Origin: Betaproteobacteria bacterium | Lineage (GTDB): Bacteria; Pseudomonadota; Gammaproteobacteria; Burkholderiales; Eutrophovitaceae | Length of the DNA: 64,000 bases | NCBI GenBank assembly: GCA_020346185.1 | Contig: CP070775.1 | Location: forward strand, 725,398 to 789,397 | Direction of reading: 5' to 3' | Part shown: positions 1 through 64,000 of the stretch, in pieces | How the letters are laid out: each line of letters opens with the position of its first letter | Numbering within the stretch: the stretch's first letter is position 1 | Translations under genes and position numbers: made by a program | Notes under the pieces: generated by a model | What the model saw: the letters and a program-made list of their open reading frames with translations, nothing else | Told to the model about the DNA's origin: nothing | Database searches by the model: none

Positions 1-556
1 GCTCGCGCACGCACAGTTTGCACGGGAAATGCTGGCCGACAGTGTTGCCGTTGACGTCCATCTGTTCATGCTCGATCGCTTGCGTGGATACCTGCGAGAG
101 CATGGTTTCTCGGCCGACGAGATTGAAGCGGTGCTTTGCCAATCGCCGAGGCGGATCGACCTGGTGATGCCGCGAATTGCTGCGGTCAGGGAATTCCGCC
201 AGCTTCCCGAAGCCGAGAGCCTCTCCGCCGCAAACAAGCGCATCCGCAATATTCTCAAGAAGACGCAAGACGTAGGCACCGCGCCGGAGCTGGCTTTGTT
301 GCAAGAGCCTGCCGAGAAGAATCTGTTCGGCACAGTCAACAAGCTTTTGCCGCAGGTGACATCACTGGTAGAGGCCGAGGACTATGCGGATGCGCTGAAA
401 CTCCTCGCCGGCGTTCGCAGCCAGGTGGACACTTTCTTTGACGAAGTCATGGTGATGACCGAAGAGCCGATGACCCGCAACAACCGGCTGGCACTGCTGG
501 CACGACTCGAGCAGATGATGAATCGGGTGGCCGACATCTCCAAGCTCGCGGGGTGA
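1..556 (+). CDS. glyS: Glycyl-tRNA synthetase beta subunit, C-terminal part (5' end lies outside the window)
   Basis: The frame of ORF 29..556 stays open back to base 1. The C-terminal sequence (RLRGYLREHGFSADEIEAV...ANKRIRNILKK...NRLALLARL) is typical of GlyS. The downstream gmhB-plsC neighbourhood is the usual one. Confidence 0.9.
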   Translation, partial: LAHAQFAREMLADSVAVDVHLFMLDRLRGYLREHGFSADEIEAVLCQSPRRIDLVMPRIAAVREFRQLPEAESLSAANKRIRNILKKTQDVGTAPELALLQEPAEKNLFGTVNKLLPQVTSLVEAEDYADALKLLAGVRSQVDTFFDEVMVMTEEPMTRNNRLALLARLEQMMNRVADISKLAG

Positions 557-606
557 ACGCGCGCAGCAGTGGATGCGACGTGCTCGCCCATTGCCGAAAG
601 GAACCA

Positions 607-789
607 CTTTCACCGCAGAGATCGCCGAGGGCGCAGAGAAAATCGTCATTAATAAAGCTGGAGTGCGGCATAATCGGATCGCCTGTAGCCTCGCTCGCCC
701 ATGAGGTCACCTTTAGTCTTCAAGGTTGCATTACCTTTCTTTCAGGTTTTGTTTTCCTCTGCTTCCTCGGCGATCTCTGCGGTACGAGC
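607..789. repeat. Inverted pair of GAGG/CGCAGAG-rich REP-like units (family 1) flanking about 105 bp
   Basis: 607-645 reads ctttcaccgcagagatcgccgagggcgcagagaaaatc. The reverse complement of 751-789 reads accgcagagatcgccgaggaagcagaggaaaac. The two are near-identical arms in opposite orientation. Confidence 0.75.
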
Positions 790-879
790 TTTTCACCTAC
801 TTCGAGCGACCACCCGGCTTTGACTGTTACCACGTTCGCGATTAATGTTTAGCGAATAGCTGACGGAATTGCACGCAAC

Positions 880-1419
880 ATGAAACTGGTCATTCTCGAC
901 CGTGACGGCGTCATCAACGTCGACAGCGATAAATTCATCAAGAGTCCCGCTGAATGGCGGCCTATTCCAGGGAGCCTGGAGGCAATCGCAAGACTCAATC
1001 ACATGGGTTATCGCGTCGTAATTGCCTCCAACCAGTCAGGCATCGGACGTGGCCTGTTCGATATGGATGCGCTCAATGCGATCAACGACAAGATGTACCG
1101 GGCGCTGTCGCACGTCGGCGGCCGGGTGGACGCCCTGTTTTATTGTCCGCATGCTGCCGAGTCCAACTGCGATTGCCGCAAGCCGAAATCCGGAATGCTC
1201 GCCGATATCGGCCAGCGCTTTAACGTCGACCTGGCGGACGTGCCGGCAGTTGGCGACTCGTTGCGTGATCTACAAGCAGCGCACGCCGTTGGAGCGCAGC
1301 CGATGCTGGTATTGACCGGCAAAGGCAAGCGGACGCAAGCCGCCGGCGACTTGCCGGAGAATACGCTGGTATTTTCCGATCTGGCCGAGGCAGTACGCCA
1401 TATCATTGCCGGATCATGA
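880..1419 (+). CDS. gmhB: D-glycero-beta-D-manno-heptose-1,7-bisphosphate 7-phosphatase (HAD superfamily)
   Basis: HAD motif I DRDGVIN, ASNQSGIGRG, the CxH...CDCRKP zinc motif and GDSLRDLQAA; 179 aa. Confidence 0.85.
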   Translation: MKLVILDRDGVINVDSDKFIKSPAEWRPIPGSLEAIARLNHMGYRVVIASNQSGIGRGLFDMDALNAINDKMYRALSHVGGRVDALFYCPHAAESNCDCRKPKSGMLADIGQRFNVDLADVPAVGDSLRDLQAAHAVGAQPMLVLTGKGKRTQAAGDLPENTLVFSDLAEAVRHIIAGS

Positions 1420-2141
1420 TGGCGGTTCGTCTGCGCTCTCTGGCCTTCGAATGCGTACGATTCCCTCTGACCATCGCCTTTTCGTTTATCGCGTTATGGA
1501 CCTTCCCGTTCGGTCCGCGCACGCGCTACCAGATCATCACGACCTGGTCGAAGCTGATCATCATACTGGTGCGCGTCATTTGCGGCATGCGCTATCGGGT
1601 CATCGGCCGCGAAAACATTCCACAGGAGGCGTCCATCGTTTTATCCAAGCATCAGTCTGCGTGGGAGACGATCGCGTTCCAGCAAATATTTCCACCTCAG
1701 GTTTGGGTACTGAAGAAGATACTGCTGAAAATTCCATTCTTCGGTTGGGGACTGGCGATGATGAATCCTATCGCCATCGATCGCGGCGCCGGCGTGCGCG
1801 CGCTGCGCCAGACTCTCGAGCAGGGCAGCAAGCGCATACTGGACGGGTGGTGGATCGTCATCTTCCCCGAAGGCACACGCATGGCGCCGGGAAAACGCGG
1901 ACGTTACCATGTCGGCGGTGCCTGGCTCGCGGCACAGCTCGGCGCCAAGGTCGTGCCGATAGCGCACAACGCCGGAACTGTCTGGGCTCGCAAGGCATTC
2001 CTCAAGTATCCCGGCACAATTACGGTGAGCATCGGGCCGGCGATAGACGCAACCGGGCGCAAACCGGAAGAGCTGATGAAAGGAGTGGAAGATTGGATCG
2101 AGCAAGAGGTCGAGCGTATCGGCAGCGCGCGCCACTCGTAG
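1416..2141 (+). CDS. plsC: 1-acyl-sn-glycerol-3-phosphate acyltransferase
   Basis: Acyltransferase motifs (SKHQSAWET as the HX4D-type block, FPEGTR). N-terminal hydrophobic segment. 4-nt ATGA overlap with the gmhB stop. Confidence 0.85.
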   Translation: MMAVRLRSLAFECVRFPLTIAFSFIALWTFPFGPRTRYQIITTWSKLIIILVRVICGMRYRVIGRENIPQEASIVLSKHQSAWETIAFQQIFPPQVWVLKKILLKIPFFGWGLAMMNPIAIDRGAGVRALRQTLEQGSKRILDGWWIVIFPEGTRMAPGKRGRYHVGGAWLAAQLGAKVVPIAHNAGTVWARKAFLKYPGTITVSIGPAIDATGRKPEELMKGVEDWIEQEVERIGSARHS

Positions 2142-2881
2142 CCGACCTGTTTCCGGTCGATACCGTCGAGCAACCACTACGCACGGTTCTCGGCGATCGC
2201 GATATCACCTTCGTACTCAAGCGCACACGTCGCCGGCGCACAATTGCGTTCAGTGTAGATGGCAACGGACTGGTCGTTTTCGCGCCATGGCACGTGCCCG
2301 AATCACGAATCAAATGCTCGATGCGGGAAGCAACAGACTGGATCCTCAAGAAGCTGGAAGAATGGTCCGATCACGCACCACGACAGCAATGCTGGGCAGA
2401 TGGAGAGCAGATCGCTTTTCTTGGCCGCAGCCTGAGGCTGAAGATTGTCGCCGACGCCATACTCGTGCCGGCAGTGCTGCTCGAGCCGTACCGCCTGCAA
2501 GTGACTGTCGCCGACCCGGGCAGTGAAGCGAAGATTCGAGAAGCCGCAATCCAATGGTATCGCCGCCATGCGGCTCGCAACTTCAGCGAACGAATCGCGC
2601 ATTATGCTTCGGCAATGCAGCTGCCGGTCCCGGACATGTATCTGTCGAATGCAGGCACCCAATGGGGCAGTTGTAATGCCAAAGGACAAATCAGGTTGAA
2701 CTGGCGACTGGTTCAGGCGCCCCAGGAAATCGTCGATTATGTTGTCGTTCACGAACTGGCTCATTTGACCGAAATGAACCACTCGAAACGCTTCTGGACG
2801 ATTGTCCAGCGCCATTTTCCCGGCCACCTGGATGCGCGAAGGCATCTCAACGAGCATGGCCACTGGTATCTCGACATCTGA
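2093..2881 (+). CDS. YgjP-like metal-dependent hydrolase (DUF45/M48 superfamily)
   Basis: C-terminal HELAHLTEMNHSKRFW motif and an N-terminal FVLKRTRRRRTIAFSV block typical of the family. There is no in-frame ATG. I propose the TTG at 2093 because AAGGAG lies 8 nt upstream. The start is uncertain. Confidence 0.7.
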   Translation: MDRARGRAYRQRAPLVADLFPVDTVEQPLRTVLGDRDITFVLKRTRRRRTIAFSVDGNGLVVFAPWHVPESRIKCSMREATDWILKKLEEWSDHAPRQQCWADGEQIAFLGRSLRLKIVADAILVPAVLLEPYRLQVTVADPGSEAKIREAAIQWYRRHAARNFSERIAHYASAMQLPVPDMYLSNAGTQWGSCNAKGQIRLNWRLVQAPQEIVDYVVVHELAHLTEMNHSKRFWTIVQRHFPGHLDARRHLNEHGHWYLDI

Positions 2882-2935
2882 ATATTGAAAAGGCCCGTGC
2901 TACACTCGGCGACCCTGCGGTAAGCACGCTCACAA

Positions 2936-3100
2936 ATGCGTTACACAACTCTGATCCTGGCTCTGACCCTGATCACTGGCTGTGGCTCGAAAGGACCACT
3001 CTACCTGCCCGAAAAGGCACCGACACAGACGCGATCGGCTGAGGATGCCGGTGTTCAAGACACGTCCACGCGCGAAGAAGAGGAAGACAGCACGCCGTGA
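2936..3100 (+). CDS. lptM: Small lipoprotein, LptM (YifL)-like; 54 aa, absent from the ORF track
   Basis: Hand translation gives MRYTTLILALTLITGCGSKGPLYLPEKAP...EEEEDSTP. It has a lipobox LITGC followed by the GxKGPLYLP signature. Its stop overlaps the lysA GTG start (GTGA). The position upstream of lysA is conserved in proteobacteria. Confidence 0.7.
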   Translation: MRYTTLILALTLITGCGSKGPLYLPEKAPTQTRSAEDAGVQDTSTREEEEDSTP

Positions 3101-4341
3101 ATTTCTTCGCTGATCGCGATAAAGAGCTGCACGTCGAGGATGTGCCGCTAAGCCGCATCGCCAATCAGTTCGGCACGCCCTGCTTCGTGTATTCGCGTGC
3201 CGCGCTGACTTCCACATTTCTTGCCTACCAGGAAGAATTTGGCGCCTGCCCGCACCTGATCTGTTATGCGGCAAAGGCCAATTCGAATCTTGCGGTACTC
3301 GACATCCTGGCGCGACTGGGCAGTGGCTTCGATATCGTTTCCGGAGGCGAACTCAAGCGTGTACTGGCGGCGGGCGGCGACCCGCGCAAAGTTGTTTTTT
3401 CGGGTGTTGGAAAGAGCGAGGCGGAGCTGCGCGACGCGATTGCGTCGAACATATTATGTTTCAATGTCGAATCCGAATCGGAAATGCAACGCCTGGCGCG
3501 TATTGCGCATGACGCTGGCCGTGTCGCACCGGTCAGCGTACGCGTCAATCCTGACGTCGACGCACGGACTCATCCTTACATTTCAACCGGACTGCGCCGA
3601 AATAAGTTCGGGGTCGACGTGAAGGATGCGCTACGCCTGTACCAGTACGCCGATGCAAACTCCAATCTGCACGTGACCGGTATCGATTGTCATATCGGAT
3701 CTCAGCTTACCGACCTGGCGCCGATGGAGGATGCAGCGCGCAAGGTCGTCGCGTTGGTCGATCAACTCGCCACCAATGGGATTGCTATCGAGCACGTCGA
3801 TTTCGGCGGCGGATTGGGAATCCGCTATGCCGACGAAATGCCACCCCCCCAGACACAGCTCGTGCGAATGCTGCTGGCCTGCGTGGGTTCACGGCAGGTC
3901 AAGATCATGATCGAACCCGGCCGTTCCCTGGCAGGCAATGCCGGTGTTTTGCTGACGCGGGTCGAGTACCTGAAGCATGGCCGGGAAAAGAACTTTGCGG
4001 TGATCGACGCCGCAATGAATGACTTGATGCGGCCCGCACTGTACGATGCACATCATGAAATACGCCCGGTGCGCGCTGGCGCCAAACCGGCCAGCGTATA
4101 CGATGTGGTGGGACCGGTGTGCGAAACCGGCGATTTCCTCGGCAAGGACCGGGCGCTTGCGATAGATGAAGGTGATCTGCTGGCGGTGATGTCTGCCGGC
4201 GCCTACGCGATGAGCATGAGCTCGAATTACAATACACGTCCACGTGCAGCAGAAATCATGGTCGATGGAAGCACTGCTCATCTTGTTCGTGAACGCGAGC
4301 GCATCGAAGATCTGTACGCAAAGGAATCAAGGTTGCCCTGA
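3097..4341 (+). CDS. lysA: Diaminopimelate decarboxylase
   Basis: Full-length similarity to LysA: the PLP region YAAKANSN, and the GGGLGIRY, EPGRSLAGNAG and CETGD motifs. Confidence 0.95.
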   Translation: MNFFADRDKELHVEDVPLSRIANQFGTPCFVYSRAALTSTFLAYQEEFGACPHLICYAAKANSNLAVLDILARLGSGFDIVSGGELKRVLAAGGDPRKVVFSGVGKSEAELRDAIASNILCFNVESESEMQRLARIAHDAGRVAPVSVRVNPDVDARTHPYISTGLRRNKFGVDVKDALRLYQYADANSNLHVTGIDCHIGSQLTDLAPMEDAARKVVALVDQLATNGIAIEHVDFGGGLGIRYADEMPPPQTQLVRMLLACVGSRQVKIMIEPGRSLAGNAGVLLTRVEYLKHGREKNFAVIDAAMNDLMRPALYDAHHEIRPVRAGAKPASVYDVVGPVCETGDFLGKDRALAIDEGDLLAVMSAGAYAMSMSSNYNTRPRAAEIMVDGSTAHLVRERERIEDLYAKESRLP

Positions 4342-4472
4342 GACAGATGTACGCGGAACTTACATTCTGGCGGTTTAGTCTCATTGTCAGGCACAGAATC
4401 CGCTACACTGTCTTGAGGTGACCTCGATTCGTTTATGATTCGCCGATTCAGTCGACATACGGGATTTCACTG

Positions 4473-4916
4473 ATGATTGTTTACGACCTTGCATGTGACC
4501 AGGCGCACCACTTTGAAGGGTGGTTCTCCTCGGCAGAGGACTTCGATGCGCAGGTAGAGGCGGAACAAGTTTCCTGTCCCGTGTGTGGCTCCGTCAACAT
4601 ATCGCGTCAACTGTCTGCGCCTTACGTTAACACCGGCGGTTCCGTCGAAACGCAAGAGAAGCCAGATGCAGAAACGGCGCTTTCGGGGGTCGATATCGAT
4701 AGTTTGCATCGCAAGTTTGTCGAGTTCGTCCTCAAGAACAGCGAAGATGTTGGCAAGCAATTTCCGGCAGAAGCCCGTGCTATTCACTATGAGGAAAAGC
4801 CTCGGCGCTCAATCCGGGGGGAGGCGTCGCGCGACGACATCGACGCATTACGCGAGGAAGGCATCGACGTGTACTCGGTGCCGGGGCTTCCCACGCCTCC
4901 CGATCAGGTGCACTAG
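4473..4916 (+). CDS. DUF1178 family protein
   Basis: The N-terminus MIVYDLACDQAHHFEGWFSSAEDFDAQ...VSCPVCGS matches the conserved DUF1178 N-terminal zinc-ribbon-like block as I recall it. Confidence 0.65.
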   Translation: MIVYDLACDQAHHFEGWFSSAEDFDAQVEAEQVSCPVCGSVNISRQLSAPYVNTGGSVETQEKPDAETALSGVDIDSLHRKFVEFVLKNSEDVGKQFPAEARAIHYEEKPRRSIRGEASRDDIDALREEGIDVYSVPGLPTPPDQVH

Positions 4917-4946
4917 ATAGACCTGATGCAGTCAGCCTGACTGGCC

Positions 4947-5915
4947 GTGACCCGCAGCACGCCGTTTCTCGTCCTTGGAATCGGCGTCGCAATCGTCTCC
5001 ACTGCATCGATCCTGGTTCGTTACGCACAGGCTAATGAAGCATCCTCGGCCAGCATCGCCGCCGGCAGGCTGACGATCGCTGCTCTGATCATGGCACCTA
5101 TTGCTCTGTCGCGTGCTGGGCCGGAACTGCTGCGCCTGAGGCGGAAGGATCTGCTTTTGTGTGCGGCGTCAGGTCTTTTACTGGCAGCGCACTTCTGGAC
5201 TTGGATTGCCTCGCTGGAATATACCTCGGTCGCGAACAGCACCGTTCTGGTTACCACCAATCCGGTGTGGGTGGCCCTACTTTCCGCCTGGCTGCTGCGC
5301 GAGAAACCCGCATACGCGCAACTGGTCGGTGTCGCACTGACATTCGCCGGGACATTACTGATCTTCTTCGCTGAATCGTCCCATAGTGGTCAAGCCGCCT
5401 CGCCAATGCTCGGCAATTTCCTGGCGTTAATCGGTGCCCTCGCAGCGTCCGGTTACCTGCTTATCGGTCGCAATTTGCGCAGCAGCTTGTCACTGCTGTC
5501 CTATGTCTGGCTGACTTACTCTTTCGCGGCTATGGGGCTGATCGTCGCCGCGCTCGCGGGCGGCAACACGATTCAGGAGATATCTTTCAACGCTTGGTTG
5601 ATGATAGCCGCGTTGGCGGTCGGGCCGCAGCTACTCGGACACACTGCTTTCAATTGGGCATTACGCCGAGTTACGGCCACGTTTGTTGCAGTAACTATTC
5701 TTGGCGAACCGATTGGCTCGGCACTGCTCGCCTGGTGGTTACTGGACGAAGGTTTTGTCCCCTTGCAGCTGGCCGGCTTCGTGGTGCTGCTGTGGGGCAT
5801 ACTGGTAGCGGCAAAGGCGGAGCGCATCGGAATAAGCAAAACTCTCACCGCAGAGCACACGGAGGACGCAGCACGAAACGCCGAAAACCAAAACACTCAC
5901 CGCGGAGGACGCTAA
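4947..5915 (+). CDS. EamA/DMT-family transporter
   Basis: About ten hydrophobic segments in a duplicated EamA-like layout. GTG start. The last ~25 codons are encoded by family-1 repeat units, so the true C-terminus is uncertain. Confidence 0.75.
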   Translation: MTRSTPFLVLGIGVAIVSTASILVRYAQANEASSASIAAGRLTIAALIMAPIALSRAGPELLRLRRKDLLLCAASGLLLAAHFWTWIASLEYTSVANSTVLVTTNPVWVALLSAWLLREKPAYAQLVGVALTFAGTLLIFFAESSHSGQAASPMLGNFLALIGALAASGYLLIGRNLRSSLSLLSYVWLTYSFAAMGLIVAALAGGNTIQEISFNAWLMIAALAVGPQLLGHTAFNWALRRVTATFVAVTILGEPIGSALLAWWLLDEGFVPLQLAGFVVLLWGILVAAKAERIGISKTLTAEHTEDAARNAENQNTHRGGR

Positions 5916-6200
5916 GGAAAGGCAAAGACAAAAAACTTGGCGGTCACGTAGTGCCAAAGTACACAGCACGCTCACAGGCCAATACTTCCTTGATGATGCT
6001 GGTGAAACGCAGTACACAAGCGAGACCGACCTATCCGTTGCGTGACCCCTAGCTTAAGGCGCCCCGCCCGGCCCTGGATGAACCAAACGACAAATCACAC
6101 ATTCGCGAGGAGCAAGGGCAAACGCCCCGAACCCATATTGAGTCGTTTGTTTTCCTCCGCGTCCTTAGCGTCCTCAGCGGTGAAAGGTTTTTTTCTCCAG
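5844..6200. repeat. Family-1 REP-like units: two tandem forward units (5844-5878, 5896-5935) and one inverted unit (6148-6200) flanking about 210 bp
   Basis: The forward units read ctcaccgcagagcacacggaggacgcagcacgaaa and ctcaccgcggaggacgctaaggaaagg. The reverse complement of 6148-6200 reads cctttcaccgctgaggacgctaaggacgcggaggaaaa. Confidence 0.75.
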
Positions 6201-6219
6201 AAAGCGATCAACTCCAGAT

Positions 6220-7314
6220 CTATGGGTACGGCTTATACGGCTTGTTAACGTCTTCTGCCAAGCCGCTATGGGTCACGTCTCCGGAGTGCACCTGCAAACC
6301 CATCGCCAGCCCGGGATCTTCATCAAGGGCTGCCATTCCCTTCTCCGCCAGTCTCAGCATGTAAGGGTAGGTCGCATGCGTCAAGGCCAGTGTTGCCGTG
6401 CGCGCCACTGCCGAAGGCATGTTCGGCACACAATAGTGCACCACGCCTTCCTCAATGTAGATCGGATCCGAATGCGAGGTCGGGCGGGATGTCTCGGCAA
6501 TTCCGCCCTGGTCGATGGCGACGTCCACCAAAACCGAACCGGGACGCATACGGCGCAGCAAGTCGCGCGATATTAGTTTTGGGGCCAGTTTGCCGGGAAT
6601 CAGAACACCACTCACCACGACATCGGCATTGGCAACATGCTCGGCAATGGCCATCGGCTCGGAAAAGCAGGTCTTGAGGCGACCGCGATAAATTTGATCG
6701 AGTTGTGCAAGGCGGTCTGGTTTGGTGCCCAGCACCATTACCTCGGCACCAAGGCCGACAGCGATTTGCACGGCATTGGAACCGACCTCACCGGGGCCAA
6801 TCACCACCACTTTTGCCGGTGGCACACCACCGACCCCGCTGAGCAAAACGCCGCTTCCGCCGTTGGCCATTTGCAGCGACCAAGCGGCAAACTGCATCGA
6901 CAACCGGCCAGCGACCCGTGACATCGGCGCCAGCAACGGCAGCCGCCCGTCTAGATCGACCGTTTCGTATGCGATGCCCGAAACGCCCGATTTCAGGATC
7001 GCCTCGAGCAGCTGCCGATCGGGTGCTAAATGCAAGTAAGCGAACAGGATCTGGCCGCGGCGGACCAGACGGTACTCGCTGGGTTGCAGTTCTTTCACCT
7101 TGACGACCATGCCGGTGTCGAACGCGTCTTCGGCGCTGCTCACTATCTTGGCGCCGGCTCTCACATACGCATCGTCGGTGAAGCCGGCTTTGGCACCAGC
7201 ACCGGCCTGCACCAAAACTTCGTGTCCTCGCTCAACCAATGCCTGCACGCCGGCAGGAATCAAACCAACACGGTACTCGTGGTTCTTGATCTCCTTGGGT
7301 ACACCAACTTTCAT
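6220..7314 (-). CDS. ald: Alanine dehydrogenase
   Basis: MKVGVPKEIKNHEYRVGLIPAGV N-terminus and the GxGxxG NAD fold (VVIGPGEVG). I place the start at the internal ATG 7314, not at the track start 7368. Confidence 0.9.
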   Translation of the reverse strand: MKVGVPKEIKNHEYRVGLIPAGVQALVERGHEVLVQAGAGAKAGFTDDAYVRAGAKIVSSAEDAFDTGMVVKVKELQPSEYRLVRRGQILFAYLHLAPDRQLLEAILKSGVSGIAYETVDLDGRLPLLAPMSRVAGRLSMQFAAWSLQMANGGSGVLLSGVGGVPPAKVVVIGPGEVGSNAVQIAVGLGAEVMVLGTKPDRLAQLDQIYRGRLKTCFSEPMAIAEHVANADVVVSGVLIPGKLAPKLISRDLLRRMRPGSVLVDVAIDQGGIAETSRPTSHSDPIYIEEGVVHYCVPNMPSAVARTATLALTHATYPYMLRLAEKGMAALDEDPGLAMGLQVHSGDVTHSGLAEDVNKPYKPYP

Positions 7315-7447
7315 GCAACACCGACTTTCATAAAAGACCGTCTCAGATGAAACGTCGACCGGCGCCAATCTGACCGGCGAGAAAACGTGGCTAAGCCAAC
7401 TCCGACTTTAGCGTCTGTTATCTCAGGCAGCAAGCAGCGAGCGAACG

Positions 7448-8086
7448 TCACTCGCGCTGCGCACTCGACACCAATGGCAAAGCACGCTTACGCCATCGGG
7501 TAACAAGCCGCGCGCCCAGCAACATGATCAGGATCATGGCAAATACCGCCGGTTCACGAATGTCCTTTTTGACCAACCACCAGAAATGAACAACGCCGAG
7601 TGTTGCCGTGAGATATACCAGCCGGTGCAGTAACTGCCAACGAGTCGCCCCGAGACGTCGAACCATTGCGTTGGTCGATGTGGCGGCCAGGGGCAACAAC
7701 AGCAAGAAGGCGGCAAACCCGACACTGATGTACGGTCGCTTGGCGATGTCCTTGACGATCGCTTCCCAGTCGAAAAACTGATCAACTACCAGCCACATTA
7801 GGAAATGCAGGCTCGCGTAAAAGAACGCATACAGTCCCAGCATCCGCCGCAGCCGTAACAGCCACGGCATTTCTAGGAGTCGGCGTATCGGCGTCACCGC
7901 GAGAGTGATCATCAGGAATGACAGCGCCCACCAACCTGTAGTGTGAGTGATGAACTCGATCGGGTTGGCGGTGAGGCCGCCGGTAAATCCGCGCCAGACC
8001 AGCAGCCCAAGCGGCATCAGGCACACAATAAACAGTGCCGCTTTGACGCGTGCGATGCGGGTTGCTTCGAGCCGACGCGGTAGCAT
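7448..8086 (-). CDS. msrQ: Protein-methionine-sulfoxide reductase heme-binding membrane subunit MsrQ (YedZ)
   Basis: Ferric-reductase-like six-TM protein directly downstream of msrP. I prefer the ATG at 8086 (MLPRRLEATRIARVKAALF...) over the TTG at 8149. Confidence 0.8.
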   Translation of the reverse strand: MLPRRLEATRIARVKAALFIVCLMPLGLLVWRGFTGGLTANPIEFITHTTGWWALSFLMITLAVTPIRRLLEMPWLLRLRRMLGLYAFFYASLHFLMWLVVDQFFDWEAIVKDIAKRPYISVGFAAFLLLLPLAATSTNAMVRRLGATRWQLLHRLVYLTATLGVVHFWWLVKKDIREPAVFAMILIMLLGARLVTRWRKRALPLVSSAQRE

Positions 8087-8158
8087 CAGCAACCGGCCGC
8101 AATCACGCTCGCCAACATCGACAGACAGCCATGGCTCATTCAGCTGCAAGATGGCTGG

Positions 8159-9112
8159 TCAGAAAAACTTCTTGAGATTCATGCCGGCATAAAGAGCGCC
8201 AACTTCGTCGGCGTAGCCATTGAACATCAGCGTCTGGCGCTTGAGAAACTCACCGATGCGGCGTTCCTTGGCCTGACTCCACGGATGGTCGAGCGTGGGA
8301 TTGACATTGGAATAAAAACCATACTCTGTCGGCGCCGTTTGGTTCCAGGTCGTCTTCGGCTGCTTCTCGGTCAGGCGTATGCGCACAATCGACTTGGGGC
8401 TCTTGAAGCCATACTTCCAAGGCACCACGACCCGCACAGGTGCACCATTCTGATTAGGCAAGACTTCACCATACAAGCCGAGCGTCAATAGCGTTAGCGG
8501 ATGCATCGCTTCATCCAGCCGTAATCCTTCAACATACGGCCAGTCGAGCAGGGGCACACGCTGACCCGGCATCTGCTGCGGATCATGCAAAGTAGTGAAC
8601 TGAACGAATTTCGCGTTGCCGGTCGGCTCGGTCTGCTTGATGAGGGCAGATAAGGGATAGCCAATCCAGGGCACCACCATCGACCATGCCTCGACACAGC
8701 GCAGACGATAAACCCGCTCTTCGAGCGGTGCGAGCTTTAACAACTGGTCGATGTCAAAGGTACGCTGCTTTTTGACTTCACCATCGATGGTGATCGTCCA
8801 TGGACGGGTCCTGAGCGTGTGGGCGTTGCGCGCCGGCTCGTCTTTCTCGAAGCCAAATTCATAGAAGTTGTTGTACATCGTGACGGCTTCATACGTGGTA
8901 CGCGGCTCACTCGTGGAAAACCTGCTTGTTTTGAGGGGGCCAAGTCTAGCGGCAGCGTGCACCGCTGGCGCATCGTCGAACAAACGCGCGATCGGAATCG
9001 CTGATGCGGCACCGACTGCGGCTGCCGCCGCAATCCATTTCCGACGGCCCCTGAAAATCGGCTCCGGCGTGATCTCCGATGATTGGATATCGGATTTTCT
9101 GCGAATCTTCAT
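8159..9112 (-). CDS. msrP: Protein-methionine-sulfoxide reductase catalytic subunit MsrP (YedY), molybdopterin, Tat-exported
   Basis: Near-colinear with E. coli MsrP ([27 protein letters not shown]-like, [21 protein letters not shown]). Tat-like [15 protein letters not shown]. Start placed at ATG 9112. Confidence 0.9.
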
Positions 9113-9296
9113 GGCATCACTTTTCAGGAAACTCTGACTGCCGGTTTCTACGGCGCGTTGTGCCCGGTGGATGCAATGAAAGCCCACCAACCGAAAAAGC
9201 GCATATTACAGCGCCTGAACATTACAGTTTCGTAATCTTGCGCCCGTCGATTGCGCGCCCCAACGTTCTCCATGCAGGCATCAACCCCGCATATAG

Positions 9297-10745
9297 TTAC
9301 ACCAGAAATAGCGTCGCCAGCCCGAGAAAGATAAGAAAGCCCATGCTGTCGGTACTGAATGTGAGCAACACCGACGAGCCGATCGCCGGATCACGTTTCA
9401 TGCGCTCCAACAACATAGGTGCCAGCATTCCGACCACGGCCCCGACCATCAGGTTCAGCATCATCGCGCCGACCATCACCAGGCCAAGACCAACGTTTCC
9501 GTACAACCACCAGGCAAACAGGCCTGCAACACTGCCCCACATCAAACCATTGACCGTTGCAATTGCGAGCTCCTTGATTAACAGCCTGCGCGCGTTGTCC
9601 TTGTTGATCTCACCAAATGCGAGCGCACGCACAATGAGTGCGACGGTCTGGTTTCCTGAGTTGCCCGCAATGGCCGCAACAATCGGCATCAGTGCTGCGA
9701 GAGCGACCAGTTTTTCAATCGATCCCTCGAAAAGGCCGATCACACGCGAAGCAAAGAAAGCGGTACATAAATTTACTGCCAGCCATAGCCAGCGATTCCT
9801 GGCACTTTTCCAGACGGATGAGAACAAGTCCTCATCGCGCAATCCGACCTTGCCAAGCATTTCATGCTCGGCATCCTCCCGAATGTAATCAACGATGTCG
9901 GTGATCGTGATACGCCCGACGATCCGCTGGCTCGCATCAACCACCGGCGCGGATACCAGATCGTAACGCTCCACTGCCTGCGTTGCCTCGTCTGCTTCGT
10001 CCTCGGGATGAAATGTCAGATAGTCCCTTGCCATGACTTCCGAGACGAGCTTCTCGGGCGCAGACACGATCAGCTCACTGATTGGCAAGACACCTCGCAG
10101 GACATTATGACGATCAACAACGAAAAGCTTGTCCGTGTTTGACGGCAGTTCATCCATACGAAGCAGGTACCGCAGTACGACCTCCAGAGTAACGTCCTCA
10201 CGCACCGTCACCATCTCGAAGTCCATCAGCGCGCCGACCGTGTTCTCCGGATAGGAAAGTGCCGCGCGAAGCTGTTCGCGCTCTTCAGACGAGAGGGAAC
10301 GGAATACATCGGCGATCACCTCATCCGGAAGGTCCGGGGCCAGATCGGCAATTTCGTCGGCATCGAGCTGCTCTGTCGCGGCCAACAGCTCCTCCGGGTC
10401 CATGTCCGCGATCAGTGTTTCACGGACTGCGTCGGACGCTTCGAGAAGAACGTCGCCATCCAGATCCGCCTTGACCAGATTCCACACGCTCGTACGCTCA
10501 TCGAGCGGCAGTTGCTCGAGAATCGCTGCAATATCGGCCGGGTGAAGCTTATCGAGTTTGTTCTTCAGTGCCGCGACGTTTTGCTTGTGCAACAGCCCTT
10601 CGACCAGATCTTGCCGCGGCATGTCCTGCTTGTGCACGAGCCCCTCGACAAGCTCTTGCTTCTGCAGGATAGCGCGCACCTCGGCAGCGGCCTCCGGGAC
10701 GCTTTCGACGCGTTGGTACTTGCTGTCGTTTCCTTGGTCTGCCAT
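9297..10745 (-). CDS. mgtE: Magnesium transporter MgtE
   Basis: N-domain, tandem CBS domains and a C-terminal five-TM MgtE domain (GNSGNQTVALIVRALA). Confidence 0.9.
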   Translation of the reverse strand: MADQGNDSKYQRVESVPEAAAEVRAILQKQELVEGLVHKQDMPRQDLVEGLLHKQNVAALKNKLDKLHPADIAAILEQLPLDERTSVWNLVKADLDGDVLLEASDAVRETLIADMDPEELLAATEQLDADEIADLAPDLPDEVIADVFRSLSSEEREQLRAALSYPENTVGALMDFEMVTVREDVTLEVVLRYLLRMDELPSNTDKLFVVDRHNVLRGVLPISELIVSAPEKLVSEVMARDYLTFHPEDEADEATQAVERYDLVSAPVVDASQRIVGRITITDIVDYIREDAEHEMLGKVGLRDEDLFSSVWKSARNRWLWLAVNLCTAFFASRVIGLFEGSIEKLVALAALMPIVAAIAGNSGNQTVALIVRALAFGEINKDNARRLLIKELAIATVNGLMWGSVAGLFAWWLYGNVGLGLVMVGAMMLNLMVGAVVGMLAPMLLERMKRDPAIGSSVLLTFSTDSMGFLIFLGLATLFLV

Positions 10746-10916
10746 AAGACGTCAGCACCGCTTGTTTTCTTGGCCGCGAGATTCTGCGACCTATCCCGAA
10801 TGCGCTTGAGGGACACCGAACTGTTCCGGGGCGGCAGCAAACCTGTCCCCATCCGGCAGCTTAGCCAAACATTGTCTGGCTAGTGGCTAGCCCACCTGAA
10901 CTTCGTCCAAGAAGAA

Positions 10917-11708
10917 TCAGTGCGGAGTCAAGACAGCAAAGGGCTCGGCCTCGCACTGCACACGGTCGTTTTTCATATCAGCGCGGAACAACTGCAGCTT
11001 GCCTGCTTTCCACGCATATCCGTAGTAGCTTATTCCTCCCGGAGCGTCTAGATCCTCCGCTTCGAAGTACTCGCATCGCGCTTTCCGGTCGTTAATCGAG
11101 AGTTCGTAATAGAAACTCTCTTCCGGAAAGGTCGCCTGCCCTTGCTCGGTAAACGACCACTCGCGACCGTCACTGTCCTTGTAACGTCCGGCCAGAACGA
11201 GGCCGTTCATTACCGGGCCGAGCTCCATTCCGACGTGCTCATAATCGGCCCACTTTCCGTCCATGATGAACACTTCCTGAAACGCCAGCTTGCGAAACTT
11301 GCGGTCCGCATCGCGTTGCCCCTTGAACCAGATGTAGGTCACGTCCTCGGCCGAGGTCGGCTCGTTCTTCTCTCCCAGAACCAGGCGGTACGAATTCGCT
11401 TTGATGTCCGGCTCGAGAGCGAGAATCATCATGAACGCAGCCTTATCGAAATCCGTGGCCACATACGGATAGGATCGCCCCTGGCGTGTGATCGCAATGA
11501 CCACCGGCGACGCTTGCTTTGCCGCTCGATGGGGCATGCGCACTGTCCTCAGCGCCTTGATATAAGCATCATTCATCCAGATGCCTTCGAGCTCGGAAAT
11601 GAATACACGATCTCCTCGCGGTTGATTCTGCGCCATTGCCGTCACAGAACCGCTGCACAGGCAAACGGCACAAACAATTGTCAATATTTTTGTCGGTCTC
11701 ATGTTCAC
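10917..11708 (-). CDS. Hypothetical secreted protein
   Basis: Signal peptide MNMRPTKILTIVCAVCLCSGSVTAMA. I recognise no family. Confidence 0.55.
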   Translation of the reverse strand: MNMRPTKILTIVCAVCLCSGSVTAMAQNQPRGDRVFISELEGIWMNDAYIKALRTVRMPHRAAKQASPVVIAITRQGRSYPYVATDFDKAAFMMILALEPDIKANSYRLVLGEKNEPTSAEDVTYIWFKGQRDADRKFRKLAFQEVFIMDGKWADYEHVGMELGPVMNGLVLAGRYKDSDGREWSFTEQGQATFPEESFYYELSINDRKARCEYFEAEDLDAPGGISYYGYAWKAGKLQLFRADMKNDRVQCEAEPFAVLTPH

Positions 11709-11775
11709 TGAACTCTTTCGCTCCAGACTTTCAAAACATCGCTGCTATGAAAACTTGCTGCTATCAAAATTGTGG

Positions 11776-13242
11776 CTATCCAAAAATTTCGGGCCGTTGT
11801 TTCCAGTAGCCGGTCGCCTGTTCGAAGGCGTGTCCAAACTGGAGCACACCGAAATCGTCTCGATAACGCCCAACCATCTGAATTCCGACTGGCAGGTCAT
11901 CGGCAGAGAACCCGCTCGGCACCGACAGTGCCGGTTGTCCGGTAACGCTGATCCAGTAGCATGACTTCATCCAGTCGATATATGTCCCCATGGTCTGGCC
12001 ATTAATCTCAGTCACATAAGGCTGGCTGACATCGAAAGGCAAGACCTGCACCACCGGCGCGACCAGAAAGTCGTAATTGTCCATGAATTCGCGCATCCGG
12101 TGAAACAAGCGCGTGCGCGCGCGCTCAGCCGCAGCGACCTCAGAGCCCGACTGGCGCAGCCCTCGTTCGATATTCCAGACCACGGTGTCTTTCATTTGTT
12201 GGCGAGCGCTTTTCAGAAGTTCCCCGTACGACGATTCGAAATTCCAGGCGCGCAACACCTGGAAAATTTCGTCCGCCTCTTGCAGGGCGGGGTCTGCCTC
12301 CTCGACGATGCAACCCAGGTCCTCGAGTACCTGTCTGTGTGCCTCGAGCACCCGCGTGACTCCCGCGTCAACGGGCAGGCCTCCGAGGCTGCGGCTCCAG
12401 GCAACGCGCGTTCCCTTGAACTCCCGTTCCAAAGGCCGTGAGAACAGCGAAGCAGGCTGTTCGATTGCGATAGGCGAGCGCCGGTCCGGGCCGGCAATCG
12501 CCGACATCATCAGCGCCACGTCGCTAACGGTGCGCGCCATTGGTCCCACCACAGAGAGCGAGAACCACGCTGAATCCGTCGGCCACTTCGGCACCCGCCC
12601 TGCCGAGGGCCGCAAACCGACTACGTTGCAGAAACTGGCCGGATTGCGTAACGATCCGCCCAAGTCTGATCCGTCGGCAATCGGAATCATCCCGCTCGCC
12701 AGAGCGGCGGCGGCACCGCCGCTCGATCCACCGCATGTTTTCTGCAGATCGTACGGATTGCGCGTCGCTCCAAATACCGCATTGAACGTCTGCGATCCGG
12801 CGCCAAACTCAGGCGTGTTGGTCTTGCCCACGGTCAGCGCACCGCCATGTCTGAGCCGTTCGACGATGAGAGCGTCTTGTTCAGGAACAAAGTCGGCGAA
12901 GATCGGTGATCCAAACGTAGTACGAACGCCCCGGGTCACGGCAAGATCCTTGTGAGCCACTGGCAAACCAGACAAAGGGCCGCAGTCCTCGCCTCGTCCG
13001 AGACGCGCGTCGCAGTCGCGTGCCGCATCAAGCGCCCGGTCCGCGACCAGAGTAACAATCGCATTGACCCGACCGTTGCTGCGCTCGATTTGCTCGAGAT
13101 GGGCCTGCATGACTTCCAGCACAGACACCTCGCGAGCGCGCATCAGCCGCACGAGCTCAGTCGCGGGCAAAAAGCACAGTTCCTTTGGTTCCATGCCAGG
13201 CATGGTAACCGACAATTCGAATCGACCCGACGCAGAAGTCAA
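11776..13242 (-). CDS. Amidase-signature family amidase
   Basis: The GGSSGGAAAALASG signature with the Ser-cisSer-Lys context; 488 aa. Confidence 0.85.
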   Translation of the reverse strand: MTSASGRFELSVTMPGMEPKELCFLPATELVRLMRAREVSVLEVMQAHLEQIERSNGRVNAIVTLVADRALDAARDCDARLGRGEDCGPLSGLPVAHKDLAVTRGVRTTFGSPIFADFVPEQDALIVERLRHGGALTVGKTNTPEFGAGSQTFNAVFGATRNPYDLQKTCGGSSGGAAAALASGMIPIADGSDLGGSLRNPASFCNVVGLRPSAGRVPKWPTDSAWFSLSVVGPMARTVSDVALMMSAIAGPDRRSPIAIEQPASLFSRPLEREFKGTRVAWSRSLGGLPVDAGVTRVLEAHRQVLEDLGCIVEEADPALQEADEIFQVLRAWNFESSYGELLKSARQQMKDTVVWNIERGLRQSGSEVAAAERARTRLFHRMREFMDNYDFLVAPVVQVLPFDVSQPYVTEINGQTMGTYIDWMKSCYWISVTGQPALSVPSGFSADDLPVGIQMVGRYRDDFGVLQFGHAFEQATGYWKQRPEIFG

Positions 13243-13297
13243 GTGAGAATCCCGTCAACGGCACCACCCGTGACTGTTGTCGTCTCACCCCAAACCT

Positions 13298-13338
13298 ACC
13301 ACCGCGGAGGCCGCGAAGGACGCAGAGAGAAACTGAGG
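13298..13338. repeat. Single family-1 REP-like unit
   Basis: accaccgcggaggccgcgaaggacgcagagagaaactgagg matches the units at 607, 5844 and 5896. Confidence 0.65.
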
Positions 13339-13377
13339 TTCAGGACCGTTCGTGCCTTAGTCTAATAGCGTCGCCTC

Positions 13378-13500
13378 CTGCGTCACCCAGCTCGCCGCTA
13401 ACATCAAGAACGACCTTCCCAAAAATGGCCTTCAGCGCGCAATACGGTTAGCAAGGAATGAAAGAAAAACGTAGCGAGCGGCGTTGAGCTGGGTGCGCAC
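13378..13500. repeat. Long imperfect inverted repeat, possibly a diverged family-2 element
   Basis: The reverse complement of ctgcgtcacccagctcgccgcta (13378-13400) matches tagcgagcggcgttgagctgggtgcgcac (13472-13500) apart from two short insertions. The left arm resembles the ctgcgtgacccgattgcg core of family 2. Confidence 0.45.
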
Positions 13501-13697
13501 TCGCTTTGATAGAACCAGCGCATGGCAACCGGAGTGTACCCAGCAAGTACATGAGGGTGAGAGCGAAATGGCGCGGCATGCCGTGCTATTTCGCAGCGCC
13601 CGGCCACTATGTTGCCGGGCCGAACCGCCGAAGGCGGGTGAGCATCGTATCGATTAGAACCGGCCGCAAGCCCTGATCAACGCCGTGCATTAGTTTT

Positions 13698-15110
13698 TCA
13701 AGGCGGTGCCATGATGGCATTGCGGTACTCAGCCGACACACCGTCTACAAAGATCGGATGCCCGCCAAGGATGCGGATGCCAAGCCTCTCATAAAGCGCT
13801 TCGTAGTCAGGAAATAGACGTTCTTTGATCTGCTGCTCGAACAGCTCGGAGAACACCGCTGTACCGGTCGCAGCGTCGAGCCTGGCTACGAAATCCTCTG
13901 CGCGCCATCGGTACATTTCATCCAGGCAGCAGTGGTGAATTTCATGCAACGCGTCACCCAGCGTCTGCGCTCCGTCGCTTAACTCGCGCAAGCGAAGATC
14001 GGCGGCAAGCATGTAGGCCGCACCACCCCAATATACTCGACGATACAAGCCGCGCCTGCCCAAGCGCTTGCCGGCTTCGTAAACGGTGAGCTTATGGCCG
14101 ATGCCCTTGGCAAAATCGAAGCCCTGATACATACGACGCCAGGCTTCTTCTGGCGGAATCAGCCCGCCGCGAGCCATCGCGACGTTTTGATAGTAGGTGG
14201 GGAGCCCTTCGACCAACCATGCATCGCCCCACTCCAGATAAGGCAAGAACAAGTGCGACATCTCATGCACCGCGGTCCAGTCGCGCATGAATTCCGGCTC
14301 CGCGTAACGGCCTTGCGCGAACAGGTGAATCGCCGGGCCACCACCTCTTGAAACATATGCCCACGGCACCGGTTTTTCGCCGCGCGGCGTTGGAGCGATA
14401 ACGACTTGCAACCGGTCGACGGGAAAGGCACCGTAAACCGTCACCAATGACCGCGCTGCACGCTCAATCCAGCGTTTGAGCATGTCGCGCAGCGCCGGCG
14501 GCGGGCTGTCGACCATTGCCACGTTCAGGCGGCCACCATCGACAGCAATGACGATCGGCTCGAATCTGCCGAGCGCGACCACTCCCGGCCACTCGCGTGG
14601 TGTGGCACCGGTGCGAAAGACGCCGTCCGCTACCTGCTGCCACGGCGCTGACACCGAAATCCCTGGCGGCAACTCGAAACGCACCTCGATGTCTTCGCCT
14701 TCGGCCAGATCAGCCGGGCGCCACAGCCAGTCGCCGATCGAGGTCAGCAAGTCACGGCCGATGCGCCGCGTTTCCGGCCCACCCAGCTGCACGCCGTTTG
14801 TTTGTGGGCGAAGCTGCACAATATATTCGACACACGCATTTTCAGGCAGATCCGTGAGAACCGCCTGCCAGTCAGTGACCTCGACTTGACCGACGCCCGG
14901 TGATGGCAGTTGCATCTTAGCCAGATGCAGCATCGCCGTGTCGTCTGCCACCAGACTGCTCGGCGCAGGTCCATCGAAACAGACCGTCACGTCGAACCGC
15001 TCAAGAGCGCGATCAACCGTCACGGTATAGTGATGCAGCGCTGGCGACGCGCTCGCGGGCAGGCCGAACGCAATGGCACATATGGCCGCAAAATAGAGGC
15101 GTAAATTCAA
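13698..15110 (-). CDS. Secreted HEXXH zinc metallopeptidase (gluzincin-like, M61/M1-like), paralog 2
   Basis: Signal peptide. HEMSH followed by WLVEGLPTYYQNV. About one third identical to the 15562..17052 product along the full length. Confidence 0.7.
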   Translation of the reverse strand: MNLRLYFAAICAIAFGLPASASPALHHYTVTVDRALERFDVTVCFDGPAPSSLVADDTAMLHLAKMQLPSPGVGQVEVTDWQAVLTDLPENACVEYIVQLRPQTNGVQLGGPETRRIGRDLLTSIGDWLWRPADLAEGEDIEVRFELPPGISVSAPWQQVADGVFRTGATPREWPGVVALGRFEPIVIAVDGGRLNVAMVDSPPPALRDMLKRWIERAARSLVTVYGAFPVDRLQVVIAPTPRGEKPVPWAYVSRGGGPAIHLFAQGRYAEPEFMRDWTAVHEMSHLFLPYLEWGDAWLVEGLPTYYQNVAMARGGLIPPEEAWRRMYQGFDFAKGIGHKLTVYEAGKRLGRRGLYRRVYWGGAAYMLAADLRLRELSDGAQTLGDALHEIHHCCLDEMYRWRAEDFVARLDAATGTAVFSELFEQQIKERLFPDYEALYERLGIRILGGHPIFVDGVSAEYRNAIMAPP

Positions 15111-15565
15111 CTCGAGCTCGGCTGCAGGCCGATCCCGCGCGCCGATAAAGATGCAGCCAACGGAATGGCGAGGAACAATATTGCTTCCGCGGTGAGGTAA
15201 CGCTTCACAAAAAACACCGTCCCCCGCTCAGGCAATTTCCCCATACTCTCCTCGCGATGCCACTGCAGGATGATACGAGCCGGCGAGATCGCGATCAGAA
15301 TCATCGCAGCAAATAACGCCAACTTGATGTAGAAGACCGGGTTACGAAGGTAAAACACCACGCTGCGTTCTGGCCAAACGAGCAGTGCCACGCCGCTTAC
15401 CAGCATGACACCCGCGGCGGCAGCAACACCAAATGAAAAACGCACAAAGCGCTCGACTTGTTGCCGGTCAACTAATCCGTCAATGCTTAGCAGTTGGACA
15501 AACAGTAGCGCCGCCATTGCCATCATCGACAGGCTGTGTAGATAGGCCAGCAACACCGACATCAT
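15107..15565 (-). CDS. Small four-TM membrane protein, DUF2214-like
   Basis: Four hydrophobic helices. The N-terminus (LLAYLHSLSMMAMAALLFVQLL) resembles DUF2214 as I recall it. There are 4-nt overlaps with both flanking peptidase genes. Confidence 0.6.
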   Translation of the reverse strand: MMSVLLAYLHSLSMMAMAALLFVQLLSIDGLVDRQQVERFVRFSFGVAAAAGVMLVSGVALLVWPERSVVFYLRNPVFYIKLALFAAMILIAISPARIILQWHREESMGKLPERGTVFFVKRYLTAEAILFLAIPLAASLSARGIGLQPSSS

Positions 15566-17052
15566 CTATCCAATGTAGCAGAGGGTGCCTGGATCGTACC
15601 CGCACCAGCACCATTGCCGCTCATGATCGCCCGGCGAAGATCGGCGTACGGCGCATCGGAAGCGAGCCGAACGCTGCGGCGCCCATAAGGTTCAAGACCG
15701 AGTTCGCGATACGCCGTCGAGAGGTCGGGAAACTGCTCCGAGTCTTCGTATTCGTTGAGCAACTGGGTAAAAACGTCTGTCCCGGTCAACTCGTCGAGCT
15801 TGGCAAACAGCTCACGCGCACGCCATTCGCGTTGCGGTTCAAAACAGCACGAGTTGAGCGCCGCCAATGCCGTATCGAGTGACTGCGCACCATCGCTGTA
15901 CTGCCTCAACCGCACGTCCGCCAGCAGCATGATCGCCGTTCCACTCCAATACACTTTCATGAACAAACGACTGTGATACATGCGCCGCGTCGCTTCTGAA
16001 AGGGTCAGGTCTTGGGCTTCGCGGCGCCCTCGCCCGAAGCCGGCATGCAGATTCTGCCAGACTGTCTGCTCGCTCAGGCGACCGGCCCGGGCCCGCAGGA
16101 CATTCTGATAATAGGTTGCGAGGCCTTCTGATACCCAAGCCTCTCTGGAGCGCACGAACGGCAACAGCAAGTGCGAAAACTCGTGCGCTGCCGTCCAGTC
16201 CTCGTAGAACTCGTTGATTGGCCGGCGCTGGTTAATGACGAAATGAACTGCCGGGCCGCCACCGCGCGTCACAAACGCCCATGGAGTTGGTTCACGCACA
16301 CGCGCGTTGGGCACCACCAGGACCTGCGCATTCGGATAGGGAAAACGGCCGTACAAACCGCCAACCATCACGGCGGCGTCGATCACCCAACCGCCAATCT
16401 CGTCACGGTCGACCGCGGGCGAACCGTCGAGTAAAGCAATACGCAGCTGCGAGCCGGCCACTTCAGCCGTCCTCTCCGTGAAGTGGCCAAAGGCGCTCCA
16501 GGCAGGCCAGTCTGAGGGCGTGCGGCCAAGGCGATAGGTCGGTTGGTCTGTTCCGTCGACTGGCGACCAAGGAACCGACATCCCAATCGATTCGGGAAGC
16601 TCGAAAACCAGCTCGACATCTTCGTCCTGATCGAGACGTTCCGGCCGCCATAACCACAGGCCCACTGAAACCGCGACATCACTGCCAACGCGCCGAACCT
16701 TCCCGCCGGTTCGGTCATGGCGCTTGATCGGGCGGGACACGTCGACCGCGTAGCGAACGCAACCATCGGCTGCAAGCGTTTTTAACGGGATCGAACCGCT
16801 TGGCTGGATCTCCTTGCCGGTTTTGTCGTTCCACACGCCGATCAAGGCGACCGACGCGTCCAACGACTCAGCCACCAGCCGGTCAGGTACTTGGCCATCG
16901 AAACAGGCTGTGACCGCCAGCCGGGTCAGCTCTGGATTGACCGAAACGGCGTAGCGGTGTATCCGCTCGGCGTGGGCGAGGCCACTGGCAGCAGCTATTG
17001 CAGCAAGACTAATCCTTGAAATAACATGAAGATACCGGTTAGAGACTTTCAT
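15562..17052 (-). CDS. Secreted HEXXH zinc metallopeptidase (gluzincin-like, M61/M1-like), paralog 1
   Basis: Signal peptide. HEFSH followed by WVSEGLATYYQNV. Blocks shared with paralog 2: PWAFVTRGGGPAVH, SDGAQSLD and a CC pair. Confidence 0.7.
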   Translation of the reverse strand: MKVSNRYLHVISRISLAAIAAASGLAHAERIHRYAVSVNPELTRLAVTACFDGQVPDRLVAESLDASVALIGVWNDKTGKEIQPSGSIPLKTLAADGCVRYAVDVSRPIKRHDRTGGKVRRVGSDVAVSVGLWLWRPERLDQDEDVELVFELPESIGMSVPWSPVDGTDQPTYRLGRTPSDWPAWSAFGHFTERTAEVAGSQLRIALLDGSPAVDRDEIGGWVIDAAVMVGGLYGRFPYPNAQVLVVPNARVREPTPWAFVTRGGGPAVHFVINQRRPINEFYEDWTAAHEFSHLLLPFVRSREAWVSEGLATYYQNVLRARAGRLSEQTVWQNLHAGFGRGRREAQDLTLSEATRRMYHSRLFMKVYWSGTAIMLLADVRLRQYSDGAQSLDTALAALNSCCFEPQREWRARELFAKLDELTGTDVFTQLLNEYEDSEQFPDLSTAYRELGLEPYGRRSVRLASDAPYADLRRAIMSGNGAGAGTIQAPSATLDR

Positions 17053-17189
17053 AGAGTCAACCGCAATCGAGAGAATACATGTTACCGTGATGGCCTCTAC
17101 ACGGCGTACCGCCAGGCGAGCCGTTCGATGGCGACAGACGGCTCCTGCTGGGCGAACGCGAGGAGCGCTGCCGTTCGTTGCAAAAACAC

Positions 17190-20100
17190 TCAGGCAGTCA
17201 CGGCCGCATTTGGTTCATACGCGAGATTGGGTGCCAGCCAGCGCTCGGCCTCCTCGACCGCCACACCGCGGCGCCTTGCGTAATCCTCGACCTGGTCGCG
17301 GTCAATGCGAGCAACGGCAAAATAACGGGCTTCCGGGTGCGAGAAGTAAAAGCCACTCACTGCGGCTGCCGGCATCATGGCGTAAGACTCCGTCAGGCTG
17401 ATACCCGCATTTCTTGTCGCGTCGAGAAGTTCGAACAGCGGGCCTTTTTCGGTGTGATCCGGACAGGCCGGGTATCCGGGTGCGGGACGGATACCACGAT
17501 AGTTCTCCGCGATGATTTCACCGCCGGTGAGTTTCTCTTCGCTCGCATAGCCCCACCATTCGGTACGCACGCGCCGATGCATCAGTTCCGCAAGTGCTTC
17601 GGCGAGCCGGTCCGCCAGAGCCTTGAGCATAATGGCGTTGTAGTCATCATGGCGCGCCTCGTAGCCGGCAACACGCTCTTCAATGCCGATACCGGCAGTG
17701 ACCGCGAACGCCCCGAGATAATCGGCCACGCCGGTATCCTTCGGAGCAACATAGTCAGCGAGGCAATGATTGAAGCGGTCGGCCGGTTTGACCATCTGCT
17801 GGCGCAGGAAATGGAACCGCTTCAGCACCTTCGTGCGCGACTCATCGTCGTAAACTTCTATGTCGTCACCGACGCTGTTTGCCGGGAACAGTCCAACCAC
17901 GGCATTGGCGCGCAGCCAGCGCTCGTCGATGATACTAGCCAGCATTTTTTGCGCATCTTCGAACAGGTCGCGCGCTGCCTTGCCAACCACCTCGTCTTGC
18001 AGGATCTTCGGATAACGGCCGGCCAGCTCCCATGTCTGAAAAAACGGTGTCCAGTCAATGTACTTCGCAACGTCGGCAAGCGGATAATCATGCAGCACTC
18101 GCAAGCCAAGCCTGGCGGGCACCGGCGGGATCACCTTGCCCCAGTCGGTCGTGACGCCGTGCTCGCGCGCCGCGGCGATGGAATGGTGCGGCCCCTGTCC
18201 TTTCTTGCCCTGATGCAGCGCCCGCGTCCTGGCGGCCTCGTCCCGAACCTTTTTCAAGTACTCATCTCGCAATTCGTTGGATATCAGACTGGTACAAACA
18301 CCGACCGAACGCGATGCATCCGGCACCCAAACGGTTGGCCCCGCAGAATAATTGGGCTCGATCTTGACCGCCGTGTGCACGCGTGAAGTCGTCGCGCCGC
18401 CGATCAACAGCGGCGCCGAAAACCCAAGACGCTGCATTTCTTTGGCGACGTGCGCCATTTCCTCCAATGACGGCGTAATCAAGCCGGACAAACCGATGAT
18501 GTCCGCGTCGACCTCGCGCGCGGTTTGCAAGATGCGCTCGGCCGGCACCATCACACCCAGATTGACCACCTCGAAGTTGTTGCATTGGAGAACCACCGCA
18601 ACGATGTTCTTGCCAATGTCATGCACGTCCCCCTTGACGGTGGCGAGAAGAATCCGGCCCTTTGGCTTGCCGGCGTCACCGGACTTCGCTTTTTCTTCCT
18701 CGATGAAAGGCACGAGGTGCGCCACCGCCTCTTTCATGACGCGCGCCGATTTCACCACCTGTGGCAGAAACATCTTGCCGGCACCGAACAGATCACCTAC
18801 CACGTTCATACCGTCCATCAATGGACCTTCGATGACCTCTATGGGATGCTTTACCGCCAATCGAGCTTCTTCCGTGTCTTCGACGATGTAGCTGTTGATG
18901 CCCTTCACCAGTGCGTGGGTCAGCCGCTCGCTGACACTGCCTTCACGCCACGACAAATCCTCCCGCGCAACTTTTTTCTCGGCGGAGTAGCCTTCGGCGA
19001 ACTCCACCAATCGCTCGGTGGCATCATTGCGCCGATTGAACAACACATCCTCGATGCGTTCCAGCAGTTCCCCGTTAATGTCTTCGTAGACGCCAAGCTG
19101 GCCGGCGTTGACAATGCCCATGGTCATGCCGGCCTGGACCGCGTGATAAAGAAACACCGTATGGATTGCCTCGCGGATACCATCGTTGCCACGGAACGAG
19201 AATGAAATATTCGAAACACCGCCTGACACGCTCGCGTAGGGCAGATGTTCCTTGATATGGCGGGTCGCCTCGATGAAGTCGATTCCGTAGCTCGCATGCT
19301 CCTCGATGCCGGTCGCCACCGCAAAGACATTCGGGTCGAAAATGATGTCTTCCGGCGGAAAACCGACCTCGTCAACCAGCAGGTTATACGCACGCCTACA
19401 GATCTCGATGCGCCGCTGCATCGTGTCAGCCTGACCTTTCTCGTCAAAGGCCATGACGATGGCCGCGGCACCATAGCGGCGCGCCAATTTCGCCTGACGG
19501 ATGAATTCATCCTCCCCCTCCTTGAGGCTGATCGAGTTCACCACCGGCTTGCCCTGCACGCACTTCAGTCCGGCTTCGATGACAACCCACTTGGACGAGT
19601 CGAGCATCGCCGGCACTCGCGAGATATCCGGCTCGGACGCAATCAGGTTCATGAAGCGAGTCATGGTCGCCTCAGAATCGAGCATCGCCTCGTCCATGTT
19701 CACATCAATGATCTGGGCGCCGTTGTCAACCTGCTGACGCGCCACCGACAGCGCCTGCGGATAATCTTCCGCGACAATAAGGCGCGCGAAAGCGCGCGAT
19801 CCGGTAACGTTGGTGCGTTCACCGACATTCACGAAAAGCGAATCCTTGCCGATATTCAGAGGCTCGAGCCCAGCAAGACGTAGTTTTTTCTCGATCTGTG
19901 GTGGCACACGCGGCGCGAGTTTGTCGAGCCGGCTGGCGATCTCCCGAATGTGTGCCGGCGTCGTGCCGCAGCAACCGCCAGCGATGTTGAGGAATCCGGC
20001 ATTGGCAAACTCTTCGAGAAACGAGGCCGTGTATTCCGGCGTTTCGTCGTATTCGCCAAACGCATTTGGCAGCCCGGCGTTCGGATGCAGGCTGGTATGC

Positions 20101-20906
20101 ACACCAGCGACTCGCGAAAGCTCCTCGATATGCGGTCGCAAGTCTTTCGCACCCAGCGCGCAGTTCAGGCCGACGCTGAATGGCCGGGCGTGCGACACCG
20201 AATTCCAGAACGCTTCGGGGGTCTGGCCACTGAGTGTGCGGCCACTGGCATCGGTAATCGTCGCCGACAGCATCACCGGCCGCTCGACGGCGTGTTTCTC
20301 AAAGAAGTCGTCGATGGCAAACAGTGCCGCCTTGCAGTTGAGCGTATCGAACACGGTCTCAACCAGCAGCAGATCGGCGCCACCCTCAATCAGGCCGCCG
20401 ACACATTCGCTGTAGCAGGCAACCAGTTCGTCGAAACTGACATTGCGATAGCCCGGATCGTTAACGTCAGGCGATATCGACGCCGTGGCGTTGGTTGGCC
20501 CCATCACGCCGGCGACAAAGCGCGGTTTGCCGGGCGCCTTCCTGCTCCAGGCATCGGCCCGCTCGCGAGCCAACTGTGCCGCGGCACGGTTCAACTCCGC
20601 AACCCGGTCAGTCAGCCCATAGTCGGCCATCGACACCGAGTTGGAATTGAATGTATTGGTTTCGATGATATCGGAGCCGGCCTCCAGGTAGGCGTCATGG
20701 ATACCGCCAATGATTCCCGGCTGGGTTAACGTCAGCAGGTCATTGTTGCCGGTCTGATCGCACTGATGCTCGCGGAAGCGGTCCCCGTGATAGTGCTCAC
20801 GCGACAGTTTGTGTCCCTGGATCATGGTGCCCATGGCACCGTCCAGGATGAGGATGCGCTCGGAGAGTCGCTCGAAGAAAACCTTGCTGTTGTCCGTATT
20901 ACCCAA
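17190..20906 (-). CDS. metH: Cobalamin-dependent methionine synthase
   Basis: All modules are present: Hcy-binding ([13 protein letters not shown]), pterin-binding, B12-binding (DVHDIGKN) and the AdoMet activation domain. The start is uncertain. I prefer the TTG at 20906 (AGGGG upstream), because the track start at 20945 lies inside a terminator-like hairpin. Confidence 0.93.
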
Positions 20907-20920
20907 AAAAACCGACCCCT

Positions 20921-20958
20921 GAAAAACAAAAAACCCGACCGCCAAAGCAGTCGGGTTT
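20921..20958 (-). terminator. Intrinsic-terminator-like hairpin in the metH 5' leader
   Basis: The minus strand reads AAACCCGAC-tgctttggcg-GTCGGGTTT followed by TTTGTTTTT. There is no upstream minus-strand gene for about 790 bp, so it sits in a leader and not at a gene end. Confidence 0.55.
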
Positions 20959-21735
20959 TGATTCCCACGCTTTAGCCATATTTATTACGCGCCTGCAAGC
21001 TGAGAATCAAATCGGCGCAATGTGAAACGCTAATGGTTTCGGGCGGGACTGTCAATCAGGATGCACGGACGGGCAACACCATCACGCGAACAATAGGAAC
21101 ATCGGCGCGCCCGGCCAGCCGAACTGCTACACCCAGCCGATAAGTACATCTTCGGCACCGAAGCTGCAAAGCAGTCGCGGCATAAGCTATCGCGACGCTT
21201 CAACGACGAGCGGATTCTGCTTATGCAAGCTTTTACAATATGGCATGTCAACCAGCGGCATTCCCCCCCGCAACTTGTCCTGAACTGTCTTTTCATACAG
21301 CACATGAAATCGTCATTATCCTGTGAGGGAAAATTGAAGCTGGAAAGCCTCGGCGTCCGATGATAGACAATCCTCAGGCAAAATAGTGAACGTGATGCCC
21401 AGCGCAGAGAAAGGCAAACTCAAGATGCCGGCGCTGTGTTACGGTGGTGAAGAGGGCACACGGCCCCCGGTATCGCGGCGACCGGGGCATGGCAACGTGT
21501 TGCAAGGCGAGAGTGCGTCCGCGTAATTGAGGGGTGTGGTCACCAAATTCCGGAACAGCGGCCCGAATGAGTGGCGAAACAGTTGCTCGCATTCTTCAGC
21601 GTGGAACCGCTGTGACCAAAGCCGGTTTGCCGCGGACCTGCAAATGAAACACGGCACCGAGGACTAACGGGCGTTGCGCTCACGGCGGGTATTTAGAGGC
21701 AGGCGTGCTGAAGGGCACCGTTTAACTTCGATAGC

Positions 21736-22686
21736 ATGAAAGCAAAGTGGCTGGCTGTGCTCGCCGCCTGCGCGTTTGCAGGGCTGGTCGGATCTTATTA
21801 CGCGCTCGACAGCGAGAAAAATATCCTCGATCAAGCCGAACGCATGCGCTTGGGCGGCAGCTATATCGAGTTAACAAACGGGGTAACTCACTACCAGCTG
21901 ACAGGGCCGGTACACGGGAGAGTGGTTGTACTGATACACGGCGGCACAGTGGCGGGTTGGATCTGGGAAAAGCAGGTCGAGGCGCTCGCCGGCGCCGGCT
22001 ACCGGGTTCTGCAGTACGATCAGTTCGGCCGCGGTTTCTCTGACCGGCCCGACGTCGCTTATGACCGGGGTTTGTATGTCCGACAGCTCATCGAGCTGGT
22101 CGACAAAACCGGACTGCCGGAAAAATTCGACCTTATCGGCGTCTCCTTCGGTGGCGCAATCGCGGTCAGTTTCGCAGCAACTCATGCCGATCGAGTGCGC
22201 ACACTGACCTTGATCTCGCCTCTTGTCAGTCGCTTCAAGGTGCCAACCATCTTCCGAATGCCCATCGTCGGAGAATTTGCAGCAAGAATCATCGGCATCG
22301 ACATGCTTGTGGAACGGCTTGTCGCTTTGCTGGAAGGCGTTCCCGATTCGGCACACTACGAAGAACGCTTTGTCGAGCAGACAACGTATGCCGGCTTTCA
22401 GCGCTCGCTTCTATCCATGGTGCGAAGCGATGCCCTCGGCGACTATGGTAGCGAATACCGGGCGGTCGGGCGCCAAACGCGTGAAGCCCTACTGATCTGG
22501 GGCACGGCAGACGAGGAGATCAGTCGCAGCATGATCGACCAGGCCCGGTCGTCTATTCCTGACCTTCGCTTCGAGCCGGTCGAAGGCGCCGGGCACGGCA
22601 TCATGCTGCAAAGGCCCGAGGTGGTGAATGATTTGGTGCTTGGATTCCTGAGAGACACTAACGCCCACAGCACAGCGCCCCAATGA
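21736..22686 (+). CDS. Alpha/beta-fold hydrolase with N-terminal signal/anchor
   Basis: HGG oxyanion motif (VLIHGGTVAG), nucleophile elbow GVSFGG and a C-terminal GHGIMLQRPE. Confidence 0.8.
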   Translation: MKAKWLAVLAACAFAGLVGSYYALDSEKNILDQAERMRLGGSYIELTNGVTHYQLTGPVHGRVVVLIHGGTVAGWIWEKQVEALAGAGYRVLQYDQFGRGFSDRPDVAYDRGLYVRQLIELVDKTGLPEKFDLIGVSFGGAIAVSFAATHADRVRTLTLISPLVSRFKVPTIFRMPIVGEFAARIIGIDMLVERLVALLEGVPDSAHYEERFVEQTTYAGFQRSLLSMVRSDALGDYGSEYRAVGRQTREALLIWGTADEEISRSMIDQARSSIPDLRFEPVEGAGHGIMLQRPEVVNDLVLGFLRDTNAHSTAPQ

Positions 22687-22730
22687 CACGACTTTGCTGC
22701 TAACGCATGCGCGCGAGGATACTGCGGCCA

Positions 22731-23156
22731 ATGAAACCACGAATCAGCATGATTACCCTTGGTGTTCGTGATCTGCCAGCGTCCGTCCGGTTCTATGAGC
22801 AGGGGCTGGGTTTCCCGAGAATGGAATCACCGCCTGAGGTTGCTTTTTTCAAGCTCAACGGAACGTGGCTCGGGCTCTACGGCCGGGAAGCTTTGGCCAA
22901 GGATGCAACCGTGCCGGCCAAGGGAGAGGGGTTCGAAGGCTTTGCCCTTGCTCACAACGTGAACTCGCAAGAAGAGGTCGACGCAGTGATCTCTCAGGCT
23001 ATCGACGCCGGAGCGACATTGGTAAAGAAACCGCAGAAAGTTTTCTGGGGTGGGTACAGTGGCTACTTCAAGGATCCCGACGGTCACCTGTGGGAGGTGG
23101 CTCACAATCCGTTCTTTTGGGTTGGGCCGGAAGACCAAAACGCAAAGCAAACATGA
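22731..23156 (+). CDS. VOC/glyoxalase-family protein
   Basis: MKPRISMITLGVRDLPASVRFYEQGLGF ... FKDPDGHLWEVAHNP; typical VOC fold motifs. Confidence 0.8.
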   Translation: MKPRISMITLGVRDLPASVRFYEQGLGFPRMESPPEVAFFKLNGTWLGLYGREALAKDATVPAKGEGFEGFALAHNVNSQEEVDAVISQAIDAGATLVKKPQKVFWGGYSGYFKDPDGHLWEVAHNPFFWVGPEDQNAKQT

Positions 23157-23371
23157 TCACGTCGGTTCACGACCAAAAGCCACGAATCGTCGCCTGGCCC
23201 GGTTGCAATCTCGTCTTTCCAGTTTCGGCCGTGCTGCACAGGCAACCGGAGCACGAGAGGCGCGCTCGCGGGTAGCCAGCTTCGCGAAGTGACGGCAGAC
23301 AATAAAGCTCGGTTTTCAAGGTCGCCAGCCGGGTGAAACCCCTACTTTCCGGGACGACAAACGATAAACCC

Positions 23372-24268
23372 ATGCTCAGGCTGGGTATCGACCTTGGAGG
23401 AACGAAGACCGAGATCATCGCGTTGGATGATCTTGGCCGTGAGCTGCTGCGCAAACGCGTTGCGACGCAGCGCGGCGACTACGATGCCACACTGCTGAGC
23501 ATCGTGTCGCTGGTTGAGGAGACGGAACGCGCGTTGGGCGATCGCGGCTCGGTGGGTATCGGCACGCCGGGCGCCATTTCTGCCGCCACCGGCCTCATGC
23601 GCAACTGCAATTCGACCTGGCTGAACGATCGGCCGCTGCGTGAGGACTTGATCCAGCTTCTCGATCGCGACGTTCAAATCGAGAACGATGCCAACTGCTT
23701 CGCTCTGTCGGAGGCGACCGATGGGGCCGGCGCCGGCCACCATGTGGTGTTCGGCGCGATCCTCGGCACCGGTGTCGGTGGCGGCGTAGTGGTCGATGGA
23801 AAATTGCTCACCGGGCCCAACCGCATCGCTGGCGAATGGGGGCACAATCCATTGCCGTGGACGCGCGACGACGAGCGCCCGGGACCCGCCTGCTACTGCG
23901 GAAAGAACGGTTGCATCGAGACCTTTCTGTGCGGACCTGCACTCAGCCGTGATCATGCTCGGCACACCGGCATCGACGTTTCCACGCAGGAGATCGTAAC
24001 CGCGGCCATGCAGGGCGAGGCTCACAGCCTTGCGAGTCTGGAGCGTTACGAGGATCGGCTGGCAAGGGCGCTGGCATACGTGATCAACATCCTCGATCCG
24101 GACGTCATCGTACTCGGCGGCGGCCTGTCCAACATTCCACGTTGGTACCAGCGCGTTCCGAAGCTTTGGGCACGATGGGTGTTTTCGGATCGCGTCGATA
24201 CCGCACTGTTATGCAACCGGCACGGCGATTCGAGTGGCGTGCGGGGAGCCGCATGGCTGGGCGGCTGA
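23372..24268 (+). CDS. ROK-family sugar kinase (N-acetylglucosamine kinase/fructokinase-like)
   Basis: LGIDLGGTKTE ATP motif and the ROK zinc motif CYCGKNGCIETFLCG. Start at ATG 23372. Confidence 0.85.
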   Translation: MLRLGIDLGGTKTEIIALDDLGRELLRKRVATQRGDYDATLLSIVSLVEETERALGDRGSVGIGTPGAISAATGLMRNCNSTWLNDRPLREDLIQLLDRDVQIENDANCFALSEATDGAGAGHHVVFGAILGTGVGGGVVVDGKLLTGPNRIAGEWGHNPLPWTRDDERPGPACYCGKNGCIETFLCGPALSRDHARHTGIDVSTQEIVTAAMQGEAHSLASLERYEDRLARALAYVINILDPDVIVLGGGLSNIPRWYQRVPKLWARWVFSDRVDTALLCNRHGDSSGVRGAAWLGG

Positions 24269-24786
24269 GTGCCAACCGGCTCCGCACGAACCAACCAACG
24301 AGGCTCAACGATCAATCGAACGATGGAATCAAACGGCCTATTGCCTGTTCGATGCGTGCTGTTGCACTCCTGTTTGATTGGTGCTCTCGCGCCGTCGGTC
24401 TTCGCGGTCGCTGGGGCAGCCCGGACTGACACCGAGGACCCTGCGGCTTCTGATAGTGACGTTGGCCTCCAAGCGGACGATCAAGATGTTGCCGGAGCGG
24501 CATTCCCACGCCTCTCCAACCCACTCGAGATCCATGCCAGCAATTCTGAATGATCGATCGCGCACGACGAGCCCCGGCAAGTCGCCACCCGCTCGCCCGC
24601 CTACGCTTGCTGGACAGTCTATCCCCGGCCTCAAAGGCGTAGTGCAGTCGATCTAAGGTAGACTCCGCCTCTTGCGTGTCGCGGCAACCACGGACGCCGC
24701 GTGCAGCTCTTTGCCCGGCCCCATCAAGATGGTCTGCACCGGGGTTTCTTTTTTGACTTTCTCAGAACCAACGACATTCCCAGAAC

Positions 24787-25866
24787 ATGACCAGCCTGCT
24801 CGACCAGCTTACCTTTAGCCACGGCCCATCCATGAAGAACCGCTTCATGCTGGCCCCCCTCACCAACCAACAAAGCCACGAAGACGGCACCATATCGGAC
24901 GAAGAATTCCGCTGGCTCACCATGCGTGCCGAAGGTGGCTTTGGCCTGACGATGACGTGCGCCTCGCACGTGCAGGAAATCGGCAAGGGCTTTCCGGGCC
25001 AGCTCGGAATCTGGGACGACAAACACTTACCCGGATTGACGCGTTTGGTTAAGGCCATCCACTCGCATGACAGCATCGCCGTGTCGCAGCTGCATCACGC
25101 CGGTTTGCGCTCACCCGCGGACGTCATCGGCACGACACCGGTGTGCCCATCAGACAACGAAAAGACCGGCGCGCGGGGACTTACGCACGGCGAAGTGAAG
25201 CAGTTGATTGAGGACTTCGTCGCTGCCGCCGTGCGTGCCGAGAAGGCCGGTTTCGACGGCGTCGAGCTGCACGGTGCGCATCAGTACATCCTCTGCCAGT
25301 TCTTGAGTGGCGACATCAACCGCCGCGATGACGAATATGGCGGCAGCCTGGAAAACCGCTCGCGCATCCTGTTCGAGTTAATTGATGGAATCCGTGCACG
25401 GTGCCGCAAGGACTTCATGCTGGGGGTGCGCCTGTCTGCCGAACGATTCGGCATCAAACTGGCGGAGTCAATCGAGGTCGCACAGCGGCTGATGAGCGAA
25501 GACAGGATCGACTTTCTCGACATGTCGCTGTGGGACGTGTTCAAGGAACCGGAGGAGGACGAGTTCAAGGGCCGCACCTTGATAAGCTACTTCACCGAAC
25601 TCGATCGCCGCAACACCCGGCTTGGCGTCGCCGGCAAGATTCGCACGCCGCACGACGCCGAGGTCACCCTTGATGCCGGTGCTGACTGGATCATGCTTGG
25701 CCGAGCGGCAATGCTGCAGCATGATTGGCCAAACCGCTATGAGGAAAATCCCTCCTTCAGGCCGGTCGAGATGCCTGTGCCGCGCAAGTATCTCGAGAGC
25801 GAGGGTATTTCGAAGAAGTTCCAGGATTACATCCAGGGCAGATGGCCGGAGTTTTTTGCCGACTAA
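24787..25866 (+). CDS. NADH:flavin oxidoreductase (Old Yellow Enzyme family)
   Basis: The PLTN...QLHHAG...GFDGVELHGAHQYILCQFLS pattern of OYE TIM-barrel flavoenzymes. Confidence 0.85.
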   Translation: MTSLLDQLTFSHGPSMKNRFMLAPLTNQQSHEDGTISDEEFRWLTMRAEGGFGLTMTCASHVQEIGKGFPGQLGIWDDKHLPGLTRLVKAIHSHDSIAVSQLHHAGLRSPADVIGTTPVCPSDNEKTGARGLTHGEVKQLIEDFVAAAVRAEKAGFDGVELHGAHQYILCQFLSGDINRRDDEYGGSLENRSRILFELIDGIRARCRKDFMLGVRLSAERFGIKLAESIEVAQRLMSEDRIDFLDMSLWDVFKEPEEDEFKGRTLISYFTELDRRNTRLGVAGKIRTPHDAEVTLDAGADWIMLGRAAMLQHDWPNRYEENPSFRPVEMPVPRKYLESEGISKKFQDYIQGRWPEFFAD

Positions 25867-25943
25867 CGCTGTCCGCAGTAAGCGGCGACCGGCGCGCGAC
25901 GTTACACGGGGTCGGTCTTTGAACTGATCAACCGCAACGCGGT

Positions 25944-26981
25944 TTACACAGGGTCGACCTGAAACAGTTTGCGGTGATGATATGTCGCCAGACAGACGGT
26001 GCAAAGACCATCCGACCGTGAGGTTGGGGCATGGTAATCAACACCGCAAGCAGAGCAGCGCTGCGAATTCAAAGCGATCGATTGCTGAGGTGAGGTGGTC
26101 CACGGCCACAGCGAGATCGCCTTTGGCTCGCACACATCGACACACAGATGGCAGCCTGTGCAGCGCGAAGCATCTGCACGATAGTGAAGCACTTGCTCCT
26201 CGACCAATGCGAGCGCGCCTGTCGGGCAGACACGCGTACACGCATCGCAACCATCACAACGTTCGGCATCGATGAGCGGGGCCGCGGGAAACACCGCGCC
26301 CTTTGAATCAGATTCGCCGAGCAGCGCTGCCACCGTTGCCGGTGTATCGGCTTCGCCTCGATCGTGGCCGGGATCGACCATGCGCCGCAGGAACGCACGA
26401 CGGCGGGGAGAGACGGGCGTTGCGGCTGACGCGTCACGAATTACGGTGTTGAATTGCCCGCTTTCCAGATAGCGGACTTCAATTTCACGCATGCGACGAC
26501 TGCTCAACATCTCATTGACGTGTAAGACCGTTTGGTCAAGTCGCAGCGTTTGCGGGTCGCATCGCCCGCAATCCCCCGCTGTCACGACCAAACCTCGAAC
26601 ACCCGCCCCGTACAGGCGCAACAGGTCGCGCCAGCTCAGGGCATGCACGCAGGGAAGCGAACAGTGAACCTTGCCGACTCCGGAGTGCGCACACGCAAAA
26701 TACGCAGTGTTGCCCTCGCGCAAGGCCACTGATTCAACTGGTTGTTGCTGTGAATCTATGGCTTCTTGCGGGCATGCCGCCGCGCATAACATACAGCCAT
26801 TACAGGCGCTCACATCGAGTTCGAGGGCATCCTCCCCGAGCGAGAGCGCTCCGGTCGGACAGACAACGGCACACGCCTGGCAGCTCGCTCCGGCAAGACG
26901 GTCATGAACACAACGCGTCTCATTGAAAATCGGTTGCGTATTTTCGATGCGTGTTGAAGACAATGACAATCTCATCGCCAA
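25944..26981 (-). CDS. Cytoplasmic polyferredoxin (four 4Fe-4S motifs plus a C-terminal CxxC...CxxC pair), NapF-like maturation or electron-transfer protein
   Basis: Motifs CQACAVVCP, CNGCMLCAAACP, CDGCDACTRVCP, CTGCHLCVDVCEP, and CSACG...CTVC. No signal or Tat motif. Last gene of the operon. Confidence 0.75.
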   Translation of the reverse strand: MAMRLSLSSTRIENTQPIFNETRCVHDRLAGASCQACAVVCPTGALSLGEDALELDVSACNGCMLCAAACPQEAIDSQQQPVESVALREGNTAYFACAHSGVGKVHCSLPCVHALSWRDLLRLYGAGVRGLVVTAGDCGRCDPQTLRLDQTVLHVNEMLSSRRMREIEVRYLESGQFNTVIRDASAATPVSPRRRAFLRRMVDPGHDRGEADTPATVAALLGESDSKGAVFPAAPLIDAERCDGCDACTRVCPTGALALVEEQVLHYRADASRCTGCHLCVDVCEPKAISLWPWTTSPQQSIALNSQRCSACGVDYHAPTSRSDGLCTVCLATYHHRKLFQVDPV

Positions 26982-27009
26982 GCGCCGGTGGCACGCTTCT
27001 TACGTGGTA

Positions 27010-27798
27010 TCACCAAGACGGTTTCAAACCCGGATGGAAAGCAATCGGAACGACGTTGGTTTCCCTGTTGGGTTTCATGCGCTGTTCGATTTCCTCGGCC
27101 GAAGGTCTCGGCTCACCGTTGATCTCGACGATCAGGTCACGCAGGGCCACGCAACAGGAGGCAGTCAACAGCGCCGCCCCGGCATAGAAACCGGTTGTAC
27201 AGCGCTCGGCCACTCGCGCCGCGAAATTGGGCAGCCAGCGCAACAGATGTTCATCCATGAACCGCCCGATCTCACCCAGATCGACTTCGTCAAAGCGGCG
27301 AAGCAGTGTTTCCAGAAAGTGCAGCTGTGCCACCAGATGGTCGTCGGAGCGCGTGCGCCAGTTCTCAACCGCAAGACCGAAGCGGCGATACCAGGATCGA
27401 ATCTGGAAAGTGGCGGCCTGCAGCGCCAGCCCCTCGGCGTCCAGCCATACTGATTCGCACGGCGAAGCACGGTATTTGTGGTTCAGGTAAATCGCCGCGT
27501 AGTCGGCGGCGAGCTCATCGAGCACCCAAGCCTCAGGTGTGGCGCCAATACTGGCAAGCGATTCAGCCAGTATTGCGGCACTATCGCGCACCTGCCGGGA
27601 AAAGTCAGCCAGCATCACTGCAGCGGGAAAATCACTCTCGTGCAGATAGGCGAGCAGTTCCGGACCAAGCTCGCGATCGTGAAGTGCCGCCAAAACGCGA
27701 AGATCATCGGCCACGGCATTGCGTACCCGCTGCACCTGTGCCGCGTCGAGATCGCTGTCCATTGCGCAAGGCATGTTCTTTTCAGCCGATTCATCCAT
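27010..27798 (-). CDS. TorD/DmsD-family redox-enzyme maturation chaperone
   Basis: The LAADYAAIYL...SDDHLVAQLHFLETLL pattern is typical of TorD-like chaperones. I chose the start ATG at 27798, which overlaps the beta-subunit stop (ATGGATGA). The track start is 27840. Confidence 0.75.
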   Translation of the reverse strand: MDESAEKNMPCAMDSDLDAAQVQRVRNAVADDLRVLAALHDRELGPELLAYLHESDFPAAVMLADFSRQVRDSAAILAESLASIGATPEAWVLDELAADYAAIYLNHKYRASPCESVWLDAEGLALQAATFQIRSWYRRFGLAVENWRTRSDDHLVAQLHFLETLLRRFDEVDLGEIGRFMDEHLLRWLPNFAARVAERCTTGFYAGAALLTASCCVALRDLIVEINGEPRPSAEEIEQRMKPNRETNVVPIAFHPGLKPSW

Positions 27799-28468
27799 TG
27801 TCTTCATCCACCTTGCCCTTGCTATGCGGCACGAACGCAATCGATGGCTTGGTTAGCTGCGGATCGGCGAAATTCTTCACTGCCTTGACCGGTTTCTCGC
27901 CTGGCGCCATTGCCTTGGTCGCATGTTCGCCACGCCACAACTGTTCGATCGGCCCGATATCCAGCACCCGCATCATGCATGCCGAAACACAATACGGCTT
28001 GCGACCAGCATCGATCTCGTCGACACACATGTTGCATTTCTTGACGATGCGATCTTCGGGATCGAATTGCGGCGCACCGTACGGGCACACCGCCTCGCAG
28101 CGGCGGCAACCAATGCACAGCGTCGAGTCGATGTCGACGATGCCGTCCTGCTTGCGTTTCCATATCGCGCCGGTCGGGCAAGCCGGCAGACAAGCAGGTT
28201 CGGCGCAATGATTACAGGACATGTTGACCTTGTAGGCGTAGACTTCCGGGTAGGTACCGCCCTCGATGTACTGCACGCGACGAAAACGCGGCCCCGGCGG
28301 CAAGCCGTTCTTGTCCTTGCACGCGATCTCACAGGCACGACAACCGATACAGTCGACGTTGTGATGGATAAAGCCGAGCTGCATGTCGGGCTTGACCGGT
28401 ACGTAGGTCTCGCGCCTGCGCCTGCGTACCGCTGCCTTGACCTTTTCCTTGTCTACCTGATTCGCCAT
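27791..28468 (-). CDS. DmsB-like iron-sulfur (beta) subunit, four [4Fe-4S] motifs
   Basis: Motifs CIGCRACEIAC, CNHCAEPACLPAC, CIGCRRCEAVC and CNMCVDEIDAGRKPYCVSAC. GGAG lies upstream of ATG 28468. It has no Tat signal of its own, so it would hitch-hike with alpha. Confidence 0.9.
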   Translation of the reverse strand: MANQVDKEKVKAAVRRRRRETYVPVKPDMQLGFIHHNVDCIGCRACEIACKDKNGLPPGPRFRRVQYIEGGTYPEVYAYKVNMSCNHCAEPACLPACPTGAIWKRKQDGIVDIDSTLCIGCRRCEAVCPYGAPQFDPEDRIVKKCNMCVDEIDAGRKPYCVSACMMRVLDIGPIEQLWRGEHATKAMAPGEKPVKAVKNFADPQLTKPSIAFVPHSKGKVDEDNG

Positions 28469-28498
28469 GACTTCGCTCCGTGAGTGCCGCTGAGCAGA

Positions 28499-31054
28499 CT
28501 ACATATCGCGCCGGAAGACATGTGACCTCGAGGTCGCCAACCTGTCCCAACCGGGCTTGTGCTGCAGCTTTGTTTTCTTGATGTTGACTAGTATCGTGTT
28601 GTAGGCAAAGGCGCCGGCCGGGCTCGGTTCATCGAGTGTGAGGAAATCAGGGTTACCGGCGCGGTCGACGCCATTCTCGTCCAGATCCATCCAGGCCCCT
28701 TCATGCAGCACCGCGACGTTCGGCATGCATCGCTCGGTCACGTAGACCGGCACGACAACGCGTCCCCGGTCATTCCAAATTTCGACCACATCGCCGGTCT
28801 TCAAACCAAGTTCCCGCGCATTGGCCGCATTAATCGTCACCTCCTGCTCGTAGGTCTCACGCAACCACGAGCAGTTATTGAAGATCGAATGCGTGCGCCA
28901 GCGCGGGTGAGGCGTGACCAGGTGAAACGGAAACTGTTGCGCCTTTTCACTGTTCAGTGATTCAAACGGCTCGATCCATTTCGGAATTGCAGGTATCTCG
29001 TAACCAAACTGGGTTCTGGTCCAGTCTTTGACATTGGCAATCCGGCTCGAAAAGATCTCGATCTTGCCCGACTTGGTGCGAAACTTCTTGCCTTTTTCTA
29101 TCTGATCCTGAAAGGCGACAAACGGCCGTGACAGTTTGAACTTGTAAATGCCGTGCTGCTTGAATTCTTCCCAGGTCATGGTCACGCGCTGCTTGCCCAT
29201 CACCCGCTTCTCCCACCACTCGCTCAGGTAGGCTTCGTCGGTTTCATCGTTGTTCTCGAAATAATCACTCGTTGCCTTCGGGTTGTACCGGGCCCCAAAG
29301 CCGAGCTGGTTGGCAAGCTCGGTATAGATCTGAAAATCGGTCTTGCTCTCGCCCAGCGGCTCGATCACCTTGGGGCGGTGGATGTAGTAATGGCCCTTGT
29401 ACCAGGGCAGCGCCACATCATGACGCTCGAAATGGGTGGCCACCGGCAGCAGCACGTCAGCCCAAAGTCCCGATGGCGTGATGGTCGAATCCATACACAC
29501 CACCAGATCGAGTTTCTGGATGGCCTCGATCTCCTTGTTGATGTTGGTCAGCTGATTGAACCAGTCCGATCCCTGCCAGAAAATACCGCGGATATTGGGG
29601 ATGGTGCCGTCGAACTTGTCCGGCCGCGGCCACAGCCCGATCTCTTCACGACGCACATTCGGATAGTTAAGAACGCAATGCGCCCAACGATCCGATTTGA
29701 TCGCGGCAAACCAGATGTTGGCATTCTTGTCGTAGGGGTAGGCAATCGACTGGGCATGCCATGCCTTGCCGACGCCTTCCGCACTGCCGCCGAGAACGCC
29801 GACATTACCGGTCATTGACTGCAACGCAGCCGCCATGCGGCTGTACTGCTCGCCATAGGCGGCACGGCCAGGCGCCCATGATGCCTTGAGTGCTGCTGGC
29901 TTGGTCGTCGCGTACGTGCGAGCCAGTTTCTTGATGTCGTCCGCCTTGACGCCGCAAATCGGCTCGGCCCATTCCGGCGTTTTTGGCACACCGTCAGTTA
30001 CACCAAGAACGTAATCCTTGAAGTTCTCCTGGTCCTTTGCCCAGTCCGGCATGGTGCCAGCGTCCATGCCCTGGCAGAAGCGATCGATGAAGGGCTGGTC
30101 CTGAAGGTTGTTAACGAAAATGTAATGCGCCATTGCCGCCATCATCGCCGCGTCAGTATTGGGCTTAATGGGGATCCACCATGCGTCATAGGCAGCGGCA
30201 GAATCCGTGTACTGCGGATCGACCAGCACAAACTTGCAGCCGCGCTGCTTGGCAAGCCGCATGTAATAGAAGGTGTTGCCGCCATGAAAAGTGTAGGCCG
30301 GATTCCAGCCCCACATAATGATCAGTTTGCTGTGCGCAAAGGTATCGTCCTCATTGCCGTCCTGGATGGTGCCAAAGGTCATGCGCGAACTGAATGTTGT
30401 GCCCTGGTAAGACGGCACCGACCAGGAGTTGGTACGGCAGCCGAACATACCGAGGAAACGCGCTTGTAAGCCTTCGATCTGGTCCGATTTGTGTAGCACG
30501 CCCCAGGTGGCACCAGCATAGCTTTGATCGAGTATCGAGGTCGGACCATACTTGGTCTTTAACTCGATCATTTTTTCGGTGATAAAACCCAACGCCTCGT
30601 CCCACGACGCGCGCTTGAACTTGCCTTCGCCGCGTTTGCCGACGCGCATCATCGGATAGAGCAGGCGTTCGGCTGAGTAAATTCGCTGCCGGTACGAACG
30701 CCCGCGGAGGCAGGCGCGAACCTGCGGTTCTTCTTCGGTATCTTTGCCGTAGAAACCGTCCTTCTGATAACGCCCGTCGTCCGAGGACAGGCGGACGATG
30801 ACGTCGCCTTTCTTGTGCGCCACCAAAGCGTGGCGCGAACCGCAGTTGTGCGCGCAACTGGTGACCACCGTTTCCAGATCATCGTCTCGTGGGTAGGGTT
30901 CGTAGGGGAATGCCTGCGCCTTTCCGGTGGTACCGATATCCAGCAAACCGTTGATGGCAAGCGCGCCGGCACCGGCCGCGCTAGTTTTGACGAAAGTTCT
31001 TCGTGACTGGTCGATACGCTCGGCGAGAAACTTGAAGTCTCGAGGCTTGTTCAT
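28499..31054 (-). CDS. Tat-exported molybdopterin oxidoreductase catalytic (alpha) subunit, DmsA/YnfE-like; substrate unknown
   Basis: Tat motif SRRTFVKTSAAGAGALA. FS0 region TSCAHNCGSRHALVAH...RACLRGRS. Colinear with E. coli DmsA as I recall it (YPMMRVGKRGEGKFKRASWDEA, DPQYTDSAA, IPIKPNTDAA). 851 aa. Confidence 0.9.
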   Translation of the reverse strand: MNKPRDFKFLAERIDQSRRTFVKTSAAGAGALAINGLLDIGTTGKAQAFPYEPYPRDDDLETVVTSCAHNCGSRHALVAHKKGDVIVRLSSDDGRYQKDGFYGKDTEEEPQVRACLRGRSYRQRIYSAERLLYPMMRVGKRGEGKFKRASWDEALGFITEKMIELKTKYGPTSILDQSYAGATWGVLHKSDQIEGLQARFLGMFGCRTNSWSVPSYQGTTFSSRMTFGTIQDGNEDDTFAHSKLIIMWGWNPAYTFHGGNTFYYMRLAKQRGCKFVLVDPQYTDSAAAYDAWWIPIKPNTDAAMMAAMAHYIFVNNLQDQPFIDRFCQGMDAGTMPDWAKDQENFKDYVLGVTDGVPKTPEWAEPICGVKADDIKKLARTYATTKPAALKASWAPGRAAYGEQYSRMAAALQSMTGNVGVLGGSAEGVGKAWHAQSIAYPYDKNANIWFAAIKSDRWAHCVLNYPNVRREEIGLWPRPDKFDGTIPNIRGIFWQGSDWFNQLTNINKEIEAIQKLDLVVCMDSTITPSGLWADVLLPVATHFERHDVALPWYKGHYYIHRPKVIEPLGESKTDFQIYTELANQLGFGARYNPKATSDYFENNDETDEAYLSEWWEKRVMGKQRVTMTWEEFKQHGIYKFKLSRPFVAFQDQIEKGKKFRTKSGKIEIFSSRIANVKDWTRTQFGYEIPAIPKWIEPFESLNSEKAQQFPFHLVTPHPRWRTHSIFNNCSWLRETYEQEVTINAANARELGLKTGDVVEIWNDRGRVVVPVYVTERCMPNVAVLHEGAWMDLDENGVDRAGNPDFLTLDEPSPAGAFAYNTILVNIKKTKLQHKPGWDRLATSRSHVFRRDM

Positions 31055-31109
31055 ATTGTTTACCCTTGTAACTCTGACGAAAAGTCACGATTGGCTGACG
31101 CCGCGCCGA

Positions 31110-31877
31110 TTACTCGATCAGGAAACGCGGCTGCGATTCGGTGGACCGCTGCTCTGCCCAATTCGGTGTCTGCTCCGGCATCCCCGGCCATGCATGACGC
31201 GGATAGGGAAAGGCGATGCGATACCACGAGCGCCCTCCATGGCAGCCGTAGCAGAAGTCGCTGTTCTCCATTCCCGCTTTTTCAATCTCTGCCGCGTTCA
31301 GGAAATTCACCTGATGCCGCTCAGTGCGGATCGCCGCATGGCATAGCATGCAGTTGTTACCGAACATGTCTCTCGAGCTGTGCCAATCAGACGGCAAGCC
31401 CATGAGCTCATACGCAAACTGGCCATGACACATCAGGCAGGTGTCGGGATTGACCTGCTTGCGAAGTGTGAATGATTCGTTGGTGGATTCCGGCGGAATC
31501 GGTGCCTCCTCTCGCGGGTCGTGCCCCTGATGGCAGGTGTTGCACCGCATGTGCATCAAGCGTTGCGCCAACGGTGTGACCATGTGCCGGCGATGGAAGC
31601 TCTCCTGTTCGCCCTGGTAAGTAGTTAACGTTTGATACCAGGCCAACGACTCATCCGCCCGGATCCCGGCAGGCGATTGCGCGAGCGGCCTGTCATCCAG
31701 CACCTCCTGGTGACAGGCAAGACACTGCTCGTTCGTGGCGCTCTGTATGTGAGGTTGAAAGTGGATCGGATGCCAAACAGCCCCCAGGTAGTCGGCGGAC
31801 TCTTCCGCAAATGCCAAGTCCAGACCGGCACCGAGGATAAGCATTATTACCTGCACCAGGAGTTTCGACTTCAGCAT
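31110..31877 (-). CDS. Pentaheme c-type cytochrome with N-terminal signal/anchor
   Basis: Five CXXCH motifs (CLACH, CNTCH, CLMCH, CMLCH, CYGCH). N-terminal hydrophobic segment ending AFA-EE. It lacks the NapC/CymA CISCH-type N-terminus. Confidence 0.85.
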   Translation of the reverse strand: MLKSKLLVQVIMLILGAGLDLAFAEESADYLGAVWHPIHFQPHIQSATNEQCLACHQEVLDDRPLAQSPAGIRADESLAWYQTLTTYQGEQESFHRRHMVTPLAQRLMHMRCNTCHQGHDPREEAPIPPESTNESFTLRKQVNPDTCLMCHGQFAYELMGLPSDWHSSRDMFGNNCMLCHAAIRTERHQVNFLNAAEIEKAGMENSDFCYGCHGGRSWYRIAFPYPRHAWPGMPEQTPNWAEQRSTESQPRFLIE

Positions 31878-31889
31878 CGATTGACTCTC

Positions 31890-31922
31890 GAAGAAAAGCC
31901 CGGGGGGCCTTATGCCCCCCGG
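31890..31922 (-). terminator. Strong GC hairpin plus U-tract between the Met-rich gene and the cytochrome gene (intra-operon attenuator/terminator)
   Basis: Perfect 9-bp stem CCGGGGGGC / GCCCCCCGG (31900-31908 / 31914-31922) with a 5-nt loop. On the minus strand it is followed by GCTTTTCTTCG. Confidence 0.6.
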
Positions 31923-31963
31923 TGCCCACGAGTAAAAAAGTCTTGGGGCTCCGCTAGTAGCGG

Positions 31964-32557
31964 CTACTCACATGCTCCGCCCATGCCTGACATTCCGGAC
32001 ATACCAGGACCGCAATCCATACCACCGGACATACCCTCCATCGGCTCGTCCACACGAGCAGCAGGAGCGGTAGACGAGGGGTTCCCTTTGCAGGTACCGC
32101 CCATGCCAGCCATGCCCGACATGCCAGGCCCGCAATCCATTCCGGACATTTCCCCTTCGGGTTCGTACTGTCCGGACATACTGCCCATGCCGCCCATGCC
32201 ACCCATGCCTTGCTGGCTACCCATGCCGGATACCCCTTCCATCCCTGACATTCCGGACATGTCATCCATTGCCCGAGCATTCGGGTCATAGTCGCCGGAC
32301 ATGCCGCCCATACCACCCATGCCACCCATGCCTTGCTGGCTACCCATACCGGAGACGCCCTCCATTCCAGACATGCCCGTCATGTCGGGCAGATTCTCGG
32401 GCGCATTGGGATCGTAGCGCCCGGACATGCCACCCATGCCGCTCATCGCATCCATGCCGGCTTCCATGCCCTCAGGTTGAGCGCTCGCCACCCCGCTCAG
32501 CATCGTAAGCATTGCACCGAGACCAAGCGCCAGCGTGATCTTTGATGTCTGTTTCAT
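31964..32557 (-). CDS. Secreted Met/Gly/Ser-rich repetitive protein (36 Met in 197 aa) with two DCGPGMSGMxGMGGxC motifs
   Basis: GAGGAG RBS 8 nt upstream. Sec signal peptide ...LSGVASA-QP. The mature part is almost entirely GM/SGM repeats. First gene downstream of the FNR-type boxes and on the same strand as the operon. Confidence 0.8.
   Translation of the reverse strand: MKQTSKITLALGLGAMLTMLSGVASAQPEGMEAGMDAMSGMGGMSGRYDPNAPENLPDMTGMSGMEGVSGMGSQQGMGGMGGMGGMSGDYDPNARAMDDMSGMSGMEGVSGMGSQQGMGGMGGMGSMSGQYEPEGEMSGMDCGPGMSGMAGMGGTCKGNPSSTAPAARVDEPMEGMSGGMDCGPGMSGMSGMGGACE
32141..32386 (-). repeat. Intragenic tandem duplication (2 x ~123 bp) within the Met-rich gene
   Basis: Residues 58-98 and 99-139 are near-identical (D-M-[TS]-GMSGMEGVSGMGSQQGMGGMGGMG[GS]MSG-x-Y-[DE]-P). 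The DNA blocks around 32197-32270 and 32317-32390 align closely. Confidence 0.85.
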
Positions 32558-32743
32558 TCTTTTATCTCCTCTGCTTGTACAGTCTTATTAAGGTAACCGC
32601 CGTGTCTGCACGACCTCACTAAATCAGGCATGCTGACGGTGATGTACCACGCGCTTCAGGATTAACGCCTTCCCCCTCTGCTCGCACCAGCATTAACCAC
32701 ATAACTACACAAAGTCAAGATACTCGCTCGCGACAAATCGCAT

Positions 32744-32757
32744 TTGACGTGTATCAA
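32744..32757 (-). promoter_or_regulatory. FNR/CRP-family binding box, promoter-proximal
   Basis: TTGACGTGTATCAA against the FNR consensus TTGAT-N4-ATCAA (one mismatch). A TATCTT -10-like hexamer (32717-32722, minus strand) lies 21 nt downstream. That puts the box centre near -41.5, a class II architecture. Confidence 0.6.
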
Positions 32758-32775
32758 CCCGCGGCCAGTGGAGAT

Positions 32776-32789
32776 TTGACGTGTATCAA
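32776..32789 (-). promoter_or_regulatory. FNR/CRP-family binding box, distal (identical copy)
   Basis: An identical 16-mer ATTTGACGTGTATCAA is repeated 32 bp (about three helical turns) upstream of the proximal box. Confidence 0.55.
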
Positions 32790-32978
32790 TTCAAAATAGG
32801 CAAGAACGCCAACCGGGCACAACCTCAAGGAACACACATCACGACGCCGTTCTCTGCCGTTCTCCGACCAAACTTGTGAGGCTTTAACGCCCCGATAGCG
32901 CCGCCACTGTCGTTAACTTCGGTTCCTGCAAGAATAAAGGGCGCTCGGTAGCTTCGCTGCAATTCTGGAACGGGTCAC

Positions 32979-33293
32979 CTACTCCGGGCTCTTGCCGGCG
33001 TGCCGTTGATGCCAACCACGGATATCGTAGCGGCCGGTCATCCCCGGACGGTTGAATGGCGTATGCCAATTACCCTGGTCATCAAGGAAACGCAGGCTTG
33101 CAGGATAAGGCCGGGAGATGCCCGTCAAAGAGTAACGAAACCAATCGGAACCATGATCAACGCTGGTGATCACCGGGGCGCCTTCGGGGCGTTGCCAAGG
33201 CGTCAATCCGGCGCCAGCCTCGCCCGCCGCCGTCGCAGTGACCGAGTTAAACGTCAGCAGTCCTACCGAGAACCACAAGCTTCTATGCAACAT
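32979..33293 (-). CDS. Hypothetical small secreted protein (about 104 aa)
   Basis: Taking the internal ATG 33293 gives MLHRSLWFSVGLLTFNSVTATAAGE..., a signal-peptide-like N-terminus. The C-terminal block is WHTPFNRPGMTGRYDIRGWH. The RBS is weak and I recognise no family. Confidence 0.45.
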   Translation of the reverse strand: MLHRSLWFSVGLLTFNSVTATAAGEAGAGLTPWQRPEGAPVITSVDHGSDWFRYSLTGISRPYPASLRFLDDQGNWHTPFNRPGMTGRYDIRGWHQRHAGKSPE

Positions 33294-33637
33294 AACAATG
33301 GTATCCCACTGTCCACACCGGCACAGCTCAGCGCCGAAAAAGTTCACCTTCAATAAAACCACTCTTTGCAGCAAGCTTACCACTCGGAAAACGTGCCTCG
33401 AACGACTTTCTGTGCTCTTTTTGACCGAGCTCAAATTAGATCCTGAGCGTCACCCGCAAACGGGTCATGCAGAAGCTTCTAACCTGCTTACCCCTTTATC
33501 ATTTCGATTTCGCGGTTCGAAGGCTAAATTGGTTTCGTGCCTGCCGCAGTCCGAAGTAAGTCAGGCTCGAGGGCGATGTCACGGCGCCAGCAGCGACGCG
33601 GCAACACGGATAAGGAGCTTGCAACAGAAAAAAAACT

Positions 33638-33751
33638 ATGTCGAAGGCACAGGTTATTCAAGAACTCGGGGCGCCCGGGGTCAAGCAATGGCAGGACTGG
33701 CCGGTCCCCGACCCCGGAGCCGGTGAAGTCCGCCTGCGCCACACGGCAATT
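33638..33751 (+). pseudogene. N-terminal remnant (about 38 codons) of a quinone oxidoreductase / zinc-ADH-family gene
   Basis: MSKAQVIQELGAPGVKQWQDWPVPDPGAGEVRLRHTAI matches the Qor N-terminus. After HTAI the expected G(L/V)NF(I/L)D is replaced by unrelated sequence, and a stop follows. Confidence 0.55.
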
Positions 33752-33834
33752 CGAGAGCGGCAAAACAACGGGCGCCATGGATCTCATCCCCTAGCAGTTT
33801 GGTTGAATACAAACTGCGGCCATTTTTCTTGTTG

Positions 33835-33990
33835 CGCCGATTGCAGTGCCGCCTGCTCGCCTACTTCTCGCGCTAGTACGTGGAAGCTGTAGTTTCGACA
33901 TGACGTGCGCATCGCTCACGTGAGCCTTCACTGAAACCCGCGAAGCGGCTTTTCTCGTCTTGCGCACGCTTCGCCCAAAACGGGCCGTTC
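33835..33990. repeat. Family-2 repeat, long variant (related to the copy at 45165-45395)
   Basis: gattgcagtgccgcctgctcgcctacttctcgcgc...gtagtttcgacatgac aligns with gattgctgggtcacgtgctcgcttactcctcgcgc...gtcgtttcgacataac at 45200-45270. Confidence 0.5.
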
Positions 33991-34145
33991 CTTTCGCTCG
34001 GATGGCTCGCTAGGCTTTGCCATACGACCGGTCAGTGAGCGTGTTGCCAGCCGCTGTCAGTGGTCAGAGTGAGCGGCGCCCGATAGGCCCGATGTCTTGC
34101 CGGAACTGACAGCAGAAACGACTGGCAACACTGAATTCATAGCGC

Positions 34146-35180
34146 TCAGGAGAGCGCCACGCCCAGCATGCGACCGATCAGGAACGTCAGGGTACCGGCG
34201 CCAGCGCCGATCGCCAACATGCGCAGACCACCGAGAATGGCCCGGCGACCAATGAACAGGCTCAGCAACGCGCCTACGGAAAACAGCGCGATACCCGTCA
34301 TTGCGATTGACGCCGGGAGAGCGCCACGATGTCCAAGCGCCAGAAACGGCAACAATGGAATAAACGCACCACCAGCAAACGAAAGAAAAGACCACGTCGC
34401 GGCGCCGGACGGCGAGCCGAGCTCATCGGGATTGAGGCCGAGCTCTTCGCGCGCCAGCGCATCGAGTGCACGTTCAGGATCGGCAATGATGTCATGCGCC
34501 ATTCGCTCTGCAGTCTCGCGCGGGATGCCACGCGCTTCATAGATCAGCGCCAATTCGCCGGCTTCTTCTTGCGGGTACTGCTCGAGTTCATCAGCTTCAA
34601 GCCCGATTTGGTACTCGAACATTTCGCGCTGCGAACGTACCGACACGTACTCGCCGGCCGCCATTGAAAAAGCGCCGGCGAGCAAACCGGCGACTCCAGA
34701 CAATATGATGACATTGGCATCGGCTGCCGCGCCCGCGACACCGAGGATCAGGCTAGCGTTGGAGACCAGACCGTCATTGACCCCGAATACGCCGGCTCGC
34801 AAGTTACCGCCCCCCGACAGTCCTCGGTGGCGCCCTTCCGGGCCGGACGCGGCACCAGGAACAAAGTGGCGTGGGTCAGATACTGCGTACAGTGACATGC
34901 CACGCACTTTCATTGCGGTGAGCAGACTGCGCGTGGAGCGCGGTCCAAACTGCCGTGTGACCACCGCCACGATGCGGCTGCGCAAATCCGGCCTGTAACA
35001 TGACGGCGGCGTCGCGCCTTCTTTGCGGATACGATCAACCCAGATCTGCGCCTGGCCCTCGGCTTCAACCGCGAGCTGCTTGAACAGCCCTTCTCGGGCC
35101 GTGCCAGCCTCACATTCGGCAACCACGCGGTATAAATAGGCCGAACGCATTTCTTCTTTCCAACTTTCAAGGGCGTCCAT
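34146..35180 (-). CDS. mbfA: Erythrin-VIT1/CCC1 fusion (MbfA-like membrane-bound ferritin / iron-manganese exporter)
   Basis: N-terminal ferritin/rubrerythrin-like helices (EEMRSAYLYRVVAECE...LAVEAEGQAQIW). C-terminal VIT1 domain (GVNDGLVSNASLILGVAGA ... EYVSVRSQRE ... five TM). Confidence 0.8.
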   Translation of the reverse strand: MDALESWKEEMRSAYLYRVVAECEAGTAREGLFKQLAVEAEGQAQIWVDRIRKEGATPPSCYRPDLRSRIVAVVTRQFGPRSTRSLLTAMKVRGMSLYAVSDPRHFVPGAASGPEGRHRGLSGGGNLRAGVFGVNDGLVSNASLILGVAGAAADANVIILSGVAGLLAGAFSMAAGEYVSVRSQREMFEYQIGLEADELEQYPQEEAGELALIYEARGIPRETAERMAHDIIADPERALDALAREELGLNPDELGSPSGAATWSFLSFAGGAFIPLLPFLALGHRGALPASIAMTGIALFSVGALLSLFIGRRAILGGLRMLAIGAGAGTLTFLIGRMLGVALS

Positions 35181-35268
35181 GTATGCTGCCTTTTATCTTG
35201 TAGCGCCTCCTGCGCGGATGTATCGGCCGTTCAACCCCGATCTTGTCGCCCGCTCTCTGGAGCGCAAG

Positions 35269-36765
35269 TTAGTCGATCGAGAGACGCCGGTACTGTATCG
35301 CTTCACCAAGATGCTGCGCGGTGACACGTTCGCTGCCGGCAAGATCCGCAATGGTGCGTCCCAGTCTGAGCACGCGATGATAGGCCCGCGCCGACAAGCC
35401 AAGCCGCGTCAATGCCGAGCGAAGCAATTTCTCGCCATCGGCATCGGCGCTGCAATATGCCTCTGTTTCTTTCACGCTCAATCTTGCGTTTGGCTTTCCC
35501 TGGCGCGCCACCTGTAGCTCTCGTGCGCGGGCCGTGCGCTCGCGCACCTTAGCACTTGGCTCGCCGCTTTGTTTACCGGTAATTTCACTTTCCGCCACCG
35601 CCGGAACCTCGATCTGAATATCGATGCGATCCATCAACGGCCCCGAAATGCGATTGCGGTAGCGTGACACCTGCTCCGGTGTACATCGGCATTTGCCTGA
35701 ATAGTGGCCCAGATATCCACATGGACAAGGATTCATTGCGGCGACGAGTTGAAAGCGCGCCGGAAACTCCGCCTGTCGCGCCGCGCGCGACACAACAATG
35801 CGCCCGGACTCCATTGGTTCGCGCAAAACCTCAAGGACGCTGCGCGCAAACTCGGGTAATTCATCGAGAAACAGCACGCCGTGCATCGCCATGGAAATTT
35901 CACCTGGTCGTGGCTGACTGCCGCCGCCAACCAGGGCCACTGCCGACGCCGTGTGATGGGGCGCCCGGTACGGCCGTTGATTCCACCTGCTGATATCAAA
36001 ACCCTGCGATCCCAGTGACTGGATTGCAGCCGACTCGAGCGCTTCTGCCTCGGTCATCGGAGGAAGAATACCGGCCAGGCGCTCGGCAAGCATGGTCTTG
36101 CCGCTGCCCGGTGGTCCCGCCATCAGAATGCTGTGCCCCCCCGCCGCGGCTATCTCGAGCGCGCGTTTGGCTTCGAGCTGACCTTTGACTTCGGCCATAT
36201 CGGCAGCAGCAACAGCAGATCCTGTGTGTGTACGATGGTGTCGCGCCAGCGGGTCTCGATAGGCGAGATGCGCAACAACTTCCAGCAAGCTGCCAGCAGC
36301 ATAGACTTCTGCGTCACCAACCAAAGCTGCTTCATCCGCACTCTGCACAGGCAGCACAAAAGCGCGCCCCGACCCGTGAGCGCGCCAAGTCATGGCCAGC
36401 GCGCCGCGGATCGGCCGCAGTTCGCCGGTCAAAGCCAGTTCGCCGGCAAACTCATATCTGTCCAGTTGGTCTTTCGGCAGTTGGCCGGACGCGGCCAGGA
36501 TGCCAATGGCGATGGGCAAATCAAATCGGCCGCTTTCCTTGGGCAAATCCGCAGGCGCAAGATTGACGGTAATGCGCCGCGCCGGGAATTCGAAACGGCA
36601 GTTGATCAGTGCCGAGCGCACGCGGTCGCGCGCTTCCTTGACCTCTGCCTCAGGAAGTCCAACGATGGTGAAACTGGGCAGGCCCGCTGCCAGGTGCACC
36701 TCGGTTGTCACCAACGGCGCATCCATGCCCGAGAGCGCCCGGCTATAGAGGACCGCGAGCGACAT
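35269..36765 (-). CDS. comM: YifB/ComM-family Mg-chelatase-like AAA+ ATPase
   Basis: N-terminal Lon-protease-like domain (EVHLAAGLPSFTIVGLPEAEVKEARDRV), Walker A GPPGSGKT and a C-terminal ChlI-like region. Confidence 0.9.
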   Translation of the reverse strand: MSLAVLYSRALSGMDAPLVTTEVHLAAGLPSFTIVGLPEAEVKEARDRVRSALINCRFEFPARRITVNLAPADLPKESGRFDLPIAIGILAASGQLPKDQLDRYEFAGELALTGELRPIRGALAMTWRAHGSGRAFVLPVQSADEAALVGDAEVYAAGSLLEVVAHLAYRDPLARHHRTHTGSAVAAADMAEVKGQLEAKRALEIAAAGGHSILMAGPPGSGKTMLAERLAGILPPMTEAEALESAAIQSLGSQGFDISRWNQRPYRAPHHTASAVALVGGGSQPRPGEISMAMHGVLFLDELPEFARSVLEVLREPMESGRIVVSRAARQAEFPARFQLVAAMNPCPCGYLGHYSGKCRCTPEQVSRYRNRISGPLMDRIDIQIEVPAVAESEITGKQSGEPSAKVRERTARARELQVARQGKPNARLSVKETEAYCSADADGEKLLRSALTRLGLSARAYHRVLRLGRTIADLAGSERVTAQHLGEAIQYRRLSID

Positions 36766-36779
36766 CGGCTTTAGTTCAG

Positions 36780-37070
36780 TCAGTTTTCGTTGTTATCGGT
36801 GAGCGAACGCTCAAGCTCAGCAACGCGCGTCTCCATTTGCAACAATTTTTCACGGGTGCGCTGCAAGACGGCCTGCTGAACATCGAACTCTTCACGCGTG
36901 ACCAGATCGAGCCGCGCGAACCAAGACGAGAGCAGCGCACGAAGATTTTTCTGCACATCTTCAACCGGCGTATTTGCCATCAATTCGTCGACCCGGCGAC
37001 TGATGTCATCAAAGGTTTTGCTGTCCAAGTTATCTGTCTCCTCCCCGGCGAGTTTAACCAAAGCGAGCAC
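36780..37070 (-). CDS. ubiK: UbiK (YqiC/BMFP) ubiquinone-biosynthesis accessory factor
   Basis: LDLVTREEFDVQQAVLQRTREKLLQMETRVAELE closely parallels E. coli UbiK. GTG start; the start is uncertain. Confidence 0.75.
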   Translation of the reverse strand: MLALVKLAGEETDNLDSKTFDDISRRVDELMANTPVEDVQKNLRALLSSWFARLDLVTREEFDVQQAVLQRTREKLLQMETRVAELERSLTDNNEN

Positions 37071-37178
37071 CGCCCGCAGCTTGATGTCAGTGCAGGTCCA
37101 GGATTATTCGTATCACTTTGATGCGGCGACGCAACATTTCTGTTCTGCATTGTCATCAAACTTAAACAGGAGAATTGA

Positions 37179-37902
37179 GTGCCCACGCATAAGACAGCTG
37201 CCCTGGTCACAGCCGCCGCACTCGCCCTGCCCGGCGCGGCATTAGCAGAGGACCCGCGGGTACCGAACGGCGCCAACCTGACGTTTACCACCGACTACAT
37301 ATTCCGCGGTATTTCCCAGACCGATGAGAAGTTCGACATCCAGGGTGGCTTCGACTGGGAGCGCCAATTACGGAATCCATATCGGCACCTGGGCTTCGAA
37401 CATCAGTTGGAGCGATGGCGAGGCATCGTCCGCAGAAGTCGATGTTTACTTCGGCTGGAAGAAGAGCTGGGGCGACTGGGGAACTGGATCTTGGCAACAT
37501 CCACTTCAATTATCCAGGCTTCAGCGTCGGCAACAGTGACGAAGTCTACGGCACCGGCTCGCGGAAATGGATTTACCTGAGCTATTACAGAATTGTCGGC
37601 AGCGGCTATTTCGGCGTTCAGGCTGCCAGCGGTTCAGAATGTGGGCAGATCGGCGCCGACTACACGTTTCCGGGGGCTTCACTATTGGTGCGAGTTATGG
37701 CGCAACCAGACTGAGCGTTGACAACCCGGCCATCGCTGGCCCGAACAGCCTGGCCGACGACGACTACCGAGTCTACGTCGCTTACAGTGACGGCACCCAT
37801 ACCGGCCTCGATTACGAGTTGGGCTGGACCGATACTGACATTGATAACCCAGCGCAGATAGCAAAAGACCGGGTTTACTTCTCAATCACCAAGAACTTCT
37901 AA
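37179..37902 (+). pseudogene. TorF/Gcw_chp-family putative porin, disrupted by three frameshifts
   Basis: Good RBS (ACAGGAGAA) and signal peptide. The family sequence continues across four frames: ...TTDYIFRGISQTDEKFDIQGGFDWE | ANYGIHIGTWASNISW...GWKKSWGDW | ELDLGNIHFNYPG...GADYTFP | GGFTIGASYG...RVYFSITKNF. The shifts are near 37360, 37478 (G4 run) and 37672-37676 (G5 run). Confidence 0.7.
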
Positions 37903-38085
37903 CGTCAGGCCGACCGGGCCACGCGTTTGTGGTCCATGTCAACGCGGACCAGTTCCCCCGCCCGACCTGATCAGATTGCGCAGCACGGTCTCGGTCTGCC
38001 GGAGAAGCCGGTTATCCGCCGGCCCAAGTTGACAGCGAGACTCGATTGGAATAGCGCCCCAGTGTGGTGCGAGATCGCCAGCTAA

Positions 38086-38102
38086 TGCACTATGTTAGTG
38101 CA
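38086..38102 (+). promoter_or_regulatory. NtrC-type upstream activator site
   Basis: TGCACTATGTTAGTGCA against the NtrC consensus TGCACC-N5-GGTGCA. It lies about 70 bp upstream of the sigma54 promoter, separated by an AT-rich (IHF-like) stretch. Confidence 0.5.
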
Positions 38103-38164
38103 TAGATCCCTGGAGGCAGAGCAGGAAGTTATATAACTATATGTATTTAATAGTTATTACCTGC

Positions 38165-38180
38165 TGGCACGCAAACTGCA
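38165..38180 (+). promoter_or_regulatory. Sigma54 (-24/-12) promoter of glnK-amtB
   Basis: TGGCAC-GCAAA-CTGCA against the consensus TGGCAC-N5-TTGCA, about 110 bp upstream of the glnK ATG. Confidence 0.6.
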
Positions 38181-38262
38181 CACTGCTGTCGGCGCCGGTT
38201 CACCGCAATTGGTGTCCTTCAAAAACAGGAAAAGTACGCTCGTATTCAAGCCCGGCCTGTAG

Positions 38263-38631
<369 letters not shown>

Positions 38632-38643
38632 GGGAGAACTACG

Positions 38644-39936
38644 ATGCTCAGAAAGATTCTTTCGCTGTTGACGCTGGCGGGCTTATTCTCTGCCGCGACG
38701 CCAGCCTTAGCAGAGGACGTGCTGAATTCCGGGGATACGGCCTGGATGATCGTCGCAACGGTACTGGTCATCATGATGACCATCCCCGGCCTGGCACTGT
38801 TCTATGGCGGACTGGTTCGCGCCAAGAACATGCTGTCGGTGTTGATGCAGGTTTTCGCCGTATTCGCGCTGATGTCGATCCTGTGGGCGCTGTTTGGTTA
38901 CAGCCTGGCGTTCACCGAGGGTCCGTTCAACTCGATCTACGGTGGATTCAGCAAGGCCTTCCTGTCCGGAATCACACCCGACACGCTGAGCGGCACCATT
39001 CCGGAATACGTGTTCCTCACCTTCCAGCTCACCTTTGCCTGCATCACACCGGCACTGATCGTCGGCGCATTCGCCGAACGCATCAAGTTCTCGGCCGTCT
39101 TGTGGTTCATGGTGTTCTGGCTGTTCCTTTGCTACATCCCGATCGCGCACATGGTATGGGGTGGCGGTTATCTCGCCGGATTGGGCGCGATGGACTTCGC
39201 CGGTGGCACGGTGGTTCACATCAACGCCGGTATCGCGGCATTGGTTGGCTGCATCGTGATTGGCAAGCGTATCGGCTACGGCAAGGAAGCGATGCCGCCG
39301 CATAACCTGACCTTCACCATGGTCGGCGCGGCGCTGCTGTGGGTAGGCTGGTACGGCTTCAACGTCGGTAGCGAACTCGCCGCTGACGGCACCGCCGGTC
39401 TGGTACTGATCAATACACAGCTTTGCACGGCAGCGGCGGTTCTGGGCTGGTTGTTCATTGAATGGATCGCGCGTGGCAAGCCAACCACGCTGGGCGCTGC
39501 CTCAGGCGCGGTCGCCGGCCTGGTGGCTATTACGCCCGCCTGTGCTTTTGTCGGCCCGATGGGCGCAATCGTCCTTGGCATTATCGCGGGGGTCGTGTGC
39601 TTCTGGGCGGTCACTGGTCTGAAGTCGATGTTTGGCTATGACGACTCGCTCGATGTGTTTGGCGTACACGGTGTCGGCGGAATCATCGGCGCCATCGGCA
39701 CCGGCTTCCTCGCTTCGAGCTCCTTTGGTGGCGGTGGCTACGGCGACGGCATGACCATGGGCGGCCAGGTCTGGGTGCAGATCGTCAGCGTGGTGGTCAC
39801 GATTGTCTGGACAGGAATCATCAGCTTCATCCTGTTCAAGGTCATCGACGCAGTCATCGGACTACGCGTGCCGGAAGACGAGGAACGGGAGGGCCTCGAT
39901 GCGACCCAGCACGGCGAAGTCGCTTATCACCTGTAA
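38644..39936 (+). CDS. amtB: Ammonium transporter AmtB
   Basis: Signal peptide, 11-TM Amt family, and the conserved DFAGGTVVHINAG and DDSLDVFGVHGVGG motifs. Confidence 0.95.
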   Translation: MLRKILSLLTLAGLFSAATPALAEDVLNSGDTAWMIVATVLVIMMTIPGLALFYGGLVRAKNMLSVLMQVFAVFALMSILWALFGYSLAFTEGPFNSIYGGFSKAFLSGITPDTLSGTIPEYVFLTFQLTFACITPALIVGAFAERIKFSAVLWFMVFWLFLCYIPIAHMVWGGGYLAGLGAMDFAGGTVVHINAGIAALVGCIVIGKRIGYGKEAMPPHNLTFTMVGAALLWVGWYGFNVGSELAADGTAGLVLINTQLCTAAAVLGWLFIEWIARGKPTTLGAASGAVAGLVAITPACAFVGPMGAIVLGIIAGVVCFWAVTGLKSMFGYDDSLDVFGVHGVGGIIGAIGTGFLASSSFGGGGYGDGMTMGGQVWVQIVSVVVTIVWTGIISFILFKVIDAVIGLRVPEDEEREGLDATQHGEVAYHL

Positions 39937-39962
39937 TACCTGCAATACCTCTCCTCCCCTTG

Positions 39963-39990
39963 CGGGCGCCTCTCGGGGCGCCCGTTTTTT
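39963..39990 (+). terminator. Rho-independent terminator after amtB
   Basis: CGGGCGCC-tctcgg-GGCGCCCG followed by TTTTTT. Confidence 0.8.
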
Positions 39991-40610
39991 CGTCAATTCG
40001 GATCAAACGAAACGCAACGTGGAATGCCAGCGGGCACGGCGTCGCCGCTATTATCAACGTCGCTCACCTGCCACACCCGACTTGGCGCTTGGTCAAACGC
40101 GAAAATCTCGCTGAAAAACTGTGCTGTAAGGCGCAAGGCGCTAGCAATGCGACAACACGGGTCGCCCAAGCAAACACGCGAGCGTGCCGCCAATTTCCAC
40201 CCGTTCCTGTATGCACTGCGGCATGGTCCGGCAGCTGATACTTCAGGTTCCGCACACAAGACGTTGCGGTACAACTAGCGCCGGATATTGGTGCTACGGT
40301 AAGACTTTCCAGTACCACACAAAACATGACATCGACCGCCGTACACCTCGGCAGCAGTCCTCTCGGTGACCTCGGTGATAGCTCCCGTCCGGGTTACTAC
40401 TTCTCCGATAACGATGGTCAGGGAGCAGTGATGCGACGAGTGGTGAAAATCATGTTTCGCGGTATCGGCCCAGAAACAGACGTTCTCAGCAGCCCGCAAG
40501 TCGCCTCTGCTACAATCAATGCAGCCTTCCCGCAAGCTTAGCCGGACCCGATTGCCTCGCGCTTTTGTGCAACGTTTATCGCCGCCAGACGGCGAGACAG
40601 CAAAATCCGC

Positions 40611-41579
40611 ATGAAGATTCTTTTCGTACTCGACCCGCTCGATAGCATCAAAACGTACAAGGACACGTCCTATGCGATGATGCGCGAGGCGGTCTTCCGT
40701 GGCTATCATCTTGCAGTCATGCGGCAAGAGGATCTGGTTTGGCAAAGTGGGCAGGTGATTTGTTTCGCGCAGGATCTCGAGCTAACCGGTGATGAAAAAG
40801 TCTGGTATCACGCCAGTGAACGAAGCGCTCGGTCGCCTCTGGATTTCGATTGCATCATCATGCGCAAAGACCCTCCGTTCGACATGGAGTATGTCTACAG
40901 CACTTACTTACTGGAAATGGCCGAAAAGCTCGGCACCCCGGTTTTCAATCGGCCGGCCGCGATTCGCGATTTCAACGAGAAGCTGTCGATTTCGCGCTAC
41001 GCACAATTCACTGTTCCGACCCTGGTGACGCGCCATGAATCGCTGATTCGCGATTTTGCCGATGAGCATGCCGATGTCATTCTCAAGCCGCTGGACGGTA
41101 TGGGTGGCACGTCAATTTTCCGGTCCGGCGCAGACGATCCGAATCTGGGAGTCATCATCGAAACCCTGACATTAATGGGAAGCCGAACGATCATGGTACA
41201 GCGCTATATTTCAGAAATCAGCGAAGGCGACAAGCGTGTACTGGTAATCGATGGCGAACCGGTACCCTACACACTGGCACGCATTCCGAAACCACGCGAG
41301 CATCGCGGCAACCTGGCGGCCGGAGGACGCGGTGTGGCGATGCCCATCACCGAGCGCGAACGGGAGATTGCCGAAACAATCGGTCCTGAGCTAAAAGCGC
41401 ACGGCCTTCTGTTGGTCGGCCTCGATGTGATCGGCGGCAGCCTGACCGAGGTCAATGTCACCAGCCCGACCTGCATGCGTGAGATACATGACCAGACCGG
41501 CTGTAACGTTGCGAGCATATTCATCGATGCCCTGGAGCGCAACCTTGTACAACCTGCGGCGGACACTGCGGCGCGTTAA
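40611..41579 (+). CDS. gshB: Glutathione synthetase
   Basis: MKILFVLDPLDSIKTYKDTSYAMMREA N-terminus and an ATP-grasp C-terminal domain (KPLDGMGG, VNVTSPT). Confidence 0.9.
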   Translation: MKILFVLDPLDSIKTYKDTSYAMMREAVFRGYHLAVMRQEDLVWQSGQVICFAQDLELTGDEKVWYHASERSARSPLDFDCIIMRKDPPFDMEYVYSTYLLEMAEKLGTPVFNRPAAIRDFNEKLSISRYAQFTVPTLVTRHESLIRDFADEHADVILKPLDGMGGTSIFRSGADDPNLGVIIETLTLMGSRTIMVQRYISEISEGDKRVLVIDGEPVPYTLARIPKPREHRGNLAAGGRGVAMPITEREREIAETIGPELKAHGLLLVGLDVIGGSLTEVNVTSPTCMREIHDQTGCNVASIFIDALERNLVQPAADTAAR

Positions 41580-41655
41580 ACGCCATCAGGTGAGCATGGT
41601 CATTGCGTGACCGGGGAGTACAATCACCAGAAGGTCGAGTCGGCGACAAGGAAGA

Positions 41656-42081
41656 ATGGTTGGAATACTGCTGATTACCCACGGTACTCTCGGCGAGAGC
41701 CTGATTCATTGCGCTAGCCACGTCATGGGTGGTCGCCCGCCCTACGTCATGCAGATCGGTGTCACGCCGCAAGAAGACCCTGAGCTTATCCTGCCGCAAG
41801 CAATCAAACTGTTGCGCACGCTCGACCAGGGCGACGGCGTGCTGGTTTTTTCCGATATCTACGGCGCCACACCCTGTAACATCGCGAGCCGACTGCTCGC
41901 GCCCGGCAAGATAGAGGGCGTGGCTGGCGTCAATCTCCCCATGCTGATTCGCGCTTTGACCTACCGCACCGAGCCGTTGCACACGGTCGTTGATAAAGCG
42001 CTTTCGGGGGGAGCGCAAGGTGTCATGCAAATTCCGTTTTCTCAATTGCGCAATGCTGCGTCAGCAAATCGAAATCGTTAA
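41656..42081 (+). CDS. PTS EIIA component, mannose/fructose family (PtsM-like, regulatory PTS)
   Basis: GILLITHGTLGESL with the phosphorylatable His, and VLVFSDIYGATPCN; 141 aa. Confidence 0.85.
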   Translation: MVGILLITHGTLGESLIHCASHVMGGRPPYVMQIGVTPQEDPELILPQAIKLLRTLDQGDGVLVFSDIYGATPCNIASRLLAPGKIEGVAGVNLPMLIRALTYRTEPLHTVVDKALSGGAQGVMQIPFSQLRNAASANRNR

Positions 42082-42322
42082 TCGGCTGGGTTTGCATGCA
42101 CGGGCGTCAGCAAAGCTGACACAGCTCGCCGGCAGCTTTCAGTGTGATGTCTGGATGACACGCGATTCTCGGCGGGTCAATGCCAAGAGCATCATGGGGG
42201 TCATGATGCTTGCCGCCGCAAAAGGCAGCAGCATTGAACTCGAAACAGACGGGCCCGACGAACAGGCGGCAATGGATGCTCTGGTTGCATTGATCAAGGA
42301 CAAATTCGGTGAAGGGGAATGA
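42053..42322 (+). CDS. ptsH: Phosphocarrier protein HPr
   Basis: MLRQQIEIVNRLGLHARASAKL with the active-site His, and the regulatory Ser region NAKSIMGVMML. Start at the internal ATG 42053. Overlaps the EIIA 3' end. Confidence 0.9.
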   Translation: MLRQQIEIVNRLGLHARASAKLTQLAGSFQCDVWMTRDSRRVNAKSIMGVMMLAAAKGSSIELETDGPDEQAAMDALVALIKDKFGEGE

Positions 42323-42382
42323 CATGTTTTCGTCCGTCGACTACCAACTAAGCGCTTCGCTTATCTCAAACTCACACAGCAC

Positions 42383-44107
42383 ATGAGTTTTACCATTCAT
42401 GGCGTAGGCGTCTCCGGTGGCATTGCCATCGGCCGGGCACAGCTGGTATCTCACGCCCAGCTCGAGGTGGCGCACTACGACATCCCTGAATCACAGGTGA
42501 CGACAGAGAAAGCCCGCTTTGACGCGGCTATCGCGCAGGTTCGGCAAGATCTCACCGAGCTCGCCGATCATATACCGCCCGGAGTGCCGGCGGCAGAGTT
42601 CGAGGCGTTTCTCAACCTGCATCGAATGATTCTGGAGGACTCGACGCTTTCCGAAGTCCCCAAGCAGCTGATCGAGTCGATGCACTGCAACGCGGAATGG
42701 GCGCTGAAACTGCAGATGGAAACGTTGGTCGAGCAATTTGACCGCGTCGAGGACGTCTATCTGCGGGAACGCAAGGCCGACATTCAACAAGTCGTGGAGC
42801 GTGTCCTCAAGGCTCTGCTGGGGCGGCCTGGCTATACAGTGCGTAACATCCCGGAGGAGAACGCGATCCTGGTTGCGCACGATCTGTCGCCCGCCGACGT
42901 GGTAGTGTTCAAACAACACCATTTCGCCAGCTTTATTACCGATCTAGGTGGCGCGACATCCCACACAGCGATCGTTGCACGCAGCCTCAATATCCCTTCG
43001 GTGGTCGCGCTACATCAGGCGCGCACACTGATTCGCGAGAACGAAACGCTGATCGTTGACGGAAATCACGGTGTGGTAATCGTCAACCCCGATGATGCCG
43101 TTCTGACCGAGTACAAGCTGCGGCAGGAGCAATGGCAACTCGAGCGCGAGAAACTCAAGCGTCTCACGCGCACCAAGTCTGCCACACTGGACAGCATCGA
43201 GGTCGATCTGCATGCAAACATCGAATTGCCGGAAGACGTTACGTTGGCGAAAGAAAACGGCGCAACGGGTATCGGGTTATTCCGCACCGAGTTTCTGTTC
43301 CTCGATCGCGGTGACCTGCCCAGTGAAGACGAGCAGTTCGAAGCTTATCGCCGTGTTGCGCTCGAGATGGAGGGTATGCCGGTCACCGTTCGCACGTTCG
43401 ATCTTGGCGCCGACAAGCAAGCGCCCGATGCGAGCCGGGTTGCACCGAATCCGGCGCTGGGTTTGCGCGCCATCCGTCTGTGCCTGGCCGAACCGCGACT
43501 GTTTCACCATCAACTACGCGCCATCCTGCGAGCTTCACATTACGGCAAAATCCGGATCCTGATCCCGATGCTGTCATCGATGCACGAAATCGAGCAGGTT
43601 TTGCATCTGATTAGGGAAGCCAAAGAATCGTTGGACGAGGGCGGCATCCCCTATGACAACAGCGTCCAAGTCGGCGGCATGATCGAGATTCCAGCGGCCG
43701 CCCTGTCCGTCAACATGTTCATGCGCAAGCTCGACTTCGTATCGATCGGCACCAACGATCTGATCCAGTACACGCTCGCGATAGACCGCAGTGACGACAG
43801 CGTCGCGCACCTGTACGACCCCCTACACCCGGCGGTGCTGGAACTTGTTTCACACATCATCCGTAGCGCCAATCGGGTCGGCAAACCGGTCGCTGTTTGC
43901 GGCGAAATGGCTGGTGACACTCGCCTGACGCGTTTGCTACTTGGCTTCGGTCTGCGCCAATTCTCGATGCACCCGGCCTATCTGCTGGCAGTAAAGCAGG
44001 TTGTGCTCAAGACAGGCGTGTCGGACCTAGCCGGTACGACACAGAGGATTCTGCGAAGCCATGTTTCCGATCGAATCGAGAACCTGCTCCAGAGAATGAA
44101 CGTTTGA
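42383..44107 (+). CDS. ptsI: Phosphoenolpyruvate-protein phosphotransferase (Enzyme I)
   Basis: Active-site region GGATSHTAIVARSLNIPSVV and the PEP-utiliser TIM barrel (GLFRTEFLF, SIGTNDLIQYTLA). Confidence 0.95.
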   Translation: MSFTIHGVGVSGGIAIGRAQLVSHAQLEVAHYDIPESQVTTEKARFDAAIAQVRQDLTELADHIPPGVPAAEFEAFLNLHRMILEDSTLSEVPKQLIESMHCNAEWALKLQMETLVEQFDRVEDVYLRERKADIQQVVERVLKALLGRPGYTVRNIPEENAILVAHDLSPADVVVFKQHHFASFITDLGGATSHTAIVARSLNIPSVVALHQARTLIRENETLIVDGNHGVVIVNPDDAVLTEYKLRQEQWQLEREKLKRLTRTKSATLDSIEVDLHANIELPEDVTLAKENGATGIGLFRTEFLFLDRGDLPSEDEQFEAYRRVALEMEGMPVTVRTFDLGADKQAPDASRVAPNPALGLRAIRLCLAEPRLFHHQLRAILRASHYGKIRILIPMLSSMHEIEQVLHLIREAKESLDEGGIPYDNSVQVGGMIEIPAAALSVNMFMRKLDFVSIGTNDLIQYTLAIDRSDDSVAHLYDPLHPAVLELVSHIIRSANRVGKPVAVCGEMAGDTRLTRLLLGFGLRQFSMHPAYLLAVKQVVLKTGVSDLAGTTQRILRSHVSDRIENLLQRMNV

Positions 44108-44157
44108 ACCTGCCTTATCGTCGCACGTCTGCCCAAACATGAGATCGGCTCGATTCG

Positions 44158-45165
44158 ATGCGTTTCGGCACTGACCAACTAGCGCGACGGCTAGAGCGTG
44201 AACTCGCGCCGCTGTACGTTGTCTTCGGTGAGGAACTGCTGCTCGCGCTCGAAGCGGCAGATCGCATACGCACGGCCGCGTTGGCGGCCGGATTCGAAGA
44301 GCGCAAGATTCTCATCGCAGACGCCGGATTTGACTGGGGGGCGTTGCGCGAGGCCGGCCAGAGCCTGTCGCTTTTTGCCGATAAACGCATTGTCGACCTG
44401 CGTGTACCCAGCGGCAAGCCCGGCAAGAACGGTTCAGAGGCGCTCGTCGAATACTGCGAATCACTGCCGGACAACACCGTCACGGTGGTAAATCTGCCGA
44501 CGCTGGACCGTCACGCATTGGCCTCCAGGTGGTTCGGTGCGCTGGAAAAGGCTGGTGAAACGGTGCACGCAAGAAGTGTCGCCCGTGAGCACCTTCCGGC
44601 GTGGATCTCACAGCGCCTCTCGCAACAGCAGCAAAAGGCTTCACGAGAGACGGTGGCATTCATTGCCGAGCGTGTCGAAGGCAATCTGATGGCGGCCTAT
44701 CAGGAGATACAAAAGCTGGCCCTGCTGTTTCCGCCGGGTGAGTTGTCCTTTGAAAACGTCAAAAGCGCTGTGCTCGACGTCGCCCGTTTCGACGTCTTCG
44801 AGTTGGGTGCCACGCTGCTACGCGGGGACCGCAGCTATTTCCTGCGCACGCTGGACGGACTGCGGGATGAGGGCGCTGCTGTACCACTGGTGTTGTGGGC
44901 CGTCGCCGAAGAAGCTCGCGCGCTGAGCCGCGTCAGGAGCCTGGTCGATAATGGCGTTTCGCTAAATCAAGCCATGCGACAAGCACGCGTGTGGGGCGCG
45001 CGTCAGAAACTATTGCCGCAGGCACTGAGCAGACTCGACCAAAAGCAGTTGTTTGTTGCGCTACGAAACGCCGCGCGCGTGGATCGCATCGCCAAAGGAC
45101 TGGCTAAGGGTGACGTTTGGGACGCTTTGCTGAAGCTGGGTTTGTCACTCATGCCAAAGCCCTGA
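44158..45165 (+). CDS. holA: DNA polymerase III delta subunit
   Basis: PLYVVFGEELLLALEAADRIR...SLSLFADKRIVDLRV pattern typical of HolA; followed by proA. Confidence 0.85.
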   Translation: MRFGTDQLARRLERELAPLYVVFGEELLLALEAADRIRTAALAAGFEERKILIADAGFDWGALREAGQSLSLFADKRIVDLRVPSGKPGKNGSEALVEYCESLPDNTVTVVNLPTLDRHALASRWFGALEKAGETVHARSVAREHLPAWISQRLSQQQQKASRETVAFIAERVEGNLMAAYQEIQKLALLFPPGELSFENVKSAVLDVARFDVFELGATLLRGDRSYFLRTLDGLRDEGAAVPLVLWAVAEEARALSRVRSLVDNGVSLNQAMRQARVWGARQKLLPQALSRLDQKQLFVALRNAARVDRIAKGLAKGDVWDALLKLGLSLMPKP

Positions 45166-45395
45166 CAGAGTGGTCGGAGCACTACTACGCGGCTCCGATT
45201 GCTGGGTCACGTGCTCGCTTACTCCTCGCGCGAAGCCATTGAATATGTCGTTTCGACATAACATTCTCGTCGCCAATGTGCGTTTTGGCCCGGACTCGCC
45301 TGGCTGGTCTTCTCGTGATGCGCAGGTTTTTGTCAGAATGGGTAGCTACTTACACTCGGGTCACTCGCTGCACTTTCCACAAGAGCAGCCGACAT
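45165..45395. repeat. Family-2 palindromic repeat, long variant, starting in the holA stop codon
   Basis: tgACAGAGTGGTCGGAGCACTACTACGCGG...cgattgctgggtcacgtgctcgc... and ...cactcgggtcactcgctgcac. Related to the copies at 48735, 60538, 51436 and 33835. Confidence 0.6.
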
Positions 45396-45453
45396 CGGGC
45401 CCAGTTCCCAGATTAGAGTTAGAATCGCGGCTAACTATCGGCGCGCGTATCGC

Positions 45454-46710
45454 ATGGATATTCAGTCTTACATGCACACAGTAGGTCGTGCGGCACGCGT
45501 TGCTGCGCGTGAACTCGCGCGCGCCGAGACCCGCGCCAAGAACCTGGCGCTGGAGACCATTGCTCATGCCATCGAGCGCAATGCCGCCACGTTACTGCAA
45601 GCCAATGACAGGGACCTGGAAGCCGCCAAGACCCGGGACCTGGAAGCCGCACTGGTTGAACGGCTGACGTTTAACGAAAGTCGCATTAGCTCCATGGCAG
45701 ACGGGTTACGCCAGATTGCGCAGTTGTCCGACCCGGTGGGTGAGATTAGCGACGTGCGATACCGCCCGACCGGCATTCAAGTGGGACACATGCGCGTGCC
45801 TCTAGGAGTGATCGGCATCATCTATGAGTCGCGCCCGAACGTCACGGCCGACGCGGCGGGATTGTGTTTGAAAGCCGGCAATGCTGCGATTCTTCGCGGC
45901 GGTTCCGAAGCGATTCACTCGAACAAGGCAATCGGCGCCTGCGTGCAAGAGGGACTGCGCACTGCAGGCCTGCCGGCGCATGCCGTGCAAGTAGTCGAGA
46001 CGACCGACCGGGCCGCGGTTGGTGAACTGATCACGTTGCGCGAGTACGTTGACATCATCGTACCGCGCGGTGGCAAGGGCCTTATCGAGCGGGTAAGCAA
46101 TGAAGCTCGCATACCAGTGCTGAAGCATTTGCATGGCGTGTGTCACGTCTACATAGACGATCGCGCTGACTCGGACAAAGCGGTGCGCATCGCTGACAAT
46201 GCCAAAACTCAGCGTTATGGCACCTGTAACACGATGGAAACGCTGCTGGTTCACAAGGACATCGCGGCAAAGATCCTGCCACCACTGGCAAAGATCTACG
46301 CCGACAAGGGCGTGGAATTGCGCGGCGACGCAGCGGCGAGCGCAATTGTGGCTGGCATGAAAGCAGCAACTGAGGAAGACTGGTACGAGGAGTATCTGGC
46401 GCCAACACTAGCAATTCGCGTGGTCGACGGAATCGATCAGGCGATGGATCACATCGCACAGTATGGCTCGCAACATACCGATACAATCGTGACCGAAGAC
46501 TGGAGCAGAGCGCGACGCTTTCTTCGGGAAGTCGATTCCAGTTCGGTCATGGTCAACGCTTCGACGCGATTTGCCGACGGCTACGAGTATGGCCTTGGGG
46601 CAGAGATTGGTATTGCAACCGACAAGCTGCATGCGCGTGGTCCAGTCGGCCTGGAAGGTCTGACGTCACTGAAGTGGATCGTATTGGGCGACGGCCATAT
46701 CCGGTCCTGA
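45454..46710 (+). CDS. proA: Gamma-glutamyl phosphate reductase
   Basis: Full-length ProA similarity ([36 protein letters not shown]). Confidence 0.95.
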
Positions 46711-46914
46711 CACTCGATCGTTCCTGTTGGCTGCACAAATGAAGTAACAAGCGCCGCCGCAACGGGCGGCACCATTGCCTTTTATGCGCCGTGTCCACGA
46801 GGATTGACCGCAACCAACGAACTGCCGCTACACTGCTGAGCTGATAAGCATGTAACCTCGAGCGAACTTTGTGTCATTGATTTTTTGTTAACTAGCGCTA
46901 GAAGAAAACACGAT

Positions 46915-48735
46915 ATGCCACTGATTGAGGTGAAAGTCCCGGACATCGGCGATTTCAAAGACGTTCCTGTCATCGAAATCCTCGTCCAGCCGGGCGATCG
47001 CGTTGAGAAAGAAGATTCGCTGGTCACGCTCGAATCGGACAAAGCGACCATGGATGTGCCTTCACCGGAAGCCGGCACTGTCAAGGAGCTGAAAGTCAAA
47101 GTCGACGACACCGTCTCGGAGGGCAGTCTGGTCCTGACGATGGACGCCGCCGACGAGTCGGCTCTGCGCAAACCGGCATCCGAGGCAAAGGCTGCGCAAG
47201 CGGCCCCGGCGGCGACCGAAAAAGAGGCGGCTGCGGCTGCCGACCAGAGGCATGCCAAGCAGGAGCAAGCAACGCCACCACAGCCGGCTGCTGACGCGCC
47301 ATTGGCGGGCGCGGACAAAGGTGATATCCATGGCCAGGTCGTGGTGCTTGGCTCCGGACCAGGCGGATATACCGCTGCTTTCCGCGCCGCCGACCTCGGA
47401 TTAAACGTTGTACTGATCGAACGCTACGACGCACTCGGTGGCGTGTGTCTGAATGTTGGTTGCATTCCGTCCAAAGCCTTGCTCCACGCCGCGCGGGTCA
47501 TCTCCGAAGCAGAGGAGATGAGTGAGTTCGGCGTTGCGTTCTCCAAGCCAAAAATTGAAGTCGACAAACTGCGCAAGTGGAAGAACAGCGTCGTCGAGCG
47601 ACTGACGCGAGGGCTTGCTGGACTAGCCAAACAGCGCAAAGTCCAAGTTGTCAACGGCACTGGCAAATTTGTCTCCCCCCGAATGATCGAAGTTCACGCG
47701 CGTGATGGCATCAAGAGAGTTTCCTTCGACTCGGCAATCATAGCGGCCGGCTCCGAAGTGGCACGCATTCCTGATTTGCCTTATGACGATTCGCGCTTGA
47801 TGGATTCGACCGATGCGCTGAAACTCAACGAGCTACCCAAGAGCATGCTCGTCATCGGCGGCGGCATCATCGGTCTGGAGATGGCCACGGTGTACGACGC
47901 ACTCGGCACCAAGATATCAGTAGTGGAACTCGCCGACGGTCTGATCCCCGGCGCTGACCGCGATCTAATCCGGCCACTACAAAAGCGACTCGAAAAGCGC
48001 TACCAAGGTCTCTACGTCAAGACCAAAGTGGCTTCATTAACAGCACAGAAAAGTGGATTGAAGGCGACCTTTGAAGGTGACAACTCACCCGATCCGCAAG
48101 TTTACGATCGCGTATTGCTTGCCGCGGGTCGGCGGCCGAACGGCAAACAAATCGGTGCCGAGTTCGCCGGTGTCAACGTCGATGACCGCGGTTTTATCCC
48201 GGTTGATAAACAGATGCGTACCAACGTTGCAAACATCTACGCCATTGGCGACGTCGTCGGCGAGCCGATGCTGGCGCACAAGGCAACCCATGAGGGCAAG
48301 CTCGCCGCAGAAGTGATCGCCGGCCACAAAGCGGCCTTCGACGCGCGCACGATTCCCTCCGTCGCATATACCGATCCGGAAATTGCCTGGATGGGTCTGA
48401 CTGAAACTCAGGCAAAGGCACAGGGAATTGCCGTCGAGAAAGCGACGTTTCCATGGGCGGCGAGCGGGCGCGCGCTGGCGACCGCGCGAGACGAGGGCAT
48501 GACCAAATTACTCTTCGACAAAGACACCAAGCGCCTGCTCGGTGCCGGCATAGTCGGACCCAATGCCGGTGAACTGATCGCCGAGACGGTACTGGCGCTC
48601 GAGATGGACGCCGACGCTGAGGACATCGGACTGACCATACATCCGCACCCGACGCTGTCTGAAACGGTCTTCTTCGCGGCAGAAATTGCAGAGGGATCGA
48701 TTACTGATCTATACATGCCAAAGAAAAAGCGCTGA
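46915..48735 (+). CDS. lpdA: Dihydrolipoyl dehydrogenase (E3) with an N-terminal lipoyl domain and Ala/Pro linker
   Basis: Lipoyl domain MPLIEVKVPDIGDF...LESDKATMDVPS, then GSGPGGY FAD motif, the redox disulfide GGVCLNVGCIPSK and C-terminal HAHPTLSE. Start at ATG 46915. Confidence 0.9.
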   Translation: MPLIEVKVPDIGDFKDVPVIEILVQPGDRVEKEDSLVTLESDKATMDVPSPEAGTVKELKVKVDDTVSEGSLVLTMDAADESALRKPASEAKAAQAAPAATEKEAAAAADQRHAKQEQATPPQPAADAPLAGADKGDIHGQVVVLGSGPGGYTAAFRAADLGLNVVLIERYDALGGVCLNVGCIPSKALLHAARVISEAEEMSEFGVAFSKPKIEVDKLRKWKNSVVERLTRGLAGLAKQRKVQVVNGTGKFVSPRMIEVHARDGIKRVSFDSAIIAAGSEVARIPDLPYDDSRLMDSTDALKLNELPKSMLVIGGGIIGLEMATVYDALGTKISVVELADGLIPGADRDLIRPLQKRLEKRYQGLYVKTKVASLTAQKSGLKATFEGDNSPDPQVYDRVLLAAGRRPNGKQIGAEFAGVNVDDRGFIPVDKQMRTNVANIYAIGDVVGEPMLAHKATHEGKLAAEVIAGHKAAFDARTIPSVAYTDPEIAWMGLTETQAKAQGIAVEKATFPWAASGRALATARDEGMTKLLFDKDTKRLLGAGIVGPNAGELIAETVLALEMDADAEDIGLTIHPHPTLSETVFFAAEIAEGSITDLYMPKKKR

Positions 48736-48879
48736 CAGGTTGTCGAAGAAGCTGCTGCGTGACCCGATTGCGATGTCGCGTGCTCGTTCAGTCCTCGCCT
48801 ATCTATCTGATATGTCTCGTCCCTCGCTCCGCGGCTCCTCGCATTCGGGTCACTCGTTGCGCTTTTTTTGGCAACCTGT
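48735..48879 (+). repeat. Family-2 palindromic MITE/REP-like element (about 145 bp) starting in the lpd stop codon
   Basis: Terminal inverted repeats ACAGGTTGTC...GCAACCTGT. Internal arms ctgcgtgacccgattgcg / cgcattcgggtcactcgttgcg pair. About 75-80 percent identical by eye to the reverse complement of 60538-60681. Confidence 0.75.
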
Positions 48880-48976
48880 TGGGTCGCAATGCCGCAGCGA
48901 GGGCGTGCATTCTTTATTCAAGGGCGGCATCGAAAAAGGTTGTTTCGTTTTGAACTGTTGCTATGGCGTCATTTAG

Positions 48977-49831
48977 TTGCCCATGATGATTCTTTCCGCA
49001 CCGAAGGGATTCGCCGCGTCATACAGCGCGCCGGAAAGAGTAGATGAGCCAGCGCTGTGGTTCATCTACCTTGGCAACCAGATTCTCGTTGCACGCAACG
49101 ATCATGGCGCGCAGGTTCCTGCTGTGCGTGATCCCCGCCAGTTGGGCCTGACAACGTTGCGCGAGCAATACCTCGGCAAGCTGGGCGGTCAACACTGTTT
49201 CGCCGCGGAAGTCGAAGACTCGACCCCGCCCCCGCAAAGTATGGAATGGTCGGGTTTGCGCGCCGCGTATGGTGCACTCGACGACACACTGTTTGCACTG
49301 GCGGGACGGGCGTTTCAGATCGTTGACTGGGACCGGTCTCACCAATTCTGCGGGGGCTGCGGAACCCGCACCGTGCTGAAGGAAGGCGAACGCTCTCGCG
49401 TGTGCCCCTGCTGCGCACAATTACATTATCCGCGCATCGCGCCGGCGGTGATGGTTTTGGTACGCCGCGGGCCGGCGTTCCTGCTGGCGCGATCACCACA
49501 CTTTCCACCGGGTATGTATTCGGCGCTGGCCGGTTTTACGGAGCCTGGAGAGACGCTGGAACAGACAATCGTTCGCGAGGTGCGCGAAGAGGTTGGGCTC
49601 GAAGTCAAGAACATCCGCTATTTCGCCAGCCAGCCGTGGCCCTTTCCCCACTCCTTGATGATCGCGTTTCACGCCGACCATGCGGGCGGTGAGATTACAC
49701 CCGATCCCAGTGAAATAGAGGCGGCGGACTGGTTCAGCCTCGAGCAATTACCCGAGAGATTGCCCGGCACAATCAGCATTTCACGGCGGCTCATCGAAGA
49801 CGCTCTCGACGAGCTGAGAAGCGCGAAGTAA
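48977..49831 (+). CDS. nudC: NAD+ diphosphatase (NADH pyrophosphatase), Nudix family
   Basis: Zinc ribbon CGGCGTRTVLKEGERSRVCPCC and Nudix box GFTEPGETLEQTIVREVREEVGL. The start could be TTG 48977 or ATG 48983. Confidence 0.85.
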   Translation: MPMMILSAPKGFAASYSAPERVDEPALWFIYLGNQILVARNDHGAQVPAVRDPRQLGLTTLREQYLGKLGGQHCFAAEVEDSTPPPQSMEWSGLRAAYGALDDTLFALAGRAFQIVDWDRSHQFCGGCGTRTVLKEGERSRVCPCCAQLHYPRIAPAVMVLVRRGPAFLLARSPHFPPGMYSALAGFTEPGETLEQTIVREVREEVGLEVKNIRYFASQPWPFPHSLMIAFHADHAGGEITPDPSEIEAADWFSLEQLPERLPGTISISRRLIEDALDELRSAK

Positions 49832-49840
49832 GGACAAGCG

Positions 49841-50461
49841 ATGCTGAAAATATGGGGACGCAGCAATTCGGTCAACGTCGAAAAGGTTCTGTGGACTTGC
49901 GAAGAGCTTTGTATTCCCTATGAGCGGGTCGATGCCGGTGGGCAGTTCGGCATCGTCAATACGCCGCAGTATCGCGCGCTGAACCCGAACGGCCTCGTGC
50001 CCACGGTCGAAGTCGATGGTCTCGTGTTGTGGGAATCCAATTCGGTGGTTCGATATCTCACTGCCAGGGACAGCGCCGGTGAACTTTGGCCGCAAGACCC
50101 TGCGGAGCGTGCGGTTGCCGATCGCTGGATGGACTGGATGAACACGGTGTACTGGCCTGCGTTCAAGGACCTGTTCTGGAACCTGGTACGAACACCCCTC
50201 GAACGGCGCGATCAAGCCGCGATCGAACACTCACATGCACGAAGTTCTGAAGTTCTCGGTTATCTCGACGCACACCTATCGGATAGCGATTACATTGCCG
50301 GAAACCAACTCACCATGGGCGACATTCCGATGGGCTGTGCGGTATGGCGGTGGATGTCGCTACCGATCGAGCGTCCGCAATACGCCGCACTGAAGAGCTG
50401 GTTCAACAGGTTGTGCCAGCGGCCCTGCTATCAAAAGACTGTTATGAAACCGCTGACTTGA
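49841..50461 (+). CDS. Glutathione S-transferase
   Basis: N-terminal thioredoxin-like GST fold (SNSVNVEKVLW..., LVPTVEVDGLVLWESNSVVRYL) and a helical C-terminal domain. Confidence 0.85.
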   Translation: MLKIWGRSNSVNVEKVLWTCEELCIPYERVDAGGQFGIVNTPQYRALNPNGLVPTVEVDGLVLWESNSVVRYLTARDSAGELWPQDPAERAVADRWMDWMNTVYWPAFKDLFWNLVRTPLERRDQAAIEHSHARSSEVLGYLDAHLSDSDYIAGNQLTMGDIPMGCAVWRWMSLPIERPQYAALKSWFNRLCQRPCYQKTVMKPLT

Positions 50462-50560
50462 GACCGGACGCACGGGAACCTGCGTGGTCAGGCACCATCC
50501 AAGTAGGCCAATACCAAACAACAACATTCTCAATACAGCAAACCACGGGAGATCAATCCA

Positions 50561-51433
50561 ATGAAGCTTGCTTCGCGCTTGTGCTGCACTGTGCTGGCAG
50601 CCGCTTTGCTCGCTGCCTCCAACGCCAATGCAGCAACGATTGTGATCGGACACGTCAATTTGTCCTTCTATGAGGCCACCGCCGCCTTGTTCAAGCATGC
50701 TCTGGAACGCTCCGGCTACAACGTCGTGTTGAAGAAGGGGCCGCATAGCGTCATGTATCCACTACTCGCCGACGGTGAATTCGATTTATTTGTTGCGGCG
50801 TGGCTGCCGAACACACATCAGCAGTACTGGGAGGAGTACGGAGAGAACCTGTCTCTTGTCACACCTTTGTACTCAGACGCGAAGTTGTTCTGGGCGGTGC
50901 CCGATTACGTTCCGGCCTCCGCCGTCAAGAGCGTTGCCGATCTGGCAAAGTCCGAAGTAGCAGCGAAGATGCACAAGACCATTCGCGGCCCGGGAGCAGA
51001 TTCCGGTCTGATGATGCGCTCAAAAACACTAGTGGAGGAGTACGCGCTGTCTCAGGCAGGCTACGAGCTTGCCCCCGGTAAGGCGCAGGACTGGATTGCA
51101 TACTTCAATCAGAACATCGAAGCGCAGAATTGGTTTGTCATGCCATTGTGGCAACCGCAGTACCTGAACAAGGTGGCGAAGTTGCGCATTCTCGAGGAAC
51201 CCCGGAATATTCTCGGCGAAGCGGACACTGCCTGGCTGGTTGCTCACAAATCAGCGAAGCGGAAGATTGCAACGCACATCTACGAGATCCTAGAACGGAT
51301 GGAGTTGACTGTGAAATGGGCCACCGAACTCGACTATATGATCAGCGTCGAGAAACTGCCTCCGGACGTTGCTGCCCATGTATGGATGTCACGGCATCCG
51401 TATACCGTGGAATACTGGATCGACGCGGAATAG
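50561..51433 (+). CDS. Glycine-betaine/osmoprotectant-type ABC substrate-binding protein (OpuAC-like), orphan
   Basis: Signal peptide and the GEFDLFVAAWLPNTH...LFWAVPDYVP pattern of OpuAC-family binding proteins. No permease or ATPase gene is adjacent. Confidence 0.7.
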   Translation: MKLASRLCCTVLAAALLAASNANAATIVIGHVNLSFYEATAALFKHALERSGYNVVLKKGPHSVMYPLLADGEFDLFVAAWLPNTHQQYWEEYGENLSLVTPLYSDAKLFWAVPDYVPASAVKSVADLAKSEVAAKMHKTIRGPGADSGLMMRSKTLVEEYALSQAGYELAPGKAQDWIAYFNQNIEAQNWFVMPLWQPQYLNKVAKLRILEEPRNILGEADTAWLVAHKSAKRKIATHIYEILERMELTVKWATELDYMISVEKLPPDVAAHVWMSRHPYTVEYWIDAE

Positions 51434-51435
51434 CA

Positions 51436-51538
51436 TCTAAAAAGCTACTGCGCGACTCGATTGCTGCGTTGTGCGCACGATTCTTTCAAAGCAGGCGGCT
51501 GCTTGCACTCGGGCCGCTCGCTCCATTTTGTCCAAGAT
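51436..51538 (+). repeat. Family-2 repeat, short (internally deleted) copy directly after the SBP stop codon
   Basis: aaaaagctactgcgcgactcgattgctgcg...cttgcactcgggccgctcg aligns with both ends of the 60538-60681 copy (reverse complement). Confidence 0.6.
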
Positions 51539-51560
51539 CCTCTACATCGGTATTGACAAC

Positions 51561-51845
51561 ATGACCTCCCCGCTCGACACAACGAAAGTGGAAGCTGACT
51601 GGCGCTCACGAGGCTTCAGTTGCGAAGTGTGGACCGACTCGCCCGGGCAAGTATGGGCTGACTTCATCCATGATGTCGATGAAGTGGTCATGGTCATCGA
51701 CGGGGATGTCGAATTCGAGTTCAGCGGCGAGACCTACCGTCCCAAGCCAGGCGAGGAATTGATGATCCCGGCACATGCCTCGCACACCGTTCGTAATATC
51801 GGCCAAACAACAAGTCATTGGTTGTTCGGTTACCGACACCGATAG
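51561..51845 (+). CDS. Cupin-domain protein
   Basis: The small beta-barrel motifs HDVDEVVMVIDGDVEFEF and GEELMIPAHASHTVRN. Start at ATG 51561; the track start 51471 lies in the repeat. Confidence 0.7.
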   Translation: MTSPLDTTKVEADWRSRGFSCEVWTDSPGQVWADFIHDVDEVVMVIDGDVEFEFSGETYRPKPGEELMIPAHASHTVRNIGQTTSHWLFGYRHR

Positions 51846-51883
51846 CGAAGCAACCGGCCAGGCCATTTCCAGCGAGCTAAGAA

Positions 51884-52456
51884 TCAGTCCGCCTGTTTTT
51901 TCGGGCCGGTGTAGTACTCGGGATGCCGTTTCAGGACGACGATGCTATTCGAGGCATACGCGTGGCATGAGCCGATGAGTGCCGGTTTTTCCCTTCGGCC
52001 CTCCCGCTTGTCGCGCTCGACCCGGTCGCCATGGATCGTCTGAAAGGCAGTCGTCGCAATCGGTCCCAGCAGTTCTAGCAAATGTGTGCAACCCTCGGTG
52101 CCGCCCAGCAACTCACGCGTCTTCTGGTTCCAACCGCGCTGTATCGTCAATCCTTTGAGACGCTTGAAGTTCGGTGTGATGTCACCGCAAATTGTATATG
52201 GCCCCCACACGTTTCTCGCTTCGACGTCGATCACGTTGAAATCAATATCGACTGTGAGCCTGATCCACATTTCGTGAATTGGCTCACCGGGCGCAACATG
52301 ACCACGATCCATGTTATGGAAATCCAGACTCTTGACATCGATGAGCGTGCCTTCGATGTCGTACAGACCATCCTGGCGCCGGTACCCCTGGCACTGCACT
52401 TTGCGGCTGTGCAGCGGCTCGCGCGGGGCTGGGGTTGGCAACGGACTCTCGCTCAC
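51884..52456 (-). CDS. DUF2889-family protein
   Basis: The [23 protein letters not shown] block and overall length match DUF2889 as I recall it. Confidence 0.65.
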
Positions 52457-52638
52457 GCTGCCGCCTTTCTGCGTTCTTCGAGCTGGTTCAACACTTGTCG
52501 CTTATCCTCGTTCGTCATTTCGAGCCAGCCGGCAATTTCATCAATCGTGCGCATGCAGCCAACGCAGTAACCCGTCTCCGGGTTAATCTGGCAAATGTTC
52601 ACGCATGGGGATACGGCTTGCTCTGTCATTCGTTCCAT
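52453..52638 (-). CDS. DUF1289-family small Cys-rich protein
   Basis: [29 protein letters not shown] matches the DUF1289 CxxxC...CxxC core. There is a 4-nt overlap with the downstream DUF2889 gene. Confidence 0.7.
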
Positions 52639-52714
52639 AACGTCGTTTACTTCAATTGCATCCGAAGCGCAGGCAGCTCCAGTGCCGGTTAACGAGTGAA
52701 GCTACGTCACTGGT

Positions 52715-53629
52715 TCAAGCTGCTTTGCGGCGCTTCAGCGACAAAGCGAGTCCTGCGCGCGACACCGTCGGGCGATCAAGATACATACAAATGAATTCAG
52801 CAGCATCGAGCAGAGTATCCATATCGACGCCAGTTTCGATGCCCATTCCATCGAGCATATAAAGCACATCCTCGCTAGCGACATTCCCAGTTGCGCCCGG
52901 TGAGTACGGGCAGCCCCCCAGTCCGGCAACCGAACTGTCGAATGTCGCCATACCCATTTCCATCGAGGCCAGGATATTGGCGATCGCCTGGCCATAGGTA
53001 TCGTGAAAATGCCCGCCGAGTTTTTCGACCGGCACATGTGCGCACACCGCCTCGATCATCTTCTGTGTTTTCGCCGGCGTTCCCATACCAACCGTGTCAC
53101 CAAGCGATATTTCGTAACAACCCATGTCCCACAGGTGCCTCGCCACGTCCGCAACCTGGTCGGGCTTGACGTCCCCTTCGTAAGGACATCCAAGAACGAC
53201 CGAGATATAGCCGCGCACGCGCAAACCGGCATCGATCGCCGTCCGACATACGCTTTCCTGGCGACGCAGGGACTCGGCGATTGAGCAATTGGTGTTCTTT
53301 TGTGAGAACGTTTCAGTGGCCGCCGCAAAACCGGCGACCTCGGTCACACCAGCGGCAATCGCCGCTTCCAGACCTTTCATATTCGGCACCAGCACCGGAT
53401 ACGACACTCCGTCGCGGCGCTTGATCCGGCTCATCACCTCAGCGGTGTCGGCCATTTGCGGCACCCACTTGGGAGAAACAAAACTGCCTGCTTCGACAAC
53501 GGGCAAACCCGCTGCAGCAAGCCGGTCGATCAGTTCGACCTTGATTTCGGTGGGCACTGTCTTCTTCTCATTCTGCAAACCGTCACGGGGTCCCACTTCG
53601 ACTATCTTGACGCGATCGGGATATTTCAT
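52715..53629 (-). CDS. liuE: Hydroxymethylglutaryl-CoA lyase
   Basis: VKIVEVGPRDGLQNE, the HFHDTYGQAIAN metal site and GLGGCPYSPGATGNV. Confidence 0.9.
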   Translation of the reverse strand: MKYPDRVKIVEVGPRDGLQNEKKTVPTEIKVELIDRLAAAGLPVVEAGSFVSPKWVPQMADTAEVMSRIKRRDGVSYPVLVPNMKGLEAAIAAGVTEVAGFAAATETFSQKNTNCSIAESLRRQESVCRTAIDAGLRVRGYISVVLGCPYEGDVKPDQVADVARHLWDMGCYEISLGDTVGMGTPAKTQKMIEAVCAHVPVEKLGGHFHDTYGQAIANILASMEMGMATFDSSVAGLGGCPYSPGATGNVASEDVLYMLDGMGIETGVDMDTLLDAAEFICMYLDRPTVSRAGLALSLKRRKAA

Positions 53630-55635
53630 GTCTCCTCCTCCATTGCCAACAATTGCGCGCCTTCGGCAACCTGCTCACCGGCAGAATAGTAAATCTGCGC
53701 GACTCGGCCGCGATGCGGTGCCGCGATGGTGTGTTCCATTTTCATCGCCTCAACAATCATCAATGCCTGCCCCTTGTCGACCGTCTGTCCCTCTTCGACC
53801 AGCACCTGAGCCACGCTGCCCGGGAGCGGCGACACCAGTAGTCCGCCCGGCTCTTCGTCTTCGACACTGGCAAGTCGCTGCCGTTCGAGGCGATGACACG
53901 CGCCAAACGCAAATACCGTCAGGGCGTCGGCCTCAAGCACGACGGTTGCGGTAACGCGTCCCCCGTCGATGTCTGCGACTATGTAATTGTCGCCCTCGCC
54001 CTCTCCCCGCACGCGCATCTCACCGCCCGGCAACACAAGTAGAAACCCGCCCGCTCGATAGTGCGCGGTAACAGTAACCCGGCGACCATCGTCGATAAAC
54101 CCGAACGTATGGTGGTTGTCCTCGTTAAGCCTCCAACCATCACTGAGATGCCAGGGCGAGTACGGATCGGTGCTGGCGCTGGCAAGATTTCTGGCTCGTT
54201 CACGCTCGCGCAACAGCTCGGAAAGTACCGCCAGGGCCAGCACCGTGTTGGAGGCAGGTTGCGCCTCAGGAAACAAATCGGCGCCATGACGTTCGATTAG
54301 CCCGGTATCGAGCAACGACGGCTCCGCGTCGGCACCCTCGAAAGCAGTCATTGAGGTCAGGTTAAGCAAGAACGCGATGTTGTTTTTCACGCCAGCCAGT
54401 TGGTATTGCGCAAGCGCGCTACGCAGCCTGCGCAATGCCGAGGCACGATCGACGTCCCAGGCGATCACTTTGGCGATCATCGGGTCATAATTGATACCGA
54501 TTTGGTCGCCGGCGCGCACCCCGGTATCGATGCGAACATGCGCAGATTCGCGCGGTTGGTGCAGGTGACTAATGATGCCCGCAGCCGGAAGAAAACCGTT
54601 CCCTGGGTCCTCAGCGTAGACACGCGCTTCAAAAGCGTGGCCGTGATGTTCCAGCGCCGGCTGCATGAGCGGCAGGCTCTGCCCCCCCGCCACGCAGAGT
54701 TGCCATTCGACAAGATCCACGCCGGTAATCATTTCGGTGACCGGGTGCTCGACCTGCAAGCGGGTGTTCATTTCCATGAAGTAGAAGTGGCCGCTCGCAT
54801 CGACGATGAACTCAACTGTGCCGGCCCCGACATAGCCGACCGCTTGCGCCGCCTTGAGCGCCACCTTGCCCATTTCCTGACGGCGCGCTTCAGCGATACC
54901 GGGTGCCGGTGCCTCCTCGATGACTTTCTGATGGCGCCGCTGCAACGAACAATCGCGCTCGAACAAGTGGACAGCATTACCGTTGTTATCGGCAAACACC
55001 TGGATCTCGATATGGCGCGGCCGCACCAGGTACTTTTCGATCAGCACGCGATCGTCGCCGAAACTTGACTTCGCTTCGCGTCTGGCGCCGTAAAGCGATT
55101 CGCGGAATGCCTTGCGCTGCTCGACTATGCGCATTCCCTTGCCGCCACCACCGGCAACCGCTTTGATCAGCACCGGATAGCCGATGCGGTCAGCTTCAAG
55201 CTCAAGCAGCGCATCGTCCTGATTATCGCCGTGATAACCAGGCACCAGCGGCACGCCGGCTTGTTCCATCAGCGTCTTTGCCGCGCTTTTCGAACCCATC
55301 GCCTCGATCGCTGACGCCGGTGGCCCAACAAATACGATGCCTGCTTCATGGCATGCGCGGGAAAATGCGGCATTCTCTGAGAGAAAACCATAACCAGGAT
55401 GGATCGCTTGCGCACCGGTTTTGCGGGCGACCTGAATAATGCGCTCGCCGTGCAAGTAAGAGTCGCGCGCCGCTGCGCCACCAATCAGATAGGCTTCGTC
55501 ACAGACTTCAGTATGCATGGCGCCGGCGTCGGCTTCGGAATAAACAGCCACGGTACGGATACCGAGACGCCGAGCGGTGCGGGCAACGCGCACTGCAATC
55601 TCACCACGATTTGCAATCAGGATCTTTTCAAACAT
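53626..55635 (-). CDS. Methylcrotonyl-CoA (or geranyl-CoA) carboxylase alpha subunit: biotin carboxylase plus BCCP
   Basis: KILIANRGEIAVRV, an ATP-grasp domain and the C-terminal biotinylation motif EAMKMEH. There is a 4-nt overlap with the lyase gene. Confidence 0.9.
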   Translation of the reverse strand: MFEKILIANRGEIAVRVARTARRLGIRTVAVYSEADAGAMHTEVCDEAYLIGGAAARDSYLHGERIIQVARKTGAQAIHPGYGFLSENAAFSRACHEAGIVFVGPPASAIEAMGSKSAAKTLMEQAGVPLVPGYHGDNQDDALLELEADRIGYPVLIKAVAGGGGKGMRIVEQRKAFRESLYGARREAKSSFGDDRVLIEKYLVRPRHIEIQVFADNNGNAVHLFERDCSLQRRHQKVIEEAPAPGIAEARRQEMGKVALKAAQAVGYVGAGTVEFIVDASGHFYFMEMNTRLQVEHPVTEMITGVDLVEWQLCVAGGQSLPLMQPALEHHGHAFEARVYAEDPGNGFLPAAGIISHLHQPRESAHVRIDTGVRAGDQIGINYDPMIAKVIAWDVDRASALRRLRSALAQYQLAGVKNNIAFLLNLTSMTAFEGADAEPSLLDTGLIERHGADLFPEAQPASNTVLALAVLSELLRERERARNLASASTDPYSPWHLSDGWRLNEDNHHTFGFIDDGRRVTVTAHYRAGGFLLVLPGGEMRVRGEGEGDNYIVADIDGGRVTATVVLEADALTVFAFGACHRLERQRLASVEDEEPGGLLVSPLPGSVAQVLVEEGQTVDKGQALMIVEAMKMEHTIAAPHRGRVAQIYYSAGEQVAEGAQLLAMEEET

Positions 55636-55664
55636 ATCGGTGACCTGGTCCTGAAATAGATGAT

Positions 55665-56096
55665 TTAGCGCCCTGAGCGCCAGTTGTCATCGACCGACTC
55701 GGGCGGTTGCGGCGGTGCCCCGACGTCAGCAACACTGCTCACTTTCTGATGTACTTGCCAGCCCAGTACCAGGCAGATAGCGAAAAACAGAATTCCCGCG
55801 ACCGAACCGGTAACCAGTGCATGCACCGCAACGGTCGTCATACCGGCGCGTTGCGATTCGCACCTCGACCAGTTTTCGAAAGTTGATCTGGCCAGCTCCG
55901 GAATCTGCGCCTGATCCGTATAGCGCAATTCGCTGACAAACCAGTCATAAGTCGGCACTTCGATCCGGCTTGCATCCGCATGAGACCACAGGCCGATGCC
56001 TGCCAGAAGATTGAGAATGAAACCAGCGAGGCCCAGCGCACTGAAAAACACGAGTAACTTGGTTTTCTGCCGGTCAAGCGGAGTTAACTGCGCCAA
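55665..56096 (-). CDS. Hypothetical two-TM membrane protein embedded in the acyl-CoA carboxylase cluster
   Basis: Two hydrophobic helices flank an ~80-aa loop. It starts 1 nt after the hydratase stop. I recognise no family. Confidence 0.5.
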   Translation of the reverse strand: MAQLTPLDRQKTKLLVFFSALGLAGFILNLLAGIGLWSHADASRIEVPTYDWFVSELRYTDQAQIPELARSTFENWSRCESQRAGMTTVAVHALVTGSVAGILFFAICLVLGWQVHQKVSSVADVGAPPQPPESVDDNWRSGR

Positions 56097-56097
56097 G

Positions 56098-56892
56098 TTA
56101 GTCTCCCGGCACCCAACTTGGCTTGCGTTTCTCGAGAAACGAGCGAATGCCTTCCTTGCCCTCGTCCGAGGCGCGCACTTGCGAGATGCGTCGCGCCGTC
56201 TCTTCCATCAAGGCCTGGTCCAGCGGTGAGCAAGTCATCAGATCGATCAACGATTTCGTTTTCGCGTGCGCTGCGCTTCCGCCAACCACCAGGTGAATCA
56301 ACAACTCGTCGATCTTTTCGTCGATCTTCTCTGCCGGCGCGATCTCGTGTACCAGCCCGACGCGGTACGCCTCGGCAGCAGCGAACCGTTCGCCGGTCAC
56401 CATGTAACGGCGACACGTGCGCGAGCCCATCGCTGCGACCACATAAGGTCCGATGGTCGCCGGAATCAATCCGATTTTCACCTCCGATAAACAGAACTCG
56501 GCTTCGAATGCTGCAACCGCCATATCGCAGGCTGACACCAGACCCATGCCGCCGGCAAACGCATGGCCATGCACACGCGCGATGGTTGGTTTGTTCATCG
56601 AATACAAGGTGTGCAGCATGTTCGCCAAGCCCAGTGCGTCGACGTAATTCTCCTCGGCGCTGTATTCGGACATTTTCTTCATCCAGTTCAGGTCGGCGCC
56701 AGCGCAAAAAGACTTGCCGCGTCCTGCCAGGACCACGGCCCTGACGGCGTCGTCAGCATCCAGTGAATGAAACGCTGCAGACAATTCGGCAATCATCGTT
56801 TCATTAAACGCGTTACGCACATCTGGCCGGTTCATCCAGACGACGGCAACGTCGCGATGCATCTCAATTTCAAGACTCTGATATGCGCTCAT
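56098..56892 (-). CDS. Enoyl-CoA hydratase family (methylglutaconyl-CoA hydratase-like)
   Basis: Crotonase fold: FCAGADL and GHAFAGGMGLVSACD. Confidence 0.85.
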   Translation of the reverse strand: MSAYQSLEIEMHRDVAVVWMNRPDVRNAFNETMIAELSAAFHSLDADDAVRAVVLAGRGKSFCAGADLNWMKKMSEYSAEENYVDALGLANMLHTLYSMNKPTIARVHGHAFAGGMGLVSACDMAVAAFEAEFCLSEVKIGLIPATIGPYVVAAMGSRTCRRYMVTGERFAAAEAYRVGLVHEIAPAEKIDEKIDELLIHLVVGGSAAHAKTKSLIDLMTCSPLDQALMEETARRISQVRASDEGKEGIRSFLEKRKPSWVPGD

Positions 56893-56928
56893 CCGTTTAA
56901 GTCAATATCGCTTAGTTTGAAAATGGCC

Positions 56929-58110
56929 TCAATCGAAATAAAATCGTTTGGCGACTTCTTCGAGCATCACTTCGGTGGCGCCGCCACCAATCGCTAGTAC
57001 GCGCGCGTCCCGTACCAGACGCTCGATCGGCGTCTCGCGCATATACCCCATGCCACCATGAAACTGCTGGCAGGAATACATCACTTCATTGACCAGTTCA
57101 CCGGTCAACGCCTTGAGCATCGATACTTCGCGCACACACTCTCGCTGCTGTGAAACCAGCCATGCACAGTGATACAGGAATGCCCGCGCCGCCTGTGTCT
57201 TCGCATCCAGCATCGCCAGCCGCTGGCGAATTACCTGTTTGTCAAACAGCACCCCGCCGAACGCCTTGCGTTGTTTCACCCATTGCGCCGTTAACCGCAA
57301 TGCCGTACGCGCGTGTCCAACCGCCATGGCGCCAAGTGCTATGCGCTCTATCTGAAAGTTCTTCATCACGGCATAGAACCCCTGGTTATCCTCACCCAGA
57401 AGGTTCTCAGCAGGGACACGACAACCATCAAAAACAAGCTCAGCAGTGTCCGATGAATGCCATCCCTGTTTGTTCAACGCACGGCCAACACGGAAACCCG
57501 GCATGCCTTTTTCGACAATAAACATGGACATGCCGCGTGATCCTTTCGCGGCTGGATCGGTTCTGGCCGCAACGAAGTACAGGTCAGCATGCACGCCGTT
57601 GGTAATGAACATCTTGTTGCCATCAATGACCCAGTCGTCACCATCGCGACGCGCACGGGTGCGAATGCCGGCTACATCTGAACCGGCGTCCGGCTCAGAT
57701 ATGGCCACTGCGGTGATTGTTTCGCCGGCAGTGATCGACGGCAGGTATTTCTCGATCTGCGCTTTGCTGCCCGCGTTCACCAGATGCGGCGATGCCATGT
57801 CGGTATGCACCAACACGGTGACAATGAAGCCACCGAAGGTCGACAACGACAATGCTTCCTGGAAAACGACTGAAGTCATGATGTCTGCATCCGCGCCACC
57901 GTAATCGGACGGATACATCATGCCGAGCCAGCCAAGCCTGCCCATCTCACGCAGTACTTCGCGTGGGGTGAAACCCTGCTCTTCCCATTGCTCACCAACC
58001 GGCTCGACTTCTCGCTCGAGAAAACGCGCGACCTGTTCGCGCAAGGCTTCGTGTTCCTGTGTGGTGTATGCGGTGTCTTGCATCAAATCAAACCTAGTAC
58101 TGGAATCCAA
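56929..58110 (-). CDS. Acyl-CoA dehydrogenase (second ACAD of the cluster; AtuD-like position)
   Basis: ACAD motifs (AISEPDAGSDVAG, QFHGGMGYMRETPIERLVRDARVLAIGGGATEV). It lies between the carboxyltransferase and hydratase genes, as in atuCDEF. Confidence 0.88.
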   Translation of the reverse strand: MDSSTRFDLMQDTAYTTQEHEALREQVARFLEREVEPVGEQWEEQGFTPREVLREMGRLGWLGMMYPSDYGGADADIMTSVVFQEALSLSTFGGFIVTVLVHTDMASPHLVNAGSKAQIEKYLPSITAGETITAVAISEPDAGSDVAGIRTRARRDGDDWVIDGNKMFITNGVHADLYFVAARTDPAAKGSRGMSMFIVEKGMPGFRVGRALNKQGWHSSDTAELVFDGCRVPAENLLGEDNQGFYAVMKNFQIERIALGAMAVGHARTALRLTAQWVKQRKAFGGVLFDKQVIRQRLAMLDAKTQAARAFLYHCAWLVSQQRECVREVSMLKALTGELVNEVMYSCQQFHGGMGYMRETPIERLVRDARVLAIGGGATEVMLEEVAKRFYFD

Positions 58111-58122
58111 AATCCAATGTCT

Positions 58123-59730
58123 TCACATCCGAAACACGCCAAAGCGCGTTGCCTGAATTGGCGCATTGACCGCGGCAGAAATCCCCAACCCGAGCACCAT
58201 GCGCGTCTCGGCGGGATCGATCACGCCGTCGTCCCACAGCCGTGCAGAGGCATAGTAGGGATGGCCCTGGTTCTCGTACTGTTCTAACAAGGGCGCCTTG
58301 AAAGCCGCTTCCTCTTTCGCGCTCCATTTCTTGCCAGCTTTCTCCATAGCATCGCGCTTGACGGTGGCCAGCACGCTCGCCGCCTGTTCCCCACCCATGA
58401 TCGAGATACGCGCGTTAGGCCACATCCACAGAAACCTTGGAGAATAGGCGCGCCCACACATGCCGTAATTGCCGGCACCAAAGCTGCCGCCGATGATGAC
58501 GGTAAATTTCGGCACTTGCGCGCAGGCAACGGCAGTGACCATCTTCGCACCGTCCTTGGCGATACCGCCCGACTCGTACTTCTCGCCCACCATGAAGCCA
58601 GTGATGTTCTGCAAGAACACCAACGGTATGCCGCGTTGCGCGCACAACTCGATGAAGTGCGCGCCTTTGAGCGCAGATTCAGAGAACAGAATGCCGTTGT
58701 TCGCCACGATGCCGACCGGGTAGCCAAAGATATGCGCGAAGCCCGTCACCAGGGTCGCGCCATATAGCGGTTTGAATTCGTCCAGTTCGCTGCCGTCAAC
58801 AATGCGCGCGATCACCTCTCTGACGTCGTACGGTTTGCGGGCCTCATTGGGAATCACACCATGCAGTTCATCGGTTGCATACAACGGCTCGCGTGGAGTC
58901 TGCACCTCGAGCGAAACCGATTTGCGCAGATTGAGATGTGCAACAATACGCCGCACCATCTCCAGCGCATGCTGGTCGTTCAGTGCGTAATGGTCGGCGA
59001 CGCCGGACGTACGTGCATGTACGTCCGCGCCACCAAGCGCTTCGGCGCTCACCACTTCGCCGATCGCTGCTTTGACCAGCGGGGGTCCGCCAAGAAAGAT
59101 GGTTCCCTGATTCTTGACAATGACAGCTTCGTCCGCCATCGCCGGCACGTAAGCACCGCCGGCGGTACACGAACCCATTACACAGGCAATTTGCGGAATT
59201 CCGTGCGCCGACATATTGGCCTGATTAAAGAATATGCGGCCGAAGTGTTCGCGATCGGCAAAGATATCGTCCTGATTCGGTAAATTGCCCCCGCCCGAGT
59301 CAACCAGGTAGATACACGGCAACCGGTTTTGCCAGGCAATCTCCTGTGCCCGAAGATGTTTCTTCACGGTGATCGGATAGTAAGTACCGCCCTTGACCGT
59401 TGCGTCGTTGGCAATGATGACGCACTCGCGGCCCGACACGCGGCCAATGCCGGTGATAATCCCCGCCGACGGCACGGTGTTGTCATACATGTTCCAGGCA
59501 GCTAGCTGCGACAATTCGAGAAACGGCGATCCGATGTCGAGCAACTTGCGCACGCGTTCGCGCGGCAACAGTTTGCCGCGTGCTTCGTGCTTGGCGCGCG
59601 CCGCTTCATGCCCCCCCTGGCTTACGATCGCGAACTTGTCACGCAAGTCCGCCACCAGACCACTGATACTGTCGCGGTTGGCTTTGAATTCGGCCGAGCG
59701 ATGATTGAGTTTAGTTTGAATAACCGGCAT
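58123..59730 (-). CDS. Methylcrotonyl-CoA (or geranyl-CoA) carboxylase beta subunit (carboxyltransferase)
   Basis: Two carboxyltransferase domains ([36 protein letters not shown]). Start at ATG 59730 (MPVIQTKLN). Confidence 0.9.
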
Positions 59731-59744
59731 CTGGCGAATACTGC

Positions 59745-60155
59745 TTACTTGGCGGCAGCCTTCTCGGTTTTTTCCCCGAGTGGTCCACCGGCTTTCTTCC
59801 AAGCGCTGAATCCACCCTCGATATGAGCGACGGGCTCAAGACCCATTTCCTGAACCGCCAGCGTGGCCAGCGCCGATCGCCACGCCGAAGCGCAGTAGAA
59901 ATAGAACTCCTTGCCGCTGCCGAATACATCCTTGTAGTAGGGGCTTTCGGGATCGACCCAGAACTCGAGCATTCCGCGCGGCGCGTGAACCGCGCCAGGA
60001 ATCATGCCCTCGCGTTGCAGCTCGCGCACGTCACGTATATCCACAAAAACTACCTCAGGATCACCGTGTCGCTTGATCGCTTCTTGCAACGGAATAGTGC
60101 GAATCTTCTCATTCGCCTCGGCAACCAATTGCTTGCAGCCTTTCCTCAATACCAT
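59745..60155 (-). CDS. Rhodanese-domain protein
   Basis: [26 protein letters not shown] ... [12 protein letters not shown] is an active-site-loop CxxxxR-type pattern. I chose the start ATG at 60155 because of a GAGAGGG RBS. Confidence 0.7.
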
Positions 60156-60186
60156 TTCAACCCTCTCAGAATCCACCTGTTTCGAG

Positions 60187-60336
60187 CTACTTTTCAACTT
60201 GCGCCAGCCTGCGGGCGCTCCAGAAAGGTTCGCCATCGACAATTGTGACCGGCGAACCGAACCTACCTTTTCTGATGGCTGCGTCGCGCTCTTGCTTGAG
60301 CCGCTCTTCCATCTCTGACGTTTGCGTCTCAGCCAT
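60187..60336 (-). pseudogene. Possible C-terminal remnant of a DsbA-family 2-hydroxychromene-2-carboxylate-isomerase-like gene (49-codon ORF)
   Basis: Hand translation gives MAETQTSEMEERLKQERDAAIRKGRFGSPVTIVDGEPFWSARRLAQVEK. The G-FG-P-...-DGE-FWG-R motif is the usual C-terminus of that family. An in-frame stop lies 14 codons upstream of the ATG. Confidence 0.3.
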
Positions 60337-60537
60337 CGCTCGCTCGGCGATGACCCGTCGGGTGCGACCTGAAAAACATCACGCTACCGCTCAGCCCTTG
60401 GTCGGAGAATCTTTCTCGTTCGGATTCTTCGCCATAGCGTGACCGATCAAGACGGCGCAGATTAATCCAATTTCTTGTTTCGTCACGTTTTCTTCCTATA
60501 TTCCGTTAGACCTGTGTCTGTAGCGACTGCAAATCCC

Positions 60538-60681
60538 CAGTTTGTTGGGAAAAGCGTGCCGAGCAGCCCGAGTGCAAGGAGCCGCGCAGCGCGAGACGCG
60601 CCATACCAGGAGAGGTAGGCGAGGACTAAGCGGGCACGTGACATAGCAATCGGCTTGCGCAGTAGCTTTTTCGACAAACTG
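60538..60681 (-). repeat. Family-2 palindromic MITE/REP-like element (about 144 bp) abutting the thiolase stop codon
   Basis: On the minus strand it reads tgaCAGTTTGTCGAAAAAGCTACTGCGCAAGCCGATTGC...GCTTTTCCCAACAAACTG. The terminal inverted repeats are CAGTTTGTCGAAAAAGC / CAGTTTGTTGGGAAAAGC. Confidence 0.75.
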
Positions 60682-61878
60682 TCATGCCATTTCGATCGCC
60701 ATGGCCGTAGCCTCACCACCACCAATACATAGCGACGCGACACCACGCCGGGCGCCGCTCGCCCGCAACGCGCCGATTAGCGTGACCAGGATGCGTGCAC
60801 CCGAAGCACCGATCGGATGCCCGAGCGCGCAGGCACCGCCATGAATGTTTACTTTGTCATGGGCGATCGCGTGTTCTTTCATGGCCGCCATCGTGACCAC
60901 CGCGAATGCTTCGTTGACCTCGAACAAGTCGACCGTATCTGTGTTCCATCCGGTTTTGTCGAACAGCTTGCGAATCGCCGCGACCGGCGCCGTCGTAAAA
61001 AAACCCGGCTCCTGCGCATGGGTGGCATGGCCGATTACAGTCGCCAGTGGTTTTGCGCCAAGCTGCTCGGCCGTTGATTGACGCATCATGACCATTGCCG
61101 CGGCACCATCGGAAATGGAACTTGAGTTGGCCGCAGTCACGGTACCGTCCTTGCGAAATGCCGGCTTCAACAACGGAATCTTTTCGAAATTGGCCTTGAA
61201 CGGCTGCTCGTCGCGTTCGATGAAACGTTCTTCCTTGCCGGCCTTTATTGCAATCGGGATAGTTTCCCAAGCAAAGCTGCCGTTTTCGTTTGCCTGTTGC
61301 GCGCGCTGTAATGATGCGATAGCGAATTCGTCCTGCTCACTGCGGGTGAAGCCGAACTTCTCTGCACAATCTTCGGCAAAACTACCCATCAGCCGGCCCT
61401 TGTCGTAGGCATCCTCCAGCCCGTCGTAGAACATGTGATCGAGCACTTGCTGGTGCCCCATGCGGTAACCGGTGCGCACCTTCGGCAACAGGTACGGCGC
61501 ATTACTCATGCTTTCCATGCCACCGGCAACCATGATGTCATTGGTGCCGGCGACCAGCAGGTCATGCGCCAACATCGCCGCTTTCATTCCCGAGCCACAC
61601 ATCTTGTTGATGGTGGTACAACCCGTAGACAGAGGCAGACCCGCACCGAGCGAGGCCTGCCGCGCCGGTGCTTGTCCCTGACCGGCCGGCAGCACGCAAC
61701 CCATAATCACCTCCTTGATCTGTTCCGGCTTCAGCGAAGCGCGTTCGACTGACGCCCTGATCGCATGGCTGCCCAGTTCGGAAGCGGCGAAACCCTTGAG
61801 TACACCCTGCAATCCACCCATCGGCGTGCGTACTGCAGAGACGATAACTACCGGATCTTTTGCCATTGATTCCCCCAT
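60682..61878 (-). CDS. Acetyl-CoA C-acetyltransferase (thiolase II)
   Basis: Active-site Cys region INKMCGSGMKA and C-terminal NIHGGACALGHPIGASGARI. The start could be 61878 or 61866. Confidence 0.9.
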   Translation of the reverse strand: MGESMAKDPVVIVSAVRTPMGGLQGVLKGFAASELGSHAIRASVERASLKPEQIKEVIMGCVLPAGQGQAPARQASLGAGLPLSTGCTTINKMCGSGMKAAMLAHDLLVAGTNDIMVAGGMESMSNAPYLLPKVRTGYRMGHQQVLDHMFYDGLEDAYDKGRLMGSFAEDCAEKFGFTRSEQDEFAIASLQRAQQANENGSFAWETIPIAIKAGKEERFIERDEQPFKANFEKIPLLKPAFRKDGTVTAANSSSISDGAAAMVMMRQSTAEQLGAKPLATVIGHATHAQEPGFFTTAPVAAIRKLFDKTGWNTDTVDLFEVNEAFAVVTMAAMKEHAIAHDKVNIHGGACALGHPIGASGARILVTLIGALRASGARRGVASLCIGGGEATAMAIEMA

Positions 61879-61889
61879 TTTGGATTTTC

Positions 61890-63674
61890 CTAACGACGAA
61901 GCTGCGCCGGATGACTGGTATCGCGGGTTGGTCTGTTACGAAAGCGTTGTGCCTCCGGATAGGGGAACACGTCCTCCACATGTCCCACAAGAATGCGTGA
62001 CTTGGTTTGGTTCCAGAACTCCGGACCGAGCAGATCGGCATGATGCTTGTTGAAGCTTGCGCGCACCTTTTGATTGTTCAGCAGAAAAGTCCCGAACTCT
62101 TCCGGAAAAACGTCGCCCGGGCCGATCGGGTACCACGGTTCCGCCGACATTTCCTCTTCCGGCGTACGCGGCTCGGGAATGCGCCGAAAATCACACTCTG
62201 TCATGTAAGCGATTTCGTCATAATCATAGAAGACCACACGGCCATGGCGAGTAACGCCAAAGTTCTTGAACAACATGTCGCCGGGGAAAATGTTCGCCGC
62301 TGCCAGCTGTTTGATGGCCAGCCCGTAATCATCGACCGCCCGCTCGAGTTCCGCCGGCGACGCTTGGTCGAGGTAGATGTTGAGCGGTGTCATCCTTCGC
62401 TCAACATAGAGATGGTGAATCAGCAAGGTGTCACCGTCCTCCTCGATCACGGTCGGCGCGAGCGCGCGCAGTTCTTCAATCAACTCCAGCGCGAAACGCT
62501 CAATCGGCAACGCCACGTCGGTGTACTCAAGTGTATCTGCCATGCGCCCGACGCGATCATGGCGCTTGACCAGCAGATACTTGTCCTTGACCTGTTGCCG
62601 GGTGATCTCCTTCGGCGGTGAGATCTCATCCTTGATAACTTTGAACACGTACGGATAAGACGGCAAGGTAAACACCAGCATGACCAAGCCGCGAATGCCG
62701 GGAGCAACCACGAACTGGTCGCTCGAATGGCGCAGGTGGTGCAGGAAACCCCGGTAGAAGAGTGTCTTTCCGTGCTTCTGTAATCCCAGTATCGTGTATA
62801 ACTCGGCGGCCGGCTTGCGCGGCAACAAGCTGCTGAGAAAAGACACGTAGCCAGAAGGCACTTCCATATCCACGAGAAAATAGGCGCGCGAAAATCCGAA
62901 CAGAACTTCAAGCTCTGACGTTCTCAGGAGCACGCTATCGACATATACCGATCCGTCTTCATTGCGCAGAACAGGTATGGCGAAAGGGTACTCGGCATCA
63001 CCGTTGATGATCTTGCCGATGACGTAAGCACCCTTGTTGCGAAAGAAAAGTGACGACAGTAATTGCATCTGATGATTCGCCTCGAGCCGAAATGGTCGCG
63101 GCAGCCGCGCGCGCAGTGCGCTCAACAGCAAGCGCAGATCGCGATTGAGGTTTCGGAACGGGTTGCGTAAACCAAAGTCACTCAGCATCTGGTTGATCGA
63201 GGCGCGCAAACCAAACTTTGCCGGGTAGTAGCTGCGGTAGACAGGAGGGTCCGATCCGATGTGCTCGGTCGAGAGCGTCGGGCGCACAAAAATAAAGTCG
63301 TTGTGGTAATAGCTTCGATGGAGCATTCGGCAACTCACCGAGTTGAAGAACGTCTCGGCCAGTTCTGGTTGCTTGTGACTGGCAAGCAGCCCAATGTAGT
63401 GCAGCTTGACCCGCTGCCAGATCGTGTCGTCGAGCAAATCCGTATCGTAACGACGGCGCAGGTATTCCTCGCACTCGATGACGCGCTTGTCGTAAAAGGC
63501 AATGCGCTCGCGCGAGATTCGTTGCAGCTCATGCCAATCGCCTTTCTCAAACAGTGTCTTGCCATGCCGGCTGATTTCGCGAAACAACCGGTAATGGCGA
63601 TTAAAGCCGTCGAGCATTCCCTGTGCAATCAGGAATGCAAGATCATTTTGCGTTTTAGTTTCTGTGGCTGTCAT
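61890..63674 (-). CDS. aceK: Isocitrate dehydrogenase kinase/phosphatase
   Basis: Colinear with E. coli AceK (RVGRMADT, LAAANIFPGDMLFKNFGVTRHGRVVFYDYDEI, PWYPIGPGDVFPEEF). Start at ATG 63674. Confidence 0.9.
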   Translation of the reverse strand: MTATETKTQNDLAFLIAQGMLDGFNRHYRLFREISRHGKTLFEKGDWHELQRISRERIAFYDKRVIECEEYLRRRYDTDLLDDTIWQRVKLHYIGLLASHKQPELAETFFNSVSCRMLHRSYYHNDFIFVRPTLSTEHIGSDPPVYRSYYPAKFGLRASINQMLSDFGLRNPFRNLNRDLRLLLSALRARLPRPFRLEANHQMQLLSSLFFRNKGAYVIGKIINGDAEYPFAIPVLRNEDGSVYVDSVLLRTSELEVLFGFSRAYFLVDMEVPSGYVSFLSSLLPRKPAAELYTILGLQKHGKTLFYRGFLHHLRHSSDQFVVAPGIRGLVMLVFTLPSYPYVFKVIKDEISPPKEITRQQVKDKYLLVKRHDRVGRMADTLEYTDVALPIERFALELIEELRALAPTVIEEDGDTLLIHHLYVERRMTPLNIYLDQASPAELERAVDDYGLAIKQLAAANIFPGDMLFKNFGVTRHGRVVFYDYDEIAYMTECDFRRIPEPRTPEEEMSAEPWYPIGPGDVFPEEFGTFLLNNQKVRASFNKHHADLLGPEFWNQTKSRILVGHVEDVFPYPEAQRFRNRPTRDTSHPAQLRR

Positions 63675-63810
63675 CGTAAAACCATCAGCTCTCACCGCCG
63701 GGGACGCGGAGGGCAATGAAAAGAATGTGCCTTACCGGCGTCGAAGAAGATACAAGTGCCTTGAGCGCGTCTCCACTTGGCGCGATGATCGATGAAGTCC
63801 ATTTCGGGTT

Positions 63811-63850
63811 GGTTCTTCCTCTGCGTCCTCAGCGTCCTCGGCAGTGAGAG
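63811..63850. repeat. Family-1 REP-like unit (inverted orientation)
   Basis: The reverse complement of gttcttcctctgcgtcctcagcgtcctcggcagtgagagc reads gctctcactgccgaggacgctgaggacgcagaggaagaac. Confidence 0.7.
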
Positions 63851-63857
63851 CTTGAGA

Positions 63858-64000
63858 TCACTTGGTTTCGGAAAAAAGTTCGCGGCCGATCAACCACCTG
63901 CGTATCTCGGAGGTCCCCGCACCGATCTCGTACAACTTGGAGTCACGCCAAAGACGGCCGGTTGGCGTTTCATTGATGTAGCCCATACCACCGAGAGCCT
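63858..64000 (-). CDS. ivd: Isovaleryl-CoA dehydrogenase, C-terminal end (the rest lies outside the window)
   Basis: Hand translation of the minus strand gives ...[45 protein letters not shown]. The [11 protein letters not shown](I/V)RR block is characteristic of IVD. Not in the ORF track because no start lies in the window. Confidence 0.85.

What the first reader, a model, noticed from the sequence alone, without database searches (positions are those of the whole stretch)
25944..32789. Unassigned FNR-box-fronted respiratory-type operon: Met-rich secreted protein, pentaheme cytochrome c, atypical DmsAB-type molybdoenzyme, TorD chaperone and polyferredoxin, with no quinol-dehydrogenase subunit
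What the sequence shows:
- Six co-directional minus-strand genes with short gaps or overlaps sit behind two FNR-type boxes.
- The catalytic subunit is Tat-exported and colinear with DmsA/YnfE.
- The operon lacks the DmsC/NrfD-type membrane anchor and any NapC/CymA/TorC-like quinol oxidase.
- In their place it has a 255-aa five-heme cytochrome that I do not recognise and, as the promoter-proximal gene, a protein with 36 Met in 197 residues.

Background knowledge: several DMSO-reductase-family enzymes (E. coli DmsABC and BisC, TorZ/MtsZ, Rhodobacter DorA) reduce methionine sulfoxide. A periplasmic Met-rich peptide (MrpX) regenerated by a YedY-type reductase has been described as a hypochlorite sink in the perchlorate reducer Azospira suillum.

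Inference: this operon may be a new, respiratory-chain-fed version of that idea. The Met-rich protein would be the oxidant sink or the actual electron acceptor, and the DmsAB-like enzyme its reductase. Alternatively the operon is a reductase for an unknown oxyanion whose toxic by-product is buffered by the Met-rich protein. I cannot assign a substrate from sequence.
Basis: partly seen in the sequence, partly recalled or inferred. Interest (0 to 1): 0.85.

Follow-up and report, generated by a model that had tools for sequence, protein, structure and literature searches.

The report
Molybdoenzyme operon with poly-methionine protein
A widespread, uncharacterised bacterial operon pairs a DMSO-reductase-like molybdenum enzyme and an unfamiliar five-haem cytochrome with a secreted protein made almost entirely of Gly-Met-Ser repeats, which points to (but does not prove) a respiratory-chain-powered methionine-sulfoxide cycle in the periplasm.

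Summary
Six minus-strand genes lie at 25944-32557: a Met-rich secreted protein, a 5-haem cytochrome, a Tat-exported DmsA-like subunit, a DmsB-like subunit, a TorD chaperone and a polyferredoxin. They sit behind two identical FNR-type boxes and include no membrane quinol-oxidising subunit.

New here:
- **Alpha subunit.** It belongs to a tight clade, 75-94% identical across Alpha-, Beta- and Gammaproteobacteria and present in at least 582 species genomes. It is only 33-36% identical to E. coli DmsA/YnfE/YnfF and scores below every curated family cut-off.
- **Met-rich gene.** It is conserved directly upstream of the cytochrome in 63 of 67 informative loci. Typically it is a signal peptide followed by (Gly-Met-Xaa)n.
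- **Seventh gene.** A small secreted protein (window 32979-33293) is equally conserved.
- **Regulation.** Most lineages carry a haem-motif sensor kinase plus a sigma-54 regulator. This lineage uses FNR-type boxes instead.
- **Hairpin.** A terminator-like hairpin follows the Met-rich gene.

Published work calls lucinid-symbiont dmsAB genes a highly expressed DMSO reductase of unverified substrate. Whether those are this clade was not checked gene by gene.

The best reading is a cytochrome-fed sulfoxide reductase that keeps the poly-Met protein reduced. This is inferred, not shown. The main rivals are a small-molecule reductase and a Cu(I)-binding role for the Met-rich protein.

The parts
32979..33293 (-). 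Small secreted protein of unknown function ('fam8', about 104 aa from the ATG at 33293). It is the seventh conserved gene of the module.
   Evidence: It is 53% identical to the family representative. A homologue lies directly upstream of the Met-rich gene in 43 of 44 loci. It has no Pfam or NCBIfam match, and the AF2 model is unusable.
32776..32789 (.). Distal FNR/CRP-family box, TTGATACACGTCAA.
   Evidence: One of only two matches in the 64 kb window. It is not conserved in L001.
32744..32757 (.). Proximal FNR/CRP-family box, TTGATACACGTCAA, about 193 nt upstream of the Met-rich gene's ATG.
   Evidence: It is a 17-nt island of perfect identity with L001 inside a divergent spacer.
32717..32722 (-). 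Candidate -10 hexamer, TATCTT. Its spacing puts the proximal box near -41.5, as in a class II FNR promoter.
   Evidence: Read from the sequence. The spacing argument is inference.
31964..32557 (-). Secreted Met/Gly-rich protein. It is a variant of the (Gly-Met-Xaa)n family: 33 Met in the 171-aa mature part, 26 of them preceded by Gly.
   Evidence: Conserved in 63 of 67 loci. Codon evidence supports this reading frame. A GGAG ribosome-binding site precedes the ATG.
31900..31922 (-). Terminator-like hairpin with nine G-C pairs (CCGGGGGGC-ATAAG-GCCCCCCGG) followed by a T-rich tail, between the Met-rich and cytochrome genes.
   Evidence: Analogous hairpins with different stem sequences occur at the same place in 24 of 63 loci.
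31110..31877 (-). Soluble periplasmic pentahaem c-type cytochrome of a distinct family ('Cyt5').
   Evidence: All five CxxCH motifs are invariant in 20 aligned homologues, and there is a cleavable signal peptide. It has 1894 homologues. It lies directly upstream of the alpha gene in 77 of 80 loci. Similarity to NrfB, TorC and solved structures is weak and local.
28499..31054 (-). Tat-exported Mo-bisPGD catalytic subunit of a DmsA-like but separate clade.
   Evidence: Ser215 aligns with the Mo-ligand Ser and Tyr179 with DorA Tyr114. The FS0 motif C-x3-C-x3-H is found in 80 of 80 loci.
27791..28468 (-). DmsB-like subunit with four Cys groups for [4Fe-4S] clusters.
   Evidence: Fer4_11, and TIGR02951 at 191 bits against a 214 cut-off. 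Present in 76 of 80 loci.
27010..27840 (-). TorD/DmsD-family maturation chaperone. The start codon is uncertain, because the ORF overlaps the beta gene.
   Evidence: PF02613, and NF003442 (TorD) at 79 bits against a 132 cut-off. Present in 70 of 80 loci.
25944..26981 (-). Polyferredoxin with no signal peptide, presumably cytoplasmic and involved in maturation or electron transfer (NapF-like).
   Evidence: Several Fer4 domains, and TIGR00402 (napF) at 38.6 bits, below its cut-off. Present in 53 of 80 loci and absent from the Rhodocyclales members.

Best explanation
This is one member of a conserved periplasmic module: small secreted protein, poly(Gly-Met-Xaa) protein, soluble pentahaem cytochrome, DmsA-like Mo enzyme, DmsB-like Fe-S subunit, TorD chaperone and polyferredoxin.

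The enzyme is a Ser-ligated, DmsAB-type oxygen-atom-transfer reductase. It has lost the membrane quinol-oxidising subunit. Instead it is fed through its own five-haem cytochrome, probably from the periplasmic cytochrome c pool.

I think its most likely physiological substrate is the methionine sulfoxide that forms on the co-encoded secreted poly-Met protein. The pair would then work as a catalytic oxidant sink driven by the respiratory chain: thioethers are oxidised chemically and re-reduced enzymatically. Equivalently, the enzyme would keep a thioether-rich periplasmic matrix in the reduced state.

In this genome the operon is transcribed from an FNR-type (anaerobic or micro-oxic) class II promoter. 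A hairpin after the first gene lets the Met-rich protein be made in excess over the enzyme.

**Shown:** gene content, conservation, motifs and clade position.
**Inferred:** the electron path, the direction of catalysis, the identity of the substrate, and the functions of the boxes and the hairpin.
For: - **Co-occurrence.** The Met-rich gene is co-directional and adjacent in 63 of 67 informative loci from three proteobacterial classes. It is also present on a conjugative plasmid of cultured Rhodobacter xanthinilyticus.
- **Protein-level selection.** Of 3358 Met residues, 98% are preceded by Gly and 93% of Met-Met spacings equal 3. All four Gly codons and both Ser codon classes are used.
- **Active-site signature.** Ser215 aligns with the Mo-ligand Ser and Tyr179 with DorA Tyr114. 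The S-Y-G-W motif containing that Tyr is reported as necessary for sulfoxide reduction (PMC7402097).
- **Precedents.** DorA reduces protein-bound MetSO and prefers a Gly-Met(O)-Gln context, QWGAGM(O)Q (PMC7402097). This matches the G-M-S/G/Q repeat. MrpX and YedY form a periplasmic Met-rich sink with its reductase (PMC4436054). E. coli DmsABC reduces MetSO and is induced by hypochlorite (PMC12096835).
- **Hairpin.** A hairpin with a T-run follows the Met-rich gene in the window and in 24 of 63 loci, with different stem sequences. This fits a product needed in excess of the enzyme.
- **Electron input.** No membrane subunit is among the conserved neighbours. Class I cytochrome c genes sit inside the operon in 16 loci. 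In R. xanthinilyticus one is fused to the pentahaem domain.
Against: - There is no biochemical or expression evidence for this clade.
- Control by FNR-type boxes here, and by a sensor kinase with a sigma-54 regulator elsewhere, does not resemble the known oxidative- or chlorine-stress regulators (SigF/NrsF, HprSR). Anaerobic induction is odd for an antioxidant system.
- The same window already encodes a MsrP/MsrQ-like pair at 7448-9190.
- (GMx)n stretches also occur as linkers or tails in c-type cytochromes outside this operon. The repeat may therefore have a role unrelated to being a substrate.
- The Trp of the DorA S-Y-G-W motif is Gly in this clade.
- A class I cytochrome c donor would be of rather high potential for a sulfoxide couple of about +160 mV (own knowledge).
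- MxxM spacing is also the classic Cu(I)/Ag(I)-binding pattern.
Confidence: 0.4

Rival explanations
1. This is an ordinary respiratory or detoxifying reductase for a small molecule. Candidates are DMSO, free MetSO or N-oxides, or a high-potential oxyanion such as selenate, chlorate or iodate. The Met-rich protein would be an accessory that buffers a reactive by-product or protects the haems and Fe-S clusters. It would not be the substrate.
For: - The nearest curated family is DmsA/YnfE.
- The A-B-chaperone-ferredoxin order matches the Shewanella dmsABGH clusters, which respire DMSO without DmsC (PMC5013071).
- FNR-type control.
- Lucinid-symbiont genes annotated as DMSO reductase are described as a highly expressed terminal oxidase and a possible alternative electron sink (PMC8090883; bioRxiv 10.64898/2025.12.05.692423).
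- Cytochrome c donors suit a high-potential acceptor.
Against: - It gives no reason for a (Gly-Met-Xaa)n protein of 120-470 aa to be near-universal in the operon, promoter-proximal and very regular.
- No chlorite dismutase or peroxidase is among the conserved neighbours.
- The enzyme scores far below the YnfE and DmsA equivalog cut-offs.
Confidence: 0.3
2. The poly-Met protein is mainly a high-capacity periplasmic Cu(I)/Ag(I) buffer, an extended MxxM 'Mets' motif. It would protect c-type cytochromes and Fe-S enzymes under anoxia. The Mo enzyme would either keep its thioethers reduced or merely be co-regulated with it.
For: - Met occurs at every third residue in 93% of spacings. This is the MxxM spacing of the methionine-only Cu(I)/Ag(I)-selective motifs of Ctr1 (PMC9117721, abstract).
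- (GMx)n is fused to several periplasmic cytochromes c.
- The PMC9302797 title and partial abstract concern periplasmic MsrPQ protein repair and the Met-containing copper chaperone CusF under copper stress.
Against: - No cop, cus or multicopper-oxidase gene is among the conserved neighbours.
- The repeat lacks the His and Asp residues common in bacterial Met-rich copper proteins.
- Many carriers live in sulfidic habitats, where free copper is scarce (own knowledge).
- The idea does not explain why the partner is always this particular Mo-enzyme clade.
Confidence: 0.15
3. The enzyme runs in the oxidative direction as a thioether (DMS or methionine) dehydrogenase. Electrons would pass through the pentahaem cytochrome to cytochrome c and on to oxidases, denitrification enzymes or photosynthetic reaction centres.
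For: - The partners are c-type cytochromes, not a quinol oxidase.
- Carriers include purple sulfur bacteria and Hyphomicrobiaceae.
- DMSO reductases are reversible in vitro, and DMS dehydrogenase donates to cytochrome c2 (own knowledge).
Against: - FNR-type control in this window.
- Characterised DMS dehydrogenase is a type II, Asp-ligated enzyme, not DmsA-like (own knowledge).
- A stoichiometric protein cannot be a sustained electron donor, so the Met-rich protein remains unexplained.
Confidence: 0.07
4. The (Gly-Met-Xaa)n protein is a structural, low-complexity periplasmic matrix. It could be a polyglycine-II or collagen-like assembly, or a condensate, that organises cytochromes carrying the same repeat. 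Its assembly would be switched by methionine oxidation state, which the Mo enzyme sets.
For: - Strict Gly-X-Y periodicity, detected by collagen-like adhesin HMMs at E about 1e-13.
- The same repeat occurs in mono-, di- and tetrahaem cytochromes.
- A redox-switched, Met-rich low-complexity domain is known in yeast Ataxin-2 (Kato et al. 2019, seen only as a title in the PMC7402097 reference list).
Against: - This is entirely speculative.
- The repeat contains no Pro or charged residues to stabilise a triple helix.
Confidence: 0.05

Closest known systems
E. coli DmsABC / YnfEFGH (membrane-bound S-/N-oxide and selenate reductases)
   Same: - The alpha subunit is colinear, Tat-exported and aligns a Ser at the Mo-ligand position (33-36% identity).
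- A DmsB-like subunit with four cluster motifs is present.
- A TorD/DmsD-type chaperone is present.
- E. coli DmsABC is now known to reduce MetSO and to respond to HOCl (PMC12096835).
   Different: - There is no DmsC/YnfH membrane anchor.
- A soluble pentahaem cytochrome is present instead.
- The FS0 motif is C-x3-C-x3-His, not Cys.
- The alpha subunit has a 23-aa C-terminal tail and two insertions.
- It scores below the TIGR02166 cut-off and far below the DmsA and YnfE equivalog cut-offs.
- It forms a separate lineage in the tree.
- It comes with the poly-Met and fam8 genes.
Shewanella dmsEFABGH / dmsA2B2G2H2 DMSO reductases
   Same: The order is catalytic subunit, Fe-S subunit, chaperone, then a further accessory gene, with no DmsC. 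The type II cluster works without the DmsE/DmsF outer-membrane conduit (PMC5013071). That DmsH is a ferredoxin-type protein is from memory.
   Different: - There is no decahaem DmsE or porin DmsF. The cytochrome scores 22.6 bits on the DmsE family model against a 192 cut-off.
- The Met-rich and fam8 genes are not described for Shewanella.
- I could not obtain a Shewanella DmsA sequence, so no direct comparison was made.
MrpX-YedY1(MsrP)-YedZ1 hypochlorite-scavenging system of Azospira suillum
   Same: The concept is the same: a signal-peptide-bearing, Met-rich (20% Met), probably unfolded periplasmic protein is encoded in one transcription unit with a periplasmic molybdenum sulfoxide reductase (PMC4436054).
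   Different: - The reductase belongs to a different superfamily (DMSO-reductase family with Fe-S and haem partners, not the sulfite-oxidase-fold MsrP with MsrQ).
- The Met-rich protein is not homologous and differs in composition: (G-M-S/G)n with 38% Gly and few charges, against 44% charged residues in MrpX.
- It is also much larger, with up to 118 Met.
- The regulators differ: FNR-type boxes or a sensor kinase with a sigma-54 regulator, not SigF/NrsF.
Rhodobacter DorCDA / E. coli TorCAD (type III periplasmic S-/N-oxide reductases with a pentahaem cytochrome)
   Same: - It is a periplasmic Ser-Mo enzyme. DorA (1eu1) is the best solved-structure match, at E = 7.6e-76.
- It is served by a five-haem c-type cytochrome and a TorD chaperone.
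- DorA reduces protein-bound MetSO (PMC7402097).
   Different: - DorA and TorA lack the FS0 domain and have no Fe-S subunit.
- TorC and DorC are membrane-anchored NapC-type quinol dehydrogenases. This cytochrome has a cleavable signal peptide and only local similarity to TorC.
NrfB (soluble pentahaem electron shuttle of the Nrf nitrite reductase)
   Same: It is a small, soluble periplasmic cytochrome with five CxxCH motifs that would act as an electron wire to a terminal reductase.
   Different: Only a 38-column local profile match (hhalign probability 81%) and E = 0.9 against the NrfB structures. No NrfCD quinol dehydrogenase is present.

Membership tests
DmsABC-type DMSO reductase (E. coli) | Catalytic subunit passes the DmsA/YnfE family model. 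| tested here: not met
   TIGR02166 scores 628.7 bits against a 777.7 cut-off. The DmsA equivalog NF011566 scores 450 against 1600. Identity to E. coli DmsA is 36%.
DmsABC-type DMSO reductase (E. coli) | Ser ligand to Mo and an N-terminal FS0 cluster motif with four Cys. | tested here: inconclusive
   Ser215 aligns with the ligand Ser. The third FS0 ligand is an invariant His rather than Cys (CAHNCGSRH in 80 of 80 loci).
DmsABC-type DMSO reductase (E. coli) | DmsC/NrfD-type integral membrane quinol-oxidising subunit encoded in the operon. | tested here: not met
   No such gene is in the window operon. None is among the gene families conserved across 80 loci.
YnfEFGH selenate/tellurate reductase | Alpha subunit passes the YnfE or YnfF model. 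| tested here: not met
   NF041885 scores 471 bits against 1675. NF041884 scores 421 against 1650.
Shewanella DmsEFABGH extracellular DMSO reductase | Decahaem DmsE and outer-membrane DmsF encoded upstream of dmsAB. | tested here: not met
   The upstream cytochrome has five haem motifs and scores 22.6 bits on TIGR03508 against a 192 cut-off. No porin-like ORF is present.
Shewanella DmsEFABGH extracellular DMSO reductase | Alpha subunit groups with Shewanella DmsA in a phylogeny. | not tested
   No Shewanella DmsA sequence could be obtained with these tools. The tree contains only E. coli references and unnamed representatives.
TorCAD / DorCDA type III reductases | Catalytic subunit without an FS0 domain and without an Fe-S partner, plus a membrane-anchored NapC-type pentahaem cytochrome. 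| tested here: not met
   An FS0 domain and a DmsB-like gene are present. TorA models score 284-297 bits against cut-offs of 909-1465. The cytochrome has a cleavable signal peptide and matches TorC only locally.
MrpX-MsrP(YedY)Q periplasmic methionine redox sink | Secreted Met-rich protein co-transcribed with a periplasmic Mo sulfoxide reductase. | tested here: met
   The protein has a signal peptide and 18% Met (20-31% in typical relatives). It is adjacent to and co-directional with the reductase genes. Co-transcription itself is inferred.
MrpX-MsrP(YedY)Q periplasmic methionine redox sink | The reductase is a sulfite-oxidase-fold MsrP with a haem b MsrQ partner. | tested here: not met
   The operon's reductase belongs to the DMSO-reductase family. 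A separate MsrP/MsrQ-like pair lies elsewhere in the window at 7448-9190.
MrpX-MsrP(YedY)Q periplasmic methionine redox sink | The Met residues are oxidised in vivo and re-reduced by the partner enzyme. | not testable with these tools
   This needs a gel-shift or mass-spectrometry assay and enzyme kinetics.
Methionine-only Cu(I)/Ag(I) 'Mets' motif proteins | Repeated MxxM / MxMxxM spacing of Met residues. | tested here: met
   93% of Met-Met spacings equal 3 across 63 proteins, and 20 of 32 do in the window protein.
Methionine-only Cu(I)/Ag(I) 'Mets' motif proteins | Binds Cu(I)/Ag(I), or sits in a copper-homeostasis gene context. | tested here: inconclusive
   No copper-homeostasis genes are among the conserved neighbours. 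Metal binding itself cannot be tested here.

The most novel reading that the evidence does not exclude
The secreted (Gly-Met-Xaa)n protein is the dedicated macromolecular redox partner of this Mo-enzyme clade. It would be a protein-borne thioether/sulfoxide mediator that links the periplasmic cytochrome chain to reactive oxidants, or to another acceptor, that the enzyme cannot reach directly. This would amount to 'protein-methionine-sulfoxide respiration', using its own pentahaem cytochrome family, its own small secreted protein and its own haem-motif sensor kinase. It would also identify the substrate of the highly expressed 'DMSO reductase' reported in lucinid symbionts, if that enzyme is this clade.
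Probability: 0.3. Interest if true: 0.9.

Novelty: new variant of a known kind. Interest (0 to 1): 0.8.

Why it matters
**Distribution.** The clade occurs in at least 582 species-level genomes. Carriers include sulfur oxidisers, denitrifiers, wastewater Competibacter and Dechloromonas, and the symbionts of lucinid clams and tubeworms.

[quoted passage not shown] It is being counted as a DMS source in organosulfur budgets (bioRxiv 10.64898/2025.12.05.692423). I did not confirm gene by gene that this enzyme is the clade studied here, but Thiodiazotropha genomes carry the clade.

**What the finding offers.** The enzyme almost always comes with a secreted protein of 30-118 regularly spaced methionines. 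This protein is nearly invisible to tryptic proteomics because it has almost no Lys or Arg, and the clustered protein collection did not hold the window's own version. Its presence gives a concrete and cheap hypothesis for the substrate.

**If the hypothesis is right:**
- It would be a second, independent invention of the Met-rich-sink idea, this time wired to the cytochrome chain.
- Annotating these genes as DMSO respiration would be misleading.

**If it is wrong:** the (Gly-Met-Xaa)n repeat, the new pentahaem cytochrome family, the Cys-Cys-His FS0 motif and the haem-motif sensor kinase are still uncharacterised and conserved.

Tried and rejected
- **Family scans.** Pfam and NCBIfam found no family for the window Met-rich protein or for fam8. 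A typical (GMS)n relative hits only collagen-like adhesin models, through its Gly-X-Y periodicity. I do not read this as homology.
- **Structure prediction.** AlphaFold2 gave a mean pLDDT of 46 for the cytochrome with a 20-sequence alignment, and 44 for fam8 from a single sequence. Both were too poor for fold searches, so none were run, and both prediction jobs are now spent.
- **Homology search with the Met-rich protein.** It returned only 5 hits, probably because of HMMER's composition correction. It therefore could not map the family. The composition scan of ORFs upstream of the cytochrome gene did that job instead.
- **tblastn with the window Met-rich protein.** It found only 5 of the 63 relatives and would have wrongly suggested that the gene is not conserved.
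- **Sigma-54 promoter scan.** The first script had an indexing error and returned nothing. The corrected run is.
- **Sigma-54 promoter or sensor/regulator pair in this window.** None was found.
- **FNR boxes upstream of the other loci.** They appear only in the closest relative, L001, so FNR-type control is not a family trait.
- **Sulfur-compound reductase (Psr/Phs/Ttr-like).** Considered because of the sulfur-oxidiser hosts, but rejected. A Ser aligns at the Mo-ligand position, where those enzymes have Cys by my recollection, and the models score low.
- **Met-rich protein as an electron-acceptor store.** Rejected on a back-of-envelope capacity estimate: it would cover only seconds of respiration (own reasoning).
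- **Literature.** Nine searches found no paper describing the Met-rich partner or the biochemistry of this clade.

Full report
**1. The observation**

| Gene | Coordinates | Size | Key evidence |
|---|---|---|---|
| Met-rich protein | 31964-32557 | 197 aa | 36 Met, 52 Gly; N-terminus reads as a Sec signal peptide (…GVASA\|QPEG); GGAG ribosome-binding site |
| Cytochrome | 31110-31877 | 255 aa | five CxxCH motifs |
| Alpha subunit | 28499-31054 | 851 aa | SRRTFVK twin-arginine motif; Fe4S4, Molybdopterin and Molydop_binding domains |
| Beta subunit | 27791-28468 | 225 aa | four-cluster ferredoxin; best match DmsB |
| Chaperone | 27010-27840 | 276 aa | TorD/NarJ family |
| Polyferredoxin | 25944-26981 | 345 aa | no signal peptide |

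- None of the six is a DmsC/NrfD-type or NapC/CymA-type protein.
- The cytochrome's only link to NapC/NirT is a sub-threshold Pfam hit (21 bits against 24.1).
- The two boxes TTGATACACGTCAA (32744-32757 and 32776-32789) are the only matches in the 64 kb window within one mismatch of the FNR consensus.
- Two matches in 64 kb is not itself unusual, since 1.5 are expected. The following points support function:
  - Both boxes fall within the 421-nt spacer in front of the operon.
  - When that spacer is aligned with the closest relative (L001, alpha subunit 89% identical), the proximal box is a 17-nt island of perfect identity in otherwise divergent sequence.
  - A TATCTT hexamer lies where a class II FNR promoter would have its -10 element. 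This last point is inference.
- The right half-site is GTCAA, so the sequence cannot tell FNR/ANR from DNR/NNR-type regulators.

**2. The enzyme belongs to a large, tight, uncharacterised clade**

- The protein search returned 120 best hits that are all 76-100% identical. Twelve members from Alpha-, Beta- and Gammaproteobacteria share 84% mean column identity.
- Two clade-specific peptides found at least 582 loci among GTDB species representatives. Hosts include Thiodiazotropha, Sedimenticola, Chromatiaceae, Beggiatoaceae, Thiobacillus, Competibacter, Dechloromonas and other Rhodocyclales, Hyphomicrobiaceae, and tubeworm and clam symbionts.
- The window itself matches a betaproteobacterial MAG (UCD69208.1).
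- Against curated models, the alpha subunit is closest to the dmsA_ynfE subfamily but below its cut-off (629 against 778 bits). It is far below every equivalog of a characterised enzyme: YnfE, DmsA, YnfF, TorA, PhsA, ArrA, TtrA, NarG and EbdA.
- It is 36, 35 and 33% identical to E. coli DmsA, YnfE and YnfF.
- A search of 50%-identity representatives shows a sparse fringe at 53, 47, 46 and 42% identity before the general DmsA-like background.
- In a neighbour-joining tree the clade is a compact group on a long stem, separate from the E. coli DmsA/YnfEF group.
- Clade signatures:
  - an FS0 motif C-[A/D]-H-N-C-G-S-R-H, in which the third Cys ligand is an invariant His (80 of 80 loci and 120 of 121 proteins)
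  - two insertions
  - a conserved 23-residue C-terminal tail
- Ser215 aligns with the Mo-ligand Ser of DorA and DmsA. Tyr179 aligns with DorA Tyr114. The residue roles are from established knowledge of 1EU1, and PMC7402097 names the S-Y-G-W motif as necessary for sulfoxide reduction. The Trp of that motif is Gly in this clade.

**3. The operon is a conserved module, and the Met-rich gene is part of it**

In 80 fetched loci:

| Gene | Loci |
|---|---|
| Pentahaem cytochrome gene directly upstream of the alpha gene | 77 of 80 |
| Beta gene | 76 of 80 |
| TorD gene | 70 of 80 |
| Polyferredoxin | 53 of 80 |

Most absences are at contig ends. The polyferredoxin is absent from the Rhodocyclales members.

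- tblastn with the window's Met-rich protein found almost nothing. A composition scan found a co-directional Met/Gly-rich ORF just upstream of the cytochrome gene in 63 of 67 loci with enough sequence.
- Clustering all neighbouring ORFs revealed more conserved genes:
  - A secreted protein of about 100 aa and no known family ('fam8'). It lies directly upstream of the Met-rich gene in 43 of 44 loci. The window ORF at 32979-33293 is its homologue (53% identity).
  - A sensor histidine kinase (42 loci) with a CxxCH motif in its periplasmic Cache-like domain in 38 of 40 full-length members.
  - A sigma-54-dependent response regulator (37 loci).
  - Class I monohaem cytochromes c between the chaperone and the polyferredoxin (16 loci).
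  - Lineage-specific extras, including a thioredoxin-NHL protein.
- Sigma-54 promoters (TGGCAC-N5-TTGC, 0-1 mismatch) precede fam8 in about 14 loci.
- The window and L001 lack the kinase/regulator pair and the sigma-54 promoter. They have the FNR-type box between fam8 and the Met-rich gene instead. FNR control is therefore a lineage-specific rewiring.
- A cultured carrier exists. The conjugative plasmid pEJ01 of Rhodobacter xanthinilyticus LPB0142 carries fam8, a 244-aa (GMS)n protein, the cytochrome, the alpha (77% identity) and beta subunits, TorD, the polyferredoxin, the kinase and the regulator.

**4. Anatomy of the Met-rich protein**

- The typical family member is a signal peptide followed by long runs of Gly-Met-Ser or Gly-Met-Gly triplets, 120-470 aa long with up to 118 Met. 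The runs are interrupted by short aromatic linkers such as YFQITPQGQIYFYPA and QWVYVPS.
- Across 63 proteins and 3358 Met residues:
  - 98% of Met are preceded by Gly.
  - 91% are followed by Ser or Gly.
  - 93% of Met-Met spacings equal 3.
  - Composition is 38% Gly, 26% Met and 16% Ser, with almost no Lys or Arg.
- The repeat is maintained at the protein level, not as a DNA repeat. All four Gly codons are used. Both disjoint Ser codon classes (AGY 412, TCN 1450) occur within the repeats of 60 of 63 loci.
- The window protein is a looser variant, shared with L001 and P0264. Its GM-rich blocks are separated by acidic D-Y-D-P-N spacers, and it has two C-terminal Cys-x12-13-Cys units.
- A hairpin with nine G-C pairs and a T-run lies in the 86-nt gap after the gene (31900-31922). 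Hairpins with unrelated stem sequences occupy the same position in 24 of 63 loci. I read this as a partial terminator or a stabiliser that uncouples the Met-rich (and fam8) transcript level from the enzyme genes. That reading is inference.

**5. The cytochrome and the electron supply**

- The cytochrome family has 1894 detectable homologues. All five CxxCH motifs, several candidate distal His residues and a cleavable signal peptide are conserved.
- It has no close solved relative. Similarity to NrfB and TorC is short and local.
- In R. xanthinilyticus the pentahaem domain is fused behind a membrane anchor and a class I cytochrome c domain. In 16 loci a monohaem cytochrome c is encoded in the operon.
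- The proposed route is therefore: cytochrome c pool (or an unlinked quinol dehydrogenase), then five haems, then four Fe-S clusters, then FS0, then Mo. This is inferred from gene content.
- The polyferredoxin has no signal peptide and is presumably a cytoplasmic maturation factor of the NapF kind (sub-threshold napF hit).

**6. What it most likely does**

The active-site signature and the family place the enzyme among oxygen-atom-transfer S-/N-oxide reductases. The one feature that sets the module apart from every characterised relative is the obligatory, promoter-proximal, highly regular poly-thioether protein. The simplest account is that its methionine sulfoxides are the enzyme's physiological substrate.

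Supporting parallels from the literature:
- DorA reduces protein-bound MetSO and prefers a G-M(O)-Q context (PMC7402097).
- E. coli DmsABC reduces MetSO and is induced by HOCl (PMC12096835).
- MrpX and YedY show that a secreted Met-rich sink paired with a Mo reductase works in vivo (PMC4436054).
- Gly on the N-terminal side of every Met would maximise access to a deep active-site funnel (inference).

Points against:
- Regulation is anaerobic or two-component, not of the oxidative-stress type.
- A MsrP/MsrQ-like pair lies in the same window (7448-9190).
- The MxxM spacing is also that of Cu(I)/Ag(I) 'Mets' motifs (PMC9117721).
- (GMx)n stretches serve as linkers or tails in cytochromes outside the operon:
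  - a monohaem cytochrome c (P0265)
  - a Thiothrix dihaem cytochrome (P0266)
  - a NapC/CymA-type tetrahaem protein next to fccAB and soxYZ (P0268)

The rivals are set out separately: a small-molecule reductase with a protective accessory, a Cu(I) buffer, reverse operation as a thioether dehydrogenase, and a structural or condensate matrix.

**7. Relation to what is known**

Mechanistically the module resembles the MrpX-MsrP idea, built from DmsAB-type parts and wired like a Tor/Dor or Nrf system. It is not a member of any of these:
- It fails the DmsABC definition (no DmsC, below the family cut-off, altered FS0).
- It fails the Shewanella DmsEFAB definition (no DmsE or DmsF).
- It fails the type III definition (it has FS0 and a beta subunit).
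- It fails the MsrPQ definition (different superfamily).

Published mentions concern lucinid-symbiont genes annotated as dmsAB:
- PMC11237559 notes dmsAB near soxY-S1c.
- bioRxiv 10.64898/2025.12.05.692423 lists it among the highest-expressed symbiont genes.

Thiodiazotropha genomes carry the clade studied here. I did not confirm gene by gene that these papers refer to it. Nine full-text searches found no description of the Met-rich partner, fam8, the cytochrome family or the enzyme's biochemistry.

**8. Verdict and limits**

- I rate this a new variant of a known kind: a DMSO-reductase-family enzyme combined with the Met-rich sink concept. Several components are uncharacterised.
- Limits:
  - No Shewanella or other named reference sequences were available for the tree.
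  - No usable structure models were obtained.
  - There are no expression data for this clade.
  - The (GMX)n family could not be mapped genome-wide, because profile searches suppress low-complexity matches.

Noticed in passing
window 7448-9190 (minus strand): A MsrP/MsrQ-like pair lies about 17 kb from the operon: an Oxidored_molyb protein of 343 aa at 8159-9190 and a Ferric_reduct membrane protein of 233 aa at 7448-8149. If it is MsrPQ, the genome already has the canonical periplasmic methionine sulfoxide reductase.
   Followed up: partly
window 17190-20945 (minus strand): A B12-dependent methionine synthase (MetH, 1251 aa) lies 5 kb from the operon. This is probably coincidental, but it is the only other methionine-related gene nearby.
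   Followed up: no
P0268 / L086 9001-9873; P0266 / L089 9001-10026; P0265 / L090 654-1250: (Gly-Met-Xaa)n stretches also occur fused to c-type cytochromes outside this operon. P0268 is a NapC/CymA-type tetrahaem protein with a (GMx)n tail, next to fccAB and soxYZ. P0266 is a Thiothrix dihaem cytochrome with a (GMx)n linker. P0265 is a monohaem cytochrome c with a (GMS)n spacer.
   Followed up: partly
L083 (Rhodobacter xanthinilyticus plasmid pEJ01, NZ_CP017782.1) 6143-17125: The complete module, including the sensor kinase and sigma-54 regulator, sits on a conjugative plasmid of a cultured strain. There the cytochrome is a hexahaem fusion: membrane anchor, class I cytochrome c domain, then the pentahaem domain. 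An IS1380-family transposase lies about 2.4 kb upstream.
   Followed up: partly
L002 6160-8052 and 41 other loci (family 'fam4'): The associated sensor histidine kinase has a CxxCH haem-binding motif in its periplasmic Cache-like domain in 38 of 40 full-length members. This suggests a haem c-based sensor of unknown signal.
   Followed up: partly
L009 1709-2677 and L045 1685-2506: Sedimenticolaceae loci carry a second (GMX)n gene about 4 kb upstream of the first. Their polyferredoxin gene also lies upstream of the operon rather than at its end.
   Followed up: no
L015, L039, L051 (Beggiatoaceae/Thiotrichaceae), alpha gene at 8001-10520: In these three loci the alpha gene (78% identical) stands alone, with no adjacent cytochrome, beta, chaperone or Met-rich gene.
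   Followed up: no
L007, L009, L024 and 12 other loci, about 13-15 kb ('fam11'): A 535-aa secreted thioredoxin-like protein with NHL repeats and a CxxC motif follows the operon in Thiodiazotropha, Sedimenticola and related loci.
   Followed up: no
window 13698-15110 and 15562-17052 (minus strand); 10917-11708 (minus strand): Three sizeable ORFs (470, 496 and 263 aa) have no Pfam match at E <= 1e-5.
   Followed up: no
window 27791-27900 (N-terminus of the beta subunit): The DmsB-like subunit has an N-terminal extension of about 28 residues containing RRRRR, ahead of the first cluster motif. By my recollection E. coli DmsB lacks it. Its conservation and role were not checked.
   Followed up: no

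Follow-up and report, generated by a model that had tools for sequence, protein, structure and literature searches.

The window analysed here, a 64,000-nucleotide stretch of the genome of a Betaproteobacteria bacterium (contig CP070775.1), encodes a secreted methionine-rich protein beside a pentahaem cytochrome c and a DmsA/DmsB-type molybdoenzyme. The protein belongs, as a divergent and degenerate variant, to a family of Gly-Met-Ser repeat proteins, (Gly-Met-Ser/Gly)n, that has apparently not been described before, and the linkage between this family and the enzyme is conserved both ways, from the enzyme side and from the protein side. We propose, at close to even odds (a probability of about 0.48), that the two form a periplasmic methionine/methionine sulfoxide cycle, which would work like the MrpX-MsrPQ system with different parts.

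The methionine-rich protein and its reading frame

The gene (31964..32557, minus strand) encodes, by translation of its open reading frame, 197 residues that include 36 Met, 52 Gly, 22 Ser, four Cys and no His. Met accounts for 18.3% of the protein and for 19% (33 residues) of the 171-residue mature part past the cleavage site ...VASA|QP. Gly and Ser together make up 38%, the residues D, E, K and R 27 of 197 (14%), and there are 21 MxxM spacings. The Cys residues, at positions 142, 156, 182 and 196, lie in two copies of the motif DCGPGMSGM[AS]GMGG[TA]C, spaced 40 residues apart. The first copy, DCGPGMSGMAGMGGTC (32090..32137, minus strand, residues 141-156), is kept in the ortholog L107 and missing in the relatives L108 and L003; the second, DCGPGMSGMSGMGGAC, covers residues 181-196 (31970..32017, minus strand). 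Among the 111 window ORFs of at least 100 aa this one ranks first in Met content (second 8.3%, median 2.6%), and a binomial probability of about 5e-18 at an assumed 3% Met indicates that the enrichment is not due to chance. Searches of Pfam and NCBIfam gave no match for the protein.

The recount returned the figures of the original prediction (36 Met in 197 aa, 33 in a mature part of about 171 aa, no His, and four Cys in two C-x13-C motifs 40 residues apart), and the signal peptide and composition bear out its description of a secreted low-complexity protein. It had also listed three GMSG-x-Y-(D/E)-P units; two are literally present as GMSGxYDP at residues 43 and 85, whereas the third reads SMSGQYEP.

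Comparison with L107, the ortholog from a 94%-related genome, revealed that 65 of the 101 differences fall at third codon positions. The frame has a pN/pS of 0.17 at a pS of 0.48, resembling the neighbouring genes, whereas the antisense frames contain stops and have pN/pS values of 0.33-2.96. Judged by this comparison, the Met-rich frame is coding and under purifying selection. The original prediction had allowed that an opposite-strand Pro-rich ORF (31632..32291, plus strand) might be the expressed one. That this ORF, or neither frame, is expressed is hardly conceivable to us: although the antisense ORF is the longer one (219 aa) in the window alone, it overlaps the cytochrome gene, and other loci have broken antisense 'MPPMPD' frames opposite a whole sense ORF with a signal peptide start. 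Given the pN/pS of 0.17 in the Met-rich frame, the Pro-rich ORF is best regarded as a mere shadow. In addition, an identical copy of the Met-rich protein has been called on two JGI metagenome contigs.

Export and expression signals

A Sec signal peptide can be read from the translation at residues 1-26 (MKQTSKITLALGLGAMLTMLSGVASA|QP; 32480..32557, minus strand). Its layout is the same in L107 (AYA|QP), and most of the 39 full-length relatives likewise combine K/R residues at the N-terminus with a hydrophobic core and a cleavage site of the small-x-small type. The ribosome-binding site AGGAG (32566..32570, minus strand) is found 8 nt ahead of the ATG; both signals had been predicted. A terminator-like hairpin, also anticipated, lies between the Met-rich and cytochrome genes (31890..31922, minus strand) and reads CCGGGGGGC-ATAAG-GCCCCCCGG followed by GCTTTTCTTC. 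Its 9-bp stem, all G:C, is located 3' of the Met-rich stop at 31922-31900 and is followed by a T-run. L107 retains the stem with a different loop, and 18 of the 34 loci compared have a similar hairpin with T-run 3' of this gene. At most, this recurrence suggests that the protein is made in excess of the enzyme subunits, as was proposed. However, in a single transcriptome of a Thiodiazotropha relative, the gene at the Met-rich position takes 0.29-0.67% of reads and its length-adjusted reads are lower than those of dmsA. The dataset annotates this gene as SRP54.

Pattern matching revealed two identical FNR/CRP-type palindromes upstream of the gene, a proximal one, TTGACGTGTATCAA, at 32744..32757 and a second at 32776..32789, 32 bp apart and not assigned to a strand. 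These are the only two matches to the pattern TTGAYNNNNRTCAA in the 64 kb, where 0.2 would be expected by chance, and such a box is also present in L003 and L108. Near the gene we found no sigma-70 consensus promoter, and a search of the window upstream of it for sigma-54 sites, allowing up to one mismatch, was likewise negative. In most other lineages a sigma-54 promoter is located one gene farther upstream, and sigma-54 control there goes together with a regulator of the NtrC type and a sensor kinase carrying a haem motif. The proposal that the Met-rich gene is the first after the promoter therefore holds for this lineage and fails for most others.

The gene cluster and the DmsA-like enzyme

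The gene order confirms that the Met-rich gene heads a molybdoenzyme/cytochrome cluster. It is followed, all on the minus strand, by genes for a pentahaem c-type cytochrome, DmsA-like and DmsB-like subunits, a TorD-like chaperone and a polyferredoxin. The cytochrome (31110..31877; 255 aa), identified by family scan and motif count, has five CXXCH motifs and a signal peptide; across 80 related loci its gene lies upstream of that for the DmsA-like subunit, with only two exceptions (L036 and L046). Family scans and structure alignment identify the next product as a DmsA-like Mo-bisPGD catalytic subunit (28499..31054; 851 aa) with a TAT signal and Ser215 as the Mo ligand. The family scans further assign a DmsB-like subunit of 225 aa with four Fe-S cluster motifs (27791..28468), a TorD/DmsD-type maturation chaperone (27010..27840) and a cytoplasmic NapF-like polyferredoxin (25944..26981), which adjoins the operon in most loci long enough to show it. 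No DmsC/NrfD-type membrane quinol-oxidising subunit is present in the operon, where the pentahaem cytochrome c is found instead.

Upstream of the Met-rich gene lies the gene for a small conserved periplasmic protein (32979..33293, minus strand), 104 aa long when counted from MLHRSLW...; the ORF tool gives a 151-aa ORF ending at 33434. In 47 loci a homolog immediately precedes the Met-rich gene. All 373 homologs are named 'hypothetical' and none has a Pfam domain; the small protein itself has no match in Pfam and NCBIfam, and its AlphaFold model is poor (pLDDT 62.5, pTM 0.24).

The DmsA-like enzyme is 76-94% identical to homologs from other organisms among the matches listed, and 75-89% identical across loci from three proteobacterial classes. 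Its best models are DmsA/YnfE and its nearest solved structures DorA and TorA, by which the enzyme is assigned to the S-/N-oxide reductase branch; its score against the DmsA/YnfE model TIGR02166 (628.7 bits) is below the curated cut-off of 777.7. The TAT signal reads SRRTFVK and gives a weak PF10518 match (18.7 bits, cut-off 22.7). Ser215 aligns to Ser147 of 1eu1 and is invariant in the family alignment. In the segment corresponding to the four-Cys motif of the N-terminal Fe-S cluster (FS0), C67-x3-C71-x3-H75...C115, His replaces the third Cys, and H75 is invariant in 23 sequences. At the position of the SYGW motif, reported to be necessary for sulfoxide reduction in DorA-like enzymes (PMC7402097), the aligned segment is SYAGATW, i.e. 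SYAG...W. Members of the S-/N-oxide reductase branch reduce methionine sulfoxide, also when it is protein-bound (PMC7402097, PMC12096835). The ortholog in Ca. Thiodiazotropha endoloripes, labelled a 'DMSO reductase', ranks with the top-expressed genes there; it has no known substrate, and its role was called intriguing (PMC6872982). The literature searched on Hyphomicrobium and other sulfur oxidisers holds no description of the DmsA-like clade of the window.

Linkage to the enzyme operon and the repeat family

When the window protein was used as query in an exhaustive HMMER search, a single true homolog (P0001) emerged, the remainder being only compositional matches. Searches with this protein are thus nearly blind, and the repeat family came to light only via 77 loci fetched through the DmsA-like neighbour, from beta-, gamma- and alphaproteobacterial genomes and one Desulfobulbus genome. 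A Met-rich stretch lies on the sense strand within 3 kb upstream in 63 of these 77 DmsA-clade loci, against a background of five matches per ~735 kb. Of the 47 loci that offer 2 kb or more of upstream sequence, just three lack such a stretch; since these three retain the enzyme, the repeat gene is dispensable for the enzyme as such. Conversely, of 24 metagenome contigs recovered with a repeat protein as query, 18 carry the small upstream gene, the genes for the cytochrome and DmsA, or all of these. The search for Met-rich ORFs adjacent to DmsA-like genes that the original prediction had suggested thus gave a positive answer. It had also considered that homologues might sit mainly in copper-resistance loci; the opposite was seen, with compositional relatives at the molybdoenzyme locus in those 63 cases. 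The carriers are sulfur-oxidising and denitrifying bacteria, many of which store sulfur; they include Dechloromonas and Hyphomicrobiales relatives, which to our knowledge are not sulfur storers. A cultured carrier is Dechloromonas sp. CZR5 (L066).

Typical family members consist of strict Gly-X-Y triplets, with Met at X in 93%, no proline and frequent Gly at Y, a character absent from the original prediction. About 80% of their length is in unbroken runs of 20-66 triplets, and they score 37-110 bits against Pfam Collagen (PF01391; cut-off 27.2). The window protein has runs of just 3-5 triplets and no match to this model. Family lengths range from mini-versions of 56-62 aa up to 445 aa at ~25% Met, with up to 115 Met in the largest. 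An aromatic island, YFxITPxGxIFFYP, is present in 20 of the 39 full-length relatives, and the C-termini of typical members are WxPP, GW or lysine-rich. Elsewhere, in P0002, P0003 and P0005, Gly-Met repeat modules form fusions with c-type cytochromes, and at L099 an unrelated Gly-Met/Lys tail is attached to a protein with a heavy-metal-associated-like domain, as judged by eye. Across this length range composition is kept and sequence is not, while DmsA stays highly identical, a pattern to be expected if bulk thioether content is the property that counts.

Literature searches on Gly-Met repeats, or on methionine-rich proteins with DMSO reductase, cytochrome, symbiont or collagen-like, returned only GroEL tails, MrpX and copper proteins. 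They gave no description of a Met-rich gene heading a molybdoenzyme operon, in agreement with the original prediction. Repeat genes of this kind break assemblies and saturate word-based protein searches, most of the proteins offer few trypsin cleavage sites, and wrong labels (collagen models, SRP54) are attached to the genes, all of which could explain why the family went unremarked.

A putative methionine/methionine sulfoxide cycle

In the proposed cycle, the Met-rich protein would be exported by the Sec pathway and remain mostly unstructured or polyproline-II-like in the periplasm, with solvent-exposed Met between Gly and Ser as its functional groups. The operon would supply a soluble periplasmic complex of the pentahaem cytochrome c and the DmsA/DmsB-type reductase. 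Periplasmic oxidants, or possibly the enzyme working in reverse, would convert the thioethers to methionine sulfoxide, which the co-encoded Mo enzyme would re-reduce with the cytochrome c pool as its electron source; together the two would act as an oxidant sink or redox buffer. H2O2 oxidises methionine slowly (PMC4436054), which means that the cycle presupposes either a fast oxidant or oxidation by an enzyme.

That the protein is oxidised, and reduced by the DmsA-like enzyme, we infer from several lines of evidence. The signal peptide, ribosome-binding site and low pN/pS mark a real exported protein, its linkage to the enzyme runs both ways, and composition rather than sequence is conserved. 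The enzyme, with its conserved Ser Mo-ligand, is placed in a branch whose members reduce methionine sulfoxide, its Thiodiazotropha counterpart, for which no substrate is known, is highly expressed, and transcripts of the gene at the Met-rich position occur there as well. In addition, there is the precedent of Azospira suillum, in which the Met-rich periplasmic sink MrpX is recycled by the Mo enzyme YedY/MsrP with MsrQ (PMC4436054). However, several observations speak against the cycle. The enzyme stays below the DmsA/YnfE cut-off and has SYAG...W where SYGW is expected. Regulation, by FNR-like boxes here and sigma-54 elsewhere, looks anaerobic or redox-related rather than like an oxidant-stress regulon. 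The Gly-X-Y register, aromatic islands and WxPP ends of typical members suggest that structure or docking constrains them in addition to bulk Met content, and three loci have the enzyme without the repeat gene.

Like the window protein, MrpX is Sec-exported, rich in Met (~20%) and the operon partner of a periplasmic molybdoenzyme, which in its case reduces methionine sulfoxide. However, MrpX is small and 44% charged, whereas the window protein is Gly/Ser-rich with few charges. Its partners are the sulfite-oxidase-family MsrP and the membrane haem-b protein MsrQ, encoded by the neighbouring yedYZ (msrPQ) under SigF/NrsF control; here they are DMSO-reductase-family DmsAB-like subunits and a pentahaem cytochrome c, with TorD-like and polyferredoxin genes alongside. 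With DmsABC, DorA and MtsZ the window enzyme shares TAT export, the Ser Mo-ligand and a DmsB-type partner. It differs in its sub-threshold score, the FS0 His, the altered SYGW segment and the replacement of the DmsC quinol-oxidising anchor by the cytochrome, and none of these characterised systems has a dedicated Met-repeat protein.

Alternative explanations

The Gly-Met-X triplets might instead form collagen-like triple helices or polyproline-II bundles, making the protein a tether or matrix in the periplasm by which the cytochrome-reductase complex is organised, or a coat on hydrophobic sulfur deposits in bacteria that store sulfur. We consider such a structural scaffold unlikely. Pro-free triplets with frequent Gly at Y disfavour a stable collagen triple helix, and the triplet register could merely mirror the expansion of 9- or 18-nt units. 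The window protein, with its short runs and no Pfam match, is yet under purifying selection; moreover, the mini-versions and carriers such as Dechloromonas and the Hyphomicrobiales relatives fit a scaffold poorly. The bacterial collagen-like proteins Scl and Lcl (PF01391) resemble typical members in their long Gly-X-Y runs above the Pfam threshold, but the repeat family has Met at X, no Pro and no recognised trimerisation domain, is periplasmic, and belongs to a redox operon. Several observations do favour a structural role: the Collagen scores and long triplet runs of typical members, aromatic islands and C-termini that could nucleate assembly or dock partners, the modules fused to c-type cytochromes, the sulfur stored by many carriers, and the polyproline-II helices populated by the Gly/Met tails of GroEL (PMC12571646). 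That tail, (GGM)4M, shares with the family its Gly-Gly-Met chemistry as well as this propensity, and binds clients (PMC12571646, PMC11978752), from which one could picture flexible hydrophobic repeats holding unfolded periplasmic proteins, e.g. the pentahaem apocytochrome, during maturation or stress. Although the gene is encoded alongside a multi-cofactor periplasmic complex, we regard such a holdase or assembly aid as very improbable: up to 115 Met in 445 aa far exceeds the need of a tail-like holdase, a dedicated TorD-type chaperone is already in the operon, and three loci do without the repeat gene. The GroEL tail has only 13 residues on a cytoplasmic chaperonin, whereas members of the family have hundreds of residues and are secreted and stand-alone.

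A soft-metal buffer, in which MxxM arrays hold Cu(I), Ag(I) or Hg(II) and so shield cytochrome c maturation and the Fe-S/Mo enzyme, is quite improbable in our view; the original prediction had raised metal binding alongside an oxidant sink. The 21 MxxM spacings, the Cys pairs of this lineage and the metal-associated-like domain at L099 (where the tail is unrelated) would suit it, and such arrays in an oxidising compartment are shared with the CueO insert, PcoE/SilE, CusF and the Mets motifs of Ctr1. However, His is a co-ligand in PcoE/SilE and CopA-type repeats, and the window protein has neither His nor Trp co-ligands. Neither the window nor the related loci inspected showed cop, cus or pco genes or a copper-responsive regulator; what surrounds the gene is the Mo enzyme, the cytochrome, and FNR-like or sigma-54 controls. 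The linked enzyme is of the S-oxide-reductase type, for which we know of no copper requirement. In favour of the buffer, Met-rich segments are reported to recruit Cu(I) in CueO and relatives (PMC11494321, PMC12041951), and c-type cytochrome assembly is reported to be a copper target (PMC4600104). Other candidates were set aside: a sulfur-globule envelope protein, because the composition differs and some carriers lack sulfur storage; a selenium- or sulfur-nanoparticle binder, which had no support; a haem sponge acting by bis-Met ligation; and a methionine storage protein, unlikely for a secreted product.

Biological implications

Beyond the methionine/methionine sulfoxide cycle as such, the repeat protein might be the dedicated physiological redox pool of the enzyme, a protein-bound sulfoxide 'battery' charged and discharged via the pentahaem cytochrome and the DmsAB-like enzyme. 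We hold this stronger reading to be distinctly unlikely. At two electrons per Met, it would give a capacity of ~66 electrons per window protein and up to ~230 in the largest relatives. If true, sulfur oxidisers and denitrifiers at oxic-anoxic boundaries could buffer electron flow in this way, and it would account for the rank of a 'DMSO reductase', for which no DMSO source is known, among the top-expressed genes of lucinid clam symbionts.

The repeat family exposes a blind spot in assembly, search, proteomics and annotation. If the pairing is functional, it would put forward a specific protein as the candidate substrate of this very strongly conserved enzyme, for which 'anaerobic DMSO reductase' is the routine annotation in sulfur-oxidising symbionts, giant sulfur bacteria and denitrifiers from wastewater. 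The concept of a Met protein that is sacrificed and then served by a molybdenum reductase, so far tied to MsrP and to pathogens and perchlorate reducers, would then also cover the DMSO-reductase family and environmental chemolithotrophs.

The methionine-rich gene and its cluster

The methionine-rich ORF at 31964..32557 (minus strand; ORF call and translation) encodes a protein of 197 residues with, by direct count, 36 Met, 52 Gly, 22 Ser, 4 Cys and no His. Its Met content of 18.3%, against a median of 2.6%, ranks first among the 111 window ORFs of at least 100 residues and is far beyond chance. A predicted cleavage site between VASA and QP leaves 171 residues containing 33 Met, and two DCGPGMSGMxGMGGxC motifs are spaced 40 residues apart. 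The recount gave the same Met, His and Cys numbers and the same two Cys motifs as the original prediction, which had also claimed three GMSG-x-Y-(D/E)-P units; two of these are literal GMSGxYDP, whereas the third reads SMSGQYEP. The predicted ribosome-binding site is present as AGGAG, 8 nt 5' of the ATG, and the predicted terminator-like hairpin as a 9-bp all-G:C stem with a T-run after the stop codon. Such a hairpin directly follows the repeat gene, which encodes a secreted Gly-Met-Ser repeat protein at the same locus position in relatives, in 18 of 34 loci. By exact-sequence look-up, the window protein was found on two JGI metagenome contigs.

The gene is the first of a minus-strand cluster that also encodes a pentahaem c-type cytochrome (five CXXCH motifs), a TAT-exported molybdopterin catalytic subunit of 851 residues (DmsA-like), a DmsB-type subunit with four Fe-S cluster motifs, a TorD-type chaperone and a polyferredoxin, in agreement with its predicted placement in a molybdoenzyme/cytochrome operon. 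The cluster encodes no DmsC-type membrane anchor; therefore electrons must go via the pentahaem cytochrome. The top models for the DmsA-like protein are DmsA/YnfE, at 628.7 bits, under the cut-off of 777.7, and the nearest solved structures are Rhodobacter DMSO reductase and TMAO reductases, with Ser215 aligned to the Mo-ligand Ser147 of DorA. The enzyme thus differs from the DmsA/YnfE family in its sub-threshold score and missing DmsC, and from DorA in lacking the SYGW motif. Its N-terminal Fe-S cluster (FS0) motif is C-x3-C-x3-H...C, with the His invariant in 23 sequences; E. coli DmsA has the third Cys at this position. The motif reads C-A-H-N-C-G-S-R-H at residues 67-75 (window 30830-30856, minus strand).

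The coding strand

Judged on the window alone, an antisense Pro-rich ORF is longer than the sense ORF. This ORF (31632-32291, plus strand) mirrors the ATG-GGN repeats as CAT-NCC on the other strand, and the same shadow frame is present in every related locus. The comparison genome L107, with a DmsA-like protein sharing 94% identity with that of the window, carries an ortholog of 199 residues sharing the signal peptide layout, the YDPNAPENLP island and both Cys motifs. Third codon positions hold 65 of the 101 nucleotide differences between the two Met-rich genes. The sense frame has a pN/pS of 0.17 and a pS of 0.48 (0.43-0.45 in the adjoining cytochrome and dmsA genes), whereas the antisense frames are interrupted by stops, with ratios of 0.33-2.96. 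Loci further removed show fragmented antisense 'MPPMPD' frames, and the sense ORF there is unbroken and begins with a signal peptide. At the sequence level, the relatives settle the question in favour of the sense frame as the coding one. Expression of the opposite-strand ORF, which the original prediction had named as refuting its proposal, is not borne out by the sense pN/pS and the antisense stops, and the probability that the ORF is no gene at all is negligible.

Conserved linkage to the enzyme

Searches from the window protein itself retrieved one real homolog, P0001, the other matches being compositional only. Gathering loci through the DmsA-like protein in a species-representative genome collection brought much more to light: over 550 stretches encode a relative of this enzyme, and the best 80 (75-89% identical) were used. 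They derive from Beta-, Gamma- and Alphaproteobacteria and one Desulfobulbus MAG, with carriers including Thiodiazotropha, Sedimenticola, Thiobacillus, Dechloromonas, Competibacter, Thiothrix, Thiomargarita and Hyphomicrobiales. Of the 77 loci with an adjacent cytochrome gene and 150 nt or more of DNA ahead of it, 63 have a Met-rich stretch (9 or more Met in 40 codons, sense strand, within 3 kb upstream), these loci being mainly MAGs picked as best matches to a single enzyme clade. Among the 47 whose upstream DNA reaches at least 2 kb, three show only mini-versions (56-62 residues) or a frameshifted copy, and L063, L078 and L079 have no Met-rich stretch. The background elsewhere in the same loci is five such stretches per ~735 kb. 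In the reverse direction, metagenomes were scanned with a typical repeat protein, a query that included a family-specific island; of the 24 contigs retrieved, 18 encode the small upstream protein and/or the cytochrome and DmsA. As judged from gene order, the placement of the Met-rich gene ahead of the enzyme cluster is conserved.

Many contigs end inside the repeat gene (L011, L014, L017, L020, L021, L028, L031, L035, L038 and others), and N-runs mask it in L009 and L048. Such truncation and masking within the repeats is probably why protein databases and searches show almost nothing of the family.

The repeat-protein family

Across the 39 full-length members, the median length is 307 residues and the composition 25% Met, 36% Gly and 15% Ser; a classical Sec signal peptide opens most of them. 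Typical members are built of strict Gly-X-Y triplets, with about 80% of their length in unbroken runs of 20-66 triplets in which X is Met in 93% and Y is Ser in 52% or Gly in 34%. Because of these strict repeats, they exceed the Pfam Collagen threshold, whereas the window protein does not. The runs are separated by clade-specific islands (YFxITPxGxIFFYP in 20 of 39, WTCTQW in 8, EGQKG in 4), and most C-termini are WxPP, GW plus one residue, or lysines. By its repeat pattern, the window protein is, together with L107, L108, L003 and P0001, a degenerate betaproteobacterial variant with triplet runs just 3-5 long and Y-D/E-P islands; within it, the Cys motifs occur in the two closest genomes, the window's and L107. 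The repeat protein varies hugely in length and sequence beside a nearly constant DmsA, which points to selection on bulk properties and a few short motifs.

The mini-versions (L025:4941-5111 and L037:4846-5037) comprise a signal peptide, ~8-11 Gly-X-Y triplets (mainly Gly-Met-X) and a WNPPK or EGKK end in 56-62 residues, suggesting that the minimal functional unit is small. Several loci hold multiple repeat genes (L090:7314-8228 and 11859-12779; L088:509-1279 and 7279-8205; three ORFs in L007), sometimes with unrelated genes between them. Gly-Met modules also form linkers or tails of c-type cytochromes (search hits P0002, P0003 and P0005), including one NapC/NirT-type quinol dehydrogenase, and in L101 a Gly-Met repeat gene adjoins a cytochrome c gene.

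Upstream genes and regulation

A small gene at window 32979-33293 (minus strand), encoding a periplasmic protein of ~104 residues that falls in no known family, has homologs directly 5' of the repeat gene in 47 loci (e.g. L029:3629-3913, L107:1827-2147). Its product matches a hypothetical protein of a Betaproteobacteria MAG at 100% identity and has 373 database homologs, all unnamed and with no Pfam domain; its AlphaFold model is poor. The C-terminus, RPGMTGRYDIRGWH, resembles the window protein's GMSGRYDP units as well as the GMSGW(R/N/TPP) ends of typical members, and this likeness may reflect a shared docking site. Gammaproteobacterial loci encode a further secreted protein upstream (L029:2344-3156, L022:2318-3253, L008:1625-2701) with LRxxLxxxGWxxxxxxDGSxxYxP repeats and a C-terminal ...SGFxGxxVGRIRKVxxIYxVSxV... 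domain, which also ends a (Met-Asn-Gly)n repeat paralog of Sedimenticolaceae (L010:6-677).

The FNR/CRP-type palindrome TTGACGTGTATCAA stands twice ahead of the Met-rich gene, 193 and 225 nt 5' of its ATG, and has no other match in the 64 kb; L003 and L108 have FNR-like boxes as well. A sigma-54 type -24/-12 element (TGGCAC-N5-TTGCW, at most one mismatch) is present ~70-160 nt 5' of the small upstream gene in more than 30 loci (e.g. L019:3277, L022:3600, L029:3556, L053:2760). Gammaproteobacterial and Thiobacillus loci also encode a divergent sensor kinase that bears a CxxCH motif, and in the Thiobacillus locus L019 its gene adjoins that of an NtrC-type regulator. The window lineage has FNR-like boxes in place of this sigma-54 and sensor kinase arrangement. 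The regulation therefore looks anaerobic or redox-driven, not oxidant-driven.

Expression in Thiodiazotropha

In Ca. Thiodiazotropha endoloripes, the orthologous 'DMSO reductase' ranks with the most strongly expressed genes, which the authors of that study termed intriguing (PMC6872982). In that transcriptome, the gene directly 5' of the cytochrome is 1011 nt long, takes 0.29-0.67% of reads and carries the annotation 'Signal recognition particle Ffh SRP54' (peg.2062 / A3193_10185, Supplementary Dataset 1; PMC6872982). Its position and length agree with the repeat gene of the related Thiodiazotropha genome L029; from these coordinates, we infer that it is the repeat gene, mislabelled presumably on account of its Met-rich composition. 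The portion of the proteome table that was covered does not list its product, an absence that carries no weight given this coverage and given that Thiodiazotropha-type repeat proteins in the loci examined have only 7-8 Lys/Arg and so offer few tryptic sites. A3193_10180, the T. endoloripes counterpart of the LRxxLxxxGWxxxxxxDGSxxYxP-repeat protein, is among the top transcripts and proteins.

Possible function

The adjacent DmsA-like enzyme falls in the S-/N-oxide reductase branch. In this branch, DorA reduces protein-bound methionine sulfoxide with a kcat/Km of ~10^4-10^5 M-1 s-1 (PMC7402097), and HOCl-induced E. coli DmsABC also reduces methionine sulfoxide (PMC12096835). In MrpX-YedY, a Mo enzyme is known to recycle a Met-rich periplasmic peptide (PMC4436054). 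A secreted chain with Met at nearly every third residue, flanked by Gly/Ser, comes close to maximal thioether accessibility. Because of the methionine sulfoxide reduction in the enzyme branch, the MrpX-YedY precedent and the accessible thioethers, our favoured explanation is a proposed Met/Met-sulfoxide cycle that pairs the window protein with its co-encoded reductase, at a probability of roughly 48%.

Several points weigh against this cycle, however. The DmsA-like enzyme is uncharacterised and lacks the SYGW motif of DorA, the regulation looks to be of an anaerobic or redox type, and the repeat gene is missing from three loci. Structure seems to matter as well, to judge by the strict triplet register and the docking-like motifs. 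Among the rival explanations, a collagen-like or polyproline-II scaffold or tether is unlikely, a soft-metal buffer is very unlikely, and a holdase is highly improbable. The original prediction knew of no description of such a placement, and none was found in open-access literature and preprints; a Met-repeat partner of a DmsAB-type enzyme is likewise absent from these and from an August 2026 sulfoxide-reductase review, and may be described elsewhere. That the repeat protein is a dedicated protein-bound sulfoxide redox pool of a categorically new kind seems quite unlikely. Under the Met/Met-sulfoxide cycle, the repeat protein and its reductase would operate like MrpX-MsrPQ, but stand outside that family by composition, partner enzyme and regulation.
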